Part shown: positions 1-64,000 of the stretch, piece after piece
Layout: each line of letters starts with the position of its first letter
Numbering within the stretch: position 1 is the first letter of the stretch
Assembly: GCA_964515545.1 (NCBI GenBank)
Contig: CAZERI010000002.1
Coordinates: 277,731-341,730 of the forward strand
DNA: 64,000 nt
Origin: an uncultured Gammaproteobacteria bacterium
GTDB taxonomy: Bacteria; Patescibacteriota; Microgenomatia; Levybacterales; UBA12049
Reading direction: 5' to 3'
The notes under the pieces: generated by a model
What the model saw: the letters and a program-made list of their open reading frames with translations, nothing else
Told to the model about the DNA's origin: nothing
The model's database searches: none
Made by a program: the position numbers and the translations under genes

Positions 1-846
1 AGATTGGAAAGCTTCCTTATAATATTTGGCACGATCATCATCACTTACTTTCTGACTGGACCAGCCGGTTTCTGTAATAAAAATAGGCAGTTTTTTTAGG
101 GTAAGCTGGGAGAGGAGATCCCGTTCATAGGAAAAACTAGAGATACTTTTATCAGTTTTTACTGATGGAGGCTGAGAAAATCCTGGATTTGGATAAGAGT
201 GGCTCGCAAACCCGTCTACTTGATTAAATATTCCAGGCACTGCTTTATCCATCTCGCGCATAAAAGTATACTCATTCATAAATTCAGTTCCCTGATTGGG
301 AGCTGCATTATCCAAACCTCCGCTGATAATGAAAAAGTCAGAGTTTAAGGATTTAAAGACAGTCACTGCATAACTAAGAAGCTGAGCGTAATATCCAGGA
401 TCTAACTCTCCACCCCATTCATCACCTCTATTTATCTCATTAAATATCACCACATAATGGTTTTGGGTGGGCCAGGTGAGAGAATTAAGGAAATTTGCAA
501 AATCTAAGATATCTTCCTCTTGAGGTTTTCTCCATACACTCGTATTAAAATAGTCTCCTTCTGTAGCCAAACGTATTATGGGAATCAGATGATTTTCTTG
601 AGCTTTATCCATAAACTGCTGCCATTTTTCTATATCTTTATCTCCTGCCTGGAGGGGAACGATAACATATCCCCAATCACCTCCATTTGAGTTAACCAGT
701 TTTTTTGCTTCATCCAGCTCAGAGTCAAAGAGAATATGAATTCCGAATTTATTGTTAGGACGTGAGAAAGGATCTTCCAACGCATAAGCAGTAGTGCGAG
801 GGATAAAAGTTAGGAATAATGCTAGTATGAGCAGTACTTTTTTCAT
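1..846 (-). CDS. Secreted glycoside hydrolase-like protein (TIM-barrel, clan GH-A-like), 5-prime partial at the window edge. The ORF is not in the supplied track because it runs off the edge.
   Basis: Hand translation of the minus strand from ATG at 846-844 gives MKKVLLILALFLTFIPRTTAYA (signal peptide). Further on it reads VVIFNEIN (NE(P)-like acid/base motif) and IFITETGW (ETG nucleophile-like motif). The frame stays open to position 1. Confidence 0.4.
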   Translation of the reverse strand, partial: MKKVLLILALFLTFIPRTTAYALEDPFSRPNNKFGIHILFDSELDEAKKLVNSNGGDWGYVIVPLQAGDKDIEKWQQFMDKAQENHLIPIIRLATEGDYFNTSVWRKPQEEDILDFANFLNSLTWPTQNHYVVIFNEINRGDEWGGELDPGYYAQLLSYAVTVFKSLNSDFFIISGGLDNAAPNQGTEFMNEYTFMREMDKAVPGIFNQVDGFASHSYPNPGFSQPPSVKTDKSISSFSYERDLLSQLTLKKLPIFITETGWSSQKVSDDDRAKYYKEAFQS

Positions 847-916
847 AGAGTTTACTATTATAACAACTTTGTCTATCTAATGACGAACCCGACTGAATTA
901 GCTATAATTACTGGTT

Positions 917-1882
917 ATGAAAACATTTTGGCAAGATCTTCCTAAATCCTTCCTGGTTCTAGCACCAATGGAGGATGTCACTGACACTGTATTTCGTCGC
1001 ATTGTTGCGTCTTGTGGAAGACCAGATGTCTTTTTTACAGAGTTTACTAGCGTGGATGGATTATTTTCAGAAGGATATTCATACGTTTCTAAAAGACTGA
1101 AATACACAAAAGGTGAATCCCCGCTTATTGCGCAGATTTGGGGTGCTAAGCCGGAAAATTATTTCAAAGCAGGCAAGCTCCTAACAGAGATGGGATTTGA
1201 CGGAATTGATATCAATATGGGCTGTCCTGTTAAAGATGTGGTTAAGTTAGGAGTATGCTCTGCTCTTATTAATAATAAGCCTCTAGCCAAAGAAATTATC
1301 CAAGCAGCTCAAGAGGGAGCGGGAGATTTACCCATAAGTGTAAAGACGAGAATAGGCTTTAAAGACATTCAGACTGAAGAATGGCTAGGATTTTTGCTTG
1401 ATTTGAATATTGATGCCCTTACTGTACACGGCAGAACTGCCAAAGAAATGTCTAACGTTCCAGCTCATTGGGATGAAATAGCTAAAGCAGTGAAAATACG
1501 CGATGAAAAAAAAGTAAGAACAGTTGTCATCGGAAATGGTGATGTTATTTCCCGTGATGATGCATTCAGTAAGATAGCAAAGACAAAGGTAGATGGCATA
1601 ATGATAGGAAGAGGGATCTTCCACGACCCTTGGCTTTTTAATCCTTCTCATCATGGGGAAGCCGTTACTTTTCCAGAAAAGCTTGCTAAATTAAAAGAAC
1701 ACATTGAGCTGTTTGAAGATACCTGGGGAAAAGACAAACACTATCCAATCCTTAAAAAGTTCTTTAAATGTTATATCTCCAATATGCCTAATGCTGGGGA
1801 ACTGCGCACCGAGCTCATAACCCTTAATGATTCCTCTGAAGTTATAGCAAAGATTGATACCCTCCTTGCGGACTATCAGTAA
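917..1882 (+). CDS. dus: tRNA-dihydrouridine synthase
   Basis: LAPMEDVTDTVFRR, GIDINMGCPVKDV and the FMN-binding TIM-barrel hallmarks of the Dus family are present. 321 aa. Confidence 0.85.
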   Translation: MKTFWQDLPKSFLVLAPMEDVTDTVFRRIVASCGRPDVFFTEFTSVDGLFSEGYSYVSKRLKYTKGESPLIAQIWGAKPENYFKAGKLLTEMGFDGIDINMGCPVKDVVKLGVCSALINNKPLAKEIIQAAQEGAGDLPISVKTRIGFKDIQTEEWLGFLLDLNIDALTVHGRTAKEMSNVPAHWDEIAKAVKIRDEKKVRTVVIGNGDVISRDDAFSKIAKTKVDGIMIGRGIFHDPWLFNPSHHGEAVTFPEKLAKLKEHIELFEDTWGKDKHYPILKKFFKCYISNMPNAGELRTELITLNDSSEVIAKIDTLLADYQ

Positions 1883-1941
1883 TCCAAAACTCTGCTATTG
1901 TATGTCTCATTTTTTGAGGTATACTCTGAATAAAGAGGGAG

Positions 1942-2124
1942 GTGATAAACATGCCTAACCAACAGCAGCTTGTAAAAGCAGCACTTATCGTAGCAGGATT
2001 TGGAATATTTATTTTAGCTCTTACCTACGTTATCCCACTCCTTGGTATCTTAGGAGCAGTCGCTATTATAGGGGCGGGGATTTATGCTATATACCTTTTC
2101 TTAACAGGGAAGCTTAAGCTTTAA
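1942..2124 (+). CDS. Small hydrophobic membrane protein (2 TM), hypothetical
   Basis: A strong RBS (GAGGGAGGTGA) lies 6 nt before the ATG. The 60-aa product is almost entirely hydrophobic. Confidence 0.45.
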   Translation: MINMPNQQQLVKAALIVAGFGIFILALTYVIPLLGILGAVAIIGAGIYAIYLFLTGKLKL

Positions 2125-2131
2125 TCAGCAT

Positions 2132-3385
2132 TTACAAAATTCCTAGTTCTTTAGCAGCACTTGCAGCACTCTTAACAAGAGTGTCAATATCTTCTTTAGT
2201 ATGAGACGCATTCAGCTGAATACGAATTTCGTCTTTTCCTTTAGGCACAACAGGATAGGTAATATTAGTAACTAGAACTCCCATTTCAAACAATTTGTTT
2301 CGGAGTTCTTTAGCTTTTAATGTATCTCCTACCAGTAATGGCTGGATAGGATGATTTGAGTCTGCAGCAAATTTGAGGCCTGCCTCTAGCATCTGTGTCT
2401 TGAGGTATTTTTTGTCCTCTTCAAGTTTTTTCAGGAGGTTTTGCCCATCTGGGGAAGATACATAATTTATCGAGGCAAGAGCAGCACCTGCAACAGATGG
2501 AGAAATCGAGTTAGAGTAAATATAAGTAGCTGCAGACTCACGCAAGTAATCTATCATCAACTGACTTCCCACTACGTACCCTCCATCACTGCCAAATCCT
2601 TTGCCAAATGTCCCCACGAGTAAGTCTGCTTGCGCATCACTGACTTCCTCAGTACCTCTCCCGCTTTCTCCAAAGGCAGCTACCCCATGACTATCATCGA
2701 CGACGAGAAGCACACCTTGTTCATAGATATCATTATATTCATCTGTAATTAATCTGAGAGCTTTCAGATCTGCTGCCTCTCCGATCATACTGAAGATACC
2801 ATCAGTAACGACTACAGCTCTTTTAAATGTAGTCTTATTCTCCTCAAGTACTCTTTTCAAATCTTCAAAATCAAGATGTTTATAGATAAATTTTTGCTCT
2901 TTATCGATACTCGCTGCTCTTACTCCATCGATAATACTCCGATGGTTAAGCGCATCTGAGATGACACAGACTTCACGAGAGAGAAGAGAGTCTTTACTCT
3001 GACCATTAAGAAGACATGACATCACAGCGATATTAGTGGCAAAAGCACTAGAAAAGACCATCCCAGCTTCACGATTATGGAATGTGGCTATAGCAGACTC
3101 CAAATCTTTATAGACTTTAAGCGTTCCTGAGATAAAACGAACTGCCCCCGGGCCGGCTCCGTATTTTTGGGAGGCCTCTTCCTCAGCATTAAGAAGAGTT
3201 TTATTAAATCGCAGCCCTAAGTAGTCATTCGAATTAAAAATGATGTACTCGTTACTACCTATAATGGCTTTAGGAGAAGCCTCTTTAGTAAAGCCTGTAA
3301 TGACTGCTTCATTTCTTTTTGCACTTCCTGCTTCATCAATTCTTTTTAACTCTGCAGAAATGATATCTCTAAAATTTTTATTCAT
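2132..3385 (-). CDS. kbl: 2-amino-3-ketobutyrate CoA ligase (glycine C-acetyltransferase), a PLP-dependent class-II aminotransferase
   Basis: Alpha-oxoamine synthase family signatures (GTFGKGFG, DDSHG, PLP-lysine region). It lies immediately downstream of tdh with a 1-nt gap. Confidence 0.8.
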   Translation of the reverse strand: MNKNFRDIISAELKRIDEAGSAKRNEAVITGFTKEASPKAIIGSNEYIIFNSNDYLGLRFNKTLLNAEEEASQKYGAGPGAVRFISGTLKVYKDLESAIATFHNREAGMVFSSAFATNIAVMSCLLNGQSKDSLLSREVCVISDALNHRSIIDGVRAASIDKEQKFIYKHLDFEDLKRVLEENKTTFKRAVVVTDGIFSMIGEAADLKALRLITDEYNDIYEQGVLLVVDDSHGVAAFGESGRGTEEVSDAQADLLVGTFGKGFGSDGGYVVGSQLMIDYLRESAATYIYSNSISPSVAGAALASINYVSSPDGQNLLKKLEEDKKYLKTQMLEAGLKFAADSNHPIQPLLVGDTLKAKELRNKLFEMGVLVTNITYPVVPKGKDEIRIQLNASHTKEDIDTLVKSAASAAKELGIL

Positions 3386-3386
3386 G

Positions 3387-4328
3387 CTATTTTCCTAATT
3401 TTTTCTTAAGTTCAGTAAGCATAGTCTCAGTCATCTTAGCAAGATCATATTCATGCTTCCAACCCCAATCACTGCGAGCCTGCTGATCATCGATACTGTC
3501 TGGCCAGCTATCTGCTATATGCTGTCTATGATCAGGCTTATACGTGACGTCTACTTTGAGATGTTTGTTAATTTCCTGTGCTAGTTCTTCAGCGGAGAAG
3601 GAGATAGCAGCTAAATTGTATGATGTTCGAACAGTCAACTTTGTCGGATCTGCCTCCATCAGCTCTATGGTTGCATTTACTGCATCATCCATGTACATCA
3701 TTGGGAGAATTGTTTCTTTATTCACAAAGCATTCATATTTGCCGGTTTTAAGTGCTTCATAAAAAATTGCCACCGCATAGTCAGTAGTACCTCCCCCTGG
3801 CTCTTGTTTCCAGCTGATAATGCCTGGATAGCGTACACTCCTGATATCTACACCGTACTTGTGGAAATAATACTGTCCCAAAAGCTCTCCTGCTACCTTA
3901 GTAACGCCATACATCGTAGTTGGCTCAAGAACTGTCCTCTGAGGTGTATTCTCCCGAGGAGTTGTCGGACCAAAAGCTGCAATTGATGAAGGCCAGAAAA
4001 CTTTATACTTTTTCTCCACAGCCAGATCCAATACATCCTTAAGTGATGTCATATTTAAGTGCCATGTGAGGGATGGATCAATTTCTCCTTTAGCAGAAAG
4101 AAGGGATACCAGATGGTAGACAGTACCGATATTGTGCTTTTCCACAAGCTGTTTGAGGTTTTCTTTGTTAGGAAGTTCGGCTTTCTCAACTATGCCGTCA
4201 AAGTGAGAGGGGATATTATGATGTCCAACTGCTACTACATTTTCCTTACCGAATTTTTCCTGGAGAGCAGGAACGAGTTCTGTACCGATTTGGCCGAAAG
4301 CGCCCGTGACAAGTAGTTTTTTATCCAT
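3387..4328 (-). CDS. tdh: L-threonine 3-dehydrogenase, NAD-dependent epimerase/dehydratase-type
   Basis: Rossmann motif LLVTGAFGQIG and SDR-extended fold. The classic tdh-kbl pairing supports the call. ATG at 4328 chosen over the upstream TTG at 4373. Confidence 0.7.
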   Translation of the reverse strand: MDKKLLVTGAFGQIGTELVPALQEKFGKENVVAVGHHNIPSHFDGIVEKAELPNKENLKQLVEKHNIGTVYHLVSLLSAKGEIDPSLTWHLNMTSLKDVLDLAVEKKYKVFWPSSIAAFGPTTPRENTPQRTVLEPTTMYGVTKVAGELLGQYYFHKYGVDIRSVRYPGIISWKQEPGGGTTDYAVAIFYEALKTGKYECFVNKETILPMMYMDDAVNATIELMEADPTKLTVRTSYNLAAISFSAEELAQEINKHLKVDVTYKPDHRQHIADSWPDSIDDQQARSDWGWKHEYDLAKMTETMLTELKKKLGK

Positions 4329-4423
4329 AGAAAGAACTGGGATTACTTTAACTAAAAATACCAGTTCTGTCAACGCTACAATACAGCAAAGAGCTCGGGA
4401 GGAGATACAGTTTAAGATAATTG

Positions 4424-4443
4424 AGTGACGCCAAGGGGATTCG
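4424..4443 (-). other. Orphan 20-bp copy of the tRNA-Glu 3-prime end (T-arm/acceptor fragment). It is an exact direct repeat of 4563-4582.
   Basis: agtgacgccaaggggattcg occurs at 4424-4443 and again at 4563-4582. Only the downstream copy lies in a foldable tRNA. Confidence 0.6.
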
Positions 4444-4564
4444 CCTCACAACTCTTTGCTCCGCAAAGGTCGCGAGCCCGCCTCCTTCACTACGTTCAGT
4501 CCGGCCGTTCAAATCATTGCTTAAATGCAAAAAATCCCAGACAGAAGTCTGAGATCTTTTCCAG

Positions 4565-4638
4565 TGACGCCAAGGGGATTCGAACCCCTGATCACAACGC
4601 TGAAAACGTTGGGTCCTAGGCCGCTAGACGATGGCGCC
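4565..4638 (-). tRNA. tRNA-Glu (anticodon TTC)
   Basis: Hand fold of the minus strand gives GGCGCCA acceptor, GTCT/AGGAC D-arm, anticodon loop TTTTCAG, T-arm AGGGG-TTCGAAT-CCCCT and discriminator A. CCA is not encoded. Confidence 0.8.
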
Positions 4639-4734
4639 GAATACCTTTCTATAAGAGCGGTACTTATAAAATCAGACCATCCTTTTAAAGGAATGGCCTG
4701 ACTTATTATAGCGAAAAATACCCTCAAAAACAAA

Positions 4735-5397
4735 TTACTTCAACCTCTTACGAAGAGTTTCAAGTATAGCTCGAGCTGTATCTTGACCGCCTAACCCAAA
4801 AGCAATACCGCCAGCAAGTGCAACCATAGCTACAAATCCGGTAAAAAGAATACGAATGAGATCTGCAGCAACTCCAAGCTGAGTAAGTACTGCCAAAACA
4901 ACAAAGACTATGATTGCCCACCTAGTGACTGACGACATGAGATTGGCAACGTCTGGTGAGATACCTCGTGCTGAACCCATGATGATGTCACTAGCTAAAT
5001 TTGCTAAAGCAAATCCTACAATACCGATAATAGCTGCCACAAATACGTTTGGCAGGTAGAGAAGGAATGTATTAAGTACTGTAGTAATTTGTGGCAAATT
5101 CCAGACATCAGCTGTTGGGATAAGGAACATTATTATTACGAACCAACGAGCTATTTCTGAAAATATATTTGCCCAGCTATATTCCTTCTTACCTTCTGGG
5201 ATACCATAACGATGAAGATATGATTCCAAACGCAGTGTATCAAAAAGGCTTAACACCAGTCTTTTTACAATAGAGCCAACTATAATACCTAGAAGTAAGA
5301 TGATAAGACCGGCAATAAAACTAGGAAGGAAGGCAGCTGCAGCGTAAAAGCTTTCTCGAATAGAGCCTATTAATGAGTCTCCGACATTTCCATGCAT
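4735..5397 (-). CDS. Membrane protein with repeated conserved TM-helix motif (mechanosensitive-channel-associated TM_helix-like)
   Basis: 220 aa with several hydrophobic helices carrying a recurring GxxxGxxxA pattern. ATG start. Confidence 0.4.
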   Translation of the reverse strand: MHGNVGDSLIGSIRESFYAAAAFLPSFIAGLIILLLGIIVGSIVKRLVLSLFDTLRLESYLHRYGIPEGKKEYSWANIFSEIARWFVIIMFLIPTADVWNLPQITTVLNTFLLYLPNVFVAAIIGIVGFALANLASDIIMGSARGISPDVANLMSSVTRWAIIVFVVLAVLTQLGVAADLIRILFTGFVAMVALAGGIAFGLGGQDTARAILETLRKRLK

Positions 5398-5499
5398 TTT
5401 TATTCACCTCCTTTCACTTATTTGTTAAATGGAGTAATAGCTTGCTGAATATGGAAAAACTGTCATTTCTTACTCTTAGTCTATGCATGTGCCTTTAGC

Positions 5500-5529
5500 T
5501 TGTCAAGACACAGCTTCAATTGATATAAT
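5500..5529 (+). promoter_or_regulatory. Sigma70-like promoter candidate (TTGTCA-17/18-TATAAT), about 100 bp upstream of tRNA-Lys
   Basis: ttgtca at 5500-5505 and tataat at 5524-5529. Confidence 0.3.
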
Positions 5530-5629
5530 TGCTAGTGGTTGATAGCTTATGGCAAATGGCTAATGGTTTGTAAATAAAGTACCTCTATTTGAACTATTAG
5601 CTATACGCTATTTGCTAAATGCCATTTGA

Positions 5630-5701
5630 GGGCCGGTAGCTCAGCGGTAGAGCAGGAGCCTTTTAAGCTCTTGGTCACAGGTTCGAATCCTGTCCGGCTC
5701 A
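5630..5701 (+). tRNA. tRNA-Lys (anticodon TTT)
   Basis: GGGCCGG acceptor, GCTCAGCGGTAGAGC D-arm, anticodon loop CTTTTAA, T-arm CAGGTTCGAATCCTG and discriminator A. Confidence 0.85.
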
Positions 5702-5779
5702 CAAATTTGTCCTAATACCCTTCATTGCTTTCGCTTTCTTTTTCGCCTATAATGGATGGTTGCTGTCTCCTTAGATTTT

Positions 5780-8674
5780 ATGGAAAAAATAGTCGTTAAA
5801 GGTGCTCGAGAGCACAACCTCAAAAATATTGATTTGGAGATTCCCAAAAATAAGCTGGTCGTTCTCACCGGTCTTTCTGGTAGTGGAAAATCCTCTCTGG
5901 CTTTTGACACGATATACGCTGAGGGCCAACGCCGGTATGTAGAGAGTCTTTCATCCTATGCCAGGCAGTTCTTGGGTACGATGAAAAAACCGGATGTTGA
6001 TCTTATCGAAGGCTTATCTCCCGCTATCTCTATAGATCAGAAGTCCACCTCGCATAATCCCCGCTCCACAGTAGGTACAGTAACCGAAATTTATGACTAT
6101 TTGAGGCTTCTTTTTGCACGTGTAGGACACCCTCATTGTCCAAATTGTGGCAGGGAGATTGCGCAGCAGTCCAAAGAGCAGATTACTGAATCTGTCATAA
6201 ACATGCAGGTAACACAAGCTGATCCCGGCAAAAAATTTGTCAGAGTGATGATCCTTGCACCGCTTGTTAAAGATAAAAGAGGGGAGTATACCGACCTTTT
6301 TACATCTCTTAAAAAGAGAGGCTACCGCAAAGTAAGAATTGACGGAAGAGTTATGTCTCTTGACAGCAAGATAATCTTAATTAAGACAAATAGACATAGT
6401 ATTGATTTAGTAGTTGATGCATTAGCAATTACCAAAGACACTGATCGTGTCCGGCTTTCTACAGATGTCGAGCAGGCTCTTCAATTCGGCAATGGCGAAA
6501 TGACGGTAGGAGTTATTAAGGATGCGTCTTTTGATATACCTGAGTATCCTGAACTCCTTGAAGATCACCTTTTCTCAGAAAAATTTGCCTGTCCCTTCTG
6601 TAACATCTCAATTCCTGAAGTAGAACCTCGTATCTTTTCTTTTAATACGCCTCATGGTGCCTGTCCTGAGTGCTCAGGTATTGGTAGAGTGTTAATTATC
6701 GACAAAGACCTCATCTTTAACAAAAATCTCACTATTAACGAGGGTGGAATTCTGCCTTTTTTCAATCTCGGTTCCAATGACACATGGTTTTCACGAACGT
6801 TTAAGACTTTTTGCGAGGAAAATGCTATCCCTATGAACACCAAGCTTGAAGCGTTAAATGAAGAGCAAAAAGATCTCCTTATTTTTGGAACAGGGGATAG
6901 GGAATACCGAGTTCGAGGAGAAAATAGATGGGGAAGCAGTACAGTTATTAGTGAGCCGTTTAGAGGAATTTCTTTTGAATTAAAGAGAAGATATGGCGAA
7001 TCAGATTCCTCATATGTAAAAAACCAAATAGAAAAATTCATGCGTTACGATGCTTGTCCGCTGTGTCATGGAGCGCGCCTAAAAGCTGAGGCACTTTCCG
7101 TAACGATTAATGATAAATCAATTGTTGGTGTCTCTGAAATGCCTATTGGTGAAGCCATGACATTTTTTGAAAATCTTCCCAGCGTCCTTTCTCCCCGAGA
7201 GCACGAAATCAGTAAACTCATCCTGAGAGAGATAACTACTCGTATAGGCTTTTTAGTTGATGTGGGGCTTGAATACCTTACTCTATCCCGTACAGCTGCC
7301 ACACTTGCTGGAGGTGAAGCACAGCGTATTAGACTTGCTTCACAAATAGGAAGCGGACTAACAGGCGTACTGTATGTTCTTGATGAGCCGTCAATTGGAC
7401 TTCACCAGAGAGATAATGAGAAGCTTATCGAGACTCTGGTAAAGCTTAAAAATCTCGGGAATACCGTCCTTGTCGTTGAGCATGACGAAGACACTATGGC
7501 TGCTAGTGATTACATCTTTGATTTTGGTCCGGGAGCTGGAGCCTTTGGTGGCGATATCGTGGCTCAGGGCACCTTTGATGAGCTTAAAAAAGATCCTCAC
7601 TCACTGACTGGCCAGTATTTATCAAAGAAGAAAGTTATTAAAGTAAAAAAGACCATAGATCCTACCCTTGTTAAGAAAGAGCCACAATTTCTCAAGCTTA
7701 TCGGAGCAGAAGAGCATAATTTAAAAAACGTCAACGCTACTTTCCCGCTTCACAAGCTCATTGTCGTAACAGGTGTCTCAGGGAGCGGTAAATCTACGCT
7801 TATTAATGATATTCTCTACCATGCATTAATGCAGAAAGAGAATCCATTCCATAGGCAAAAGCCCGGTAAGTTTAAGGATATAGAAGGATTTGAGAACATC
7901 AAAAATATTTTCCAGATTGATCAATCTCCTATCGGTCGCACTTCTCGCAGTAATGCTGCTACCTATACAGGAAGTTTTAATTACATTAGAGATTTATTTG
8001 CCCAGACAAAAGAGGCTAAAGTCAGAGGATACGGCCCTGGCAGATTTTCTTTTAATGTTAAAGGCGGACGCTGTGAAGCATGTGAGGGAGAAGGACAGAT
8101 AAAAATTGAGATGCAGTTCCTGCCTGATGTCTATATTACCTGTGAGGTATGCCAAGGCAAGCAGTACAATAACGAAGCTTTGGAGATTTTGTTCCAAGGG
8201 AAAAGTATAGCTGATGTCTTAGATATGAGCGTTAAAGAGGCAGTGGAATTTTTCTCATTTATTCCTGGACTTGCCCATAAGTTACAGACGCTTCAGGACG
8301 TTGGTTTATCCTATGTTACACTAGGACAGCCTGCACCTACCCTTTCAGGGGGAGAAGCTCAGCGGGTAAAATTAGCAACAGAACTCTCAAAAAGAGGCAA
8401 GGATGCTCTTTATCTTCTCGACGAACCCACCACAGGACTTCACTTTGCAGATTTGGAAAAGCTGCTTGTTGTTCTTCGTAGACTAGTAGATCAAGGCAAC
8501 TCAGTTATTGTTATTGAGCATAATCTAGATGTTATTAAAAATGCAGATTATATTATCGATTTGGGTCCAGAAGGCGGAGCTAAAGGAGGAGAAATTGTAG
8601 CTATGGGTACACCTGAAGAGATTGCCAAAAACCCTACATCCCACACAGGCCGTTTCCTTAAAAAAATACTTTAG
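5780..8674 (+). CDS. uvrA: Excinuclease ABC subunit A
   Basis: Two ABC ATPase modules ([14 protein letters not shown] and [13 protein letters not shown]), zinc-finger Cys clusters and the ABC signature LSGGEAQR appear twice. The second ATG ([14 protein letters not shown]) is chosen as start. Confidence 0.95.
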
Positions 8675-8693
8675 TTTGCTACAATAATTCTAC

Positions 8694-10508
8694 ATGCGAA
8701 GACTATTCTTAGTTTTTTTATTTTTCCTCAGTTTTTTTCTACTATTTTCTAATAAAACTTTTGCCTCTGACTATTTCACAAGAGACTACAACATTCTTTA
8801 CACAGTAAAAGAAGACGGCAAGACCAATGTTTCAATCACCATAACATTAACAAATAAGACCAGTGATTATTATGCGTCATCAGATACCCTGTCAGTCGGA
8901 TTTAGCGATATAGAAAATCTTACTGATAAAGATCCTGATGGTAATATTAAGCCTCTCGTTACTAAGACTGATCAAGGGAATAATATTCAGTCTACCTTTA
9001 ATAAAAAAGCAGTGGGTGTCGGAAAATCTATTAGCTATACGATTAGCTTTGATACGAAAGATATCGCTCACAAATCAGGTAAAGTGTGGGAAATTAATAT
9101 CCCTGGACTCTCAGATCCAGATAGTATTGATGGGTTTACTGCTGAGGTAAAAGTTCCGAATTCATTCGGCCAGCCAAATTATGTAAAACCTCAACCTAAA
9201 GACGGTAAGCTTATCTTCACTAAGACTGATTTACATACGTCAGCTATCTCTATTAGCTATGGGATAGAGCAGATTTATTCATTTAATCTTATCTATCACC
9301 TTCAAAATAAAAATCTTTACCCTATCAAAACAGAGATTGCTCTCCCACCTACGACTAACTATCAGTCAGTCGAGATAGATAGTATTTCACCTCGTCCCAA
9401 AGATGTAACGATTGATAAGGACGGTAATTGGCTTGCGCAATTTGAGCTTGCACCATCAGCAAGAGTTGATGTCGTGGTGCAAGGAAAAGCCAAAGTTACC
9501 AATCATCCCTCTCAAGTTAACTTAACTACACAGCAAATAGCAGATTACACAAAAGAAGAAAGATACTGGGAGGCTAACAATGCCCAGATTAAAAGCCTCG
9601 CCCGTAAATTAAGGACTCCGCAGGCAATTTATGACTATGTTGTCAAAAATCTCCATTATGACTTTAATCGTGTTACCGCAAATGAACCTAGGCTCGGTGC
9701 AAGCGGTGCCTTAAAAAACCCTTCTTCAGCGGTCTGCTTGGAATTCACCGACCTCTTCATAGCACTTTCAAGGGCTGCAGGTATTCCAGCTCGGGAAGTA
9801 AATGGTTTTGCCAACACCGAAAATTCAAAGCAGAGACCTCTGTCTCTCCTGCAAGACGTCCTGCATGCTTGGCCAGAGTATTATGACGATCAGCGCAAGG
9901 CATGGATTATGGTTGATCCAACGTGGGGAAATACAACTGGCGGTACAGATTATTTTTCTGTTTTTGACTTTGATCACCTCACCTTTGTCCGGAAAGGCTA
10001 CAATAGTGATTACCCTATCCCAGCAGGAGGCTATAAATACTCCGGGGATGAAAAGAAGCGAGACGTCAATGTATCTTTTGCAAGTGTTTTCTCCCAAGAT
10101 ATTCCTCAGATAAAAGTCCGCTCAGAATTTCCATCTAAAGCATTATCTGCCTTACCTATTGAAGGAACTATTGAGATTCAGAATGAAAGTAAAACACTTT
10201 TCCCAAAGACATCCGGAGTTCTAACATCAACTACACTATTTCCTACGCGTCAGGAAATAGAAATTGGTGAAGTACCCCCTTATGGTAAAAGAGATATCAC
10301 GATTGGTTTTCAGAAAACTCCTATTTTTGCTGACAAGACCTATGAATTTACATTCAATCTGCAAGGGACTATAATTCATAAAAGTGTTCGGGTAACTCCC
10401 ATCATCTTTTCCCGTTTCGCAATTATTGGAGGTGTAGTCATTGTTATTCTCACGTCAATCGTACTTATCGTTGCCATCAAAACCAGGCGTCTACCTTTAC
10501 TTAGATAA
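8694..10508 (+). CDS. Transglutaminase-like (TGc) domain protein with N-terminal signal peptide and C-terminal TM anchor
   Basis: Cys-His-Asp triad context AVCLEFTDLF...HAWPEYYDD...MVDPTW. N-terminus MRRLFLVFLFFLSFFLLFS and hydrophobic C-terminus IIGGVVIVILTSIVLIVAI. Confidence 0.65.
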   Translation: MRRLFLVFLFFLSFFLLFSNKTFASDYFTRDYNILYTVKEDGKTNVSITITLTNKTSDYYASSDTLSVGFSDIENLTDKDPDGNIKPLVTKTDQGNNIQSTFNKKAVGVGKSISYTISFDTKDIAHKSGKVWEINIPGLSDPDSIDGFTAEVKVPNSFGQPNYVKPQPKDGKLIFTKTDLHTSAISISYGIEQIYSFNLIYHLQNKNLYPIKTEIALPPTTNYQSVEIDSISPRPKDVTIDKDGNWLAQFELAPSARVDVVVQGKAKVTNHPSQVNLTTQQIADYTKEERYWEANNAQIKSLARKLRTPQAIYDYVVKNLHYDFNRVTANEPRLGASGALKNPSSAVCLEFTDLFIALSRAAGIPAREVNGFANTENSKQRPLSLLQDVLHAWPEYYDDQRKAWIMVDPTWGNTTGGTDYFSVFDFDHLTFVRKGYNSDYPIPAGGYKYSGDEKKRDVNVSFASVFSQDIPQIKVRSEFPSKALSALPIEGTIEIQNESKTLFPKTSGVLTSTTLFPTRQEIEIGEVPPYGKRDITIGFQKTPIFADKTYEFTFNLQGTIIHKSVRVTPIIFSRFAIIGGVVIVILTSIVLIVAIKTRRLPLLR

Positions 10509-11805
10509 AGCTAAAAACATTATTTATGTAGGGAAAGCCAAAGATCTTAAAGCTCGTGTTTCATCATACTTTACAGGACTTTCTCAGCTTGGACCCAAAA
10601 CTCAAGCTTTAGTTGAGCAGATAGATAAAATAAAAATTACTGTTGTCGAATCAGAGATTGAGTCCCTTCTTCTTGAGGCCTACTACATTAAGAAATATCG
10701 CCCTCGCTACAACATTCGTCTGACGGACGACAAATCCTATCCATTAATCAAAATTACTCTAAAAGATGAGTATCCCGCTGTTCTTTTTGCTCACAAGATG
10801 GATGATCCAAAGGCGACATATTTTGGCCCTTTCCCCAGTTCAGGATCGGTAAAGCTGGTCCTGCGGACCCTACGTCGTGCTTTTCCTTACCAGTCTGTCA
10901 TTAACCACCCGAAAAGAATATGTCTTTATCATCACCTTGGGCTTTGTCCCTGCCCTGTGGTAAATGACTCTGAAGAATTAAAAAAAGAATATAAAAAGAA
11001 TATTAAAAATATTATTAAAGTCCTGGAAGGTAAGTCTCAGGTTGTCATAAAGGAACTCAAAAAAGAAATGGAGGAGAAGAGTAAAGAAGAGAAATTCGAG
11101 GAGGCATCATTACTCAAGAAAAAAATACATGCACTTCAAATTATCACTGAGCCTACTATAAAGCCATTTGAATATGATATTAATCCTAATTTACGGACAG
11201 ACCTAAGAAAAAGAGAACTTGATGGATTACGGGAAGCACTCCAGACAAGCGGGCTTACCACCCCACCTCTCCTTCGCATTGAATGTTATGACATTTCCAA
11301 TATTCAAGGAACCAATGCTACAGGATCGCTTGTTGTCTTAACAGAAGGCGAAATAGATAAATCTCAGTATCGAAAGTTTAAAATCAGAAAAGATGGGAAA
11401 CCAAATGACTTTGCCATGATGGCTGAAATGCTTGAGAGACGCCTTAAACACCTAGAGTGGCCTAAACCTGACCTTATTATCATAGACGGAGGTAAAGGAC
11501 AGCTTTCCGCTGTTTTGGAAATCATGGAAAAAACGAATGTTCATTTTCCGCTTGTCGGCCTGGCAAAGAGGGAAGAGACCATTGTCATTCCAACAGCTCA
11601 AAGCTTTTTTGACGAAACCCACTCACAGAACTCCTCATCACTTTTAAGCAAACATATCTATGGTAGAAATGAAAAGAATTTTAGAGAAATCTCACTCAGT
11701 AAAAATTCAGCTTCACTTCATCTTATTCAGAAGATTCGTAACGAGGCCCATCGGTTCGCTATAACTTATCATCGGAAATTGCGGAGTAAAAGGGCAGTTG
11801 AGTAA
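10441..11805 (+). CDS. uvrC: Excinuclease ABC subunit C, short form lacking the C-terminal (HhH)2 domain
   Basis: GIY-YIG motif (PGVYLYLDKAKNIIYVGKAKDLKARV), Cys-rich segment, UvrB-interacting coiled region and endonuclease motifs RIECYDISN and NEAHRFAI are present. The protein stops about 20 aa after the latter. A TTG start overlaps the upstream gene by 68 nt. Confidence 0.8.
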   Translation: MLFSRQSYLSLPSKPGVYLYLDKAKNIIYVGKAKDLKARVSSYFTGLSQLGPKTQALVEQIDKIKITVVESEIESLLLEAYYIKKYRPRYNIRLTDDKSYPLIKITLKDEYPAVLFAHKMDDPKATYFGPFPSSGSVKLVLRTLRRAFPYQSVINHPKRICLYHHLGLCPCPVVNDSEELKKEYKKNIKNIIKVLEGKSQVVIKELKKEMEEKSKEEKFEEASLLKKKIHALQIITEPTIKPFEYDINPNLRTDLRKRELDGLREALQTSGLTTPPLLRIECYDISNIQGTNATGSLVVLTEGEIDKSQYRKFKIRKDGKPNDFAMMAEMLERRLKHLEWPKPDLIIIDGGKGQLSAVLEIMEKTNVHFPLVGLAKREETIVIPTAQSFFDETHSQNSSSLLSKHIYGRNEKNFREISLSKNSASLHLIQKIRNEAHRFAITYHRKLRSKRAVE

Positions 11806-11808
11806 CAC

Positions 11809-13173
11809 TTATCTTCTAGCCACTACGTATGAATAAGGGAAATAGAGGAATGAAGCCGGTGTGTCAATGACAGCATCATCAATAAGAAATCTTTGGAATT
11901 CGTCATATATTTTAATACGCTCATTTACATTGACTGTTTGCCTTCCATCCTCAAGCAACTTATCAATACGCTTACTATCAAACCGAGTAATATTGTGATC
12001 TGACTTTGAATGCCAAAGCTCATATTGGTCTGGATCTTTGGGGACGAAGAAGTCTCCTAAGTACATTTGAAAATTACTTGGCTTACTTTCTACGTCTTCA
12101 ATCTTTACCTTTACTCCAAGATCTTGCCATATCTTCACAATCCGTTCTGCTACTTGGTGATATTTTGCCAGCGTTTTAAGAGTAATGGTTTGCCGAGCTG
12201 AGGCTTTTGCGGAACCATACGTCGCATCTATCAAGAGTTTCGCATGCGCTAAATCCTGAAATTTATTTGCTGCATCTTTACTAAAATAAATTGAATTAGG
12301 AGGATAGGGGAGGTGAGCCCTCTCTCCTTCTTCAAATTTATCAGGAATAGCGTATGTCAGTCCTTTACGCAGCTTATTATCTGAGACAACCTGATCTTTA
12401 GTATTATAAAAAACAGTCACCAATTGCTCATAATTAGTACGCTCTTCAACCTTACTGTTACGATGTTTTGAAAGGTCTGTGCCGGATATTTTTGAGTTAT
12501 TAATTCCGACAATCTTCGTTGCATCACCCAAAAGGTAGGCTGTTTTCAGAGCTTCCTGATTAGGATAGAACGTATAATCCTCTTGAACCTGTTTATTTCT
12601 TGTTTTGACTAGATAGAGTGAGTTTATAAAATTCCCATTAAGTTTGATATCACGGATGGTGTATTCACCAAGCCCTTGAAGGCCCTTAGGAAAAATTGGT
12701 CTAGATACTGTGACAAGAAAAGGTGCATATTGATCTTTCAACGTAAAGCTTATCGTATACTTATCAGGTTTCTCTACCTTAGCATCTTTAAAAGAGTATC
12801 CTAATGTGTCAGACGTAACTTCTTTACCATTTGAAAATTTGATGCCTTTTTTTAAATGAAATGTATATTTTTTACCTTGATCCTTTATATCCCACGAACT
12901 GGCAAGATCAGGCTTTATTTCACCTTTATCGGTAACTATAGTAAGACCTCGAGACAATTTTTGAGTTATTGAAGAAGGTAAATTATCAAGAGTATATGCT
13001 CCTACCATTCCGATTCGCTCTCGTTGAGGGAATAAATGAGCTATATGCTTTGAAAAGAAAATTAAGAAGAAAAATCCAAAAAGTCCTCCCAAAAAAGAGA
13101 GGAAGATAATCTTTCCCCATTTTTTGATATAGGCCCTAACAAGCCAAATGAATAATCTTTTATTGATGACCAT
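11809..13173 (-). CDS. Solute-binding protein family 5 (peptide/nickel ABC-type substrate-binding protein-like), orphan with an N-terminal TM anchor
   Basis: SBP_bac_5-like segment LASSWDIKDQGKKYTFHLKKGIKFSNG. No adjacent permease or ATPase genes. Confidence 0.55.
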   Translation of the reverse strand: MVINKRLFIWLVRAYIKKWGKIIFLSFLGGLFGFFFLIFFSKHIAHLFPQRERIGMVGAYTLDNLPSSITQKLSRGLTIVTDKGEIKPDLASSWDIKDQGKKYTFHLKKGIKFSNGKEVTSDTLGYSFKDAKVEKPDKYTISFTLKDQYAPFLVTVSRPIFPKGLQGLGEYTIRDIKLNGNFINSLYLVKTRNKQVQEDYTFYPNQEALKTAYLLGDATKIVGINNSKISGTDLSKHRNSKVEERTNYEQLVTVFYNTKDQVVSDNKLRKGLTYAIPDKFEEGERAHLPYPPNSIYFSKDAANKFQDLAHAKLLIDATYGSAKASARQTITLKTLAKYHQVAERIVKIWQDLGVKVKIEDVESKPSNFQMYLGDFFVPKDPDQYELWHSKSDHNITRFDSKRIDKLLEDGRQTVNVNERIKIYDEFQRFLIDDAVIDTPASFLYFPYSYVVARR

Positions 13174-13182
13174 ACCCAAAAT

Positions 13183-13395
13183 CTAGCGCTGTAGAAGTAG
13201 GAGAACAGAGACAACAACAAGAAGAGAAGCAAGAATAGCAGTTGCATAAAAAAGAAATTTCTCAATATTTCTTTTACTTCGATACATTTCTCCGCCACCG
13301 CCGAAAACAGGTGAGATACCTCCTCCTTGAGACTGAAGAAGTACGCAAATTACTAAAAGAACTGAAATAATAATTTGTAAGACATTAAAGATCAT
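13183..13395 (-). CDS. secG: Preprotein translocase subunit SecG
   Basis: 70 aa with two TM helices and the LLQSQGGG...FGGGG glycine-rich SecG signature. Confidence 0.7.
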   Translation of the reverse strand: MIFNVLQIIISVLLVICVLLQSQGGGISPVFGGGGEMYRSKRNIEKFLFYATAILASLLVVVSVLLLLQR

Positions 13396-13404
13396 GAATG
13401 TTTA

Positions 13405-14367
13405 TTATACTGTTTTCATTACCATCTCTGCAAGTTTATCCGAGTCGTGATAAAGAGGGAATTCATCATTAACAAGGTCTCCTTTAAAGATAGCAACACC
13501 AGATGGAAGATTCTTATCATCTACCTTAATATAGCTATACTTATATTTACGAGGGATTGAGTTTTTATGATTATCATTTGCAATAATAACCTCAAATGGG
13601 AATGTGTCTAGATGAGTCTGAATAGCAGTAATAAAATCTGACAGAGAGAAATCCCTCGTTTCAAATGGTTTATTAGCAATATTAGCGACAAATATTTTTT
13701 TTGCTTTGCTTTCAAAGAGCGCTTGCTTTATCTGAGGAACGATAAGCACAGGGAGCTGATTAGTATACAAATCCCCTGGCCCGCTAATGATAACGTCAGC
13801 CTCCATAAGACACTGGATTACTCTCTTATTGACTTTAGGGCGGGCAGGATTTATATAGATCTTCTTAAGACCATACGGCTCACTGTATTTAGCTAAGTCC
13901 AGCGTATTTTCAGTATGAACTCTTCGTCCATCTTTAGTAATCGCCCAGAGATGAACTCTTTGATCTGTAGCTGGATAGAAATTCCCCTTAACACCTACCA
14001 TTTTCTTTGTTGCTTCAATTGCTTTATAAAAATCCTTCGTCCGCTGAATCTCAGCTAACATGATGAGATTCCCTAATTTGTGGCCATCAATTGATTTGTT
14101 GGATCTATCCTGACCAGGGAATCTATAAAGGAAGAGAGATTCAAGCTCCTTATCCGAATCATCCATCATGGCAGCAATACAGCTTACGACATCACCCGGT
14201 GGCATAATGTTGTAAGCCTCTCTTAGCCTGCCTGATGAACCACCATCGTCAGCCATCGATGTTACTGCTGAAATTTCGACAGGGTATTTTTTAAGTCCGC
14301 GAAGAAGTCTGCTGGTACCAATTCCGCCTCCTAGACAGACTATTTTATGTGTTATTCTATCAGCCAT
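13405..14367 (-). CDS. yvcK: YvcK/CofD-family protein (gluconeogenesis factor / UDP-sugar-binding, 2-phospho-L-lactate transferase-like)
   Basis: KIVCLGGGIGTSRLLRGLK...SMADDGGSSGRLRE is the family hallmark. Confidence 0.8.
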   Translation of the reverse strand: MADRITHKIVCLGGGIGTSRLLRGLKKYPVEISAVTSMADDGGSSGRLREAYNIMPPGDVVSCIAAMMDDSDKELESLFLYRFPGQDRSNKSIDGHKLGNLIMLAEIQRTKDFYKAIEATKKMVGVKGNFYPATDQRVHLWAITKDGRRVHTENTLDLAKYSEPYGLKKIYINPARPKVNKRVIQCLMEADVIISGPGDLYTNQLPVLIVPQIKQALFESKAKKIFVANIANKPFETRDFSLSDFITAIQTHLDTFPFEVIIANDNHKNSIPRKYKYSYIKVDDKNLPSGVAIFKGDLVNDEFPLYHDSDKLAEMVMKTV

Positions 14368-14753
14368 TTTATTATAGTTACGATTATAGCTAGTACTAAA
14401 GCAGAGGCAAGAAAGGCGAAAAGGGTATTAAATGTAATGGGCGGGATTACAAATCCGAAGATATTTACGCCTTCTGATTTATATGGATGGATCATTATAC
14501 CAGTTACAAAAATAGTCAGCAAATACAAGATAAATGCATTAGTAAAAATCGAGAAAAATCCGAGTGTCATTAGGTTAAATGGAAAACTAATAACATTTAA
14601 AATAGGTTTAATAATAGTCATCATGGCAGAGAGCATTATTCCGCCAAAAATACTTGTCCCCAATCCTCCCGTAATCTCGACTCCTCCTACAATATACGGA
14701 AGAATAAAAAGTGCTCCACTATAAATTGCGACATTCCGAACTAATCCTTTCAC
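14352..14753 (-). CDS. DUF360/phage-holin-4-like small membrane protein
   Basis: 133 aa with 4 TM helices and GTG start. It overlaps yvcK by 16 nt. The plus-strand ORF 14347-14724 is treated as its shadow. Confidence 0.45.
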   Translation of the reverse strand: MKGLVRNVAIYSGALFILPYIVGGVEITGGLGTSIFGGIMLSAMMTIIKPILNVISFPFNLMTLGFFSIFTNAFILYLLTIFVTGIMIHPYKSEGVNIFGFVIPPITFNTLFAFLASALVLAIIVTIIKWLIE

Positions 14754-14837
14754 ACCACTCAGCGTAGCAAAGTAGTATCGAACGTGTCAAACAGCCAGTT
14801 GCAAAGATTCAGGTAAGTAATTATTATGTAACTCCCT

Positions 14838-15998
14838 ATGAATGCAGTTATTTGTCCTCATTGCGGTAAAGAAGTTGAAATTTCATCTGCTCTCTCACAC
14901 CAACTCGAGCAAGAAATTTTAGCTAAAGAAAAAAATAAGCATCTCAAAGAGCTTGAAGATGTAAAGCAAAAAGCTCAAGATGAAGCAAAGAAAAAGATTG
15001 AAGAACAGTTCTCTCTTCAACTTAAGCAACAAAAAGAAGAAGTGGAGGCAAAAGATCTCCGCAATAAGGAATTGATCGAACAGATTACGGAAATGACTAA
15101 AGAAATGAGAGAAATGCGTCGTGAGAAAGATGAAGTTAAGTTGCAAATGCAAAAGCAACTGGCTGTCGAAGAGGAAAAAATTCGTCTTGATGCTCAAAAA
15201 AAAGCAGAGGAAGAACAACATAATAAAATAACACAAAAAGACAAGCAATTAACAGACGCTCTTAAGGAATTAGAAGACATGCGACGTAAGCTTCAACAGG
15301 GAAGCCAACAGACGCAAGGAGAAGCCTTTGAGCTGGAGTTTGAAGAGTTCTTAAAGAGTCATTACCCTAACGATAAGATTATGCCGGTCGAGAAAGGAGT
15401 AAAAGGAGCAGATGTTATTCAGGAAGTTTGGGATAGAAATGGTGTCTATGCGGGGAAAATCCTTTGGGAGCTTAAAAATACTAAGACGTGGAGTGAGCCT
15501 TGGATCGCCAAACTTAAGGATGATAAAAGGTCCATTAATGCCGAGGAAGCAATTATCATTACCCAAACCATGCCGAATAACATGAGCTACGCAGGTTTTC
15601 GAAATGGTGTGTGGGTAACAGAGAGAGGCTACATTCTTCCTTTAGCAGATTCCTTGCGGGTTAAGCTTATCGAGCTTGGTATTATAAAAAATTCACTCAA
15701 AGGTAAAGATATGAAAATGGAGGCATTATATACCTACCTAACAGGGACTGAATTCAAGAATAGGCTGGAAGCTATTGTAGAAGCATTTGGCAACATGCAA
15801 AGCGAAATTGAAAAAGAAAAACGCTATTTTGCTAACAAGTGGGCTAGGGATGAAAAAAATATCAGACAAGTCATCGATAGCACATACGGAATGCATGGAG
15901 ACTTCAAAGGTATTCTTTCTTCAGCAGTTCCTCAAATTGCTGGCATTGATGGTGCTCTCGAATTAGATAGTATACAAGAACAAAAACTCCTCGAATGA
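14838..15998 (+). CDS. DUF2130-family protein (N-terminal zinc ribbon CPHCG, long K/E coiled coil, conserved C-terminal domain)
   Basis: MNAVICPHCGKEVEI followed by about 170 aa of heptad-like KE-rich sequence and then a globular C-terminus. Its stop overlaps the rnhB start (ATGA). Confidence 0.5.
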   Translation: MNAVICPHCGKEVEISSALSHQLEQEILAKEKNKHLKELEDVKQKAQDEAKKKIEEQFSLQLKQQKEEVEAKDLRNKELIEQITEMTKEMREMRREKDEVKLQMQKQLAVEEEKIRLDAQKKAEEEQHNKITQKDKQLTDALKELEDMRRKLQQGSQQTQGEAFELEFEEFLKSHYPNDKIMPVEKGVKGADVIQEVWDRNGVYAGKILWELKNTKTWSEPWIAKLKDDKRSINAEEAIIITQTMPNNMSYAGFRNGVWVTERGYILPLADSLRVKLIELGIIKNSLKGKDMKMEALYTYLTGTEFKNRLEAIVEAFGNMQSEIEKEKRYFANKWARDEKNIRQVIDSTYGMHGDFKGILSSAVPQIAGIDGALELDSIQEQKLLE

Positions 15999-16624
15999 GA
16001 TCTCTGCCTACCTTTTTAGAAGAACAACTCCTTTGGGATCAAGGCAAAAATATAATTGCAGGTGTCGATGAGGTCGGGAGAGGAGCATTTGCAGGGCCTG
16101 TAGTCACAGCAGCTGTGGTTTTTCCTAAAAATTGTGTATTTTCGGATCAAGACCTTCTCGGTATTAATGATTCCAAACTCTTATCTGCCAAGAAACGTCA
16201 AATTCTGGCACAAAAAATAAAAGAGGCAACGCTCTGCTACAGTATTAGCGAAATTCCTCTTAGCTATATCAATAAATACGGTATCGGTAAAGCAGCCCAA
16301 CTAGGCTTTTATAAATCAGTAATATCTCTTTCCCAAACTCCTGATTTCTGTCTTATTGATGCTTTTTATATCCAAAAACTTAAAAAGAAGATCCAAAAAC
16401 CTATCACCCATGGTGACAGGTTATCAATTTCCATTGCTGCAGCTTCAATTATAGCTAAAGTCTATCGAGACGAACTTATGGACAGACTTCATCCTCAAGC
16501 TCCCATGTATAACTTTGCCCAAAATAAAGGATATGGCACCAAGTTTCACCGAGAACAGCTAAAGATTCATGGATTGTCTCCTTTTCATCGTCTATCCTTC
16601 AACCTCTCCGCATTCCTAGACTGA
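15995..16624 (+). CDS. rnhB: Ribonuclease HII
   Basis: GVDEVGRGAFAGPVVTAAVV with the catalytic D-E-D region. Confidence 0.85.
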   Translation: MRSLPTFLEEQLLWDQGKNIIAGVDEVGRGAFAGPVVTAAVVFPKNCVFSDQDLLGINDSKLLSAKKRQILAQKIKEATLCYSISEIPLSYINKYGIGKAAQLGFYKSVISLSQTPDFCLIDAFYIQKLKKKIQKPITHGDRLSISIAAASIIAKVYRDELMDRLHPQAPMYNFAQNKGYGTKFHREQLKIHGLSPFHRLSFNLSAFLD

Positions 16625-16711
16625 ACTATTGACAGGATGCTTCAAAAAGATCTACGATGAATCTAGTAGTACTTCACAACTTTTCTAGAAGTGGGGAAGG
16701 AGGTGAGACAC

Positions 16712-16927
16712 ATGAAGGGATTAAAAATGCTCGCTTGGTGGCTAGTTGTCGTTGGAGCTCTTAACTGGCTCTTAGTCGGTTTAGGAGGTCTTATGGGTGG
16801 CACAAGCTGGAACGTTGTCACTATGGTCTTCGGATCTATGCCAATGCTCGAGAATCTCGTCTATGTTCTTGTCGGTCTTTCTGGCCTCTGGCTTCTTTGG
16901 GACAAATTAGCTGGATCTAAAAAGTAG
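16712..16927 (+). CDS. DUF378 small membrane protein
   Basis: GGAGGTG RBS 6 nt before ATG. MKGLKMLAWWLVVVGALNWLLVGL matches the DUF378 pattern. Confidence 0.55.
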   Translation: MKGLKMLAWWLVVVGALNWLLVGLGGLMGGTSWNVVTMVFGSMPMLENLVYVLVGLSGLWLLWDKLAGSKK

Positions 16928-16950
16928 TAGTACTTTTATGATCTTATTTA

Positions 16951-16981
16951 TTGAGCCGTTTAACTACGGCTCAATTGTTTC
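16951..16981 (+). terminator. Rho-independent terminator after the DUF378 gene
   Basis: ttgagccg-tttaacta-cggctcaa perfect 8-bp stem followed by ttgttt. Confidence 0.55.
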
Positions 16982-17071
16982 TCCAATCCTCAGTTTGAAA
17001 TGATTTTATAAGGATCATATCAAGTTTATTTCCTCTCTCCTTCCTATAATAGCCTCAAAAGGATAACAAAT

Positions 17072-18694
17072 ATGTCAAAAGAAATAGGATCAATCGGAAT
17101 AAGCTCTTCAGCACCTAGTACAGCTACAGCTGAAAGAGGAGGGACACGATCACTTGGGGTAACTGAGACCAAGTCAACTAATAAAAGCAGTTACCAGCCA
17201 ATGTTCTCAATCTCAAAAGAAGGAACTCTTTCACGAAGAGGAGATAGTATGAAAAGAACTACATCATTCGATAGAAAAGTTGCGACACTGACACCTTTCA
17301 AAGGTGAGGCATCCTATTTTTCACTAGATAAAGTTGCTCCAAAACCAACTTCTAAATTTGAGACTGTTCTTTACCAAAAGACAGCTCAAGATAAGCCAGC
17401 AATTATTTCACCTGAAAAGAGACAGTATTCTATCCCCGAACTTAAAAATAAAATAACTGTATCAGACAAGGATGGGAAAGTAACTTCGAGTGCTACTGAA
17501 GTCCTCTACAAAAGGCCGGAGAATACTTCTACTGAAAATAAAGTTGCAAATCCTACCACTCACATCGAGTCACCATCGAAAAAGCCCGCATGGATCGCAA
17601 AACAATCACATCTAGCCGAACAAAAAGTGCCTAAAGAGCAGCCAATAGTTAAAGTAGAAGGCGAAAAACCAGCCGATAAAAGTATAAATCCTTTCGCTTC
17701 TAAGTTGCAGCAGCGAGTAGCAGCAGTCCAAAGTATACAGCCCCGTCAAAATGTGAATGCAAGTATTACTCCTGCAAGGATCCATGATCTTGAAGTAAAA
17801 GTTAAAAATGAGTTAAGTACTCCTTCGCACACATCCATGCCAGAAAGTACTGCATTAGCTAAAGATATCCAAAAGTCTGCAAAGCCTGAAGTTGGGAAGA
17901 TACAGCTAGACTATCAAAAAAATATAACAGGAGTAACTCGATCACTGACTACCGAACAAGCACATTTGGAAATCGCTACCAAATTAAAAGATGGCGCAAA
18001 AGTAGCCAGCAATATGATCAAAATCCTTGAATCTCAAGGGACTGAACCTCAGTTGGCAAGAAAGTTGGCTGTAGAGAAAGTAACCCAAACACTCGTCAAA
18101 ACAATTAAAGAAAAGCAGCTTGAACAATACCTCCGTAATGATGAAGAACAGCCACATGTTGATACTCATACAACAAAGGCAGAGGCTCAACCGAAAATGG
18201 AAGTGAAAGAATACGTAGATGCGGAGGGTCATCAAATCAGAGAAAAAATTGCAACGGACGAATTTGATGTTACAACGATTGAGAGAGAAGAAATTGTTGC
18301 AGAAAGAGATATTATTGCTGATGCAAATCGTATAGAAATGGCAACGCAAATAGGATCCATACTTTTAGATAAAGCACTAAAAGGAGGAACATCAGCTATT
18401 CACACCCGAGAAGTGGCTGAGTTAATGCCGGAAGAACCAGGAGAGGCATTAGCAAGCTTCATCAGAACGCAGCTTAACCTTCTTCTGGATTCTGAAGAGC
18501 AATATGATTTTTTCAAACAAACATTAGGTTCTGCGGGCTATGTGTCTAACAGCTATCAAGTAACCCAGGCAGCCAAATATGCAACAGACATTGCCCCCGC
18601 AGTGCGCTTATCCCGCACGGTAACAACTGAAAAAGTTCTGCCTGTAGATGAAGACCGAGCTATAAGGCGAGGATTAAACTCCTCAATGAAGTAA
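17072..18694 (+). CDS. Hypothetical 540-aa hydrophilic K/E/T/S-rich protein, predicted largely disordered and cytoplasmic
   Basis: Long uninterrupted ORF with ATG start. No TM segment, signal peptide or recognisable motif. Confidence 0.5.
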   Translation: MSKEIGSIGISSSAPSTATAERGGTRSLGVTETKSTNKSSYQPMFSISKEGTLSRRGDSMKRTTSFDRKVATLTPFKGEASYFSLDKVAPKPTSKFETVLYQKTAQDKPAIISPEKRQYSIPELKNKITVSDKDGKVTSSATEVLYKRPENTSTENKVANPTTHIESPSKKPAWIAKQSHLAEQKVPKEQPIVKVEGEKPADKSINPFASKLQQRVAAVQSIQPRQNVNASITPARIHDLEVKVKNELSTPSHTSMPESTALAKDIQKSAKPEVGKIQLDYQKNITGVTRSLTTEQAHLEIATKLKDGAKVASNMIKILESQGTEPQLARKLAVEKVTQTLVKTIKEKQLEQYLRNDEEQPHVDTHTTKAEAQPKMEVKEYVDAEGHQIREKIATDEFDVTTIEREEIVAERDIIADANRIEMATQIGSILLDKALKGGTSAIHTREVAELMPEEPGEALASFIRTQLNLLLDSEEQYDFFKQTLGSAGYVSNSYQVTQAAKYATDIAPAVRLSRTVTTEKVLPVDEDRAIRRGLNSSMK

Positions 18695-19135
18695 CCCCTT
18701 TTCACGAAGGTGCTCACGAATCTTTTTCCCCTCATAAATATGTCGTTTATAATAAGGAATCCGCATCACACTAAACCCAGCCTGTTCAAAAATATCATTT
18801 ACCCATGAATTATTGCTGACTATAAGGTCAACTCCCTCAGTATTTTCTAGCGCTAGCTTGAGCCACTGAGCATCATCAGGAACATCATCTATTGTTACAA
18901 TCGCTTCGACATAATCTTCAAGATTCGCTTTCCTGAATGCGTGATGGAGCATCGTCAGTCTTTCATCAATGGTATATGGGTTATCCCGATCGCTGATATT
19001 AGCGCTACCAATACCAATGATAACTTTATCTGCAGTTTTCAAAGCTTCCTGAATAAGAAAGAGGTGACCTTTATGAAAAGGCTGGAATCGACCGATGATG
19101 TAAGCTTTTTTATATCTTTTAGTCACTTTTTTCAA
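18683..19135 (-). CDS. nadM: Nicotinamide-nucleotide adenylyltransferase, NadM/archaeal-type cytidylyltransferase fold
   Basis: GRFQPFHKGH (HxGH motif) and IGIGSAN. The tracked ORF start (19198) would overlap tRNA-Lys, so I chose the internal TTG at 19135, giving MKKVTKRYKKAYIIGRF. Confidence 0.65.
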   Translation of the reverse strand: MKKVTKRYKKAYIIGRFQPFHKGHLFLIQEALKTADKVIIGIGSANISDRDNPYTIDERLTMLHHAFRKANLEDYVEAIVTIDDVPDDAQWLKLALENTEGVDLIVSNNSWVNDIFEQAGFSVMRIPYYKRHIYEGKKIREHLREKGLLH

Positions 19136-19167
19136 GCTTGTCCTGAGGGAGCAGCGAGTCGAATGGG

Positions 19168-19239
19168 TGAGCCTGAGAGGATTCGAACCTCTAACCAATA
19201 CCTTAAGAGGGTACTGCTCTACCGTTGAGCTACAGGCCC
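19168..19239 (-). tRNA. tRNA-Lys (anticodon CTT)
   Basis: GGGCCTG acceptor, anticodon loop CTCTTAA, T-arm GAGGTTCGAATCCTC and discriminator A. Confidence 0.8.
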
Positions 19240-19266
19240 TATTATCATGCGTATTATACCAAAATG

Positions 19267-19341
19267 TACACCCGAAGGGACTTGAACCCCCGACCTTCTC
19301 GTCCGAAGCGAGACGCTCTAATCCAACTGAGCTACGGGTGC
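19267..19341 (-). tRNA. tRNA-Arg (anticodon TCG)
   Basis: GCACCCG acceptor, anticodon stem-loop TCTCG-CTTCGGA-CGAGA and T-loop TTCAAGT. Confidence 0.75.
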
Positions 19342-19433
19342 AGATATGCCTATTTTAGCAAATTTTGAGGCTTCAATCCAATCCTCGACAATTTGCTAGC
19401 CAATTTAAAAAAATCTCGTTATACTAAATAAAG

Positions 19434-20492
19434 ATGAAAAAACCATCTATTTTACTTTGGATAAAGAGACATAAAAAGAGAACACTTGCCTTTGTAGCTA
19501 TAGTACTTCTCCTGGGTATTATTCTCCGGCCAAAACCACCTCAGTCAATTCCCCTTGAGACTGTCTCACGAAATGATATAACTCAGAGCATCTCTGCTTC
19601 AGGGACAGTTTACTCTAATAACTCAGCTACCCTAAATTTTTTAGCAGGGGGTAAACTCGTTTACCTGGGAGTCAAAAAAGGAGATAAAGTACAAAAAGGA
19701 CAAGTAATTGCCACATTAGACCAAAGATCCGCTCAGACTAGTTTAGAAAATGCGCTTATCGACTATAATAAGCAGCGGAATACCTTCGATACAACTCAGG
19801 AAAGTAATGGCAACCGAAAGCCTCAGGATGCGTTGAATGAGGCTATGCGGAGAGTTTTAGAAAACAATCAATACGATCTCAATAAAGCTATTAATTCTGT
19901 CGAACTCCAGTCTCTTGCTAAGGAACAATCGGTTCTTACAACTCCAATCTCTGGAGTTGTCGTAAAGGAAGACGTTACCACAGCAGGAATAAATATTGGC
20001 CCTACTACTACTTTTTCTATTGCTGACACTTCTGATCTTGTCTTTAGAGCAGATGTTGATGAGGCAGATATCGGTAAAGTACAGCCAGGTCAGGAATTGA
20101 GGATAACTTTAGATGCCTTTCCTAATCATCCTATTACTATCTCTATAAATTCTATCGACTACACAAGTCATCTAACCGCTACTGGAGGCACTGCCTTCAC
20201 AGTAGAGGGGACTCTTCCACAAAATAGTGATGAATATCGTATTGGTATGAGTGGGGATGGGGAGATTATTATCACTACCATTAAAAATGTTCCCACCATT
20301 CCTCTCTCAAGCCTCATCGACGATTCGCATGTTTATGTCCAAAAAGGTAAGACTTATGAAAAAAGGACAGTAAAGCTGGGTATTCAATCAGATACTGAGG
20401 CAGAGGTTATAAACGGAGTAAAAATAGGTGAGAAAGTTGCACTTACACCAGACGATGTAGAAAAACAGTTCCCCAAATTAAAATCCGAATAA
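19434..20492 (+). CDS. HlyD/MacA-family periplasmic adaptor (membrane fusion protein)
   Basis: N-terminal TM anchor, biotin-lipoyl-like and beta-barrel MFP segments. First gene of an MFP-ABC-FtsX triad. Confidence 0.7.
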   Translation: MKKPSILLWIKRHKKRTLAFVAIVLLLGIILRPKPPQSIPLETVSRNDITQSISASGTVYSNNSATLNFLAGGKLVYLGVKKGDKVQKGQVIATLDQRSAQTSLENALIDYNKQRNTFDTTQESNGNRKPQDALNEAMRRVLENNQYDLNKAINSVELQSLAKEQSVLTTPISGVVVKEDVTTAGINIGPTTTFSIADTSDLVFRADVDEADIGKVQPGQELRITLDAFPNHPITISINSIDYTSHLTATGGTAFTVEGTLPQNSDEYRIGMSGDGEIIITTIKNVPTIPLSSLIDDSHVYVQKGKTYEKRTVKLGIQSDTEAEVINGVKIGEKVALTPDDVEKQFPKLKSE

Positions 20493-20499
20493 GGTATGC

Positions 20500-21180
20500 A
20501 TGAAAGAAAAATTACTTGCAATAAAACTTACTAATATCTCAAAAGAATATCTCTCAGATGAGATCGTCACTAAAGTTCTTTTTGATGTCAATTTAACAGT
20601 AGGAAAGGGTGAATTCGTGGCTATCACAGGCCCCTCTGGCTCAGGTAAATCAACACTTCTTAATATTTTAGGCCTTTTAGACACCGCTACAAATGGTACA
20701 TATATTCTTAACGCAATCGATGTGACTGATCTTTCTGAAGACGGACAAGCTGACATTAGAAATAGAGAAATAGGATTCGTCTTCCAATCCTTCAACCTTC
20801 TTAAACGTATTACAGTTTTTGAAAACGTGATACTGCCGTCAATTTACAAAGGCACTCCTCAGGAAGAACGAGAAAAAAGGGCCAAAGAACTTCTTTCTGC
20901 AGTTGGACTTGAGGATCAAATGTATAAACGGCCAAATCAGCTTTCCGGAGGACAGCAGCAGCGGGTGGCGATAGCTAGAGCACTTATGAACAAACCTGCT
21001 ATCATTTTAGCGGATGAACCGACAGGTAACCTGGACTCGAAATCTGGAGCAGATATTTTAAGTATTCTTAAGAAGCTCCACAAAGAGGGGAATACTATTA
21101 TTATGATTACTCACGACCTCGGGATTGCTTCTCAGGCAGAGAGGATTGTCTCAATTAGTGATGGGAGGCTCACATCATGA
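20500..21180 (+). CDS. ABC transporter ATP-binding protein (MacB/LolD-type)
   Basis: Walker [10 protein letters not shown], signature [15 protein letters not shown] and Walker B ILADEPT. Confidence 0.9.
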
Positions 21181-22367
21181 AGCTGCATGAACTGCTTTTA
21201 CTTTCATTCAGCTCGCTTCGCTCTAACAAGCTTCGTACAGCACTCACTACCCTTGGTATCATTATTGGAGTATTTGCAGTCATACTTCTTGTCTCTCTTG
21301 GAACGGGACTTCAAACGTATATTACAGATCAAGTCTCAGGTCTTGGATCCAATCTTATCTTTGTTATCCCGGGGAAAATCGGAGGAGCCAGGACTCCTGG
21401 GGGACAGCAGACAAATAAACTTACTTTTGCTGACACCAAACTTCTTGCATCCAAACTAAAAGATGTAGCTGAGATAGGTCCTGTGATCCAAAAAGCAGCT
21501 ACAGTGAAGTTCCAAAGCAAATCGGATAAAGATACCTCAGTTCTTGGCACCTCGGCTAATTATCCTAAAATAGTTAAAACTAATTTAGTAAAAGGAGCAT
21601 ATTTTACTTCTGCCCAGGAGAGATCAGGAGCAAAAGTAGTCCTTATTGGGCAGACGGTATGGGATAAGCTGTTTCATCTTCAGGATGCTATAGGTAAGCA
21701 GATAAACTTAGCCGGCAACCGCTACACAGTCATAGGAATTCTTGAAAAGAAAGGTTCTGTCTTTGGCATTGACCAGGATAACACTGTCGTTATCCCCATA
21801 ACAACTGCCCAAAGACAATTCGGTGTCACCAACGTAAACAGTATTTATATCTCTGCCCTTAAGCCTGAATTTGTTTCCCTTGTTCAAAGACGTGCAAAGT
21901 CGATTCTTCTTACTCGTCTTACTGAAGATGATTTCACCCTTCAGACTCAGGAACAAACCCTCTCCACAGTCTCAAGTATCACCAATGTTCTGACCATTGC
22001 TCTGGGCGGAATTGCTGCCATTTCTCTTATTGTCGGCGGAATTGGAGTCATGAATATTATGTTAGTATCAGTAACAGAGAGGACCAAAGAAATCGGTCTA
22101 CGAAAAGCCCTCGGAGCAAGACGTATGGATATTCTTAAACAGTTCTTACTTGAGGCAGTTATGCTTTCACTCACCGGAGGAATTATCGGTATTGGGTTGG
22201 GACTTGGAGCATCGTATCTTATCTCTATTTTCTTTGTCTCCCAAGTAACCTGGTGGTCTGTCTTTCTAGCATTTTTCTTCTCAGTCGCAGTTGGAATTAT
22301 CTTTGGGATAACTCCTGCATTTAGAGCATCCCGCCTCTCGCCGATTGAGGCTTTACGGTATGAATAA
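21177..22367 (+). CDS. ABC transporter permease, FtsX/MacB family
   Basis: MacB periplasmic core domain followed by a 4-TM FtsX domain. Start overlaps the ATPase stop. Confidence 0.8.
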   Translation: MKLHELLLLSFSSLRSNKLRTALTTLGIIIGVFAVILLVSLGTGLQTYITDQVSGLGSNLIFVIPGKIGGARTPGGQQTNKLTFADTKLLASKLKDVAEIGPVIQKAATVKFQSKSDKDTSVLGTSANYPKIVKTNLVKGAYFTSAQERSGAKVVLIGQTVWDKLFHLQDAIGKQINLAGNRYTVIGILEKKGSVFGIDQDNTVVIPITTAQRQFGVTNVNSIYISALKPEFVSLVQRRAKSILLTRLTEDDFTLQTQEQTLSTVSSITNVLTIALGGIAAISLIVGGIGVMNIMLVSVTERTKEIGLRKALGARRMDILKQFLLEAVMLSLTGGIIGIGLGLGASYLISIFFVSQVTWWSVFLAFFFSVAVGIIFGITPAFRASRLSPIEALRYE

Positions 22368-23538
22368 AAATATAAAAGTATTCCTCATAATATCTTTAGT
22401 CCTTCTTACAGGGAGTATTTTTTTCTTGAAAAGTGTTTCCAGACCATCACCAAGCCTTAATAATGAAGAAAAATCGCATATTACCAAAAAGACACCTGCT
22501 ATGATGGGTGGAGATCTTCCTTTTGAGCTTCATATCGAGAAAGGATATACCATTGGTCTTTTTGCTACCAATCTTGGGAACGCACGTGACCTTGAATTTA
22601 CTCCAGATGGAACATTACTCACCTCAGTTCCAGAAAGCAGTACTGTTTTTGCTCTTAAAGATGCTGACTCAGATGGGATAGCAGATGGAAAAAAGGCCAT
22701 AATAACAGGAGGAAATGTTGTCCATGGATTAGCCATGAATAACGATAATCTCTATGTAGCTTTAAAAAATAGCGTCCGTCTCTATCACTGGAATGCATCT
22801 TCCCAAACCGCTCAGTTTGTGAAAGAACTCATGACTTATCCAGGTGATCAAAACCATATTTATCGTACCCTTGTCTTTGGGCCGGATAACAAGCTCTATG
22901 TATCTCTTGGTTCCAATTGTAATGTTTGTTATGAGAAAGACGAGGAAGAGGGGACAGTCATTGTAGCGAATGCTGATGGTACCAACCAACGAGTTTTTGC
23001 GAAGGGACAGAGGAATGCTCCTTTTCTAGCATTCAACCTCGCTACACACCAGCTATGGGCAACAGGCATGGGACGTGATTTTTTAGGAGACAATATCCCT
23101 CCTGATGAGATCAATATTCTTCAGGATGGCAAAGACTACGGATGGCCGATTTGCTATGGAGATAAAGTTCACGATATAAATTTTGACAAAAGAACATATG
23201 TTCAAAATCCCTGTACTACTACTGTTTCCCCAATCTATGAAATTCCTGCTCATTCTGCACCGCTTGGCTTAGCTTTCACACCTCCTAATTTTTTGCCGGG
23301 AACAAGCCTTTTGGTCGCTTACCACGGTTCGTGGAATAGATCAACACCAACTGGCTATAAGGTCGTTCGGCTTGAGTTAGCAGGGAATACTGTAGTAAAA
23401 GAGGATGATTTTGTTACAGGCTTTCTTGATAAGGGAGAAGTTAAAGGAAGACCTGTAGATCTTACTTTCGATAAAAAGGGTAACCTCTATATTTCTGATG
23501 ATAGAACAGGGAATATCTATATAGTCTCAAAAAAATAA
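22360..23538 (+). CDS. PQQ-dependent sugar (glucose/sorbosone) dehydrogenase-family beta-propeller protein with N-terminal anchor
   Basis: SGDH-family motifs across six blades (GLAMNND, HGSWNRS..GYKVVRL, DDRTGNIY). ATG at 22360 preferred over 22345. Confidence 0.5.
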   Translation: MNKNIKVFLIISLVLLTGSIFFLKSVSRPSPSLNNEEKSHITKKTPAMMGGDLPFELHIEKGYTIGLFATNLGNARDLEFTPDGTLLTSVPESSTVFALKDADSDGIADGKKAIITGGNVVHGLAMNNDNLYVALKNSVRLYHWNASSQTAQFVKELMTYPGDQNHIYRTLVFGPDNKLYVSLGSNCNVCYEKDEEEGTVIVANADGTNQRVFAKGQRNAPFLAFNLATHQLWATGMGRDFLGDNIPPDEINILQDGKDYGWPICYGDKVHDINFDKRTYVQNPCTTTVSPIYEIPAHSAPLGLAFTPPNFLPGTSLLVAYHGSWNRSTPTGYKVVRLELAGNTVVKEDDFVTGFLDKGEVKGRPVDLTFDKKGNLYISDDRTGNIYIVSKK

Positions 23539-23629
23539 CATAGCTAGTCCACCCAGATAACCGCAAGTCACATTTTTTGCATCTTTTCAGTAATTTGGTA
23601 TACAATAGATACACCCCTGAGTCACTAGT

Positions 23630-24202
23630 ATGGAAAAAATTAGGAAATTTATCAGAAAAACCAGATATTCGTATCGAGCTTTGCCGGATAAGAAGCAGTA
23701 TGTCGAATTCTTTACGGCTGCTCTCACTGTCCCTATGCTTCTGACAGTAATTATTATTAACCTCAATAATCTAAGGAATACGAAGTCAGCCTCACCGACC
23801 CCCACTCCTGTTCAAGATAGACCGATTGTCGTCAATGTTCCGGATTCATCAGGTACAAAAACAGTTACTCAACCTTCAAACAGTGCTTGTACCAAAGGAA
23901 TAGCTCCTATTAGCATCGATTACCCTGATGAGAATGAGACCATTACTGACAACCCTATCCAAATTGATATCAATTACCAGCAAGGAAATTACTGCTCTTC
24001 TGTATGGGCATATCGTATTAATGATGGTAAATTCTCTGACTACGATGACAAATCTATCGCCCTATATAACGTACCCAACGGCACGATCAGATTCCAGCTA
24101 AAAGTTAAAAGTATAGTAACAGGTGAGACCAAGACTCTTACCCGTACTTTTATTTATAAAGGCTCTCAGGACTCTCCGACAGCCTCAGGTTCAGCCAACT
24201 AA
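23630..24202 (+). CDS. Hypothetical membrane-anchored extracytoplasmic protein
   Basis: N-terminal TM (FFTAALTVPMLLTVIIINL) followed by a P/T linker and a Cys-containing domain. Confidence 0.4.
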   Translation: MEKIRKFIRKTRYSYRALPDKKQYVEFFTAALTVPMLLTVIIINLNNLRNTKSASPTPTPVQDRPIVVNVPDSSGTKTVTQPSNSACTKGIAPISIDYPDENETITDNPIQIDINYQQGNYCSSVWAYRINDGKFSDYDDKSIALYNVPNGTIRFQLKVKSIVTGETKTLTRTFIYKGSQDSPTASGSAN

Positions 24203-24206
24203 TACC

Positions 24207-26597
24207 ATGCGTAGAAATTTGCGATCCACACTGACGTTCCTTCTTGGATGGCCGTTCTCTCTGATTGCACTCATATTCTTAACTCGCTCATTCCTCTCCA
24301 AAACTGACGGCCTGACGCTTAACTTCGCACACATCCATATTACCTTTATCATTATTGGTTTTTTATTTTTTGCAGGATATTATTTTCTTCGGAGCTATAT
24401 TTGGTATTCGCTCTTATCATTCCATGGCCACAAGCTGGACTTAGCAGAATCTCTTTTTAATTGGTCTTTTGCCCAGCTCAAACGCTATATCCCCGGAAAT
24501 GTCTGGGGGATTATCGGAGTCTCACTTCATTTCTCTGAAAAAAACGTTTCTAAAAAAGATCTGAGTTCCTCATTTATTACTGAAACAGTTCTCGTCCTTC
24601 TTACCGCTTCTTTCGTATCTCTTCTTGGATTGCCTCTTATTATAACTACCCTTCATCTAACATCATTTGAATCAGTTCTACGAAATAGTGGAATGATTGT
24701 TCTCATCACAGTTACCCTTATCTACTTGTTTTCCGGGTTATTTGTATCACGTATTGCACTTCCTAAAATAGTCTCCTATGCGCTAGCTCCTTTTTCTTTT
24801 TCCCGCTTGGTAACATTGTGGTCATTAATGCTTCTTAGCTTCATTAGTTATGGCGTAGGAACATATTTCATTGTTAGCAGTATAGTGTACATAAATCCCC
24901 ACGACTTCTGGACATTTGTCGGCTATTTTGTATTTAGTCTCCTTCTAGGTTTTGTCTCGTTTATTACTCCTACAGGCCTGGGAGTTAGGGAAGGGGCGAT
25001 GGCACTAGGCTTATCGAGTATCATGGCCTCACCTGTAGCTTCTTTTGTATCTCTTTTTGCCAGACTCATCATGATCGCTGCCGAACTCGTTTTTCTCGCC
25101 TTTGCGTATCTCTTCCATAAAACGAAAAATACTGCTATTAAAAAAGGATTGCAGTGGATCCAGACTCATCCTCAGACAGCTCTGCTTATCCTTGGATATG
25201 TCTGCTTTGTTTTGTATTTTTCCTTCATCAGTTCGCTCCGTTATGAAAATTTTTATGCCGGCAGATTTGATCTTGGCAATATGGAGCAGACTGTGTGGAA
25301 TACCCTCCATGGAAATATATTCCAATTTACTAACCCGAATGGTACGAATATAGTCTCGCGGTTAGCCTTTCATGCGGATTTTATTTTGATCCTTTTTGCC
25401 CCTCTTTATTTTTTTTGGCAGGATCCTCGTATGCTCCTTATATCCCAAACAATTATCACCGGTGGAGGAGCATTTTTTGTCTATCTTCTGGCCAAAGAGA
25501 GTATCAAAAATAAAAATCTGGCACTTCTCTTTGCACTTCTATACCTCTTTAATCCAAGCCTTCAAAGAAGTGTTATTTATGATTTCCACGCAGTAACCCT
25601 TGCGACTACTTTTTTACTTGGGGCATTCTACTGGATGTATAAAAAAAAGTATGGATGGTTTATTCTTTTTTCTATTCTTGCAGCCATTACTAAGGAGCAA
25701 ATCTGGGCTATCATTGCTCTCTTTGGTTTATATATTTTTATTTTCCAAAAAAAGAGACTCCTGGGAAGTCTTATCTTCCTACTCTCATCACTTACTCTCT
25801 ATCTTCTCATTTGGAAGATTATTCCCCTGGCTTCAGGAGGACAGCACTTCGCTCTTTCTTACTACTCAAATGGAGAAGCTGCAAGTAGCCCCACGATACT
25901 TATAGAACAGTTCCTTTTTTATCCAGCTAATACGTTTGGCTTAATCTTCAGTCCGGAAAGACTAAGTTATCTCAATACTCTGTTTGCCCCTCTTGGATAT
26001 CTCGCTGTTTTTGCACCTTTTTTCTTAATTTTTGCTGGCCCAGATCTCACTATTAATCTCCTCAGTACTAAGGCTGAACTTTATCAGATTTATTACCAAT
26101 ATACCGCAGCTATAACTCCTTTTATTTTTATAGCGAGTATTTTTGGTACTGCTTTCATTCTAAGAAGACAGCGTTTTATAACACCATTTATCCTTGGGCT
26201 CTATCTGGTCTTAATAGGTATCTATACTGCTTACCGATATGGACCACTGCCCGGAGCAAAAAGCCCTAATTTAGACATGATAACTAAGGTTACTAATGAT
26301 AAAGATAATATCAACGCAGTCCTTTCCACTATTCCATCCCAATACAGTGTTGCTACAAGTAACAGCCTCGGATCACATGTTACTCACCGAAAGTACCTCT
26401 TTACTATTCCTTATGGATGGGATGACGCCGATTATGTCATTTTCTTAAAAAATGAAACCAATGCATATCCTTCTCTCACAGATCATCTTAGCCAAATTTC
26501 GAAGCTGTCTACTAGTTCAGCCTATCTAAAATACTTTGATGATGGCAACCTTGTCGCATTTAGAAAAAAATCAATTCCCACGCCTCAAGTAAAATAA
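24207..26597 (+). CDS. Fusion integral membrane protein: UPF0104 (LPG-synthase TM/flippase-like) N-terminal region plus DUF2079 C-terminal region
   Basis: GLGVREGAMALGLS (GxGxxE hallmark of UPF0104) at about residue 290. Then FDLGNMEQTVWNTLHG...RLAFHADFILILFAPLYF, which is typical of DUF2079. ATG at 24207 chosen over the overlapping upstream start. Confidence 0.55.
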   Translation: MRRNLRSTLTFLLGWPFSLIALIFLTRSFLSKTDGLTLNFAHIHITFIIIGFLFFAGYYFLRSYIWYSLLSFHGHKLDLAESLFNWSFAQLKRYIPGNVWGIIGVSLHFSEKNVSKKDLSSSFITETVLVLLTASFVSLLGLPLIITTLHLTSFESVLRNSGMIVLITVTLIYLFSGLFVSRIALPKIVSYALAPFSFSRLVTLWSLMLLSFISYGVGTYFIVSSIVYINPHDFWTFVGYFVFSLLLGFVSFITPTGLGVREGAMALGLSSIMASPVASFVSLFARLIMIAAELVFLAFAYLFHKTKNTAIKKGLQWIQTHPQTALLILGYVCFVLYFSFISSLRYENFYAGRFDLGNMEQTVWNTLHGNIFQFTNPNGTNIVSRLAFHADFILILFAPLYFFWQDPRMLLISQTIITGGGAFFVYLLAKESIKNKNLALLFALLYLFNPSLQRSVIYDFHAVTLATTFLLGAFYWMYKKKYGWFILFSILAAITKEQIWAIIALFGLYIFIFQKKRLLGSLIFLLSSLTLYLLIWKIIPLASGGQHFALSYYSNGEAASSPTILIEQFLFYPANTFGLIFSPERLSYLNTLFAPLGYLAVFAPFFLIFAGPDLTINLLSTKAELYQIYYQYTAAITPFIFIASIFGTAFILRRQRFITPFILGLYLVLIGIYTAYRYGPLPGAKSPNLDMITKVTNDKDNINAVLSTIPSQYSVATSNSLGSHVTHRKYLFTIPYGWDDADYVIFLKNETNAYPSLTDHLSQISKLSTSSAYLKYFDDGNLVAFRKKSIPTPQVK

Positions 26598-26635
26598 ATG
26601 TTGTCTTAATCCCCAAAAGCTCTTATCATAGATAT

Positions 26636-27460
26636 ATGGTACAGGTTATAAAGGCTGATGGAAGTACTGAACCGTTCAGTGAAGAGAAAGTACTTCGATC
26701 CATAAAAAGAGCGGGCATTCCTCAGGATCTCCAAAATAAAGTTCTAGAATCAATTAAAACCAAACTTTATGATAATATTCCGACTCATGATATTTATGGA
26801 TTTATTACTGATGCCTTAGCTCATTCTCCTGAGCCTTTCAGTAAAGCACGCTATAGCCTCAAACAGGCAATCATGCTTCTTGGCCCGACAGGATATCCAT
26901 TTGAAGATTTTATAGCGAGGATCTATCAGGAAGAAGGCTATACTACCCAGACCAGGCAAAACTTAATGGGGAAGTGCGTCATGCATGAAATTGACGTGAT
27001 TGCCCAAAAAGATAAGAAAAAGACTCTGATCGAGGCTAAATTTCATAATAATGCTGGAACTCGATCAGAAGTCCAAGTTACCCTTTATATAAATTCCCGT
27101 TTTGAGGATCTCAAAAATAAATACGGCTTCAATGAAGCTTGGCTCGTAACAAATACAAAAGCTACTACTGATGCAATCGCCTATGCTGAATGTGTAGGTA
27201 TGCAGGTAATAAGCTGGAACTATCCTGAAAACAAAAGCTTAAGGGATATGATAGAGGAAAAAAATCTGCATCCTATCACCATGCTTTCTACTTTATCCCT
27301 GCAGCAAAAAGCGCATCTTATGGCAAATCACACAATTATTTGTAAAGATCTTCTAGAGAATGAGAAGCTATTGCATATTCTTAACCTCTCTCATGAAGAA
27401 CGACAACAGGTTCTCACAGAACTCAGATATATCGTAAATAACCACGACCACTCAGATTAA
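26636..27460 (+). CDS. ATP-cone domain fused to a Mrr-like (PD-(D/E)xK) restriction endonuclease domain
   Basis: N-terminus MVQVIKADGSTEPFSEEKVLRSIKRAGIP is ATP-cone. The core HEIDVIAQ...IEAKFH is the Mrr_cat PD-ExK motif. Confidence 0.6.
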   Translation: MVQVIKADGSTEPFSEEKVLRSIKRAGIPQDLQNKVLESIKTKLYDNIPTHDIYGFITDALAHSPEPFSKARYSLKQAIMLLGPTGYPFEDFIARIYQEEGYTTQTRQNLMGKCVMHEIDVIAQKDKKKTLIEAKFHNNAGTRSEVQVTLYINSRFEDLKNKYGFNEAWLVTNTKATTDAIAYAECVGMQVISWNYPENKSLRDMIEEKNLHPITMLSTLSLQQKAHLMANHTIICKDLLENEKLLHILNLSHEERQQVLTELRYIVNNHDHSD

Positions 27461-27478
27461 ATCTGCTACAATGCTCCC

Positions 27479-27991
27479 ATGATAGAGAGCGAAAGACAAA
27501 CCATAATTCCTGATGAGGTTCAGGAGAACCTTGATGGAATTGACCAATTTATCACCGACCTTTTCCCTCAAATTTTTGAGTCTCTCATGGGTATTACCTC
27601 TTTTCGAGATGAACTTCTGAGCAAGGTATATATTTTAAACCAAGAAACAAGCCATTTCATAGTGCGAGCTACTATATCCCACGAGAGTGATGAATACAGC
27701 ATATATTATGGAGCAATAGGCAAGAAAGATAAGGCTTTTGAGATGAGAAAAAATCCTATGGTGTATCGGGACAAGACTACCTTTGAGTCCTTGTTTTGTA
27801 TAACTGACTCTGAGGAAGGTTTTTTTGAAGACTTAGCTGATAACTCAAATAAAAGTATATCTACTAGTAGAAGGGTAGGAAATGTAGTTGTTACTGATTC
27901 AAATGATGTTAATGCGTGTATAGCAGGCGTCAATGCACTTGAACTGCTTGCATCATTTAAGGATTCTTCAGTAACATTTCTTGATGAATAA
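27479..27991 (+). CDS. Hypothetical acidic cytoplasmic protein
   Basis: 170-aa ORF 18 nt after the nuclease gene. No recognisable motif. Confidence 0.4.
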   Translation: MIESERQTIIPDEVQENLDGIDQFITDLFPQIFESLMGITSFRDELLSKVYILNQETSHFIVRATISHESDEYSIYYGAIGKKDKAFEMRKNPMVYRDKTTFESLFCITDSEEGFFEDLADNSNKSISTSRRVGNVVVTDSNDVNACIAGVNALELLASFKDSSVTFLDE

Positions 27992-28430
27992 TTTATTGCT
28001 TTTGGTGACTTTTATAAATTTACTTACAGCTGCGGTTGCTTATCGCAAAGTAAAAAGTAAAAAGTCAATTCTGGCTAAGCCTTATAAAGTATGTGAGATA
28101 TTTGGTTCATTCGTCTGGGCAGATCACGTACTTTTTGGCCCTTTTTGGGTACTAGTCTCACTCATCACCTTCTTACTCCATGATGTGGTACTTTTCTGCC
28201 TGGTATTTAGTCTATTTTGGCTAATAAGAAGCGGAGGAGAGACACTCTATTGGTTTTTTCAGCAGTTTAATCCACGTAGTGGCAATGAGCCAGAGCAGTT
28301 CTGGATACATAGACATGTCCCGGGAGAGGCAGTCTGGTTTATGCATCAAATTTTTTGGCAATGTATTATGGTGATTTCTGCAGTTTTGAGCATTTATCTA
28401 TCATTTATCTGGCTCACTCGTGGAGCGTAG
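27981..28430 (+). CDS. Hypothetical 4-TM membrane protein
   Basis: Overlaps the preceding ORF by 11 nt (coupled). Trp-rich hydrophobic helices. Confidence 0.4.
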   Translation: MMNNLLLLVTFINLLTAAVAYRKVKSKKSILAKPYKVCEIFGSFVWADHVLFGPFWVLVSLITFLLHDVVLFCLVFSLFWLIRSGGETLYWFFQQFNPRSGNEPEQFWIHRHVPGEAVWFMHQIFWQCIMVISAVLSIYLSFIWLTRGA

Positions 28431-28575
28431 ACCTCTTCTTACCCTCGTCTTACTAAGCCTTTATTTTATTCTTAATGGTTGAGTCTACACTATACACATA
28501 CAATGCATAAGACCCGTCCGCCACGCAAGGCGAGCTTGCAAAGGTGCTTCGGGCAGGAAGGAGGTGTAAATAACA

Positions 28576-28830
28576 ATGGATATTCTTTTATGGATAGTTT
28601 TCGGCGCTCTCGCTGGATGGATAGCATCTATGATTATGGGCACTGATGCCGAACAAGGAGCACTCCTTAACATCGTTTTAGGCGTTATCGGTGCAATTGT
28701 CGGAGGATTTGTCGTTAACCTCTTTGGAGCTTCAGGAGTTAATGGATTTAACTTTTATAGTCTCTTAGTAGCAATCCTTGGAGCGGTTATCGTAGTATGG
28801 GTTGCAAAGATGTTTCGCCATACAGCGTAA
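28576..28830 (+). CDS. GlsB/YeaQ/YmgE-family stress-response membrane protein
   Basis: GGAGGTG RBS. MDILLWIVFGALAGWIASMIMG and the GxxxG-rich pattern are typical of the family. Confidence 0.7.
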   Translation: MDILLWIVFGALAGWIASMIMGTDAEQGALLNIVLGVIGAIVGGFVVNLFGASGVNGFNFYSLLVAILGAVIVVWVAKMFRHTA

Positions 28831-28889
28831 AGTCGTCATGAAAAGGGAATCTACCAGACAGGCTGTCCTAGGGATGGCCTGTCTTTAGG

Positions 28890-30140
28890 TTAAAGACTGC
28901 TTCTGGCCAACTTTGTCCGCTCGAATTTATCTGCCATCCACCCATTGGGGGCTGTCGTTAATTTAGCTGAATTGAGGAGAAATCCATTCCTGATAGTGTG
29001 ATCCCCGAACTTATCATTAATACTATCCACAGCTTTAATTAGTTTCTCCTGCTTACGATCCTTTAAAAGGAGCGGTAAGGAAAGATGGGATGAATCTTCT
29101 AAGTACCCTGCCCAGACATTAATCCGGCGGACATATCCTACCGGTAGACCCCCATATTTCTGCTGCAGTATTTTCATCCCCAGCTGATAGAGATCAGATC
29201 CCGTATTAACAAAAGTAGTCTGAGTTATATGACCATGCACAGTAAAATCACCTGCCAAAAAAATACCAGCACTCCGGGATTTTTTATTCAACCGGCGCAA
29301 TTTCAGAGCTATTTCCTCATAGAGCTCATAAACATTTTGGAGGATTACCCGCTGGTTATGCTCATTGTGAGCCAGACAATACTGCCTCCCAACGGATTTT
29401 ACTGCAGGTTCCTCTGTATAGGAGAGAACGGGCCGTGGATCTATCCCTTGGCCGACATCATAGAGAAAATGTCCCTCCACATTCCCAAATTCACTGATAA
29501 GAACAGACAACGGTGCATTCCGCAGCTGCATAAGGGTTCTAATCCCGATCAGCTGGAGTCGTGCTTCAATCCGAGGACCAATTCCACAAATATCCTGGAG
29601 CTTAGCTATTTTATAGACACTCTCTACCTGGTGAGGATTAATAACGACGACCCCATTAGGCTTCTTAAGTCCTGATCCTAATTTAGCCAGCAATTTGTTA
29701 TATGAGACACCAATAGAGACGGTCAGATACTCTCCCAATTCCAGACGGAGACGCTTTTTTAAATGGGTAATAAGCCCTTCAACTCCACCATAGAGATGAG
29801 AAGAATACGTCGCATCCATAAAAAGTTCATCGAGTGAAAAAACTTCAATAAAAGGGGAGACATCTTTACAAATTGAAATAAATTTTTTACTTATCTCCCA
29901 ATACTTCCAGAAATCTGCAGGGACGAGCTTTATCTCAGGGCAGATACGGAGGGCATCATAGCTTCTTGTAGCAGTTCCTATCCCCAATTTCTTAGCCTCA
30001 CGGCTAGAAGCGATAATACAGCTCCTTCCATGGGTAGCTGTTACTCCCACAGGTTTGTTACGAAGGAAGGGATTACACTGCTGTTCTACACTTGCAAAAA
30101 AGGAGTCAAAATCTATATGTAAAATAATGCGCTGGTTCAT
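28890..30140 (-). CDS. dinB: Y-family DNA polymerase IV (DinB/UmuC-like), catalytically intact
   Basis: ILHIDFDSFFASVE (the first catalytic Asp/Glu cluster) and VFSLDELFMD (SLDE) are present, with palm, finger and little-finger regions. Start overlaps the upstream ORF stop as ATGA. Confidence 0.85.
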   Translation of the reverse strand: MNQRIILHIDFDSFFASVEQQCNPFLRNKPVGVTATHGRSCIIASSREAKKLGIGTATRSYDALRICPEIKLVPADFWKYWEISKKFISICKDVSPFIEVFSLDELFMDATYSSHLYGGVEGLITHLKKRLRLELGEYLTVSIGVSYNKLLAKLGSGLKKPNGVVVINPHQVESVYKIAKLQDICGIGPRIEARLQLIGIRTLMQLRNAPLSVLISEFGNVEGHFLYDVGQGIDPRPVLSYTEEPAVKSVGRQYCLAHNEHNQRVILQNVYELYEEIALKLRRLNKKSRSAGIFLAGDFTVHGHITQTTFVNTGSDLYQLGMKILQQKYGGLPVGYVRRINVWAGYLEDSSHLSLPLLLKDRKQEKLIKAVDSINDKFGDHTIRNGFLLNSAKLTTAPNGWMADKFERTKLARSSL

Positions 30141-30388
30141 GAACTTGCCTCAGGATCTTGTACATCCTCAATAGTCCAGGTTAAATTAGCAGTATTTAAA
30201 TTCAGACGAAAGAACAAAGAACCAGTAGCAACACTGAAGATATGACAAAGGGTATGACCTGACTCACGAGTGTGGTGGTAACCAATCTCCGTAACTGTAT
30301 AAACTCTGCCTCGCCATTTAATGCGCCAGGGATATGCTTTTCCATTCTCATTATCATAGACAGTAATAACACTTGCTTTCTCATTCAT
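30137..30388 (-). CDS. Hypothetical 83-aa protein between lexA and dinB (possible polymerase accessory factor)
   Basis: ATG start 11 nt after the lexA stop. Its stop overlaps the dinB ATG. No family recognised. Confidence 0.45.
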   Translation of the reverse strand: MNEKASVITVYDNENGKAYPWRIKWRGRVYTVTEIGYHHTRESGHTLCHIFSVATGSLFFRLNLNTANLTWTIEDVQDPEASS

Positions 30389-30398
30389 GATTGAAAGA

Positions 30399-30968
30399 CT
30401 ACCGATATTTTCTGATTACACTGGCGACTACACCGCCGATCAGCAGACTTTCTTGAGGCTTAATAATAGGATAGGAGCGATTCGCAGGCACTAGATATAT
30501 CTTCCCGTTTTGCTTCTTAAAATATTTTACTGTCCACTCACCATCTACATTGGCAGCGACTACATCTCCATCACGAACCATAGCATCTTTTTCCACAATA
30601 ACAATGTCGCCGTCATGAATCCCTGCATCGTTCATAGAGTCTCCTCGGACAGTGAGCGAAAAAATCTCTCCAGGCATATCTAAAAGATACTCATAGAAGT
30701 CGATGCTATCCCCCAAGGATCCCTCAACAGGAGCAGGGTAACCTGCCCTAATAAGTCCCAAATGGGGGATATGGAAAAGCTTTTTGGGAAGGAGTTTACC
30801 CTTTTCATCCTTCTCCAAAATCTCTGCTTCTATTAATTTATTAACGAGATAAACTGCAGCATTCTTAGAAGAGTAGCCAAACATCTCACAAATTTCCTGA
30901 TACGAAGGAAGACGACGCTGCTGTTTATAAAATTTTCGTAAATTTCTGATTGCTTTATCTAGATCCAT
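30399..30968 (-). CDS. lexA: LexA repressor (wHTH plus S24 self-cleaving peptidase)
   Basis: N-terminal wHTH (SYQEICEMFGYSSKNAAVYLVNKLIEAEIL), Ala-Gly cleavage site (IRAGYP), Ser nucleophile (RGDSMNDAG) and Lys (VKYFKK). Confidence 0.85.
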   Translation of the reverse strand: MDLDKAIRNLRKFYKQQRRLPSYQEICEMFGYSSKNAAVYLVNKLIEAEILEKDEKGKLLPKKLFHIPHLGLIRAGYPAPVEGSLGDSIDFYEYLLDMPGEIFSLTVRGDSMNDAGIHDGDIVIVEKDAMVRDGDVVAANVDGEWTVKYFKKQNGKIYLVPANRSYPIIKPQESLLIGGVVASVIRKYR

Positions 30969-30972
30969 ATAC

Positions 30973-31012
30973 TGTACGTTTGTACAACTACTATACTTGT
31001 ACGATCGTACAA
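30973..31012. promoter_or_regulatory. Two adjacent GTAC-N4-GTAC palindromes (TGTACGTTTGTACA at 30973-30986 and TTGTACGATCGTACAA at 30997-31012). Candidate LexA operators (SOS boxes).
   Basis: Box 2 is a perfect 16-bp palindrome. Both lie within 45 bp upstream of the lexA start. Their positions relative to the -35/-10 hexamers are listed in the next feature. Confidence 0.5.
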
Positions 31013-31018
31013 CGTCAA
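30990..31018 (-). promoter_or_regulatory. Sigma70-like promoter of the lexA operon (TTGACG-17-TATAGT on the minus strand)
   Basis: Minus-strand reading gives TTGACG, then ttgtacgatcgtacaag, then TATAGT. The -35 element is forward 31013-31018 and the -10 element is forward 30990-30995. Box 2 fills the spacer and box 1 lies between the -10 and the ATG. Confidence 0.45.
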
Positions 31019-31083
31019 GATGACAAACTAGATCAAAAATGATTAAAATTATAGGGAGGGAAAGAAGAAATGATCATACCACT

Positions 31084-31476
31084 CTATTTCAGTCTTTCTA
31101 AAACGCCTTTACGCTTTACTATGTTTTTATAATCCCATTGAATTTCTTTAGCTTTTTTGAGCCAACGTTGTAAATCATCTCTTTTGATTTCGTCAAGTGA
31201 ATTGTAAAAAATAGAAGCGTCTTTGAATTTGCCTGTACCTGGTTTGAGGTTTGACTCATTAAAATCAACTCCACTCCAGAACATGAGACGGATGCCTTTC
31301 TTTTGTTTACTATATCCAACAATTGGATTACCCTCCAAGAACCAAACAGGATGGGAGTGCCAAATCTTACTCTCAGCATCACTAAGAGTCCTCTCAATCA
31401 CTTTACCTAATAAGTCACAAATATCTTTATCTTCAGTGGTTTGAGAGGTATTGTAGGCTTGAATACCTTTATTCAT
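31084..31476 (-). CDS. DUF1801 (YdhG-like) domain protein
   Basis: Family-like core around IWHSHPVWFLEGNPIVGY. Internal ATG (MNKGIQAY) chosen to avoid overlap with the upstream gene. Confidence 0.4.
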   Translation of the reverse strand: MNKGIQAYNTSQTTEDKDICDLLGKVIERTLSDAESKIWHSHPVWFLEGNPIVGYSKQKKGIRLMFWSGVDFNESNLKPGTGKFKDASIFYNSLDEIKRDDLQRWLKKAKEIQWDYKNIVKRKGVLERLK

Positions 31477-31481
31477 AGTTA

Positions 31482-32036
31482 TTAAGCTTGCGTCGGACCA
31501 AGGAGAGACCAATTATGTGACACTTCGGGAACGCTACACATACTGCGGTTAAAGCAGCATGGCCTTCGCATACCTTTATTCAATTTATCAAGCATTACGT
31601 CAAGATGCTTTTCACGAGTTTCCTGAGTCTTTACAGCTCGAACCCAGCGGATCCAATCCCAGTGAGCCAGAGGACTAATTTCATTCCAGATATTCTGAGC
31701 TTTTGCAGATGTAGATAGCGCTTTCTTCATATCCTCAGGTAGTTCAGGTTCGATCCATTCTTTCGTGGATTCCATCTCAACTTTAACTATATCACCAGCC
31801 TGAGCCTTGGCTTCTGAAAGTAACTTTTTACTAGGAGCAAACCAGTGACTTGGTTTTAAGCCTTTTCCATACTTTCCATCTGGTTCCAGAAGTGTTTGAA
31901 ACGTAACACCATTTAGCGTACCTTTGACCATCGTCATACCACGGGAGGGGAGCTTGGCACTCTCTTCAGGTGGTAAATGGAGGATAGTCCAGTCGTGGAT
32001 TTTAAATAGCTTTGTCTCAAATTTAATCGCAGCCAT
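31482..32036 (-). CDS. DUF1905 plus YdeI/OmpD-associated family protein
   Basis: N-terminal DUF1905-like beta region (KIHDWTILHLPPEESAKLPSRGMTMVKGTLNG) and C-terminal YdeI-like helical region. Confidence 0.45.
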   Translation of the reverse strand: MAAIKFETKLFKIHDWTILHLPPEESAKLPSRGMTMVKGTLNGVTFQTLLEPDGKYGKGLKPSHWFAPSKKLLSEAKAQAGDIVKVEMESTKEWIEPELPEDMKKALSTSAKAQNIWNEISPLAHWDWIRWVRAVKTQETREKHLDVMLDKLNKGMRRPCCFNRSMCSVPEVSHNWSLLGPTQA

Positions 32037-32230
32037 GTATCTATTATAGCAAAATTACTCCGAGAGAAATTAAGTTTTATAAAATTAACTACGCTTCACT
32101 GATTAACCAAAAGACGTGCACTCCTGGAGGATTCGAAATTTTATCCGACTCGTTATTTACCTATAGACTAATTTAGTGGATATACTTAACTGAGGCTAGA
32201 AAACTTGGGGTGGATGACAGTTCGACAGGC

Positions 32231-32533
32231 TCACTGTTGTTTACCATTCTTCGACAAACTCCGAGTTATACTTAATTTGATTAAGAGTTCTTTCTTGCCT
32301 TCAATGAGAGCTTTCTTCTTTGCAATGGACCATCCTTTTAATTGCTTTTCTCGTTTTTCTGCTTCTTGCCTAGTCTGGTAATGCTCAATATAAACAAGCT
32401 TAATATCAGAAAACTCTTTTGTAGCTATATTCTGTTTTAACTTATGAGAGGTAAATCTTTTTTCAACATTTGAGGAAAGCCCAATATAAAAAGTTTTCTG
32501 ATCGCAAAGAAGAATGTAAATAGCCCAGGGCAT
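32231..32533 (-). CDS. GIY-YIG nuclease-domain protein (UPF0213/YhbQ-like)
   Basis: WAIYILLCDQKTFYIGLSSNVEKRFTSH shows the GIY..YIG..R..H pattern. 100 aa. Confidence 0.6.
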   Translation of the reverse strand: MPWAIYILLCDQKTFYIGLSSNVEKRFTSHKLKQNIATKEFSDIKLVYIEHYQTRQEAEKREKQLKGWSIAKKKALIEGKKELLIKLSITRSLSKNGKQQ

Positions 32534-32571
32534 ACCTCTATATTAGGGGTAAAACCCTGAGCTTGTCGAAG

Positions 32572-32644
32572 GGTGGATGACGGGGATCGAACCCGCGACA
32601 TTCAGGTCCACAACCTGACGCTCTACCACTGAGCTACAACCACC
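32572..32644 (-). tRNA. tRNA-His (anticodon GTG) with encoded G-1
   Basis: Extra 5-prime G, anticodon stem-loop TCAGG-TTGTGGA-CCTGA, T-arm GCGGGTTCGATCCCCGT and discriminator C. Confidence 0.75.
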
Positions 32645-32787
32645 ATATTATAAAGTTGTATCAATTTCCCTGCACAAGGCAGGGTCAGCTACAACCACCA
32701 TAAACCATAAACTGATGGCAAAAGCCATCGAGAATATCCTACAGTATACCACATTCCATGTCACTTTTGAAGCTGGAGGGAGTAGGC

Positions 32788-34305
32788 TCAGCCTAAATCG
32801 TAGAGCTTAGTATACTTTTTAGTTAAGTAACTTACGAAGTACTTAGGATTCAGTTTTTCACCCGTTACTTTCTTAATAAGTTCTGACGGGAGATAAAGAC
32901 TTCCATGACGATGGACATTTTGGTCAAGCCAACCCTTAATAGGAAGAAGGTTGCCTTTCTCTAACTCTCCTTCAAAATCCACTTCTTTTTTCAGAGTGTT
33001 TACTAGCTGTGCTCCATAGAGATTGCCTAACGCATAAGCAGGGAAGTAGCCAAAAGCTCCATATGCCCAGTGCACATCCTGAAGAACTCCTTCACTATCT
33101 TTCTCAGGCTCTATTCCGAAATATTCAATACACTTCTCCCTCCATACTTTGGGAGCATCTTCAGGCGTTATTTCATTGTTAAAAAGAGCGTTTTCTATTT
33201 CAAAACGGAGGATAATATGAAGACTATATGTTACTTCATCGGCTTCGATTCTGATATTTGAGGGCTTAACTATATTAAAGATTCGTGCCAGATCATTATT
33301 CGTTGTACCACTCAACTGATCTGGATAAAAGCTTTGGAAAAGAGGTGTCATAAAGGTAAGGAATGCAGGGCTTTTTCCGACCATATTTTCCCAAAATCGT
33401 GAGAGTGCTTCGTGTATTCCGAAGGAAATTCCGCCTTCAAGAGGAGTTTCAGAATAATCTGGATTAATACCCAATTCATAAAGGGCATGGCCTGTTTCAT
33501 GCATTGTTGAGGTAAAAGATGGACGGAAATCGTTATTACTATACATTGTCGTAATACGGACATCATATCGATCAAGACTTGTGGTAAAGGGGTGAGGAGA
33601 GACATCAACTCTACCTGCATTAAAGTCATACTCCATCCTCCTCATCACCGATTTAAGTAGTAGTTCCTGCTCAGATCGGGGATAGAGCATTTCTCCTTCC
33701 ACAAATTGAGAAGTAGGGGAGTACTCTTTAGCTTTTTGAATACGTTTTACTAACTTGATAAGATCCGGCTTTATCGCATCAAAAGCAATTTTTGCTTTAT
33801 CAGCAGTCAATTCCGGCTCAAACTGATCTAAAAGAGCATCATAAGGATTTTTGTCATACTTTAAATGAGATGCTATGATCTGATCGATTCGGATAAGCTC
33901 TTTAAGATGGGGGAGAAAGATTGTAAAATCATTTTTTTCCTTTGACTCTTTCCAAGCCATAAATGCAACAGACGCAACCTTTTCCTTCTCAACAATTAAC
34001 TCTTTAGGGACATTAAAGTAGTATTTTCCGGCAAAATTAAGGTTGCGGACGATTGCCTGCTCTTCCTTGGAGAGCTTACTGGGAATAAGACTGGCTTTAT
34101 CCAGCTGATTACGAAACTTCGCATCCAGCCATAAATCTGTAATGAGCTCTGCTAAATGAGCTGTCTGATGAGACCTTCCCTCAGCAGCTTTCGGAGGTAA
34201 ATTGACGTTTAAATCCCAATCCAAAATTGCTTTAGTTTTCGAAAGAAGTGAGATCTGACGATAATGTCTGATAAGATCTTTTATTAAGGGATTTGTGACT
34301 TTCAT
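32788..34305 (-). CDS. Carboxypeptidase Taq-type M32 metallopeptidase
   Basis: HETGHALYE (HExxH) plus M32 family motifs (HEALSRFWEN, DVHWAYGAFGYFPAYALG). ATG at 34305 preferred over the upstream TTG at 34344. Confidence 0.85.
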   Translation of the reverse strand: MKVTNPLIKDLIRHYRQISLLSKTKAILDWDLNVNLPPKAAEGRSHQTAHLAELITDLWLDAKFRNQLDKASLIPSKLSKEEQAIVRNLNFAGKYYFNVPKELIVEKEKVASVAFMAWKESKEKNDFTIFLPHLKELIRIDQIIASHLKYDKNPYDALLDQFEPELTADKAKIAFDAIKPDLIKLVKRIQKAKEYSPTSQFVEGEMLYPRSEQELLLKSVMRRMEYDFNAGRVDVSPHPFTTSLDRYDVRITTMYSNNDFRPSFTSTMHETGHALYELGINPDYSETPLEGGISFGIHEALSRFWENMVGKSPAFLTFMTPLFQSFYPDQLSGTTNNDLARIFNIVKPSNIRIEADEVTYSLHIILRFEIENALFNNEITPEDAPKVWREKCIEYFGIEPEKDSEGVLQDVHWAYGAFGYFPAYALGNLYGAQLVNTLKKEVDFEGELEKGNLLPIKGWLDQNVHRHGSLYLPSELIKKVTGEKLNPKYFVSYLTKKYTKLYDLG

Positions 34306-34358
34306 ATGGTATGAGTTATACACTATCCAGCTTCCTTCGCGCAAGATTCTCTAAGCTA

Positions 34359-35339
34359 TTAAGACTTCAAGACAGCTTCTCCCACCAGTCCTTTTAATTC
34401 CTGATAGACGACATTCCTGGCTCTTGCCTCATTCCATGTACGTAACAGGTCTGACCGGAGTTCAATCTCTGCTGGCGTGAGACCTAGAGCCCTCATAGAA
34501 TCTTTACTTTTTTGGAAAATATGTATATGACTATGTTTTGAGTCATCCCATGGTCCGGGGTTTTGTACAAGCCTGGCTATCTCTGGCTGAGATACATTGA
34601 GAGCATTGAGTAATTTAAACAGCTTCAAATTACTTTGTAGCTTCTGAGGCTCAATACCTGGATAAGCTTCATACCCGTCTTTACCTTTTGCATAGACAAT
34701 ATGATCCCGCAGCTCTCTTATTGAAAGATTGGAATTCGAAACAAGATAGGCTTGGGCTTCTTTAAGTTCAGTAGATAGCTGCGGAAGCTGTGGAGGAACT
34801 GTAGCCTCAGCAACAGAAATACCTCTATATTGTAAGTCATGAGTAAATTCATGAGCGTAGTGAAGAAGTGAGATATGCATTCTCCCTGTGGCTGCAATGG
34901 AGAGGACACGATCTAAAAAATCAGGCTGAGAATGGGTAAGCCCAATTTTACGGGAATGAGGGAAGTAGGACGCACCATCACATTGCTTTCTAGCAATTGG
35001 GGATTCCCACTCAACCTCAACGCCATGCTTTTTCCCTGATAAATCTTCGTCAAAAAGATCTCTATCTATACCTAACTCCTCAAAATCCTCAATAATGCTT
35101 GGAACTTCGGCAGCGACACGAGTAAGCACCTCATGATGAAAGTCAGGAATTTCCTTACTTCCTCTGAGACGATCCTTTATCCTAGAGAGCGCTCCTCCTT
35201 CTACTACCGGTTTCATTTTTAATTCTTCTACTTGATCTGTAATTTTATCTACATCCAGAGTAATCAAAGAGGGGATTACACTATCTACTGTATGAGGGTA
35301 TTCAAAAAGATGAGCAGCCTTGGAAGAGAATTCAGTCAT
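34359..35339 (-). CDS. Putative zinc metallopeptidase (HExxH) of unknown family
   Basis: HEFTH motif within LLHYAHEFTHDLQYRG. The tracked start (35387) overlaps tRNA-Arg, so the internal ATG (MTEFSSKAAHLF) at 35339 was used. Confidence 0.4.
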   Translation of the reverse strand: MTEFSSKAAHLFEYPHTVDSVIPSLITLDVDKITDQVEELKMKPVVEGGALSRIKDRLRGSKEIPDFHHEVLTRVAAEVPSIIEDFEELGIDRDLFDEDLSGKKHGVEVEWESPIARKQCDGASYFPHSRKIGLTHSQPDFLDRVLSIAATGRMHISLLHYAHEFTHDLQYRGISVAEATVPPQLPQLSTELKEAQAYLVSNSNLSIRELRDHIVYAKGKDGYEAYPGIEPQKLQSNLKLFKLLNALNVSQPEIARLVQNPGPWDDSKHSHIHIFQKSKDSMRALGLTPAEIELRSDLLRTWNEARARNVVYQELKGLVGEAVLKS

Positions 35340-35354
35340 ATAACAAGGAGATAG

Positions 35355-35427
35355 TACGCCTGGAGGGATTCGAACCCCCGACCACATCGTTAGAACCGAT
35401 ATGCTCTATCCACTGAGCTACAGGCGC
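35355..35427 (-). tRNA. tRNA-Arg (anticodon TCT)
   Basis: GCGCCTG acceptor, anticodon stem-loop TATCG-GTTCTAA-CGATG and T-loop TTCGAAT. Confidence 0.7.
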
Positions 35428-35514
35428 AAATGGTATGCGTATTGTACCAATTTCACCACTTCTAGGCAAACTCTTTGGGTTTGACATAGCCTCATTATTT
35501 CCATATAGTTATAA

Positions 35515-36513
35515 TTGACGAGTATGATCACAAAGTTTTATCGTTATTTGCTCCACAACCAGGTTATCCTCTCACTTTTTATCATTGTCGCAGGCTGGCT
35601 TCTTTTTCAAATTAGAGGAATCATTGTCTCTATCTTTGTTTCATACATTATCATGGCAGCTCTCCTCCCAGGAGTTGTCTACTTGCGCAAGAAAAAACTT
35701 CCTAAGATACTAGCCGTCCTAATTCCTTATGTTGGTGTTTTTCTTTTTATCTTTCTCCTTATTATTCCATTGATTCCTTTTGTTCTATCACAGATATCCT
35801 CACTCCTTAATGGGTTTCCTCATTATCTAGATAGCTCTGCCACTGCCTTTGGCTTTCGTATCGACCAAACCCAAATTCATGACTATCTATCAAAAGAAGT
35901 GGGTTCGCTTGGAAAAAATGCCATAGATGTCACCAGTAGGATATTTGGAGGATTACTTTCGACGCTTACAGTCCTTGTCGTCAGCTTTTACCTGCTTAAC
36001 TATAATGATTCCTTCAAAAGAAAATTTGCCCAGCTTTTTGATGAAGAGGAGAGAGAGCATGTTCATGACACACTACAGCTTATTGACGCTAAATTAGGAG
36101 CTTGGCTCCGCGGACAAGTAATACTTTGTTTCGCAATCGGTCTGGGAACTTTTCTCATTTTAACTGCATTACGGATGGAATACGCTTTGCCACTGGCGTT
36201 AATTGCCGGCTTTTTAGAAGTACTGCCTACCCTAGGCCCTATCTTATCTGCAGTCCCTGCAGTAATAGTAGCGCTTACTATCTCACCAGCTATGGCAGTG
36301 GTCGTGATTATTGCTTACCTCCTCATCCAGACCCTTGAAAACAATCTCTTAGTACCAAAAATTATGCAGCATGCGGTAGGACTTAATCCAGTTATTGTAA
36401 TTCTTAGTATTATGATTGGAGCAAATCTTATGGGGATTGCGGGAGCACTTTTGGCTATTCCTTTTGTATCATTTGCTATAGTAGTCGCAAAAAGCCTCAA
36501 AGAGCAGAATTAA
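35515..36513 (+). CDS. AI-2E family transporter (PerM/UPF0118)
   Basis: 8 TM helices with the conserved GLLSTL...LPTLGPILSAVPA segment. Confidence 0.8.
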   Translation: MTSMITKFYRYLLHNQVILSLFIIVAGWLLFQIRGIIVSIFVSYIIMAALLPGVVYLRKKKLPKILAVLIPYVGVFLFIFLLIIPLIPFVLSQISSLLNGFPHYLDSSATAFGFRIDQTQIHDYLSKEVGSLGKNAIDVTSRIFGGLLSTLTVLVVSFYLLNYNDSFKRKFAQLFDEEEREHVHDTLQLIDAKLGAWLRGQVILCFAIGLGTFLILTALRMEYALPLALIAGFLEVLPTLGPILSAVPAVIVALTISPAMAVVVIIAYLLIQTLENNLLVPKIMQHAVGLNPVIVILSIMIGANLMGIAGALLAIPFVSFAIVVAKSLKEQN

Positions 36514-37100
36514 TTTTTCTCTGCAATAATAAACGTCCACGGAAGAGGGTGAAGCGTCTTTTTAATTTTTAATTTTTTACCCACAAATTTCCTAAATTGC
36601 CAGAACGTCCAGTGATTAATATGCTCGATATCATTGCCCAGGCGTGAGACGTTTTTCCCTCGCAATAAATTCCCCAGCATAAAGAAAGGCTCGTTAGGAA
36701 CAGAAAGAACTACATATTTTTTACTTACTCTGACAAGTTCTTCTAAGCCTTTTTCTGGATCATCTACATGCTCCAGAACTTCACTGCAGATAACTACATC
36801 AAAAGAGTTAGCCTTATATTTAAGATCATAGATACTGCCTTTTTTCAAAATAAGCTGTGGATGTTCTTTTTTACCTAATTTAATCGCCAAATCAAGATAA
36901 TCTACACCTTCTAGATGCTTGCCTATTTTAGCTTTTCGCAGCCTTTCTAGAGTAAATCCTTCACCACAGCCAACGTCTAAAATGCTTACAGGCTTGAGCA
37001 TTTTCACTTCACTGACAAGCATTTTATTAAAATCATTCAATAAACGTTGCTGAAGCTTACTTGAACTTTTATGTTTGCGATAATTATCAGTTGTGTGCAT
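36510..37100 (-). CDS. Class I SAM-dependent methyltransferase
   Basis: Motif I ILDVGCGEG and motif post-I acidic residue. 196 aa. Confidence 0.7.
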   Translation of the reverse strand: MHTTDNYRKHKSSSKLQQRLLNDFNKMLVSEVKMLKPVSILDVGCGEGFTLERLRKAKIGKHLEGVDYLDLAIKLGKKEHPQLILKKGSIYDLKYKANSFDVVICSEVLEHVDDPEKGLEELVRVSKKYVVLSVPNEPFFMLGNLLRGKNVSRLGNDIEHINHWTFWQFRKFVGKKLKIKKTLHPLPWTFIIAEKN

Positions 37101-37222
37101 GAAAAAATACCTTGAAAATCTTCTAACGCTGAACTTCCCGAAACGGGGATAGGTAACTAACTTTCCCGGAGGGAAGTCAGGCTTCCCTGTATCATCTTTC
37201 TCTTAAAGAGTAAGACTTTTTG

Positions 37223-37293
37223 AGCGGGTGAAGGGAATCGAACCCTCGTATCAACTTTGGAAAAGTTGTGTTCTACCATTGAACTACACCCGC
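37223..37293 (-). tRNA. tRNA-Gly (anticodon TCC)
   Basis: GCGGGTG acceptor, anticodon stem-loop CAACT-TTTCCAA-AGTTG and discriminator U. Confidence 0.8.
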
Positions 37294-37299
37294 CAACTG

Positions 37300-37373
37300 T
37301 CGGGGACAGAGGACTTGAACCTCCGACCTCACGGTCCCAAACCGCGCGCTCTAGCCAACTGAGCTAGTCCCCG
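37300..37373 (-). tRNA. tRNA-Pro (anticodon TGG)
   Basis: CGGGGAC acceptor, anticodon stem-loop CGCGG-TTTGGGA-CCGTG and T-arm GGAGGTTCAAGTCCTC. Confidence 0.8.
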
Positions 37374-37390
37374 AGTTACTTCAACCGTTG

Positions 37391-37476
37391 TGGTGCCGCG
37401 GGGGGGAGTCGAACCCCCACGTCCTTGCGAACAAGGGCTCTTAAGGCCCCCGTGTATACCATTTCACCACCGCGGC
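37391..37476 (-). tRNA. tRNA-Leu (anticodon TAA), long variable arm, 3-prime CCA encoded
   Basis: GCCGCGG acceptor, anticodon stem-loop GGGGC-CTTAAGA-GCCCT, 13-nt variable arm, T-arm GGGGGTTCGACTCCCCC, then CCGCGGC-A-CCA. Confidence 0.8.
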
Positions 37477-37525
37477 GTACTCTGTATTTTACTTTATACG
37501 TACTGCGAATTCAACCACAATGGCC

Positions 37526-38491
37526 TTATTGATGGGCTGGGGGAGTAATTCCGAGCTGTTTTAACGAATAATCCAGAAAATTGCGCATCTCTTCTCGACG
37601 ATTTTCACTATTAAGGACAATTCCAATAATTTTATGCCCTTGATAATCAAGAAATGTTACTAGGCACATACCTGCTTCCGGTGTGTAACCAGTCTTCACT
37701 CCTTTTACTCCTGGATATGAAGTAAGGAGGTTTGTCTCATTGAAAAGATCAAATTCCTTATGAGTAGAAGTTGCAGGAATAACATGCTCATAAGTAGATA
37801 CTACTTTTGCAAATAATGGAAAATTGTCCAAGGCATATCTCGTAATCACTAGAAGATCTGAAGCAGTAGTATGCTGAGTTCCATCTCCTTGGAGTCCGGA
37901 TGGATTACTAAATACTGTATCCTTTAATCCTAATGCTTTAGCCTTATCATTCATCGCCTGGATAAACTCACTTCTTCCTCCTGGATAATTACTTGCCAAT
38001 ACCTCTGCAGCATCATTACCTGAAGGAAGCATCAGCCCATACAACAACTCTTCCTGCGTTAGAACTTCATTACTCGTTAATCCCATACTATCTTCACCAA
38101 CTAGATCAGAACCCGACACTATATACGAGTCATCTGACTTTTTATTTTCCAATGTAACAATCGCCGTCATAATCTTCGTCAAAGATGCCATGGGCATTCT
38201 AGTTGTGCTATCGTGTTCATAAAGTGTTTTATTCTCTGCTAGATCATACATAAGTACTGACTTAGCAGTATAATCAGGAAGTGTTCTTTCACTACCTTGA
38301 ATCTTTTCGATAAAAGGAGACCATAGATCCAGAAGAGTTACCTGCTTATTAAAACCAAGTGTTAAAAAATCAGGAATAGGGGAAAGATACTGTCCAGTGT
38401 TTGATCTATTGGGTACTATGAAAAAATAGCTTACGACAATCAGGCTGGTAAGTAGACCAATACTGATGCTATAACTTAAAAATTGACGCAT
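37526..38491 (-). CDS. dacA: D-alanyl-D-alanine carboxypeptidase (peptidase S11, PBP5-like)
   Basis: SxxK (MASLTK), SGN (LPSGNDAAE) and KTG (GVKTGYT) motifs. N-terminal TM anchor. Confidence 0.8.
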   Translation of the reverse strand: MRQFLSYSISIGLLTSLIVVSYFFIVPNRSNTGQYLSPIPDFLTLGFNKQVTLLDLWSPFIEKIQGSERTLPDYTAKSVLMYDLAENKTLYEHDSTTRMPMASLTKIMTAIVTLENKKSDDSYIVSGSDLVGEDSMGLTSNEVLTQEELLYGLMLPSGNDAAEVLASNYPGGRSEFIQAMNDKAKALGLKDTVFSNPSGLQGDGTQHTTASDLLVITRYALDNFPLFAKVVSTYEHVIPATSTHKEFDLFNETNLLTSYPGVKGVKTGYTPEAGMCLVTFLDYQGHKIIGIVLNSENRREEMRNFLDYSLKQLGITPPAHQ

Positions 38492-38521
38492 TTATTGATG
38501 ATAACAAAAGATAACAAACCT

Positions 38522-39346
38522 ATGCAAAAAAACCTGACTGTTCTGAGCTTTAATATGTTCGGGACACCTTTCCATCCTAAGCGTATTGTTAGATCTTTTC
38601 TTCACAATAACGTTCGTAAACGCTTTAAAGCTGCGAGTCAGGAGATCAATACGCTTGATGCAGATGTACTTTTCCTGCAGGAAGTAATTGATTTCCCACA
38701 CTTTATTTATCTGAAAAAATTATTGCCTGATTTTCGATATGTATGTTTTAAGAACACTATTTACGGTCCACGAGGAGGGTTAGTGATTTTTTCTAAACTT
38801 CCGCTGGAACGTTCGTACTATCATGATTTTTTAGAAAGAGGTAATGTCCATAATAAGTCAATTACAGGACTCCTTTCACTGAAAGGAATTTTGGCTACAA
38901 AAATTAAAGGGAGCAACCTGATCCTCATTAATACTCATCTCAACCAGAATTCAGACCATGACTGGTCTATAACCAATCGTTATACTCCTATCCTTGAATC
39001 TCAACTCAAGCAGCTTGCGGTTTATACATGGTCGATTACTGAACGTGGTGAAAAACTTATTCTTGCAGGAGACTTTAATATGCCAAAAAATACACATTTC
39101 TATAAAAATTTTCTTCGAGATACGGGATTAACCGATGCCTTCAGTAAAGATTCCTTTAGTACCAAATATCCTTCAGAATCAGTCAAGGGAACACATATCG
39201 ATAGGATAGATTATATATTTGCTTCACCTTCTCTAAAGCTGAACAACCATTCATATAGATTCACCAAGCCCGCCCAAGATAGTGGCGGGAAATCTTTCCT
39301 GATCTCAGATCATATCGGTCTGTTAGCTAGCTTTAGAGTAGAGTAG
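38522..39346 (+). CDS. Endonuclease/exonuclease/phosphatase (EEP) family protein
   Basis: VLSFNMFG...LFLQEV...ILAGDFN...SDH catalytic motif pattern of the EEP fold. Confidence 0.65.
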   Translation: MQKNLTVLSFNMFGTPFHPKRIVRSFLHNNVRKRFKAASQEINTLDADVLFLQEVIDFPHFIYLKKLLPDFRYVCFKNTIYGPRGGLVIFSKLPLERSYYHDFLERGNVHNKSITGLLSLKGILATKIKGSNLILINTHLNQNSDHDWSITNRYTPILESQLKQLAVYTWSITERGEKLILAGDFNMPKNTHFYKNFLRDTGLTDAFSKDSFSTKYPSESVKGTHIDRIDYIFASPSLKLNNHSYRFTKPAQDSGGKSFLISDHIGLLASFRVE

Positions 39347-39364
39347 TTGTGCTAGTATATATGT

Positions 39365-40138
39365 ATGGATTTTCTTCATGTCATTATCCTTGCAGCAGTT
39401 GAAGGTGTTACTGAATTTCTCCCGATTTCTTCAACTGGACATCTGATCCTTGTCTCTCATGCATTAGGAATAACAGATACTGAATTTGTAAAAAGCTTTG
39501 AGATTATTATTCAATTGGGAGCTATCTTAGCTGTGGTAGCACTTTATTTTAAAACACTCTTATTTAAAAGACAGTATTGGCCTAAGTTGTTCCTCGCCTT
39601 TCTTCCGACAGCCATTGTTGGATTTACTCTCTATCCTTTGATTAAGCATGTCCTTTTGGATAATCCCATCTTTACGCTCTTATCGCTTTTCTTAGGAGGA
39701 ATAGCTCTCATCGTAATTGAAAAGACTTACAAAGAAAAAGATCAACACGTAGGGGATGTAGCTCATATAACTCAACGACAGGCAGTCATGATCGGATGTT
39801 TCCAATCCGTATCAGTAATACCAGGGGTATCAAGAGCAGCTGCTACTATTATTGGAGGAATGCTCTCTGGAGTTAAAAGAGAGACCTCTGTGGAATTTTC
39901 TTTTTTACTGGCTGTTCCTACGATGCTTGCAGCTTCAGGGCTTGACCTTATTAAATCCCACGCCAGCTTTACTTCCTCACAGTACCAGTTATTAGCAGTT
40001 GGGTTCATCGGAGCATTCCTTTTCGCTTTAGTAAGTGTTAAATACTTTATCAAATTCATAAAGAATCATAATTTTATTCCATTTGGTATCTATAGGATAA
40101 TTTTATCTATCTTATACTTCCTTATTATCCTCCGCTAG
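39365..40138 (+). CDS. uppP: Undecaprenyl-diphosphatase
   Basis: EGVTEFLPISSTGHLIL and the second PGVSRSG(A)T-like motif (VIPGVSRAAATIIGG). Confidence 0.9.
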   Translation: MDFLHVIILAAVEGVTEFLPISSTGHLILVSHALGITDTEFVKSFEIIIQLGAILAVVALYFKTLLFKRQYWPKLFLAFLPTAIVGFTLYPLIKHVLLDNPIFTLLSLFLGGIALIVIEKTYKEKDQHVGDVAHITQRQAVMIGCFQSVSVIPGVSRAAATIIGGMLSGVKRETSVEFSFLLAVPTMLAASGLDLIKSHASFTSSQYQLLAVGFIGAFLFALVSVKYFIKFIKNHNFIPFGIYRIILSILYFLIILR

Positions 40139-40255
40139 AGGCTTGACTCATTCCGGTATCTCAGGTATACTCTTGCGAGTATTTAGCTTGTAAGTAAGAC
40201 ATATTTTTGTCTATTCCGCTAAGAAAATCTGCCCCACCCTTTTCTGCCTTTTTTT

Positions 40256-41695
40256 ATGTCATTTTTGGAGAGAGTTCGTCGATTTAATATTTCAAACACT
40301 CGTAGTCGCATTGTAAACTCAAAGCGGTATCGTCGTGCTGTCATCTTTATACAGCGTAAGCCTTTCATCAGTTTTTTTGCGACACTTGGGATCTTCCTCC
40401 TCATCCTTATCCTTGGCTCAGTTATTACTAGTCTTACTAAGAAAGACGTTAAAAAGGCAAATCCAGTCAAAGCAATCACAGTTTATACCATTGGTAAAGC
40501 TCCCACAGTACCTCTCCAAGCTCAAATTCAGAAAAATGGCATTGTCCAAATTGTCGCTCAAGGTTCGGGAATCGTTGATAAGATATATGTCTCTGAGGGA
40601 GACAATGTTCAAGAAGGGGAGACATTGGTCTCACTCTCAACTAATTATCAAGGCGGAAGTGCTCCTGCTTTACAGGCGCAACTTGCAGGCGCTCAGTTTA
40701 GAAATAGCAAGGATACCTTCAACCTTCAAAAAGATATTATTTCAAAGCAGCGCGATATTGCTACAGCTTCAGCCGAGAATACTGAGCAATTACGACAGGT
40801 TTCACAAAAAACGCTTAACGATACCAGAGGTCTTTTAGATCAAAATAGAAATATCCTTGATGCAATTACTAATCAGATAGCTCAAAATCCAAATGATCCG
40901 GGAGTTGCAGCACTCAAACAACAGCAAGCGCAATACCAGGCTGCAGTAAACCAACTACAAAGTTCTGTCAATTCTTTAGATTACTCAACTAACACTAATA
41001 ACCCGCCAACGCTTTTGACTTCCACTCAGAAGGATATAACTCTTAAGCAACTTGATGTGCAAGAAAAAGCACTTGACCTCAGTAAAAAAGTAAGCGGAAT
41101 CCAATATAGTCTTGCTTTGGTTCAGGAGGGACTTATGAGACCTGCATCACCTTTTACGGGAACAGTGCAGCGAGTAAATGTCCAAGTAGGAGAGAATGTC
41201 AGTCCAGGAGATGTGATTGCCACCGTTGCCAGCTCTAGTATCTCAACAACTGCTATTTTGCGAGTACCTCAACAAATTGCAGAAAATATCTCCCGAGTTG
41301 AGCCGACTGTCTTTTATAATAAAGATAAAAAGATTTCTGTTATTCCAACCTATGTTTCAGTCGTAGCAACCGATGGACAGCTCTACTCAATTATCTATAA
41401 CTTACCTGATGGGATAACAGGCTTAACAGCCAACGAATATCTTAAAGCCGAGGTTCCTGTAGGGTATGCAGCTGCGAATGGCGCCGATCCATATGTCCCA
41501 ATTGATAGCGTATACGAGTCCCAAAACGAATCAACTGTCTATCTTTTGAAAAAAGATAAGGCTGTTGCTCAGAAAGTAACAGTGGGAGAAGTCTATGGAG
41601 ATTATGTCGCTATTCTTTCCGGACTCCATGACGGCGACCAACTCATCCTAGATCGAAACGTAGTCACCGGAGATACAGTCAAGGTAAATAAATAA
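40256..41695 (+). CDS. Efflux RND periplasmic adaptor (membrane fusion protein) with long Q/N-rich coiled coil
   Basis: N-terminal TM, lipoyl-like half-motifs flanking a long alpha-hairpin, and a C-terminal beta-barrel. Upstream of an RND permease. Confidence 0.6.
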   Translation: MSFLERVRRFNISNTRSRIVNSKRYRRAVIFIQRKPFISFFATLGIFLLILILGSVITSLTKKDVKKANPVKAITVYTIGKAPTVPLQAQIQKNGIVQIVAQGSGIVDKIYVSEGDNVQEGETLVSLSTNYQGGSAPALQAQLAGAQFRNSKDTFNLQKDIISKQRDIATASAENTEQLRQVSQKTLNDTRGLLDQNRNILDAITNQIAQNPNDPGVAALKQQQAQYQAAVNQLQSSVNSLDYSTNTNNPPTLLTSTQKDITLKQLDVQEKALDLSKKVSGIQYSLALVQEGLMRPASPFTGTVQRVNVQVGENVSPGDVIATVASSSISTTAILRVPQQIAENISRVEPTVFYNKDKKISVIPTYVSVVATDGQLYSIIYNLPDGITGLTANEYLKAEVPVGYAAANGADPYVPIDSVYESQNESTVYLLKKDKAVAQKVTVGEVYGDYVAILSGLHDGDQLILDRNVVTGDTVKVNK

Positions 41696-41704
41696 CATTT
41701 ATGT

Positions 41705-44700
41705 ATGGCAAAAGAGACATCCTATCTTCATCATCTTCAATTTAATGAGCGTCTTAAGAATTCTTTGGTAGGCAAGTACTTGGCTAACCCTCGCTTACTT
41801 GTCCTCCTGCTATTAGCAATCATTGCTTTAGGAAGCTCCAGCTTTGCAAACCTCCCAAAAAGGGTTTTCCCCGAGATTAAAATTCCGATGGTTATTGTTA
41901 CTGGCGTACTGCCTGGAGCTAACCCTCAGGATGTAGAGTCACTTATTACCGAACCGCTTGAAGACAGTATCTCCGGCGTGGAGAACGTCTCTAAAGTTAC
42001 CTCTTCCTCAAGAGAAAATGCTGCAGTAATACAAATTGAATTTAATACTGGCGTGGATCCTGATAAGGCACGGACTGATGTCCAATCTGCCGTTGATCAA
42101 GTAGAGCTCCCAGCAGACGCCCAGACACCAAAAGTCCTCACCATTGACTTTGAAAATACGCCAGTCTGGACATTCGCTTTAATAGGAAAGGGAGATGTGG
42201 CAAGTCTTAATCGTTTTTCTAAAATCCTCCAAAAAAATCTTGAGGATCTTTCCAGTATCAATAATGTCACTACCGGAGGACTTGAGGAACGTGAGATCAG
42301 TGTAGTTATCGATTCAGCCAAGCTCACAACCTATGGCCTTTCGCCCATTCAGCTCTCTTCTCTTGTTAAATCAGCTCTTAGTTCATATCCGGCAGGTACT
42401 GTTACAACTCAGAATTCCTCTTTCGCCTTAAGTATAGATCCCCAGGTGACAACTATTAATGATATTCGTAATTTGCAGCTGAATAACGATGGAAATGTTA
42501 TCCCTCTTTCAAGTGTTGCAACTATTACAGAAAGATCAAAGCCCAATCAAAACCCATCTTTTATAGCATCTCATAATCTATCAGCTGAGAGATCAGTAAC
42601 ATTTAATGTCTTTAAGACACGAACTACCAATATAGATAAAGCTGTTAAAGATGCAGAGGGTGAAGTTACAGAGTCACTTGACCAATACAAAGGCCAATTT
42701 GAAATTCAATCTATCAGTAACGCTGGAGAAGACACTACAAAGCAGTTTAATGACTTAACTCACGATTTTATCGCTACTATTATATTGGTTTTCGTTGTAC
42801 TCTTCGTCTTCTTGGGAGCAAGACAGGCAATTGTTTCACTCTTTGCAGTTCCTCTAACATTTCTCATCAGTTTTTCTGTAATGAACAGCACAGGAATTTC
42901 TCTTAACTTTATTTCCATGTTCTCGCTTTTATTAGCACTAGGACTTCTTGTTGATGATACTATTGTTGTCATCTCAGCGATGACTGCATACTTTAGATCG
43001 GGGAAATTCACTCCAATTGAGACAGGCCTCCTTGTCTGGAAGGACTTTATTACACCGATTCTGACAACGACTCTTACTACAGTATTTGCGTTTCTCCCGA
43101 TTTTGATTTCAACAGGTATTATCGGAGAGTTCATTAAATCTATCCCGATTGTTGTTTCAAGTACTCTTATTGCATCATTTGGTGTTGCGATGCTTATTAC
43201 TTTACCGCTTATGATTATTCTTCTTCGTCCAACACTCCCAAAACGTGTGGTGATGTTACTAAAAGTTCTTCTTATTATTCTTCTTCTAGGAATATTTATT
43301 AGTATTTTGCCCAAAGGGCCTATCGTTATCCTTGCCCTTTTGGCTATGGGAGCATTCCTCTTTGTCACAATCCACATCAGATTACTTCTTATCAAAAGGA
43401 CAAAGGCTTATGTAAAGATGCAAAGTCGCAGGCATGAGATTGTTCGTCAAACGCCTCATTATCTGGAAAATGGGCTCATTAGCTTCCATACAATTAGTGA
43501 GAAATACAAAAAGATAATTAACAAAATATTAAGTAGTCAGAGTAATCGCCGTAAAGCGATTGCGATGGTTATTATCTTTTCTATCTTTTCTTATTTACTA
43601 GTTCCATTTGGTTTTGTCCAAAACGAATTCTTTCCTAAAAGCGATCAGAACTTTATCTCCATGACTGATGAATTACCAGCTGGGACTAATACTGAAACTG
43701 CAAGCAAAGAAGCTCTTGTATTAATTGATAAATTACGATCCGTTAAAAACGTTACTTACGTAACAGCAGACATTGGGCAGGCATCAGGAAGCTTCGGAGC
43801 AGAGGGTAGCAGCAGCAATAATATCCTTTTTTCTATGGTACTGCCTGATAAAAAGGATCGGGATCAGACCTCTATTGAAATCGGTCAGGAACTTCGGGAT
43901 ATGCTTAGTGACTACACAAAAGGCAAAATAACAGTAAGCGAATCCAGTGGAGGACCCCCAGCTGGTGCAGATTTACAGATTAATCTCTTTGGGGATGATT
44001 TAGGTATCCTTGACACCTATGCAGATAAAACGGTTGCATATCTTAAAAGCCAAAAAGGAGTTATTGACGTATCAAAAAGTATTAAACCTGGCACAAGTAA
44101 AATAGTTTTTGTCCCGCATCTTGAACAACTTGCAGCCAATAACATTACCCAAGATCAGTTAGGTCTATCCCTGCGTACCTTCGCTAGTGGATTCACCCTA
44201 GACTCAGCAAAAATCACAGTCGGAGGAGAATCTTCAGAGGACAAACAGGATATCACCCTCCGCTCTTCAACTAATCTTCAGACTGTCAGCGATATCTCAA
44301 CAGTTTCCATCCCAACTCAAAAAGGTACAGTTCCTCTTTCAAGCCTTGGAGAACTTAAGTTGAAAGCTAACCCAACGCTCATCACGAGAGAAGACGGCAA
44401 AAGGACAATTTCCGTAACCGCAACTGTTTCTCAGGGATATACTACAACTGAGCTTAACTCTAAACTAGAGAAGTACGCGAATACTGAATTAAAGCTTCCG
44501 CAAGGCTATAACTGGAAAACAGGAGGAGTTAATGAAGAAAATCAGAAATCTGTTAACTCAATTCTTCAAGCCATGTTAATTTCATTTCTGCTTATCATTG
44601 TAACAATGGTCGTTCAATTCGGTTCATTTAGAAAAGCTGTTATCGTTATGCTTGTTATTCCATTATCTATCTCTGGTGTCTTTATTATCTTTGCTCTCAC

Positions 44701-45076
44701 TCATACACCTCTCTCTTTCCCAGCTCTCATCGGAGTATTAGCACTTTTTGGTATTGTGGTTAAAAATTCTATCCTTATTGTAGATAAAATTACCGCAAAT
44801 GAGAGGATTGGGATGGATTTTGTGGATGGTATTGTAGATGGAGCATCAAGCAGGCTGGAGCCTATTGCTCTCACATCACTGGCTGCTATCATGGGCCTTA
44901 TCCCTATTACGATATCAGATCCATTATGGAGAGGATTAGGAGGCGCAATTATAGCCGGGTTAACATTCTCCGGCACTATCATGCTTTTCTTTATTCCGGT
45001 TGTTTATTATCTTTTATTTAGATCTCCAGAGAGAAAAGTATCTCGCAGCAGCTCTCCTCGAAAAAGGATAAAATAA
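41705..45076 (+). CDS. RND-family efflux transporter permease (AcrB/HAE-like), 12 TM
   Basis: 1123 aa. Two 6-TM bundles with large periplasmic loops. Conserved TM4 region GLLVDDTIVVI (charged relay Asp pair). Confidence 0.85.
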   Translation: MAKETSYLHHLQFNERLKNSLVGKYLANPRLLVLLLLAIIALGSSSFANLPKRVFPEIKIPMVIVTGVLPGANPQDVESLITEPLEDSISGVENVSKVTSSSRENAAVIQIEFNTGVDPDKARTDVQSAVDQVELPADAQTPKVLTIDFENTPVWTFALIGKGDVASLNRFSKILQKNLEDLSSINNVTTGGLEEREISVVIDSAKLTTYGLSPIQLSSLVKSALSSYPAGTVTTQNSSFALSIDPQVTTINDIRNLQLNNDGNVIPLSSVATITERSKPNQNPSFIASHNLSAERSVTFNVFKTRTTNIDKAVKDAEGEVTESLDQYKGQFEIQSISNAGEDTTKQFNDLTHDFIATIILVFVVLFVFLGARQAIVSLFAVPLTFLISFSVMNSTGISLNFISMFSLLLALGLLVDDTIVVISAMTAYFRSGKFTPIETGLLVWKDFITPILTTTLTTVFAFLPILISTGIIGEFIKSIPIVVSSTLIASFGVAMLITLPLMIILLRPTLPKRVVMLLKVLLIILLLGIFISILPKGPIVILALLAMGAFLFVTIHIRLLLIKRTKAYVKMQSRRHEIVRQTPHYLENGLISFHTISEKYKKIINKILSSQSNRRKAIAMVIIFSIFSYLLVPFGFVQNEFFPKSDQNFISMTDELPAGTNTETASKEALVLIDKLRSVKNVTYVTADIGQASGSFGAEGSSSNNILFSMVLPDKKDRDQTSIEIGQELRDMLSDYTKGKITVSESSGGPPAGADLQINLFGDDLGILDTYADKTVAYLKSQKGVIDVSKSIKPGTSKIVFVPHLEQLAANNITQDQLGLSLRTFASGFTLDSAKITVGGESSEDKQDITLRSSTNLQTVSDISTVSIPTQKGTVPLSSLGELKLKANPTLITREDGKRTISVTATVSQGYTTTELNSKLEKYANTELKLPQGYNWKTGGVNEENQKSVNSILQAMLISFLLIIVTMVVQFGSFRKAVIVMLVIPLSISGVFIIFALTHTPLSFPALIGVLALFGIVVKNSILIVDKITANERIGMDFVDGIVDGASSRLEPIALTSLAAIMGLIPITISDPLWRGLGGAIIAGLTFSGTIMLFFIPVVYYLLFRSPERKVSRSSSPRKRIK

Positions 45077-45237
45077 TAAATTTTATACTTATATTCTCCT
45101 ATAACATATTCTACTCATAGTATACTTACATGTTTCCTAACCTCATCTGAACAAGTTATACTGTCGAGCTATTTTAAATAATAAGCGAATTTTTAAACTG
45201 ATCTGCTTAGGATATAGTTTGTACATATTAGTCATAA

Positions 45238-45266
45238 TTGACAGTATAGGACTCATCAGATAAGAT
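45238..45266 (+). promoter_or_regulatory. Sigma70-like promoter candidate (TTGACA-17-TAAGAT) about 315 nt upstream of the first repeat-protein gene
   Basis: ttgaca at 45238-45243 and taagat at 45261-45266. Confidence 0.35.
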
Positions 45267-45448
45267 CTTCTCTATGGGTAAGTGAGTCGGCCGTCAACGG
45301 AGACTAGGTGTTACAAAGATTTTCTTTTAACACATCAGGCAAATCCCAGACTGACAATGTGAGAACTTCAGATGATAATTCTGTGTTCTCGACTATAAAG
45401 TTATGACCTGCCCGTCATTGTTTTTTTCTATTTTACAAAAGGTTGACA

Positions 45449-45545
45449 ACCCCTTACATCTAATGTTGGAAAGATGTGAGGGGTTTTCTTTTACTTTTGA
45501 CCCTGCTCTCACTGTATCGAAGACAGATGAACAGTAAGAGCAGGG
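45449..45545 (+). promoter_or_regulatory. Structured 5-prime leader: a terminator-like hairpin (45449-45499, ACCCCTtACATC...GATGTgAGGGGT plus T-run) and a second long hairpin (45501-45545, CCCTGCTCT...AGAGCAGGG) directly before the RBS
   Basis: Inverted repeats visible in the sequence. A GGAGGTGA RBS sits 8 nt before the ATG at 45583. Confidence 0.4.
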
Positions 45546-45582
45546 GAATTTACCACTGACCGAGAAAGGAGGTGAGAAATAT

Positions 45583-46185
45583 ATGACAAACTGGAAAATC
45601 AAGCTTGCAACAGGAGTCGCTACTGCAACAGTCGTAGCGGTAGCTATCGCTCCTGCAACATTTGCATCCACTATCAAAGTTCATAACAATGCTAAAAAGT
45701 CTGTAAATATTGTTGGAGCTGCAACAGTTAAGACAACAATAGTAGGCCAAACAAACAATAACACTGTCCTTAACCTAACAGGTGTCTTCCAAAACACTGG
45801 CGTTAACAAAGCCAATGATAATATTGGAGATGGTGACGTCAAAGTCACTAGTGGCCCAGCAAACTCTGTTGTAAGTAACACTACAACAACTGGAGGAAAT
45901 ACTGCTACAGTCACTTCATGTGGCTGCGGTACAGATGATGACATCACTGTATCTGGTAATGGCAAAAAATCATTCAACCTTGTATTAGTAGGTAACTTTA
46001 CTACAACAGTTGTTTCTCAGACAAATAATAATACTGTTGTAAATGGAACAGTAGTAGCCCAAAATACAGGTGGCAATAAAGCCAATGATAACATCGGAGA
46101 TGGAGATGTTACCGTTACAAGTGGAGCTGCCAACTCAACTGTTACAAATACTGTAACAACTAGTGGCAATAGTCTTACTCTCTAA
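45583..46185 (+). CDS. Secreted Asn/Thr-rich repeat protein, paralog 1 (two ~95-aa modules separated by CGCG)
   Basis: Signal peptide MTNWKIKLATGVATATVVAVAIAPATFAST. The module QTNNNTV.N.T.V.QNTG.NKANDNIGDGDV.VTSG.ANS appears twice. Strong RBS. Confidence 0.75.
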   Translation: MTNWKIKLATGVATATVVAVAIAPATFASTIKVHNNAKKSVNIVGAATVKTTIVGQTNNNTVLNLTGVFQNTGVNKANDNIGDGDVKVTSGPANSVVSNTTTTGGNTATVTSCGCGTDDDITVSGNGKKSFNLVLVGNFTTTVVSQTNNNTVVNGTVVAQNTGGNKANDNIGDGDVTVTSGAANSTVTNTVTTSGNSLTL

Positions 46186-46212
46186 AGTAAGATTTCCTTT
46201 CCGGAAGGACAA

Positions 46213-46253
46213 AACCCTGCTTAAGGCACGTACGGCCTGATGCAGGGTTTTTT
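46213..46253 (+). terminator. Rho-independent terminator after paralog 1
   Basis: aaccctgc...gcagggtt 8-bp stem followed by TTTTT. Confidence 0.55.
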
Positions 46254-46300
46254 GTAGGATTCTTACACAAAAATAACATAGAAAGGTTTATAGTATACGG

Positions 46301-46765
46301 GTGATTAAGTATATTGCTGCCTTCGTATTTGCTCTTCTTACTATGATTGGATTGAGACAGCCAGCTCATGCAGAGACATCGGTTAATGTGGATAATACTA
46401 CCTCTACCGGAAGCAATACCCATGTAGTTGTTAATAGTAATGTAAATTCCTTATCAAATACTACTTCTGTCGTGAATTCTAACACTCGCGTCCATATAGA
46501 GACCAATGGAGAAGTCAAGGATTTCACCGCCACTGGAGATGAGTCGATCGATTGGCAGTCAGAAGATGGGAAATCTAGCGTCAAGATCAACACTTCTGCA
46601 AAAACTACCCCAAAACCTGAATCTGGTATATCCTCTGTCACCCCTTCAAGTACCCCCTCTGCCCAAGAGGAAGCTATCGAGGATAAGAAGTCGCCAGCTA
46701 CTCATGGATTTTCATTAGTCGATTTCTTTAAGAAAATCTTTTCTTTCTTAGGATTTTCTCATTAA
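46301..46765 (+). CDS. Secreted Asn/Ser/Thr-rich hypothetical protein
   Basis: GTG start. Signal peptide MIKYIAAFVFALLTMIGLRQPAHA. Low-complexity NSTV-rich N-terminal half. Confidence 0.5.
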   Translation: MIKYIAAFVFALLTMIGLRQPAHAETSVNVDNTTSTGSNTHVVVNSNVNSLSNTTSVVNSNTRVHIETNGEVKDFTATGDESIDWQSEDGKSSVKINTSAKTTPKPESGISSVTPSSTPSAQEEAIEDKKSPATHGFSLVDFFKKIFSFLGFSH

Positions 46766-46822
46766 GCTACTTCCTCTATTGACAAAAGGTGAAATATTTT
46801 CCACACTATAGATGAGGAGTAT

Positions 46823-46972
46823 ATGGCCAAGAAGAAAGCTCAATCAAATCCAGTTTCTAAAAATATTTTTGAAACTCCTGTACATGGCCTTATTGGCTAT
46901 GGAACACTCTTAGTCCTTGCTATCGTTGTCCTTGTCCTCGTTTATAGTCTCCAGTGGTATATCGTGCCTTAA
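46823..46972 (+). CDS. Small (49-aa) single-TM protein, not in the ORF track
   Basis: GAGGAG RBS 5 nt before ATG. MAKKKAQSNPVSKNIFETPVHGLIGYGTLLVLAIVVLVLVYSLQWYIVP. Confidence 0.35.
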   Translation: MAKKKAQSNPVSKNIFETPVHGLIGYGTLLVLAIVVLVLVYSLQWYIVP

Positions 46973-46973
46973 G

Positions 46974-47528
46974 TCAATTGATAGGAGAGGCATAAATAAG
47001 CAGTCTCTGCCAATCGGTCCCGATAGGCGTACACGTCTGAATAATAAGTTCATTTTTGTTTTCTCCAGTTACTGCTTTGACGTCGGTGGGACGTACCACT
47101 TTCTTATTAGTTACTCTGTAGTGAAACTCTTTCGAATTATGCCAGATAGTGATCTCGTCTCCTTCTTCTAGCTCGCCAAGACGGAGGAATACTGTATTAT
47201 AATGCGTTATCTCCCAGGGCATACCTGATGAATGAGCAAAAAGATATGTCACACCTTTTTCTCCCGGAAGTGCAAATCCTTTTCCTAATGCTATTCCGCT
47301 TTTAAGAGCTTTTTTATATTCATCTTCATTAAAAGGATCCACATTAGGAATAATCTTACCTCCAGCATGAATTTTAGGAATCCAGAGAGCAAACGCTCGT
47401 GATGTGGGTGAAGGGATTGAAGTAGGGAAGAGGTGGACATACAGTACCGGCCAGCCAATATAGATAAATCCTAGCAAAGAAAGAAGTATGAGTATATTCC
47501 CTACGTAATAGGCAATGGGTTTTTTCAT
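46974..47528 (-). CDS. srt: Sortase (cysteine transpeptidase) with N-terminal TM anchor
   Basis: Catalytic His region (LFAHSS), TLxTC-type Cys motif (LIIQTCTP) and conserved Arg (WQRLLIYA). Confidence 0.75.
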   Translation of the reverse strand: MKKPIAYYVGNILILLSLLGFIYIGWPVLYVHLFPTSIPSPTSRAFALWIPKIHAGGKIIPNVDPFNEDEYKKALKSGIALGKGFALPGEKGVTYLFAHSSGMPWEITHYNTVFLRLGELEEGDEITIWHNSKEFHYRVTNKKVVRPTDVKAVTGENKNELIIQTCTPIGTDWQRLLIYASPIN

Positions 47529-47595
47529 GGCTGTATTTTACTTTATTGAGGCTATGGAGTCAAAAAAAACTCCGCTTCTGCGGAGTCGGGGGCAA

Positions 47596-48720
47596 TTAGA
47601 GAGCAGGTGCAAATCCAGGAGACCTTCCGGATTTTAGTCTTAGCACGGCACCGAAGAAAAGCATTAAGAGATTTCCGATAATTGCAAAGAGGATCCATGG
47701 ATTACCAGTTGCAGGAAGAATTGGCCCTGTTGTGGCAGCAAGGACTCCAGGTCCGCCACTACTAGATCCACCGCCTCCACCATTACTTGGCGGGTTAGTT
47801 GGAGGAGTTACAGGCCCACAATCATGAGTGCAAGGTGGGGGAGGAGGTGGAGGAGTATGACATCCACAATCTACACTAACAGTATTAGTATTTGCGATAG
47901 TCTGAATATCAAGCGCAAGGTTAATATCTCCGCTCTCAATACTTACATTACCCTGATTATCATTTGCTGTATTGTTGCCAGTAATTAAATTCCAGATATT
48001 TAGATTAAGAATATCTGCTACGTTACTGACGTTAACAATGTTATTTTGATTTTGAGTCAGTGTAATAGTATTAATACTTCCCTTACCATTACCTGATATA
48101 TCAATACTAAATCCTCCAGTACTGCCGGTTGCCAAATGAACATTATTAGAATTAGTAACGGTCTTTATGGTTTCTTTGACAGTAATATTGCCTGACTTGA
48201 TACTAACATCACCTGAATTATTATTAGCTTTGTTATTACCTGTACTGACATTTCCGTTAGTAATAGTTACTATATGGGCAGTATTAGTACTATTTACTGT
48301 ATTTGTTGTTGTTGAGGTGTAGTTAACACTATTATTTGAATTCTGTCCATTATTAGAAATAGACGCCTGACTGTCTGTAGTACAATTACAGCCATTTAAA
48401 TCAGCCGAATTATGATTGGTATCAGTTGTAACATTGATTGTGTCAGAAGCATTGCCTGAGGATACTGATGCGTCTCCTGAATTATTACTTGCAGAGTTAT
48501 TCCCTGTATTCGAATTATTTGTCGTATTATTATTTACATTAGCATCATTAGACTGCTGTGATGTCGATTGGTTCTGAGACATTACAGTAACAGTATTTGC
48601 TGAACCTTGGCCATTGCCTGTAATACTCAGATCTTCAGCATGAGCTTTGACTGTAAAGGCTGATACAGGCAGAACAACAGCCGTTATGAGTGAACTAATA
48701 ATTACTCTTTTTTGTATCAT
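47596..48720 (-). CDS. Repeat surface protein, paralog 3, with C-terminal LPATG sortase sorting signal
   Basis: Signal peptide. Repeat modules ISGNG.GS.NT...NNTANDNQGNVSIESGD and CxC motifs (NGCNCTT, CGCHTPPPPPPPCTHDCG). C-terminal LPATG, then a hydrophobic stretch, then the RLKSGRS tail. Confidence 0.8.
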   Translation of the reverse strand: MIQKRVIISSLITAVVLPVSAFTVKAHAEDLSITGNGQGSANTVTVMSQNQSTSQQSNDANVNNNTTNNSNTGNNSASNNSGDASVSSGNASDTINVTTDTNHNSADLNGCNCTTDSQASISNNGQNSNNSVNYTSTTTNTVNSTNTAHIVTITNGNVSTGNNKANNNSGDVSIKSGNITVKETIKTVTNSNNVHLATGSTGGFSIDISGNGKGSINTITLTQNQNNIVNVSNVADILNLNIWNLITGNNTANDNQGNVSIESGDINLALDIQTIANTNTVSVDCGCHTPPPPPPPCTHDCGPVTPPTNPPSNGGGGGSSSGGPGVLAATTGPILPATGNPWILFAIIGNLLMLFFGAVLRLKSGRSPGFAPAL

Positions 48721-48771
48721 AATAGATTACCTATTTCTGAGCAGAAAATTATGGCGGGCAGGGGAACTAAT

Positions 48772-50946
48772 TTAGACAGTTATATTTCTCTTAAGAAATC
48801 TTCTTCCTAGTGCTGCTACTCCTAAAAGAGGAAGTAAAACAACCATCCAGGCAAGATTAATACTTATTTCATGGATATTATTAGTAAGAGCGTTTTTAAG
48901 CTGTGAATTTTTAGCAATATTACTTGCTCCGGCAACTAATACATTGCCACCCTGACCTTGATTAGAAGAGAGCTGCGTATTACCACCTTGGTATGAAGTA
49001 GTCTTACTGCTAGCGCCCATAACTGCAGTCTGAGTTGTTTGATTCGAGTTAGTATTTGCCGAATTATTATTTGAGCTATTAGCTGAGTTACTGCTTGGCT
49101 GCTGACTATTATTTCCTGACTGAGTTGTAGCTTGTTTAGTCTGGCCAGGTGCTATGAAGTCACCAAACCATGATCCGAAGACATTAACAACAGTTACTAC
49201 TAGCTTACCATTACCAGAGATATTGTTATTAACAAAATTGATAAGGTTGGCAATGATTGTTGCATCTCCGCTTTTGACAGTATTGTCACCGCCCAAGTTG
49301 TCATGAGATCTATTGTCTCCGGTATTTGCTGAAAGGTTAAGGTTGTTATTAATAGTAGCGTTATTAGATTGAGTTGTAGTATTAGTATTATTTGTTGTAC
49401 TTGATGCGTTATTAGTAGAACCCTCTCCATTACCATTGTTAGATGCAGTGATGGAGCCATCATCGTTAACTATAAATTCAGTTCCATCAGATCCAGCCAT
49501 ATTCCCATCAGCTCCTAAGAGCTTACCTACCCATTTACCAGCCTGATTAACGATAACAAGCCACATTGTCTGTCCATCAATATTAGAATTAGCTACATTA
49601 AGAACATTTGCAGTTACTTTTGTATCGCCTGAGGAGACGTTAGCTCCTCCGCCGTTATCACTTGCATAGTTATCCCCAGTTGAAGCATTAAGGTTAAGAT
49701 TATTATTAATGTTCGCGTTATTTGATTGATTAGTCGTGTCAGTATTATTAGTTGTGTTGGAAGCAGTATTCGTCGAATTTGCTCCGTTGTTGGCATTCAT
49801 AGTTGCACTAGGATTAGCTACTTCTTCCTCAGGTAAGATGATATCTCCATGTAATTCCCCATAGATATTGACTACGTTATACTGAACTTTGCCTCCCTCA
49901 ATATTATTATTTGCAAGAGTAAGTGCATTAGCTGAGACATTGGCATCACCTGACTCAACACTCGTATCCCCATCGATATTGTCATGTGCTCTGTTGTGGC
50001 CGGAATCAGCAACTAAGTTCATATCTGTTCCGATAGTTGCGTCATTATTCTGGAATGTATTATCAGTATTGTTAGTAGTACTATTTGCAGTATTTGTTGA
50101 ATCCTCACCATTGCCCTTATTGATGACTACATTCGGAGCAGTTGAGCCACAGCCTGAGATACAATGAGACGCAGAGTTAAGAATGAGGTCGCCATTCTGA
50201 ACATCATTAACATTGAACTCTGATACTGCAACGTTATCAAGATTTGAGTTAACTCCAGTTATCGCTGTGCCTGAGACATTCGCATCACCTGATTTAACAG
50301 TAACGTCTCCGCCTATATTGTCATTAGCCCGATTACTGCCAGTCACTGCAGACTGATTAAGAGTAGTATTTACATTAGCGCTGTTGTTCTGGTTAGTATT
50401 AGTAGTGTTATTTGTCGTTGATGAACCTGTATTTGTTGAGCCCTCACCATTTCCTGAGTTAACTACAGCACCTGATGGCGTATCTCCTATTGTCGCACCA
50501 CTGACAGTCTGTGGGGAGGTTGTTGTCGACTGCCCAGATGGTAAAGTAGGGGTTGGCTTAGGAGCACTTATTTTATTTTTCTTTGGCTGAGGAGTTGGAG
50601 TTGGTTGAGCCTCATCTGAAGTGTTCGTTGATGAGCTGCCAGAATTAGTTGATGGAGTATCTGTTGTAGCCTGCACCCCTGCATCAGAAGATGGGGTAGG
50701 GGTAGGAGTGACAGACACAATAGGTGCTGGCGTGATAGGCGCAATTGGCGTTATAGGTTGGTTATCCGGTGAGATAGGAGTTATAGGTGTTACTGGCGAT
50801 ATAGGACTTGACTGCTCCTGACTTTGGGTTGGAGTAGGAGTAGGTACGTCTTCTGCAAAGGCAAATGATACATTGCCGAAGAGCATTAACCCTACGACGT
50901 AAATTGCTACGATTTTTTGCATTTTTTCTTTAAATGTTTGTTTCAT
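48772..50946 (-). CDS. Repeat surface protein, paralog 4 (724 aa) with P/T-rich linker and at least 5 repeat modules
   Basis: Signal peptide. A 100-aa PT-rich spacer is followed by modules GNGEGSTN...TG.N.A.DN.GGD..V.SGDA with HCISGCGS between modules. C-terminal hydrophobic segment plus RRFLKR tail, without a canonical LPxTG. Confidence 0.75.
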   Translation of the reverse strand: MKQTFKEKMQKIVAIYVVGLMLFGNVSFAFAEDVPTPTPTQSQEQSSPISPVTPITPISPDNQPITPIAPITPAPIVSVTPTPTPSSDAGVQATTDTPSTNSGSSSTNTSDEAQPTPTPQPKKNKISAPKPTPTLPSGQSTTTSPQTVSGATIGDTPSGAVVNSGNGEGSTNTGSSTTNNTTNTNQNNSANVNTTLNQSAVTGSNRANDNIGGDVTVKSGDANVSGTAITGVNSNLDNVAVSEFNVNDVQNGDLILNSASHCISGCGSTAPNVVINKGNGEDSTNTANSTTNNTDNTFQNNDATIGTDMNLVADSGHNRAHDNIDGDTSVESGDANVSANALTLANNNIEGGKVQYNVVNIYGELHGDIILPEEEVANPSATMNANNGANSTNTASNTTNNTDTTNQSNNANINNNLNLNASTGDNYASDNGGGANVSSGDTKVTANVLNVANSNIDGQTMWLVIVNQAGKWVGKLLGADGNMAGSDGTEFIVNDDGSITASNNGNGEGSTNNASSTTNNTNTTTQSNNATINNNLNLSANTGDNRSHDNLGGDNTVKSGDATIIANLINFVNNNISGNGKLVVTVVNVFGSWFGDFIAPGQTKQATTQSGNNSQQPSSNSANSSNNNSANTNSNQTTQTAVMGASSKTTSYQGGNTQLSSNQGQGGNVLVAGASNIAKNSQLKNALTNNIHEISINLAWMVVLLPLLGVAALGRRFLKRNITV

Positions 50947-51001
50947 ATTGTTATTAGTTAATTGTTATTAGTAATTAGTTTTATTTTTATATCTTATGTG
51001 T

Positions 51002-51036
51002 ATGAGGTGTCTCGGAAGTGTTCGAGAACACCTCAT
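51002..51036 (-). terminator. Extended hairpin 13 nt downstream of the paralog 5 stop (probable terminator or processing site)
   Basis: atgaggtgt...acacctcat 9-bp stem with an inner ctcg...cgag stem. AT-rich tract follows on the minus strand. Confidence 0.35.
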
Positions 51037-51048
51037 ACAGCGATAAGA

Positions 51049-52290
51049 TTAAACAGTCATCCAAGCCATCCAAGAAGCCCAAAATTGATTCCAGTTGAAA
51101 TCAAAGTGAACTTGATTGTTACCAGGCATAGGAAGAGTGAGACCAGTTCCAACAGTATTAGTGTTACCACTAGTACCTACGTTAACGTCAGTAGATGCAT
51201 CACCAGAGGTGACGTGTGGATCAGAAAGATCTGAACCTCCATTGTCGTTAGCTTTGTTGTGACCAGTTTCTTTGTTCACATTTGTATTGTTGTTAGCATT
51301 CAAGACTGAAGTCTGGAATGTACCTGCATCGTTGCAAAGAGTTGCACCGATTGTGTTTTCAGAATCTCTCAAGTTATGAGCGATCTTAGCAGTAAGAGCC
51401 ATATTGCAGCATGCATCAAGTGACGCAGCGTTAAAGTTGGCCATTGTGTCAACGTTTACATCTGTGTTTGCTTTTCCAGATTTGACATAAACTTCGCCTC
51501 CGAGATTATCGTTAGCTCTGTTGAAGCCTGTATCTGAATTAACATTGGTGTTGTTATTAACATTTGCTACATTTGTTTGAGCAACTTCTGCACTGTTTCT
51601 AAGAGCAAGAGCGATAGAATTTACACTACCACGTCCATTCCCAAGAATTTGTGCACTTACACCATTGTTAGCACCGGCACTACCACCACCGACATTAGCG
51701 ACGTTAGAGTTAACTGCTGTTCCAAGTGTGACTGAAGTATCAACCATACCTGATTCAACACGAACATCCCCATCACCAAGATTGTCGTTAGCTTTGTTGT
51801 GGCCAGTGTTTGAATTAACGGTAGTGTTGTTATTAACATTAGCTACGTTCGTTTGAGTGACACCTGTTGAATTAGATTGTTGTAATCCAACTGTGTTTTC
51901 ACTGTTACGTCCGTTTCCACTGATGAGAACATCAGTACTACCATTGCAGCTTCCGCAGTTAGCAACGTTTGCAACGTTTGAGTTGGCATTGTTATTAACA
52001 GTGACATCTGTAGTTGCTGCGCCAGACTTAACATTTACATCTCCGCCAATGTTGTCATTAGCTTTGTTGTGACCAGTGTCAGAATTGACAGTGGTGTTGT
52101 TGTTAATATTAGCGACGTTGGTCTGAGTTACAGTAGTTGAATTATGAGTTGCAACTGCTGCTTCATTTACTGAATCTCTACCGTTTCCGGAGATTTCAAT
52201 TGTTGATGCTGCGAATGCTGGAGCTACTGAACCTACTAAGACTGTACCGGTTGCGATAGCTGTTGCGATTCTAAGTTTTAAATTTGTCAT
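51049..52290 (-). CDS. Repeat surface protein, paralog 5 (four ~90-aa modules)
   Basis: Signal peptide MTNLKLRIATAIATGTVLVGSVAPAFAAST is near-identical to that of paralog 1. The module ISGNGR.S.N...TQTNVANVNNNT.VNS.TG.NKANDN.GG.V.VKSG.A.TDV appears four times with CGSC and ACC between modules. GGGGGTGA RBS before the ATG at 52290. Confidence 0.75.
   Translation of the reverse strand: MTNLKLRIATAIATGTVLVGSVAPAFAASTIEISGNGRDSVNEAAVATHNSTTVTQTNVANINNNTTVNSDTGHNKANDNIGGDVNVKSGAATTDVTVNNNANSNVANVANCGSCNGSTDVLISGNGRNSENTVGLQQSNSTGVTQTNVANVNNNTTVNSNTGHNKANDNLGDGDVRVESGMVDTSVTLGTAVNSNVANVGGGSAGANNGVSAQILGNGRGSVNSIALALRNSAEVAQTNVANVNNNTNVNSDTGFNRANDNLGGEVYVKSGKANTDVNVDTMANFNAASLDACCNMALTAKIAHNLRDSENTIGATLCNDAGTFQTSVLNANNNTNVNKETGHNKANDNGGSDLSDPHVTSGDASTDVNVGTSGNTNTVGTGLTLPMPGNNQVHFDFNWNQFWASWMAWMTV
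51238..52135. repeat. Intragenic tandem DNA repeats (four copies of about 270 bp, roughly 80% identical) inside paralog 5. Similar repeats occur in 48.9-50.5 kb inside paralog 4.
   Basis: The repeated core ttgtcgttagctttgttgtg(g/a)ccagt...gttgttattaacattagc(t/g)acgtt is seen near 51250, 51500, 51780 and 52050. Confidence 0.6.
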
Positions 52291-52391
52291 AATATACTCA
52301 CCCCCTCTCTTGACGATGATTCCCAAACTTTTTTAAAGTAAGGGACACTTCACCCCGCTTACTTTGCTAGATGCCTGAGGCCCTAACAAAA

Positions 52392-52444
52392 AAAACGGAA
52401 GCCCCACTAACTTTCATTCAAAAAGTTAGTAAGGTTTCCGTTTT
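52392..52444 (-). terminator. Long bipartite hairpin (outer 9-bp stem aaaacggaa/ttccgtttt, inner 8-bp stem actaactt/aagttagt) followed on the minus strand by a U8 tract. Terminator for the upstream minus-strand gene, insulating it from the repeat locus.
   Basis: Inverted repeats and a T/A run (forward aacaaaaaaaa at 52386-52396). Confidence 0.5.
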
Positions 52445-52658
52445 AGCTAGTTTTGTCAATCTAATAGTTATCATTTTATTTTTAAAAAGTACCTGTTAGC
52501 GCTTCAATATTCTGTAATATCTCTTACAATCTTCACCTCTTACCTGATTCCAACAAAAAAGCACCACACATAATTGTGAGGTGCCTCCGATAACGGTCAG
52601 CGATCCTTTAAAAAATTCGCTTAATTTTCTATAAATATAACCCTGTTAAAAAACCTTG

Positions 52659-52850
52659 TCAAGACCCAATTTTCACAGTCTTATTTTTTGCTACAGATGA
52701 TGCTGTTTTTCTAATATTTCTTTCTGTAATCTGAACAACTTTACTATCTTGGACATATATCTCAATGCTGCCCCATCCACGGATATTGGTTAGTGCTTCC
52801 ACTATTTCTGCAATTAGTTCTTTACTGACATTTCTTGTTGAATAGTCCAT
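52659..52850 (-). CDS. Small DUF2292/YezD-like protein
   Basis: 63 aa. The GWGSIEIYVQDSKVVQITE core resembles the YezD family. Confidence 0.3.
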   Translation of the reverse strand: MDYSTRNVSKELIAEIVEALTNIRGWGSIEIYVQDSKVVQITERNIRKTASSVAKNKTVKIGS

Positions 52851-52880
52851 TTTAGAAAGTATTATAAAGGTCCTACTTCT

Positions 52881-53489
52881 TTAAAGAGAGATCTTGATAT
52901 CTTCTTTTTTACCTTGTATTTCTCCTACTTGTAAGGTGAATTTTTTCTGATCAGAATCAATAGGAAAACCAATTCTCGTATACTTGGTAGAGATTGCTTG
53001 TACTTCAACCGGATCGTTATGAATATCTGCTGCCAATTTTTCTGATGAGCCGTTAAGTATTAAGCGGACATAGTCTCGTGCATTAATCTGAACTGCTTTT
53101 GTATAGTTATTAGTGAGCTTTAAATTAAGGATAGCGAATGTTCTTCCTTTCACTGCGGTTGCTGTCTCACCTTTAACAATAATCTGATCTCTCAGTTCGA
53201 TATTCTGGATCTCGTATGAGATAGTGCTTACTTCTTTACCTGTATCATCTTTAAGAGGGAATTTAAAGGTCTTATTAAGAGTCTGAGTAGCTCGTGGCTT
53301 TTGCACACTGACTTGCTCTGCTGATGCGGATCCGCCAGTTATTCCTGATGAGGTGCTATTTTTACGAAGAGAAAGAAGTCCTAATACCAGTACAATAAAA
53401 ATAATAACTGCAACGGGAATATAAAGATTTTTTTTAATTTTACTGAAGTCAAATTTTTGACGGCGGATTGGTGTAAAGTTAGTATCCAT
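52881..53489 (-). CDS. Hypothetical membrane-anchored extracytoplasmic protein
   Basis: N-terminal TM (YIPVAVIIFIVLVLGLLSL) followed by a beta-rich domain. Confidence 0.4.
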   Translation of the reverse strand: MDTNFTPIRRQKFDFSKIKKNLYIPVAVIIFIVLVLGLLSLRKNSTSSGITGGSASAEQVSVQKPRATQTLNKTFKFPLKDDTGKEVSTISYEIQNIELRDQIIVKGETATAVKGRTFAILNLKLTNNYTKAVQINARDYVRLILNGSSEKLAADIHNDPVEVQAISTKYTRIGFPIDSDQKKFTLQVGEIQGKKEDIKISL

Positions 53490-53578
53490 TTTGATAAAAA
53501 AAGCTCTGACTTTGGCAGAGCAGTTGTTGGGATCTTACCAAGTGATACAAACAATGTCAAGTAGGTACTTTAATAAAA

Positions 53579-53935
53579 TTACTTGGTTTTTTTGCGAGGA
53601 TGCTTGAACTGGAAACGATCAGGGTAGGTGAGTCCTTGAATGGCACTTCCCATTGACGCACCTGTGGCAAGCTTAAAGGTAGTCACGTGCATAATGTTAT
53701 CGTAAAGAACTAAAATCCCAATTATTACGATCGGAAGATAGACCCAGTGATGAAGAAGAATAATAGAATCCTTTGTATGGAAACCAAAGCGGGGAAGGAC
53801 TTCTAACCGCCATACCCTAATAGCTGGTAATCTGTTAGGACGTTTCTCTCCATTTTTCACTATTGGCGTAGTGAAGTATTTTGAGGCATAAAACCCAACT
53901 AAAAATGTAATGGCAAAAAGGAAAAAAGTTTGCAT
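53579..53935 (-). CDS. Hypothetical small membrane protein
   Basis: 118-aa ORF with 2-3 TM helices. No recognisable motif. Confidence 0.35.
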   Translation of the reverse strand: MQTFFLFAITFLVGFYASKYFTTPIVKNGEKRPNRLPAIRVWRLEVLPRFGFHTKDSIILLHHWVYLPIVIIGILVLYDNIMHVTTFKLATGASMGSAIQGLTYPDRFQFKHPRKKTK

Positions 53936-54015
53936 ACAATGCTATAACAGTCTTCTTACAACTCTATTACAAATCCATCGTAAAAGATCCCACAAAAATT
54001 GTCAAGATCTGGAGT

Positions 54016-54735
54016 CTAACGCACAATTTCCTGCTTAAGTGGAACAGGTTTTCGAAGTAAAGCAGTATAGACATACCCCCTTGTATACTGCACCAATGTC
54101 CTGAGACCATTTTTCTCCCAGCGTCGCATTGAAGGAGCAACTTTCATTTTTTTCACCAGGACAATTTTTCCGTATTTCTTAAGACGTAAACCAAGTTCCA
54201 CATCTGAACTCATCTCATAAGATGTATTCATACCTCCGATTTTATGATATGTCTCTCTCCGAACTGCAAAATTAAAACCTACCAAATGAGGAATACCTAC
54301 CCAAAAATTAATCTGTAAAAAAATCATATATAAAAAATTATTAAGTCTAGTGAAAGGACTCTTCTCTGCTATTCCTATGGATCCTGTGGCCCCGACTATA
54401 TGTGAATCACTAAAGGTCTTTTGTATTACCTCCAGCCAGTCAGGAGCAACTACTGTATCAGCATCCACCCCAGCGATAACGTCTCCACGTGCTGCATCTA
54501 ATCCGCCTTTCATTGCATAGACATTCCCTTGTTGTCTTACAGGGACAACCCTTGCTCCATATGATTTAGCTATTTCAGAAGTTTTATCAGTTGAGTTGTT
54601 ATCAGCCACAATAATCTCAAATGGGGTAAAAGATTGCGCTTTAAGGCTTTCTAATGCTGCAGGCAAATACTTTTCCTCATTAAATGCAGGAATAACTACA
54701 GAAATGGTAACTGGACTTTTATCAGTAGACTGCAT
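54016..54735 (-). CDS. Glycosyltransferase family 2
   Basis: VVIPAFNEEKYL, DxD (GVDADT) and GT-A fold motifs. Confidence 0.75.
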   Translation of the reverse strand: MQSTDKSPVTISVVIPAFNEEKYLPAALESLKAQSFTPFEIIVADNNSTDKTSEIAKSYGARVVPVRQQGNVYAMKGGLDAARGDVIAGVDADTVVAPDWLEVIQKTFSDSHIVGATGSIGIAEKSPFTRLNNFLYMIFLQINFWVGIPHLVGFNFAVRRETYHKIGGMNTSYEMSSDVELGLRLKKYGKIVLVKKMKVAPSMRRWEKNGLRTLVQYTRGYVYTALLRKPVPLKQEIVR

Positions 54736-54737
54736 AA

Positions 54738-55976
54738 TTATTCAAAAATTCTATCAAGTATCTCAGTTGTTTTATAAAGTCGTCTAAATGCTGAGGTATT
54801 AAGCCCTTTAAGAGAAATCCTGCGAGGTTTTTTATTAATGAGAGCTTCCTGGTAAAGATAAATCATATCTTCGGCTACATGCTTTGGATCAAAATTTTCT
54901 TTTACAAGCTCTTTTGATCTTTTCCCAAAGGTTTCCCTTTTTTCTTTATCTTCAAGAAGTTCAATTACTTTTTGTGCAAAGAGGGAAGTACTCTCAGAGA
55001 CCATAAAGCCATTCTCATTATCTATAACCATGCCTTTATATGCTCCGTCTTTCACCACCACAAAAGGAAGCCCTGAAGCAGCTGCTTCGAGAAGAACTAT
55101 TCCTTGCGTCTCCGTTCGAGAAGTAAAAAGGAAGATCTCTGCATCAGCGTAGGCTAGGGCGATCTTCTTCTGTTCTATTTTACCTGGAAAATGGACTCGT
55201 CCTCCCAACTCAAGACTTCTTGAGTATTCTTTAATATTATCTGCTTCATCTCCATCTCCTACGATAACTAAATGGGAAAGAGATTCCTTTTCGGTAATTT
55301 TTTTAAAGGCATCAAGTAAGAATAAAAAGTTCTTCTCAATTCCCATTCTTCCAACACTCAAAAGGATTGGTACATTCTTCGGAATACTGCAAAGTTCATG
55401 GAGATATCCTTTTTCGGTATGACTAAATCTATCAGGATAGATAAAATTTGGCACCACAGCTATCGGCTTCTTGACGCCGTATGACACGAGCTCTTTTTTC
55501 ATTTTATAAGAAGGAGTAATAACAGTGTCACAAATATTGGCAGAAATTCGGAGACCTTTAGCAGCCATACTAGGGGTAATTACTTTCCCATTTAAAAGAT
55601 AATGGACGTAGCGTGTCATTTCTGTATGGAATGTCATAAAGAAAGGAACTCCTTTTACTTTTGCTAATTGATAGCCTAGAAGAGAAAAAAATCCATTTCC
55701 ATGAGCATGAATCACATCAAAATCCCGTGGCTGAATCTGTGTGAGATAGTGATGGGGGAGAAGGAATGGTACATGTACTCCAGGATCCGTTGAAAAAAAT
55801 CTTAAAGACTTGAGACGATAAACGTCTTTTTCTGTATCAGTATATCCTTCGATTTTAGGAGCAAAAATATAAACTGTATGCCCAAGAGAACGCATCTCTT
55901 TAGCAAAATTTTCAACAGAGACAGTAACTCCGTTAAGCATCGGATAGTAGCTATCCGTAAAAAAAGCTATTTTCAT
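54738..55976 (-). CDS. Glycosyltransferase family 4 (GT-B, group 1)
   Basis: C-terminal E-x7-E-like region (FLFTSRTETQGIVLLEAAASGLPFV). Separated from the preceding GT2 gene by 2 nt. Confidence 0.75.
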   Translation of the reverse strand: MKIAFFTDSYYPMLNGVTVSVENFAKEMRSLGHTVYIFAPKIEGYTDTEKDVYRLKSLRFFSTDPGVHVPFLLPHHYLTQIQPRDFDVIHAHGNGFFSLLGYQLAKVKGVPFFMTFHTEMTRYVHYLLNGKVITPSMAAKGLRISANICDTVITPSYKMKKELVSYGVKKPIAVVPNFIYPDRFSHTEKGYLHELCSIPKNVPILLSVGRMGIEKNFLFLLDAFKKITEKESLSHLVIVGDGDEADNIKEYSRSLELGGRVHFPGKIEQKKIALAYADAEIFLFTSRTETQGIVLLEAAASGLPFVVVKDGAYKGMVIDNENGFMVSESTSLFAQKVIELLEDKEKRETFGKRSKELVKENFDPKHVAEDMIYLYQEALINKKPRRISLKGLNTSAFRRLYKTTEILDRIFE

Positions 55977-56069
55977 AAAATAAACTCAATAAAGATGGGC
56001 TCTTTTGTATTGTAAACAAAACATAGCCTAGATTCAAATTAATCCAGAAAGACAATCTTTGGAAGAAGC

Positions 56070-56432
56070 CTAAGCAGAAGACGAAATAATATCAGCATCG
56101 ATAATCACTTCATCATGAATATATTTCTCAAGAATACTCAGATTTTTCTTATTGGCTTTATAAAAAGCATCTCCTATAAATCCTAGAAAAGGAATAAGGC
56201 CCAATATAAAGTCAAAAACCACATACATTATCATCAGACTAATTTCTTTTTCAGTAACGTTCACCTTTTTAGCAATCCAGATGATATAAAAAGACAGTAT
56301 TAAGCCGAAGAGACTTCCAATACCCGGAATAATATCCAAAAAAGGATCAACACCTATTGAAAAACGCCCGATTCTGAACTGTTCATCTAAGACGTGAGCG
56401 AGAAACTTAGCAAAAGAAAAATGATTCTTCAT
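56070..56432 (-). CDS. DUF4112-like small membrane protein
   Basis: RFSIGVDPFLDIIPGIGSLFGLILSFYIIWIA pattern. Confidence 0.4.
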   Translation of the reverse strand: MKNHFSFAKFLAHVLDEQFRIGRFSIGVDPFLDIIPGIGSLFGLILSFYIIWIAKKVNVTEKEISLMIMYVVFDFILGLIPFLGFIGDAFYKANKKNLSILEKYIHDEVIIDADIISSSA

Positions 56433-56650
56433 AGATAAATTCTAGCATCTCCAAATCCTTATTCAAGCTGATCAATAGATTGCTAAATCAACCTAAACTT
56501 CATTTTCTTACTTGCTTATTACTTTTTCCTCACATATACTGGATAGATGATACCTTTTATGGTAGCGTTGGTATTTGTTCTCCTTGTGAGAACCTTCGTA
56601 GAAGTTAAATAAATATCTATCCTGCCCACACATTTCATTTAAAAGTGTAA

Positions 56651-57565
56651 CTAGATTTTACCTGTGAGGTTAAATTTAAGAAGACGTACCTGCTTCATCA
56701 CCCAAATTCCTGAAAGCACTGCACTGCTAAGGAGAGCTGGATACTTGTCTTTGTAATGCTTAGTATAAAATATCTTCATAGCATCTGCTCCTGCAATTAA
56801 TACTTTTCTCTTAGTTGCTAAATCTACTTTTACTTTTACCCCCGGCTTTTGAGACTTACCTTTAGCAGCTCCTTTATAATGGGATATTTTAATACGAGGA
56901 ACATACATGATCTTTTTCCCAAGTTCCCAAATCTTCCAGCACAAATCGATATCCTCACCATTTAAGAAATAGTCCTCATCGTACCACTCAATCTTGTCCA
57001 TAATCTTTTTCGGTACTAGACAATACGCTCCTTCTATTACATCTGCCTCCGATTCCTGATCAGGATCGAGGTATCCTACCCAATAACGTGCAAAAAGTTT
57101 CGATCGAGGAAATAGTCGATCTAATTTCGTCATATGAGTAAAGGCTACCCATGGAGTAGGGAAGGATCTCCTAGCATCTCGGTCTAAAGTGCCATCAGTC
57201 ATAACTATTTTGCACGTCATTGCCCCAACATCGGGATGATCTTCCATATACTTAATAGACTCAGGCAGCGTATCTTCCTCTACCATCGTATCTGCGTTCA
57301 GCATAAGAATGTAGTCTCCAGTGCACATATCGCGGACGATATTATTACCGGCAGAAAATCCAATATTCCCATTCCGACGATACTTCATCTGAGGGAACTC
57401 TCTTCTCATCATCTCATCAGTATCATCAGCTCCATTATCTGAGACAATCACTTCAAAAGAATACCCTGCTTTTTTCATGCCTGGTTGAGCTTTTTCTAAC
57501 GAGAGGAGGCAGTCACGGAGCAGATCACGGATATTAAACGTACTTACAATTATTGAGAGTGTCAT
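56651..57565 (-). CDS. Glycosyltransferase family 2
   Basis: LSIIVSTFN, DNGADDTDE and the DxD region (NADTMVEED). Confidence 0.7.
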   Translation of the reverse strand: MTLSIIVSTFNIRDLLRDCLLSLEKAQPGMKKAGYSFEVIVSDNGADDTDEMMRREFPQMKYRRNGNIGFSAGNNIVRDMCTGDYILMLNADTMVEEDTLPESIKYMEDHPDVGAMTCKIVMTDGTLDRDARRSFPTPWVAFTHMTKLDRLFPRSKLFARYWVGYLDPDQESEADVIEGAYCLVPKKIMDKIEWYDEDYFLNGEDIDLCWKIWELGKKIMYVPRIKISHYKGAAKGKSQKPGVKVKVDLATKRKVLIAGADAMKIFYTKHYKDKYPALLSSAVLSGIWVMKQVRLLKFNLTGKI

Positions 57566-57619
57566 ACAACGACTTTAGTATACAATGGCACATCAATTAA
57601 ATGCAAAATATTCTCTACC

Positions 57620-57777
57620 TCTTGCAAAACGGCTGCATATTTGTTTGAATAGATTTAGCATATAGAGTGTTCGTTTCAAGCGGACCAGCAACCGAAAGTT
57701 AACGGTGCTACGTCTATAAGACTATGCGTCCACCATGAGTGAGAAAAACTTTGCCTCTCTTGGTGAGAGGTTTTTTT
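57620..57777 (+). ncRNA. Candidate SAM-responsive riboswitch-like leader (SAM-I/IV-clan-like motifs) with an SD-sequestering terminator hairpin immediately before metK
   Basis: Motifs GAGUG (57665-57669), CCAGCAACC (57685-57693) and GGUGC (57704-57708), bracketed by GCATA/TATGC pairing. The hairpin CCTCTC-ttggtg-GAGAGG (57754-57770) is followed by T7, and the GAGAGG arm is the only SD-like sequence before the ATG at 57778. Confidence 0.3.
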
Positions 57778-58887
57778 ATGACAAATTATACATTTACATC
57801 AGAATCTGTCTGTAGCGGACATCCCGACAAAATCTGTGATCAGATTAGCGACGCAATAGTAGATGCAGTTTTAGCGAAAGATCCTTACGGACGGGTTGCA
57901 GTAGAAGCATTAGCAGCCAATGATCACCTTGTATTAGCAGGAGAAGTAACAACTACTGCAAAAATAGATCCCTCTGCTATTGCACGAGAGCAAATAAAAA
58001 GACTTGGTTATATCGAGAGAGACTACAACTTCTCCCATCAATCACCAATTGAGAACTACATCCACGAACAATCTCCCGAAATTGCAAAAGGAGTCGATAA
58101 TTTGGGGGCAGGAGATCAGGGGATGATGTTTGGCTATGCCTGTACCGAGACACCTGCTTTTATGCCTCTCCCAATTACTCTTGCTCATGCGTTAACAAAG
58201 GCTATTGATACCAAGCGGATCGAAAAAAATCTCCCATACTTACGCCCTGATGGTAAAAGCCAAGTCACTATCAGCTACCACAATGGTCATCCATACGAAG
58301 TTACTAAAGTAGTTATAGCAGTACCGCATAGTGAGGATATATTACTTAACCAAGTTAAGGAAGATCTTTTTGAAGAAGTAGTCCTTCCGCTTCTTGAAGA
58401 TTTCCATTTTAGTATTAAAAAGAGTGATTTTATCCTCAACGGAACTGGTGTCTGGCATAGAGGTGGACCTGCTTCTGATTGTGGACTAACAGGAAGAAAA
58501 ATAATTGTGGATACATATGGAGGGTATGCTCGAGTCGGAGGAGGTGCTTTCAGCGGTAAGGATCCAACCAAAGTTGATAGATCTGGAGCCTATGCTGCTC
58601 GATACCTTGCCAAAAATATTGTTGCCTCCGGACTGGCAGATAAAGCTGAAGTACGGCTGGCATACTGTATCGGAGTTAAGGACCCTATCATGCAGGAAAT
58701 AGAGACATTTGGAACTGAAAAGAAAGCAACTAAAGTTATTTCTGATTTTGCGACGGAACTTCTTGATACATCTGTTCAAGGAATCCTTACTGCACTACAG
58801 CTTCGTCAGCCTATCTATCTTCCTACAGCGAGTTATGGCCACTTTGGAAGAGATGAATTCCCATGGGAAAAAATTACCTCCATCTAA
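57778..58887 (+). CDS. metK: S-adenosylmethionine synthetase
   Basis: GHPDKICDQISDA, GAGDQG and the GGGAFSGKD P-loop-like motif. Start taken at the ATG after the leader hairpin, not the tracked upstream GTG. Confidence 0.9.
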   Translation: MTNYTFTSESVCSGHPDKICDQISDAIVDAVLAKDPYGRVAVEALAANDHLVLAGEVTTTAKIDPSAIAREQIKRLGYIERDYNFSHQSPIENYIHEQSPEIAKGVDNLGAGDQGMMFGYACTETPAFMPLPITLAHALTKAIDTKRIEKNLPYLRPDGKSQVTISYHNGHPYEVTKVVIAVPHSEDILLNQVKEDLFEEVVLPLLEDFHFSIKKSDFILNGTGVWHRGGPASDCGLTGRKIIVDTYGGYARVGGGAFSGKDPTKVDRSGAYAARYLAKNIVASGLADKAEVRLAYCIGVKDPIMQEIETFGTEKKATKVISDFATELLDTSVQGILTALQLRQPIYLPTASYGHFGRDEFPWEKITSI

Positions 58888-59082
58888 TTATTTCTTATTT
58901 TTATTCAAGACCTCTCCAAGAAGCTTATATGTCTCTTCCATAGCTTCCTCTGTAGTCATCCCTTGAGATGCTGCAGCTACTTCAAAGGTCTTAGTTGTTA
59001 TTGACTTACCATTGGGATCTGCTCCCGCATTGCCTTGCCCCATGGTATCATCAGCGATTCCACAACCACAGTTAAAACACAT
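58888..59082 (-). CDS. Small (64-aa) Cys-containing hypothetical protein
   Basis: Strong GGAGG SD 7 nt before ATG. MCFNCGCG N-terminus. Lies 21 nt downstream of the kinase-like gene. Confidence 0.4.
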   Translation of the reverse strand: MCFNCGCGIADDTMGQGNAGADPNGKSITTKTFEVAAASQGMTTEEAMEETYKLLGEVLNKNKK

Positions 59083-59103
59083 ACTGTTACCTCCTCTACG
59101 GAT

Positions 59104-59796
59104 TTAAGGATAGATCGTTAAAGAGGAAGAAGCAAGAGGGGGAAGACCAAAATTATAATACACAATTGCCTCCAGCCCCTTAAAGAAATCTTCCGGCCTT
59201 CCATCATTACTTAAAATATAATGGGAGATATTCCTGATAGGAGCCATGGCTTCATTTTCAATTCTATCAGCCTCATCAAATTCATTAATCTGCTCAGGGG
59301 TTGCCCCTCTTTCAATAAAGCGCTTCTTTCTTAATGAAGAATCTGCTTCTATCCAGATACCTACTACATTTTTCTCTCTAGTAAGTACTGTACTCACCTG
59401 GGGAAGTCTCAAACCATCAATAATCGTACCTTTATATCCCTCTTCACTGCTCGCTTTATCAACCTCCTCTGTTAGCTGCTGTACCATAAAATCCGGTCCC
59501 TCTTTAACTAACTCTTGAGCTATCTCTCTCAGATCTTCTCGTAAAAAGGGAGGAACTATTCCTCGCCTAGAGGCTTCAGACTTTAATATATCCGAAATAG
59601 TAATGTGAGAAAATCCATATACTTCCTCAAGAAAGCGTGATCCCATTTCTTTTCCAGATGCCATTGCTCCGGAAAGGAGAATCACAGGCTGTGTACCTAA
59701 TAATTCATGTGAAGGCAGGTCTTCTTGAAAAAAGCTATCCTCGATAAGACGCTCTGTCATTCGGGGAATTATAAGAAATTTACCAAGGGGAGTCAA
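59104..59796 (-). CDS. P-loop NTPase, putative nucleotide/nucleoside kinase
   Basis: Walker A LLSGAMASGKE. Size and layout resemble adenylate/dephospho-CoA kinase-type folds. Confidence 0.45.
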   Translation of the reverse strand: MTPLGKFLIIPRMTERLIEDSFFQEDLPSHELLGTQPVILLSGAMASGKEMGSRFLEEVYGFSHITISDILKSEASRRGIVPPFLREDLREIAQELVKEGPDFMVQQLTEEVDKASSEEGYKGTIIDGLRLPQVSTVLTREKNVVGIWIEADSSLRKKRFIERGATPEQINEFDEADRIENEAMAPIRNISHYILSNDGRPEDFFKGLEAIVYYNFGLPPLASSSLTIYP

Positions 59797-59799
59797 AAT

Positions 59800-60459
59800 T
59801 TAAGGACGCCATCCCTCGTATGCATAATAATTACCTGATTTTTCTACACATACGTAAGGGGTATCCTGTCTCATATTTTCAGCATGGCCAGGAGAGTTAA
59901 TCCACATGGTAACCACTTCTTGATAATCACTCGTCATGGCGATATTTTCAGTTACTTCATGATAGGAAGTATAGGGAAGAGAATGTGAATTAATTCTATT
60001 GGTAAAACCATCATGATTAAAATTAGAGGTTATTTCCTGGGCACGGCTTTTAGCAAAACTGCATGTGTTACTATCAACTGCCACAGAGGAGAGACCTACA
60101 GACCTTCGATAGTCATTGATCTTTTGCATGATATAACTCTGGACTCCATCTGAGGATGAAGGCTGAGGTGCTAAGGCTGCAGCTTGAGTTGGAGTTGGGG
60201 TAGGGGGAATCTTTGTCGGAGTAGGAGTACTCGTAGGCAGAGGTGTCGGAGTAGGACTAGCAGTGGGTGTTGGTGTTGGTTTTTTTGCGGAACTCATCGT
60301 TACTTGATGACGTAACGGATAAGCAGATCGTGGTGGATGGTTGGCTGCATCTGCTTTTTGGATATGAAGTCTCAATGCAGGGGATGATAAAAGATAAAAG
60401 GAGAGAAAAATAACTAAAAGACATGCAACGGGCAGAAGAATCACAGACAATTTTTGCAT
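59800..60459 (-). CDS. CAP/SCP/PR1-like (YkwD-type) secreted protein with Pro/Thr-rich linker
   Basis: Signal peptide, PTPTPT linker, then a CAP domain (INDYRRSVGL...HDGF...NSPGHAENM). Confidence 0.6.
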   Translation of the reverse strand: MQKLSVILLPVACLLVIFLSFYLLSSPALRLHIQKADAANHPPRSAYPLRHQVTMSSAKKPTPTPTASPTPTPLPTSTPTPTKIPPTPTPTQAAALAPQPSSSDGVQSYIMQKINDYRRSVGLSSVAVDSNTCSFAKSRAQEITSNFNHDGFTNRINSHSLPYTSYHEVTENIAMTSDYQEVVTMWINSPGHAENMRQDTPYVCVEKSGNYYAYEGWRP

Positions 60460-60559
60460 TATGTATCAACGTAACGTAATTTACTATTACTGTCAACCTC
60501 TACTATGGGTAACTCAGTTAAATAAAAATGGCTGTAAAATCAGGCAAAAATTTGATTGA

Positions 60560-61492
60560 TTACTCACTATAAGGAGGATTTTGCAAGTAGTTAAGAAGCA
60601 CTTGCCCTGTCATAAGGCCTGATCTCATACGATAAAGAAAGTAACGATTGCTTTGAGATGCCTGAATACCCCCTATTGTTGAGACTGCAGTACTAAAGCC
60701 TGCTTTCTTAGATAACTCAATTGCTTGATTATCGAAGGCTCCATAGGGATAGGCAAATGAGATAACAGGCTGATGAATAATGTCTTCTAGCTTGTATTTA
60801 CTCTGGAGTATTTCACGCTCAGCAAAAATTGAATTCATATTCTTAAGATAAACGTGATGCATCGTATGTGCGCCTAATTCGATATTGCTATCATTTGCCA
60901 GCTTCTTAATTTGAGAAGTCAGCATATAATTTGGCTGATCAAAGAAGCCAGGAACAACATACGCTGTCGCCTTAACATGATACTTTTTCAAGATTGGATA
61001 TGCATCTGTATAGAAATCTCGATACCCATCGTCAAAGGTGAGGACAATAGGTTTATCAGGCAGCTTTTTCTTACCATCTAAAATATCTGCAACCTCGCTC
61101 ATTGTTAGAAAAGTAAAATGATCAGCAATTAATGTCTTAACCTGAGCTTCGAAAATAACAGGTTCAATGTCCAGTGACTGTCGGGTTACATCTTTTTTAT
61201 TTTTTACATACTCGACATAATGATACATAAGAATAGGTATACGAAACCTAGCGGAAGTCGAAGCGAAAGGATGGGCTGATTTAACCTCCTTAGGAACTGT
61301 TTTCTCTATATTCTTTTTTGTCTCAGGAACATTGTGATGAGAGGAGAATAAGTAATAAGGGAAATAGAGATACAACAGGTAGGAAAACGTAGCAAAAAGG
61401 CATAGCAAAGCTAATTTGTATCGGAATGTTACATGCCTTTGTTCAATTGAAGAATTCTTTTTTTGTGCCATTGATGTCAGGTATTGTAACAA
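60560..61492 (-). CDS. Polysaccharide deacetylase (NodB homology domain) with N-terminal TM
   Basis: IVLTFDDGYRDFYTDAYPILKKY (TFDDG motif) and His-His metal-binding motifs. Confidence 0.75.
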   Translation of the reverse strand: MLQYLTSMAQKKNSSIEQRHVTFRYKLALLCLFATFSYLLYLYFPYYLFSSHHNVPETKKNIEKTVPKEVKSAHPFASTSARFRIPILMYHYVEYVKNKKDVTRQSLDIEPVIFEAQVKTLIADHFTFLTMSEVADILDGKKKLPDKPIVLTFDDGYRDFYTDAYPILKKYHVKATAYVVPGFFDQPNYMLTSQIKKLANDSNIELGAHTMHHVYLKNMNSIFAEREILQSKYKLEDIIHQPVISFAYPYGAFDNQAIELSKKAGFSTAVSTIGGIQASQSNRYFLYRMRSGLMTGQVLLNYLQNPPYSE

Positions 61493-61496
61493 GAAG

Positions 61497-62054
61497 CTAA
61501 AGAATTGCAGAGAGGAGAATCTTTAATCCTATGAGGATTAAGACTATACCGCCGAATAACTCCAGCTTGCCTTCAAAATAACGATTGAGGTGACTGCCAA
61601 AAAGAAAAGCAGGTATGCAAAGGAGAAAAGTAACTATCCCTATTACACTTACCGCAAATACTAACGGAATTTTAATAAGACCCAAAGAAATCCCGACTAC
61701 GAATGCATCTATACTTGTCGCAAAAGCTAAGAGAAGGAGTGTCTTATATGAAAGGATACTTTTATTTTTTTCTTTTTTTTCTTCTCTTGCTTCTTTAATC
61801 ATGATAACGCCGATACAAGTAAGTAAAATAAATGCAATCCAAGGAGCATATAAGGAAACCGCAAAAGTTATAGTATTGCCGACCTCCCAGCCGAGTAATG
61901 GCATCAAGGCTTGAAATAGACCAAAGAAAAAAGCAATCCGTACGGCATGATTAAATTTAGCGTGTTTAACTTCTACTCCGCCAGCCATACTCACACTTAC
62001 TGCATCGAGAGCTAAAGATACTGATAAAATAATAAGTTGAATAGTTAACCCCAT
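61497..62054 (-). CDS. mntP: Manganese efflux pump MntP (two DUF204 repeats)
   Basis: LALDAVSVS and SIDAFVVG repeat motifs. 6 TM. Confidence 0.65.
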   Translation of the reverse strand: MGLTIQLIILSVSLALDAVSVSMAGGVEVKHAKFNHAVRIAFFFGLFQALMPLLGWEVGNTITFAVSLYAPWIAFILLTCIGVIMIKEAREEKKEKNKSILSYKTLLLLAFATSIDAFVVGISLGLIKIPLVFAVSVIGIVTFLLCIPAFLFGSHLNRYFEGKLELFGGIVLILIGLKILLSAIL

Positions 62055-62098
62055 GTATTTCTATGATAATAAGGACGAAAAGAGTGTGTCAATCCACC

Positions 62099-63214
62099 TT
62101 ATCTTTTTGAGGAGAGAAGACTAGTCATAATTTTGGTACGTCCTCTTTTAAACTCTTCTGCGTGCGTTGCCCTCCACTCAGTCCAGATAGCTACCACAAT
62201 TGCTTGAATAAGACCAGCAAGAGGTGCTGCAAAAAGAGCCCCTAAGATACCATATAGCTCAGAACCAGCAATAAGAGCAAGAATAGAGACCAATGGATGG
62301 AGGCCTATTGCTTTTCCAACGATACGAGGCCCTAAAATATCTCCTTCCACAACGTGCACAACAACGAAATAGATGAGGACAAAAGCACTCACTATCCATC
62401 CTTGAGTAAGCGCCAGCAAAACGCAGAGAACGCCGGAGATGATCGTTCCTAATATAGGAATAAATGCCAAAAGAGAGGCAATCACTCCAAGGAGAAGTGC
62501 ATAAGGAACATGGAATAGCGCCATCCCTAGACCTACTAAAAGGCCGATAATAACAGCTAGAAAGATTTGCCCTCTAATATAGTTGCCTATAATAAATTGT
62601 GATGTACTCAGAAGGAACTCTAAACGGTGCTTTTGAGATCGAGGAGTATTCGACTCAATTTGTTTTTTTAACTTTGATCCGTCAATTAGTAAATAAATAC
62701 TTACAATCGCGACAATTAACATGTCCAGCAAGAAAGCAAACACACTGCTTAAGAAAGGCAATATACTCTCAGTAAGATGCTCTGCCTGTGAAGTAAGCTG
62801 ATTTTCAAGACTGATTAACTGTGATTGGGTTATACCAAAGCCTTGGAGTGTACGAAGCAAAGGGTTGTGACTTTCAAGAGCGACAAAGGCAGAAAGGTTT
62901 CGAGATAAAAATGAGAACTGCTCTAATGCTGTTGAGATAACTAAATACAAAATAACGCTTATACTTACCAAAACAACAGTATAGGTAAGGAAAATAGCTA
63001 AAGCACGTGGCATATACTTCGTAAAAAAACTTACAGCAGGAGCTAAGGCGTATGCTAAAAAAGCAGCTATAAGAAAAATAATAACTGTTCTGCTAAAGTG
63101 AGCAGTTACCCATATCCCAATGCCCAATACAATAATCCAAGCGAGAATAGTAAGCGGAATGTCTCGTCTTCTCGCCCATATTTCAGAACGTGATTTGGTA
63201 TTCATCGGCTGCAT
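62099..63214 (-). CDS. AI-2E family transporter (second copy)
   Basis: 8-TM topology with the conserved C-terminal GLHPLVSILALIAG...LFAAPLAG region. Confidence 0.75.
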   Translation of the reverse strand: MQPMNTKSRSEIWARRRDIPLTILAWIIVLGIGIWVTAHFSRTVIIFLIAAFLAYALAPAVSFFTKYMPRALAIFLTYTVVLVSISVILYLVISTALEQFSFLSRNLSAFVALESHNPLLRTLQGFGITQSQLISLENQLTSQAEHLTESILPFLSSVFAFLLDMLIVAIVSIYLLIDGSKLKKQIESNTPRSQKHRLEFLLSTSQFIIGNYIRGQIFLAVIIGLLVGLGMALFHVPYALLLGVIASLLAFIPILGTIISGVLCVLLALTQGWIVSAFVLIYFVVVHVVEGDILGPRIVGKAIGLHPLVSILALIAGSELYGILGALFAAPLAGLIQAIVVAIWTEWRATHAEEFKRGRTKIMTSLLSSKR

Positions 63215-63297
63215 TATAGCAGAGAGTATAAAAATTTGTGAATATTATGAGTTATTTAAAATTAGGATTGAAGGCTTAGTCGTGATAAAATAAACTC

Positions 63298-64000
63298 ATG
63301 CAGAACAGATATTATTTTATTCTCGGAAGATACCCTGACCTGTCCAAACATGAAATCTTTGCCGTACTTCGTAAAAAAGAACTTGAGTCATCTATTTATT
63401 ATGAGTCATCTATAGTCTTAGTCCTGGAGACAGCAGGTGAGCTTCCGATACACGAGTTAAATAAGATACTAGGCGGAACAATCAAAATTGGAAGAGTACT
63501 ACAGAGCTTTCCGCAGTCTGTCCATCCTGATAAGATCAATGACTATCTCACCTCCGATGCACTTTTTATAGAATACCTTCCTAAAGCAACCCAAAAAATA
63601 ACTTTTGGGATTAGCCTGTATCCTTATCCTCGTCACCAGTCCAGACACAATCCCTGGCTGAGAATACAGCATGAGCTTATTAAAAATCTTAAGAATCATC
63701 TAGAGGCTCAAGGCTTTAAGACCAGATATCCTCATCTTGATGGATCATTTCTGTCAAGCGCTTCTGTCGAGAAAAACAAAATTCTCAGAGACGGGGTGGA
63801 AATTGTCATTATAGAGACGCCCACTGAAGTATTATTTGGCAAAACACTGGCTGTCCAAGAATTTGAGTCATTCAGCAATCGTGATTATGGAAGACCAAAA
63901 AGAGACATGGAATCAGGTATTATGCCTCCTAAAATAGCTCGTATGATGATTAATATTGCAGAGATTCCCTCATCAGGAGAACTCCTGGATCCTTTTTGTG
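63298..64000 (+). CDS. Putative RNA (guanine-N2)-methyltransferase, Trm11/RlmL-like with THUMP-like N-terminus. 3-prime partial at the window edge and not in the ORF track.
   Basis: Hand translation from ATG 63298 gives ...RDYGRPKRDMESGIMPPKIARMMINIAEIPSSGELLDPFC. DPFCG is motif I of m2G methyltransferases. The ORF stays open to the end of the window. Confidence 0.45.
   Translation, partial: MQNRYYFILGRYPDLSKHEIFAVLRKKELESSIYYESSIVLVLETAGELPIHELNKILGGTIKIGRVLQSFPQSVHPDKINDYLTSDALFIEYLPKATQKITFGISLYPYPRHQSRHNPWLRIQHELIKNLKNHLEAQGFKTRYPHLDGSFLSSASVEKNKILRDGVEIVIIETPTEVLFGKTLAVQEFESFSNRDYGRPKRDMESGIMPPKIARMMINIAEIPSSGELLDPFC

Follow-up and report, generated by a model that had tools for sequence, protein, structure and literature searches.

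The lexA operon and its promoter

The window (the whole 64-kb stretch of DNA that was analyzed) comes from an uncultured bacterium that homologues and related loci place in Candidatus Levyibacteriota (Patescibacteria, Microgenomates group); the minus strand of the window encodes an operon of three genes, that is, lexA, orf83, and the gene for a Y-family polymerase (Table 1). The second gene starts 10 nt past the lexA stop codon and overlaps the start of the polymerase gene by 4 nt. The polymerase matches the NCBIfam Pol IV models with E = 2e-66, under the cut-offs of those models. For the orf83 product, neither Pfam nor NCBIfam gave a match at default thresholds and no fold match was obtained in the PDB; a distant one to DUF6504 is the sole link that was found. 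The order lexA-orf83-polY is kept in the related loci L001–L011 and L015, and in the metagenome loci described below, a Y-family polymerase gene commonly follows lexA.

Table 1. Features of the lexA operon and its promoter, in window coordinates.
Feature	Position	Strand	Description
Upstream block	31019-31034	minus	GATCTAGTTTGTCATC; adjoins the -35 hexamer on its upstream side; conserved; candidate UP-like element or second site
-35 hexamer	31013-31018	minus	TTGACG; consensus promoter scan
Spacer between -35 and -10	31012-30996	minus	17 bp, TTGTACGATCGTACAAG
Box 1 (predicted distal operator)	30997-31012		TTGTACGATCGTACAA; perfect 16-bp palindrome; fills the -35/-10 spacer
-10 hexamer	30990-30995	minus	TATAGT; consensus promoter scan
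Segment between -10 hexamer and lexA ATG		minus	21 nt, AGTTGTACAAACGTACAGTAT; contains box 2
Box 2 (predicted proximal operator)	30972-30987		CTGTACGTTTGTACAA (plus strand); 14-bp core TGTACGTTTGTACA at 30973-30986
lexA start codon	30968-30966	minus	ATG
lexA	30399-30968	minus	189 aa; three-helix winged HTH and S24 self-cleaving domain
orf83	30137-30388	minus	83 aa; small all-beta conserved protein, distant DUF6504 relative; second operon gene
Y-family (DinB-like) translesion DNA polymerase	28890-30140	minus	Third operon gene; Pfam IMS, IMS_HHH_1, IMS_C

In a consensus scan, the lexA promoter ranks first among the promoter-like sites of the region (10 of the 12 hexamer positions match, with a 17-bp spacer). 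Both boxes are 4-N4-4 dyads (palindromes of 16 and 14 bp) that overlap this promoter. Taken as a 16-mer, box 2 lies 2 nt past the -10 hexamer and 3 nt short of the ATG; measured by its 14-bp core, these distances are 3 and 4 nt, respectively. The first-pass annotation of this DNA had placed the two palindromes at 30973-30986 and 30997-31012, and these coordinates are exact to the base; the minus-strand promoter that it had read (TTGACG, a 17-bp spacer, and TATAGT, with one box in the spacer and the other between the -10 hexamer and the ATG) is likewise confirmed.

The sequence GTAC-N4-GTAC occurs twice in the window, where 0.17 occurrences are expected, and both occurrences are at the lexA promoter; this promoter is also the only spot in the window with at least three GTAC tetramers inside 40 bp (it has four, with 145 window-wide). 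Of 100 shuffled windows, 3 contain at least two GTAC-N4-GTAC. The within-window statistics are modest when taken alone; the decisive evidence is the conservation of the boxes in orthologous promoters.

The lexA product is a full-length LexA homologue

The protein encoded by lexA is a full-length LexA homologue. Its S24 domain (LexA/UmuD/CI-type) matches Pfam PF00717 with E = 3.7e-27 (94.8 bits vs a cut-off of 23.3), and residues 11-186 align with residues 16-197 of E. coli LexA (phmmer). The Ala-Gly cleavage site (A84-G85) and the Ser/Lys dyad (S119 and K156) of the E. coli protein align with A75-G76, S111, and K148; these four residues are unchanged across 25 homologues. The AF2 model contains three helices (residues 3-17, 23-30, and 35-47) plus two strands, and its best PDB matches are the full-length LexA structures 3JSO and 3K2Z (190-195 columns). 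The first is the E. coli LexA-DNA complex (fold match with E = 1.6e-14 over 195 columns); the second is T. maritima LexA. The score against the equivalog model TIGR00498 is under the cut-off (106.4 vs 110.95 bits, with coverage of residues 8-188 of 189), a narrow miss that is typical of divergent CPR proteins; the Pfam DNA-binding model LexA_DNA_bind (PF01726) gives no match on the N-terminal fragment, even at E <= 10. From the list of DNA-contact residues of E. coli LexA (PMC3091678), three of five are kept: by alignment, S34, N36, and A37 correspond to S39, N41, and A42, whereas E44 and E45 are replaced by V39 and Y40.

The boxes are conserved in the promoters of relatives

Upstream sequence was available for 10 Levyibacteriota relatives (L001–L009 and L011), with LexA proteins that are 59-98% identical to that of the window (98% in the closest, L001). 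The order of the -35 hexamer, box 1, -10 hexamer, box 2, and ATG is identical in all 10. In the alignment of these promoters (L001–L011), TTGAC directly 5' of box 1 is conserved, the hexamer between the boxes is TATAGT, TATATT, TATACT, or TATAAC, box 2 starts 3-6 nt after the -10 hexamer, and the ATG is located ~4 nt beyond box 2; the sole departures are insertions in the leader (L003 and L006). Outside of the promoter block (the boxes, the hexamers, and a 16-bp element above the -35 hexamer) the sequences diverge, and farther upstream they are unrelated. The centers of the two boxes are separated by 25 to 29 bp; this variation argues that their placement is set by the promoter elements and not by strict helical phasing.

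The spelling of the half-sites is less rigid than their position. Four relatives (L002–L005) have GAAC-N4-GTAC and GTAC-N4-GTTC sites, with the same recognition helix as the window LexA (SSKNAAVYLVNKL); the most divergent relative, L011 (59% LexA identity), has TTGAACGATTGTTCAA twice. The consensus of the 16 sites collected from the relatives only is YTGWAC-RWWY-GTWCAR, in which T2, G3, A5, and C6 are invariant (pattern TG.AC....GT.CA). A PSSM derived from these 16 sites assigns 25.3 bits to box 1 and 23.0 bits to box 2; the runner-up in the window, an intragenic site, scores 9.8 bits. The GTAC operator consensus proposed in the first-pass annotation is too narrow for the lineage; because relatives with an identical helix use GAAC or GTTC half-sites, the lineage consensus is TGWAC-N4-GTWCA and not strictly GTAC, and the genome-wide search for a strict GTAC regulon that the annotation had proposed would be too strict.

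The 16-bp element above the -35 hexamer (the upstream block of Table 1) occurs once in the window; among the 94 loci described next, it is found only in the lexA promoters of L001, L002, L004, L005, L008, and L009.

The sites track lexA and co-vary with its recognition helix

We compared 94 Patescibacteria lexA loci (859 kb), including 80 from metagenomes. Within 400 bp upstream of lexA (34.6 kb in total), 100 sites match the core G[AT]AC-N4-GT[AT]C, compared with 33 in the other 825 kb, so that their density is ~70-fold higher upstream of lexA than elsewhere; such a site is found in this upstream region in 76 of the 94 loci. Perfect 16-bp palindromes are distributed even more unevenly (67 near lexA vs 1 elsewhere). 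In the 80 metagenome loci, the palindrome upstream of lexA is mostly GAAC-N4-GTTC.

The loci contain at least four classes of helix 3, each of which has its own spelling of flanks and half-sites. LexA proteins with the recognition helix RSKSVVNFW are encoded downstream of TAGAAC..GTTCTA, those with SKNAV[FY]KL downstream of GTGAAC..GTTCAC, and those with SKSSVAALVARL downstream of CGAAC..GTTCG; the helix ASKSWVKA is accompanied by two types of site, AAGAAC..GTTCTT and CAGCAC..GTTCTG, and the helix SSKNAAVYLV by YTGWAC..GTWCAR. The dinucleotides that flank the half-sites co-vary with the helix; of the computational results, this co-variation argues most strongly for LexA itself as the protein that reads the sites. 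As a separate observation, GTAC half-sites arise independently in L015 and L033.

These results bear directly on the possibility that the boxes are real operators of another transcription factor and that LexA is not autoregulating. LexA binding to the boxes is so far a prediction from sequence, and the conserved block next to the -35 hexamer suggests that a further factor may be at work on the promoter as well. Against a different factor, the sites track lexA in most of the loci and their flanks vary in step with the LexA recognition helix; in addition, a 4-N4-4 dyad or 16-bp palindrome is the geometry of known LexA boxes (PMC3091678, PMC2248561), and in the loci compared no regulator gene other than lexA is conserved beside the boxes. 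We consider this explanation unlikely.

A second possibility is that the GTAC clusters are targets of restriction-modification or methylation, with either epigenetic control of the promoter or no function. As a 4-bp palindrome, GTAC resembles the sites that restriction-modification systems read, and the window contains somewhat fewer copies than expected (145 observed vs 191-228 expected). In the relatives, however, GTAC is exchanged for GAAC or GTTC in one or both half-sites while the dyad, its flanks, and its position are kept; the flanking T/A and TG/CA, which lie beyond the tetramer, are invariant. Because the relatives lose GTAC tetramers yet retain the LexA-type dyad, we reject this explanation as very improbable.

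Equally small is the chance that the palindromes work as a hairpin in the 5'-leader or as a cruciform instead of as sites for a protein. Both boxes are able to fold into hairpins with 5-bp stems (-3.2 and -4.2 kcal/mol), and box 2 would fall within the transcript; however, stems of just 5 bp are weak, and the 47 nt that comprise the leader and start region fold no better than shuffled sequences (z = -1.3). Box 1, which precedes the inferred transcription start, would not be transcribed; what is conserved in both boxes is a sequence (TG.AC....GT.CA) and not merely the potential to pair. Rfam has no match at the boxes (it finds only tRNAs). Finally, the explanation that the palindromes are functionless chance occurrences in an AT-rich promoter, for which the frequency of paired sites in shuffled windows could be cited, is effectively refuted by the boxes of the relatives, all 10 of which (LexA identity as low as 59%) keep the sites in place and in sequence between flanks that have diverged, as well as by the density of core sites upstream of lexA.

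The interpretation that we favor, with a probability of about 0.85, is that both palindromes are operators by which LexA represses the operon for itself, the DUF6504-like protein, and the Y-family polymerase. The first-pass annotation had proposed twin LexA operators in the lexA promoter; as candidates they are now supported by the homology of the lexA product, the conservation in all 10 relatives, the association with lexA, and the co-variation with the recognition helix.

Search for additional targets

With the PSSM from the relatives, no other site of at least 12 bits was found in the 64-kb window. In 183 kb of the lexA flanks of the relatives, no additional site was found away from the lexA promoter, and the degenerate box 2 of L001 itself was the one further hit of at least 12 bits. 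Two DNA-damage genes in the window, uvrA (5756-8674) and uvrC (10441-11805), have no operator upstream (best PSSM scores of -7.8 and -3.7 bits, respectively). Within the window and these flanks, the lexA-orf83-polY operon is the only predicted target that was found; the absence of a second member leaves the 'SOS regulon' aspect of the original proposal unsupported beyond this operon.

Several weaker PSSM sites in the window were considered as operators and rejected. The sites at 38805 (9.8 bits), 23190, and 39239 are intragenic; the site at 57534 (8.0 bits) falls within the ORF at 56651-57565, 16-31 nt from its annotated 5' end.

Relationship to known LexA boxes

The Cheo box of Gram-positive bacteria (Firmicutes/Actinobacteria) is GAAC-N4-GTTC, with the consensus CGAACRNRYGTTYC (PMC2248561). 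The window boxes share with it the 4-nt half-sites, the N4 spacer, the location in an SOS promoter, and the occurrence in more than one copy, which is frequent for Cheo boxes; also, half-sites of the close relatives are in part GAAC or GTTC, and most Patescibacteria lexA loci have GAAC-N4-GTTC. The differences are T instead of A at position 2 of the half-site (two mismatches to the 8-nt core, compared with zero to two for the boxes of the relatives) and flanks that are T..A instead of C..G (four to five mismatches to the 14-mer). The 4-N4-4 geometry and the half-sites of the relatives assign the window boxes to the Gram-positive Cheo-box family.

The LexA box of cyanobacteria has been described as RGTACNNNDGTWCB or AGTACWNWTGTACT (PMC3091678). 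The window boxes match its core, GTAC-N4-GT(A/T)C, exactly, and in both systems A or T is tolerated at the second position of the half-site. However, the flanks are reversed (T-GTAC..GTAC-A in the window vs A/R-GTAC..GTAC-T in cyanobacteria), so the window boxes have two to four mismatches to the cyanobacterial consensuses (two to three of the 11 specified positions of RGTACNNNDGTWCB). In the full-text literature, searched with Sanchez-Osuna et al. (2017) outside its scope, the cyanobacterial RGTACNNNDGTWCB is the only counterpart of GTAC-N4-GTAC that was found. Because the two lineages are not related, convergence inside a single motif family is the likelier source of the resemblance.

The E. 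coli lexA promoter has two adjacent SOS boxes, and autoregulation of lexA via two operators on its own promoter is the arrangement predicted for the window. Compared with the gammaproteobacterial SOS box, CTGT-N8-ACAG (PMC2248561, PMC3091678), box 2 is CTGT-N8-ACAA (one mismatch) and box 1 is TTGT-N8-ACAA (two mismatches); five orthologous boxes in L006–L009 (every box 1 of these four loci, plus box 2 of L006) match it without a mismatch. The motifs thus agree at their outer positions and differ at the center, which in Levyibacteriota is C-RWWY-G, with C6 and G11 invariant and without a (TA)n run. The first-pass annotation had described the motif as of the GTAC type rather than the E. coli type; the boxes are indeed a variant of the Gram-positive and cyanobacterial motifs, but the opposition to the E. 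coli box is not clear-cut, given CTGT-N8-ACAA in box 2 and CTGT-N8-ACAG in orthologous boxes.

The LexA box of Myxococcus xanthus, CTRHAMRYBYGTTCAGS (PMC2248561), is also of a hybrid structure, which combines a CTGTA-like left half with a GTTCAG right half. Box 2 of L004 and L005 ([T/C]TGTACGTTTGTTCAG) is one mismatch from this consensus, and the window boxes are two to four mismatches from it; the Myxococcus consensus is asymmetric, whereas the Levyibacteriota palindromes are symmetric.

By sequence, then, the window motif is a composite within the known continuum of LexA boxes. A more ambitious proposal is that the LexA of Levyibacteriota reads a hybrid operator, YTGWAC-N4-GTWCAR, that would fit both G(A/T)AC-N4-GT(A/T)C and CTGT-N8-ACAG, with a recognition helix in which the S-x-N-A-A contacts of the E. 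coli type are retained; it would then survive as a living intermediate on the evolutionary path between LexA motifs that has long been discussed. The regulon may, in addition, be a single self-repressed operon that carries the translesion polymerase and the DUF6504-like protein as its partner. We regard this proposal as possible, though less likely than not, and offer it tentatively.

The first-pass annotation held the SOS regulon of this organism to be probably uncharacterised, but for the superphylum this is not wholly the case: Sanchez-Osuna, Barbe and Erill (2017, Environ Microbiol 19:3465) examined SOS regulation across the Patescibacteria by comparative genomics, a scope that takes in the present locus, in a study that reportedly describes a small LexA regulon, mainly for translesion synthesis, with Gram-positive-like motifs. 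A small, translesion-centered regulon with motifs of that kind agrees with the lexA loci seen here. PMC8565304 and PMC7739468, which cite that study, attribute to it a novel motif and one of direct repeats; the motifs so credited are unlike the Levyibacteriota boxes.

A model for regulation of the operon

In the model that we propose, a LexA dimer on box 1 would fill the whole 17-bp spacer, thereby excluding RNA polymerase. A second dimer on box 2, with which the first may cooperate, would cover the inferred transcription start (~7 nt past the -10 hexamer) and nearly the whole leader; its presence would block either open-complex formation or promoter escape. Upon DNA damage, RecA filaments would stimulate the self-cleavage of LexA at A75-G76 via S111 and K148, both boxes would be vacated, and the operon, including the translesion polymerase, would be transcribed; fresh LexA would then restore repression. 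This prediction is consistent with the fact that translesion polymerases are the class of genes most consistently controlled by LexA (PMC8565304).

Because the lexA leader is only ~15 nt long and is without a Shine-Dalgarno sequence, we infer both the transcription start, which box 2 would span, and the mode of translation. In many genes of the window, the distance from the end of a -10-like hexamer to the start codon is exactly 6-8 nt, and Shine-Dalgarno sequences precede few of the genes; together, these are the signature of leaderless mRNAs. For lexA, the 21 nt from the end of the -10 hexamer to the ATG equal the leaderless distance plus approximately the length of box 2, that is, the short leader is essentially the operator.

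Significance

The self-repression of lexA by paired boxes embedded in its promoter is textbook biology, and the window boxes are an ordinary element with a lineage-specific spelling; they leave the current understanding of the SOS response unchanged. Their interest is modest and is found in the hybrid motif, the co-variation series, and the association of a DUF6504-like gene with a polymerase. The operon couples the uncharacterised orf83 to a Y-family polymerase that is predicted to be controlled by LexA, suggesting that the DUF6504-like protein acts as an accessory in translesion synthesis. The operator model YTGWACRWWYGTWCAR can be used for rebuilding the LexA regulon in Levyibacteriota, for which it is better than a strict GTAC pattern; and across the Patescibacteria, the series in which the reading head and the operator co-vary could help to decode the specificity of LexA and the drift of its motifs.

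Promoter-proximal and variant features of the lexA loci

A 16-bp block, GATCTAGTTTGTCATC, abuts the -35 hexamer of lexA on its upstream side and is identical at the lexA promoters of six Levyibacteriota relatives (L001, L002, L004, L005, L008, and L009); variant forms occur in three others (L003, L006, and L007). Its conservation is limited to the lexA promoters of this close clade, and neither the rest of the window nor the set of 94 lexA loci contains a further occurrence. The block could be an UP-like element or the site of a second regulator.

Features of the window considered here.
Feature	Position	Strand	Description
uvrA	5756-8674	+	
uvrC	10441-11805	+	
ATP-cone/Mrr protein	26636-27460	+	ATP-cone domain and Mrr-type restriction endonuclease domain in one protein
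orf83	30137-30388	-	ORF of 83 aa, between lexA and the Y-family polymerase gene
16-bp block	31019-31034	-	adjoins lexA -35 hexamer
GIY-YIG protein	32231-32533	-	stand-alone nuclease-domain protein, 100 aa; gene just downstream of tRNA-His
tRNA-His	32571-32643	-	
Three consecutive large ORFs	47596-52326	-	374, 724, and 425 aa

The lexA locus of L003 (a relative with 85% identity) carries a 131-nt GC-rich insertion (9870-10000) between box 2, a candidate LexA operator, and the lexA ATG. The insertion folds into several hairpins (MFE -41.8 kcal/mol) and has no second copy among the lexA loci compared; a small mobile element is one possible identity, a structured leader another.

In ten metagenome loci with a box of the GTGAAC..GTTCAC class (L019, L022, L028, L043, L047, L048, L051, L054, L068, and L069), the box does not adjoin lexA but sits 230-370 bp upstream; this arrangement suggests that a small gene precedes lexA in the same operon. 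In six loci (L061, L063, L065, L067, L073, and L077), a second, shorter S24 (UmuD-like) ORF lies directly 3' of lexA; a Y-family polymerase comes next in two of these loci, L063 and L067, so that the genes there run lexA-umuD-like-polY.

Excision repair and other genes in the window

Scored with a LexA-box matrix built from the relatives' sites only, the regions upstream of uvrA and uvrC contain no LexA-type box (best scores, -7.8 and -3.7 bits, respectively); judged from these sequences, LexA does not seem to control nucleotide excision repair in the source genome.

A leaderless-mRNA signature recurs across the window, for example, at 27479, 31482-32036 (-), 39365, and 56070-56432 (-). The distance from the end of the -10-like hexamer to the start codon is exactly 6 nt in seven cases (six different genes) and 8 nt in three genes; the hexamers often have the extended form TGNTAYAAT, and a Shine-Dalgarno-like motif is present at only 13 of the 56 ORFs.

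The combination of ATP-cone and Mrr-type endonuclease domains is an unusual fusion. At E ≤ 1e-5, Pfam matches none of the three consecutive large ORFs.

The middle gene of the lexA operon

The conserved orf83 protein is modeled as an all-beta fold of six strands (AF2, pLDDT 91.6), for which a PDB fold search returned no match. A profile search places it in a family of 506 representative clusters, mostly of ~86 aa. The link of orf83 to Pfam DUF6504 is only a distant one: 8 of 18 members give weak matches, and a single distant representative exceeds the DUF6504 cut-off. The full-text literature searched yielded no mention of DUF6504. The orf83 protein may serve the LexA-controlled polymerase as an accessory factor.

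Follow-up and report, generated by a model that had tools for sequence, protein, structure and literature searches.

A conserved sortase-linked cassette of Asn-rich repeat proteins as a candidate surface polymer system of Microgenomates-type CPR bacteria

Secreted proteins made of Asn-rich repeats and encoded side by side with a sortase raise the question of whether such genes form one system and, if so, what it might build on the cell surface. We analysed a locus of this kind in a window of 64 kb, which is the whole stretch of DNA studied here. Microgenomates account for a large share of the Candidate Phyla Radiation (CPR) and are uncultured, and earlier comparative work described a sortase that is almost ubiquitous as well as many hypothetical membrane proteins enriched in particular lineages, without connecting the two (PMC6744442). 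The literature searched, its coverage being incomplete and absence unproven, held no description of the gene cassette presented below; a paper on a "Knotted Solenoid" concerns Brevundimonas proteins unrelated to it. The following genes were considered:

45583 to 46185, plus strand: A200, secreted protein with two modules (i-E 5.7e-29 and 3e-26), without anchor
46301 to 46765, plus strand: B154, small secreted protein, no module paralog, outside the conserved cassette
46974 to 47528, minus strand: sortase with N-terminal membrane helix, His in FAHSS, Cys in IQTCTP and Arg in QRLLIY
47596 to 48720, minus strand: C374, with signal peptide and three modules, followed by a stalk rich in Cys, Pro and Gly and an LPATG sorting signal
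48772 to 50946, minus strand: D724, with signal peptide, Pro/Thr-rich N-terminal linker, four modules, S/N/Q-rich linker, C-terminal INLAW motif, membrane helix and basic tail
51049 to 52290, minus strand: E413, with signal peptide and four modules, ending in a short aromatic/hydrophobic tail, without anchor
52659 to 52850, minus strand: DUF2292 (YezD-like) protein of 63 aa, without signal peptide (Pfam 32.6 bits, cutoff 22)
52881 to 53489, minus strand: F202, single-pass membrane protein of 202 aa whose extracytoplasmic domain is beta-rich, conserved as the gene that opens the cassette

A200, C374, D724 and E413 share an Asn/Thr/Gly-rich module of about 85 aa. It is present in 13 copies (two in A200, three in C374, four each in D724 and E413), which are 28–65% identical and can be aligned almost without gaps; in the 64-kb window, the module was found in no other open reading frame. 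Composition-corrected BLASTP connected E413 with A200 (48% identity over 189 aa, E 9e-33), C374 (E 3e-25) and D724 (E 2e-11), and the similarity of A200 to the N-terminal half of E413 includes the signal peptide. Asn contributes 14–19% of the residues, and short Cys motifs are located between the modules. An earlier interpretation of this DNA from its letters only, here called the sequence-only reading, had given the same open reading frames and the same Asn-rich repeats separated by small Cys motifs, both of which were borne out, and had put the module at about 90 aa. Of the five paralogs it had counted, four stood. The fifth, B154, carries no module (module HMM E = 6; BLASTP to the paralogs E ≥ 0.07), and its phmmer matches were limited to copies in the same genome and one locus of another species (L023).

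Using a profile of the module, 2248 cluster representatives were collected at E ≤ 1e-3, with lengths clustering at about 410, 500 and 750 aa. The module was matched neither when all cassette proteins were scanned with Pfam and NCBIfam nor when 31 E413 homologs were scanned with Pfam, and sequence and profile searches of the PDB with E413 and the family alignments A1 and A4 gave 0 matches. Judged by these searches, the module is an undescribed repeat domain family that Pfam does not contain; the sequence-only reading had not placed it in a named family either. The 112 E413 homologs are nearly all 400–430 aa long, all annotated as hypothetical and without Pfam domains; their alignment (A1) has conserved N, Q and G positions and a tail of the form F.FD...L.

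To collect related loci, the D724 family alignment was used as query, and 84 loci were retained after removal of redundancy. They belong mostly to Microgenomates, represent more than 80 species of ultra-small CPR bacteria and show the near-identical gene order F202 – DUF2292 – E413 – D724 – C374 – sortase, with D724 present in 84/84. Where there was room upstream of D724, F202 was found in 70/70, E413 in 69/70 and DUF2292 in 64/70 loci, with a median gap of 9 nt between F202 and DUF2292 and a median spacer of about 320 nt (68 loci) between DUF2292 and E413. Downstream of D724, the sortase followed in 63/74 and a sorting-signal substrate in 64/74 loci, so that the co-localisation of repeat and sortase extends to related genomes. 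The substrate–sortase pair was not directly downstream in 11/74 loci, two of which have the sortase upstream, and an A200-type homolog of about 200 aa with two modules lies nearby on the opposite strand in 29/67 loci; therefore, these two arms are not strictly required in cis. The conserved unit continues beyond the end given to it in the sequence-only reading, up to position 53489, which adds DUF2292 and F202. In view of the synteny across 84 loci, the cassette is one system and not a chance clustering. Genes for DsbA/DsbB, met initially in loci L004 and L007, adjoin it in just 5/84 loci, and a link between them and the Cys motifs was therefore rejected.

DUF2292 was also recorded for the orthologous genes in L005–L007 (weakly in L007) and appears to be an accessory gene conserved in the cassette. 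F202 repeatedly gave sub-threshold matches to DUF4352, DUF5067 and DUF4830 and is a candidate assembly factor. In D724, each of the four modules is followed by a hydrophobic hairpin insert; in the family alignments A2 and A3, inserts such as VVNVFGSW.GDF are invariant, and an NLAW...P motif is seen as well. With its C-terminal helix, D724 is a candidate for a membrane-anchored base.

The sortase assignment of the sequence-only reading was confirmed by Pfam (Sortase PF04203, E 1.9e-18, 66.9 bits, cutoff 26.6) and by TIGR01076 (48.7, cutoff 39.35). The Cys region and the Arg can be aligned to the class C sortase 8t28, and the His, Cys and Arg features are conserved in the orthologs. All class-specific NCBIfam models remained below their cutoffs, including those of classes D, E and F and the top-scoring class C model NF033745 (56.5, cutoff 160); among solved structures, class C sortases come closest, with weak similarity (E 5.6e-7). 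At the C-terminus of C374 (ILPATGNPWILFAIIGNLLMLFFGAVLRLKSGRSPGFAPAL), the expected order of LPATG motif, hydrophobic stretch and basic tail was indeed seen (ILPATG-NPWILFAIIGNLLMLFFGAVL-RLKSGR...). Pfam offered no match to C374 at E ≤ 1, not even with Gram_pos_anchor, and this sorting signal was therefore called by inspection of the sequence. Among the C374 orthologs, LPx[TS]G occurs in 41 and GL[SA]x[TA][SGA] in 17 loci, and the tail of the signal has a conserved LRLRSGRSPGF motif. The type of the signal co-varies with that of the active site (Fisher p = 7e-7): all 17 of the GL[SA]x[TA][SGA] signals are paired with [YF]TC[ST]G sortases, and 28/28 QTCTP sortases with a recognisable signal are paired with LPx[TS]G. 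Adjacency in 63/74 loci together with this co-variation supports a dedicated enzyme–substrate pair, in which C374 is the candidate sortase substrate and wall-anchored base.

Expression signals were then compared between the cassette genes, for which the following features of the window are relevant:

46211 to 46256, plus strand: terminator-like hairpin and U-run after A200 (-33.5 kcal/mol, z -3.5; stem, then UUUUUU)
47568 to 47587, minus strand: intrinsic terminator between C374 and the sortase gene (8-bp stem with 5 GC pairs, then TTTTTT)
50991 to 51049, minus strand: hairpin of very high stability immediately behind the E413 stop codon (-30.7 kcal/mol, z -8.3; 0/200 shuffles as stable)
52291 to 52662, minus strand: long spacer upstream of E413 with the best promoter-like site of the region and a leader hairpin (52434–52402)

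Across the loci, a Shine-Dalgarno match of at least 5 nt precedes 93% of the E413 and 93% of the A200-type genes, as compared to 4–11% for every other cassette gene. Stable 3′ hairpins (z < -3) follow E413 in 99% of 76 loci and A200-type genes in 93% of 30, and are found elsewhere at lower frequency (D724 2%, F202 3%, DUF2292 7%, C374 21%, sortase 24%). The window repeats this pattern. Strong Shine-Dalgarno sites are present only at E413 (GAGAGGGGGTGAG) and A200 (GAAAGGAGGTGAG), that of C374 is weak and D724 has none; hairpins or terminators follow E413, A200 and C374, and are not found after D724 or the sortase gene. The site upstream of E413 (TTGACA-17-TATATT, 52662–52634) has 11/12 matches; promoter-like sites overall were at chance level in the scan of the region (30 sites, 27.3 expected). 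Hence, of the ribosome binding site, promoter and terminator that the sequence-only reading had ascribed to each gene, the hairpins after three genes could be retained, whereas strong ribosome binding sites are confined to two genes and promoters do not exceed chance. The strong Shine-Dalgarno sites and very stable 3′ hairpins mark E413 and A200 as putative abundant subunits, E413 being the candidate major subunit and A200 a candidate abundant small subunit, while D724 and C374 look like low-level anchors. The hairpin after E413 may serve as an attenuator or mRNA stabiliser.

The fold of the module was approached by structure prediction and covariation. AlphaFold returned an all-beta model for D724 residues 150–612 (pLDDT 75.1, pTM 0.69, 156 residues ≥ 90), in which the modules have equal long strands, and a model of low confidence for E413 (pLDDT 56.8), with which a Foldseek search was meaningless (TM ~0.05). 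Mean-field DCA gave the intra-module couplings 14-32, 16-32, 14-28, 34-43, 7-48 and 20-76, which fit a closed serpentine rung, and near-register inter-module couplings at z > 5, of which 13 were found for adjacent modules and one each for modules two or three apart. On repeats this method is confounded by subfamily structure, and a first run was dominated by gap artefacts; same-position couplings between modules, equally strong for non-adjacent modules, were discarded as subfamily artefacts. The fold search gave no significant match, solenoids included, the best ones being beta-solenoids, beta-rolls and the functional amyloids FapC and CsgA (E 0.59–0.91, TM ~0.06; CsgA 8c50 with E 0.91 and TM 0.06). 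Covariation and the moderate AlphaFold model together suggest that each module is one rung of a wide beta-solenoid. The beta-solenoid of the sequence-only reading thus received indirect backing, set against the poor E413 model and the missing solenoid match.

We infer fold, polymerisation, peptidoglycan attachment and cellular function as follows. With a probability of roughly one half, this envelope cassette of Microgenomates-type CPR bacteria builds a surface protein polymer that is tethered at two levels. Four Sec-secreted paralogs would each contribute two to four modules, a module most likely being one rung of a wide beta-solenoid. E413 and A200, free of anchors and equipped with signals of abundant products, would be the building blocks. 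The adjacent sortase would cut C374 at LPATG and link it to the cell wall, presumably to peptidoglycan, and D724 would be kept in the membrane by its C-terminal helix. Exposed beta-edges of the anchored modules could then dock or template the free subunits, resulting in a fibre or sheet tethered to wall and membrane, with the membrane-anchored F202 and its beta-rich ectodomain, as well as DUF2292, as probable conserved accessory factors. A more far-reaching and rather doubtful version would see in the cassette the main proteinaceous surface structure of Microgenomates, namely a CPR-specific amyloid-like cross-beta polymer of solenoid rungs of about 85 residues, grown from paralog anchors in membrane and wall. 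If true, this would add a new class to the bacterial surface polymers, and the polymer might account for the envelope layer or the filaments seen on ultra-small groundwater cells.

The same components could instead make a two-dimensional S-layer-like coat, in which E413 would be the main lattice protein and C374 and D724 the wall and membrane tethers. We consider this unlikely, as Pfam and NCBIfam scans detected neither SLH nor any other S-layer anchoring domain, open-edged stacked rungs would favour growth in one dimension, and the weak fold matches carry no statistical weight. Still more improbable is that the four paralogs act on their own at the surface, for instance as adhesins for host or substrate or as Ca2+-, ice- or mineral-binding proteins, and were clustered by tandem duplication without making a joint structure. 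In more than 80 species their order, module number and lengths are fixed and they are anchored in four different ways, and the gradation of the expression signals speaks for an assembly of defined stoichiometry. Adhesins usually diversify. The proteins lack a variable tip and a ligand-binding domain, and HemolysinCabind gave no match. A fast-evolving host-specific adhesin is likewise argued against by the high conservation of sequence and length.

Assembly by the sortase itself, as proposed in the sequence-only reading, would correspond to a covalent Spa-type pilus with LPXTG subunits joined head-to-tail via a pilin-motif Lys. Such a pilus would agree with the closest solved sortases, which are class C pilus sortases, with the top-scoring if sub-threshold NCBIfam class C model, with the two sortases at a few loci (L028, L034 and L041) and with the roughly 80% conserved Lys of the "AKI" at the start of E413 module 4. 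However, each locus has a single paralog with a sorting signal, which shows the expression signals of a minor component, and every Lys in the mature part of the C374 and D724 family consensus is conserved to less than 80%. Also, a DPF-like motif is not conserved among the orthologs, and the modules do not resemble Ig/CnaB-like pilin domains. The class C pilus was rejected on the sub-cutoff HMM score and the lack of a conserved pilin-type Lys, and a covalent pilus in general is very improbable. With one weakly signalled substrate and no such Lys, the term sortase-assembled goes too far; most likely, the enzyme anchors one minor component and does not polymerise the structure. No conserved residue for intersubunit cross-linking was identified; Cys motifs of the types CxC, CC and CxxC also occur.

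The proposed tethered polymer can be compared with several known systems. In Streptomyces, the long chaplins ChpA–C are anchored by sortase and the short chaplins ChpD–H are secreted. As in the cassette, paralogs with one small beta domain are partly fixed to the wall by sortase and partly free, abundant and assembling on the fixed ones, the subunits have paired Cys, and the envelopes are monoderm. However, the families are unrelated (no match to Chaplin PF03777), a hydrophobic domain of about 40 aa contrasts with the Asn-rich module of about 85 aa, and the cassette goes beyond the chaplins in having a paralog anchored in the membrane as well as F202 and DUF2292, and in being one syntenic operon that includes a sortase of its own. 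Curli and Fap resemble it in subunits built of imperfect tandem repeats with a high Asn, Gln and Gly content, for which in-register stacking of rungs is predicted, and the logic of an anchored nucleator (CsgB) and a free major subunit (CsgA) would be common to both; they differ in their diderm envelopes, the outer-membrane channels CsgG and FapF and their shorter repeats (about 22–35 aa). Because of the Foldseek values given above, a structural similarity to curli or Fap is not established; Curlin_rpt PF07012 had no match at E ≤ 1–5 in the four window proteins and the 31 E413 homologs, nor did Chaplin, Fap and RTX (HemolysinCabind) family HMMs match the cassette proteins. An assembly as in chaplins and curli, carried out by unrelated proteins, is in our analysis the best reading, and if the polymer exists, the principle of anchored nucleator and free subunit would extend to an unrelated CPR family. 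For the surface of Microgenomates, the cassette connects the sortase and the hypothetical membrane proteins of the earlier comparative work and supplies candidate components: the E413 family as the probable major subunit, its probable anchors and the probable main substrate of the sortase. It also defines a new repeat domain family with about 2,200 cluster representatives.

Pam pili have been reported with homologs in Saccharimonadia and Microgenomatia; their pilins consist of a beta-sandwich and a truncated Ig-like domain and are assembled by donor-strand exchange, in which PapD-like chaperones and not a sortase take part (Troman et al., bioRxiv 2026, doi 10.64898/2026.03.03.709456). In both systems, a conserved, CPR-specific operon encodes paralogous filament subunits (putative ones in the cassette) that are exported by Sec and have paired cysteines; some components are retained by a membrane helix at the C-terminus, and a machine spanning the envelope is absent. 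Compared by the description of Pam, the cassette is set apart by its tandem 85-aa modules, its sortase with an LPXTG substrate and the lack of a chaperone-like gene in Pfam; as it contains neither two-domain pilins nor a chaperone, an identity with Pam pili was rejected. With Gram-positive pili and LPXTG proteins, it has in common the His, Cys and Arg of the sortase, the tripartite sorting signal and an enzyme gene adjoining that of the substrate. It differs from them by a sortase in no curated class, one substrate only, main subunits without sorting signals, no pilin-motif Lys, and a minority of loci in which a GLSxTS-type signal is used together with a distinct active-site motif.

All open reading frames that the sequence-only reading had named in this region were recovered (A200, B154, the sortase, C374, D724 and E413; proteins are named by their length in amino acids). 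Two further genes, F202 and DUF2292, belong to the same conserved order, so the cassette reaches position 53489 and is larger than the locus first outlined. The genes in the window are as follows.

45583–46185, forward strand: A200, open reading frame with the boundaries proposed earlier
46301–46765, forward strand: B154, small Ser/Thr-rich open reading frame with a signal-peptide-like N-terminus, between sortase and A200
46974–47528, reverse strand: sortase, with matches to Pfam Sortase and TIGR01076
47596–48720, reverse strand: C374, modules, Cys/Pro/Gly-rich stalk, LPATG
48772–50946, reverse strand: D724, modules, hydrophobic hairpins, C-terminal membrane helix
51049–52290, reverse strand: E413, whose ATG start agrees with the 413-aa database entry P0001
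52659–52850, reverse strand: DUF2292 (YezD-like), small protein without signal peptide, after F202
52881–53489, reverse strand: F202, membrane protein at the head of the cassette

The number of paralogs had to be lowered from five to four, since B154 lacks the repeat module (module HMM E = 6). As it is moreover kept in only one other species locus (L023), B154 is a lineage-specific insertion into the cassette.

The Asn/Thr/Gly-rich module of about 85 aa is present in 13 copies (A200 2, C374 3, D724 4, E413 4), which share 28–65% identity in an almost gap-free alignment with the consensus.I.GNG..S.NT...T..NT..V.QTN.AN.NNNTN.N..TG.N.ANDN.GGDV.V.SG.A.......T..N.N.; it was found in no further open reading frame of the 64-kb window. 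The kinship of the copies exceeds low complexity, because composition-corrected BLASTP gave significant matches (A200–E413, E 9e-33; C374–E413, E 3e-25; D724–E413, E 2e-11). The repeat had initially been placed in no named family, and the database checks agree: Pfam and NCBIfam gave no match for the module in the four window proteins, Pfam yielded nothing consistent for 31 E413 homologs, and PDB sequence and profile searches returned 0 matches even at E ≤ 10. A profile built from the 13 modules of the window detected 2248 cluster representatives out of 1.84 billion, of which 1474 had E ≤ 1e-10. Their lengths gather near 410, 500 and 750 aa, with a few reaching up to 1183 aa, and named homologs are annotated as 'hypothetical protein' almost throughout, with no informative name in the sources. 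As far as seen, the module is an undescribed domain family limited to CPR bacteria. Close Cys pairs (CxC, CC, CxxC, CxxxC) are conserved at the module ends and may form intersubunit disulfides or local staples; DsbA/DsbB genes rarely adjoin the cassette.

Neighborhoods of distant E413 homologs (36–48% identity) keep the order F202, DUF2292, E413, D724, sorting-signal paralog and sortase, the F202 counterpart being a membrane protein of about 200–245 aa in first position. A scan of GTDB species representatives for the D724 family yielded at least 126 relatives, from which 80 loci were kept. Gene presence was tabulated by HMM over 84 non-redundant loci, counting only loci with room for the respective gene: upstream, F202 was present in 70/70, E413 in 69/70 and DUF2292 in 64/70; downstream, the sortase was present in 63/74 and the sorting-signal paralog in 64/74; on the opposite strand, a two-module gene of about 200 aa was present in 29/67. 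The uncharacterised proteins of this cassette form a genuine, strongly conserved system. Record titles of the loci name Levy-, Woese-, Gottesman-, Chisholm-, Ames- and Daviesbacteria, Microgenomates and 'Patescibacteria group', as well as one Nealsonbacteria and one Parcubacteria. Many other contigs (among loci L008–L087) are titled 'uncultured Gammaproteobacteria', 'Pseudomonadales', 'Rhodocyclaceae' or 'Methylomirabilota'; because these contigs carry the cassette, such labels look unreliable.

Judged from their domain layout, the paralogs are predicted to use four anchoring modes. E413 has four modules behind its signal peptide and ends in a short aromatic tail, whose family consensus is F.FD...L and then hydrophobic residues; this tail is too short to span a membrane. 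A200 resembles the N-terminal half of E413, with a similar signal peptide. C374 carries a Cys/Pro/Gly-rich stalk ahead of its LPATG. D724 has a Pro/Thr-rich linker at its N-terminal side and a conserved hydrophobic hairpin after each of its four modules (e.g. VVNVFGSW.GDF). This hairpin is a second repeat of about 20–25 aa, (V/L)VN(I/V)(F/Y)G.(L/W).GD, absent from the other paralogs and predicted at pLDDT 85–95; the modules are followed by an S/N/Q-rich linker, a nearly invariant NLAW...P motif and a C-terminal membrane helix.

The proposed sortase and the LPATG sorting signal were both confirmed. The enzyme matched Pfam Sortase (E 1.9e-18) and exceeded the cutoff of TIGR01076, while none of the curated sortase class models reached its cutoff. 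At its C-terminal end (47596–47720), C374 carries ILPATG followed by hydrophobic residues and a basic tail. Most of its orthologs have (I/V/M)LP[AVIST]TG followed by a membrane helix and the conserved tail LRLRSGRSPGF, which goes beyond the short basic stretch usually found there. In a minority, the protein ends in GL[SA]x[TA][SGA] plus helix. The active-site motif of the sortase co-varies with the type of sorting signal (Fisher p = 7e-7): all 17 GLS-type signals (17/17) adjoin [YF]TC[ST]G sortases, and all QTCTP sortases with a recognisable signal (28/28) adjoin LPx[TS]G. Sortase and C374 thus appear to form a dedicated pair. To our knowledge, neither the LRLRSGRSPGF tail nor the GL[SA]x[TA][SGA] signal is among known sortase signals. 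The closest solved structures are class C enzymes, which match weakly (E 5.6e-7). Covalent polymerisation of a pilus by the sortase is nevertheless unlikely, because no conserved lysine that could serve as pilin nucleophile is present in the C374 or D724 family; the simpler reading is that the enzyme anchors one component, as predicted for C374.

AlphaFold modelled E413 with 31 homologs poorly (pLDDT 56.8). The D724 core with 111 sequences reached pLDDT 75.1 and pTM 0.69, with 156 residues at ≥ 90; this model is all beta, with an identical strand pattern in every module, including a 31-residue run in strand state. Mean-field DCA of 1701 gap-free modules gave intra-module couplings (7–48, 14–32, 16–32, 14–28, 34–43, 20–76) that suit a closed serpentine of about five strands, its end meeting its start. 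When module pairs were concatenated, 13 near-register couplings (z > 5, offset by 2 or 4 residues) linked adjacent modules, against 1 each for modules two and three apart. Same-position couplings were discarded as subfamily artefacts, because they were equally strong in non-adjacent modules. Together, the D724 model and the couplings favour a putative wide beta-solenoid with one module per rung, where the Asn, Gln and Gly positions that are invariant would stack into ladders. This agrees with the earlier suggestion of a beta-solenoid with Asn ladders, though the coil would be far larger.

Among the new results, the expression signals are the most informative; they appear to split major components (E413, A200) from minor ones. 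In the window, strong Shine-Dalgarno sites precede only E413 and A200; a very stable hairpin (−30.7 kcal/mol, z −8.3) lies 3′ of the E413 stop codon and a hairpin with U-run 3′ of A200, whereas no comparable 3′ hairpin follows D724 or the sortase. The same split recurs across loci.

Expression signals by gene family (Shine-Dalgarno ≥ 5 nt; 3′ hairpin with z < −3)
E413: 93%; 99% of 76
A200-type (about 200 aa, two modules): 93%; 93% of 30
D724: 6%; 2%
C374: 6%; 21%
Sortase: 7%; 24%
F202: 4%; 3%
DUF2292: 11%; 7%

The spacers have medians of 9 nt for F202–DUF2292, about 320 nt for DUF2292–E413 (68 loci) and about 104 nt for E413–D724. The spacer before E413 (52291–52662, reverse strand) may serve as a leader with a regulatory or stabilising role: it contains a hairpin at 52402–52434 and the region's best promoter-like site, a near-consensus TTGACA-17-TATATT, although promoter-like sites overall were no more frequent than by chance; Rfam gave no known family for it. 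The layout resembles major-pilin or S-layer operons, in which the gene for an abundant subunit, equipped with a leader and attenuator of its own, precedes assembly and anchor genes expressed at low level.

Taken together, E413 and A200 would be free subunits that are made in abundance and expose open beta-edges; C374 would be linked to the wall via the sortase and D724 held in the membrane. By displaying the same module, C374 and D724 could offer docking or templating sites, the product being a tethered fibre or sheet. F202, which is membrane-anchored with recurrent sub-threshold DUF4352/DUF5067 matches in its ectodomain, may be an assembly factor; DUF2292 places a small cytoplasmic protein within a surface cassette. 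The initial idea of a novel sortase-assembled fibre or adhesin is thus better defined and partly supported: the conserved cassette stands, while we infer its polymerisation, wall linkage and function.

The proposed logic resembles that of chaplins and curli, but the proteins are unrelated, and chaplin and curli family HMMs matched none of the cassette proteins. The Pam pili of CPR bacteria, with Ig-like pilins, donor-strand exchange, PapD-like chaperones and no sortase (Troman et al., doi 10.64898/2026.03.03.709456), are a different system. Méheust et al. (PMC6744442) reported that Microgenomates have a near-ubiquitous sortase and are enriched in many uncharacterised families, and the cassette is not described there; a literature search of incomplete coverage found no published account of it. 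A sortase-tethered assembly of paralogs is in itself known. New is the undescribed module family, as far as seen CPR-limited, on which this putative assembly of beta-repeat subunits is built.

Two glycosyltransferases, GT2 and GT4, flank the cassette (54016–55976, reverse strand), and in the related locus L004 the sortase is followed by a large GT2/GT4 fusion; these enzymes may be connected with the synthesis of wall polysaccharide or with the glycosylation of Thr/Ser-rich surface proteins. The window holds nine tRNAs, including clusters of three genes at 37223–37476 and two at 19168–19341 (both reverse strand), and no rRNA. An RND/AcrB-family transporter of 1123 aa (ACR_tran; 41705–45076, forward strand) is preceded by a 479-aa protein with YknX/CusB-type membrane-fusion domains, a notable pair in a bacterium thought to lack an outer membrane. 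Beside the cassette in two species, on the opposite strand, lies a cluster (L005:13339–16153 and L006:13836–16718) that could be a second secreted-fibre system. Its products are a TasA/camelysin-like protein (Peptidase_M73), a protein with an LTD domain and one that matches HemolysinCabind weakly.
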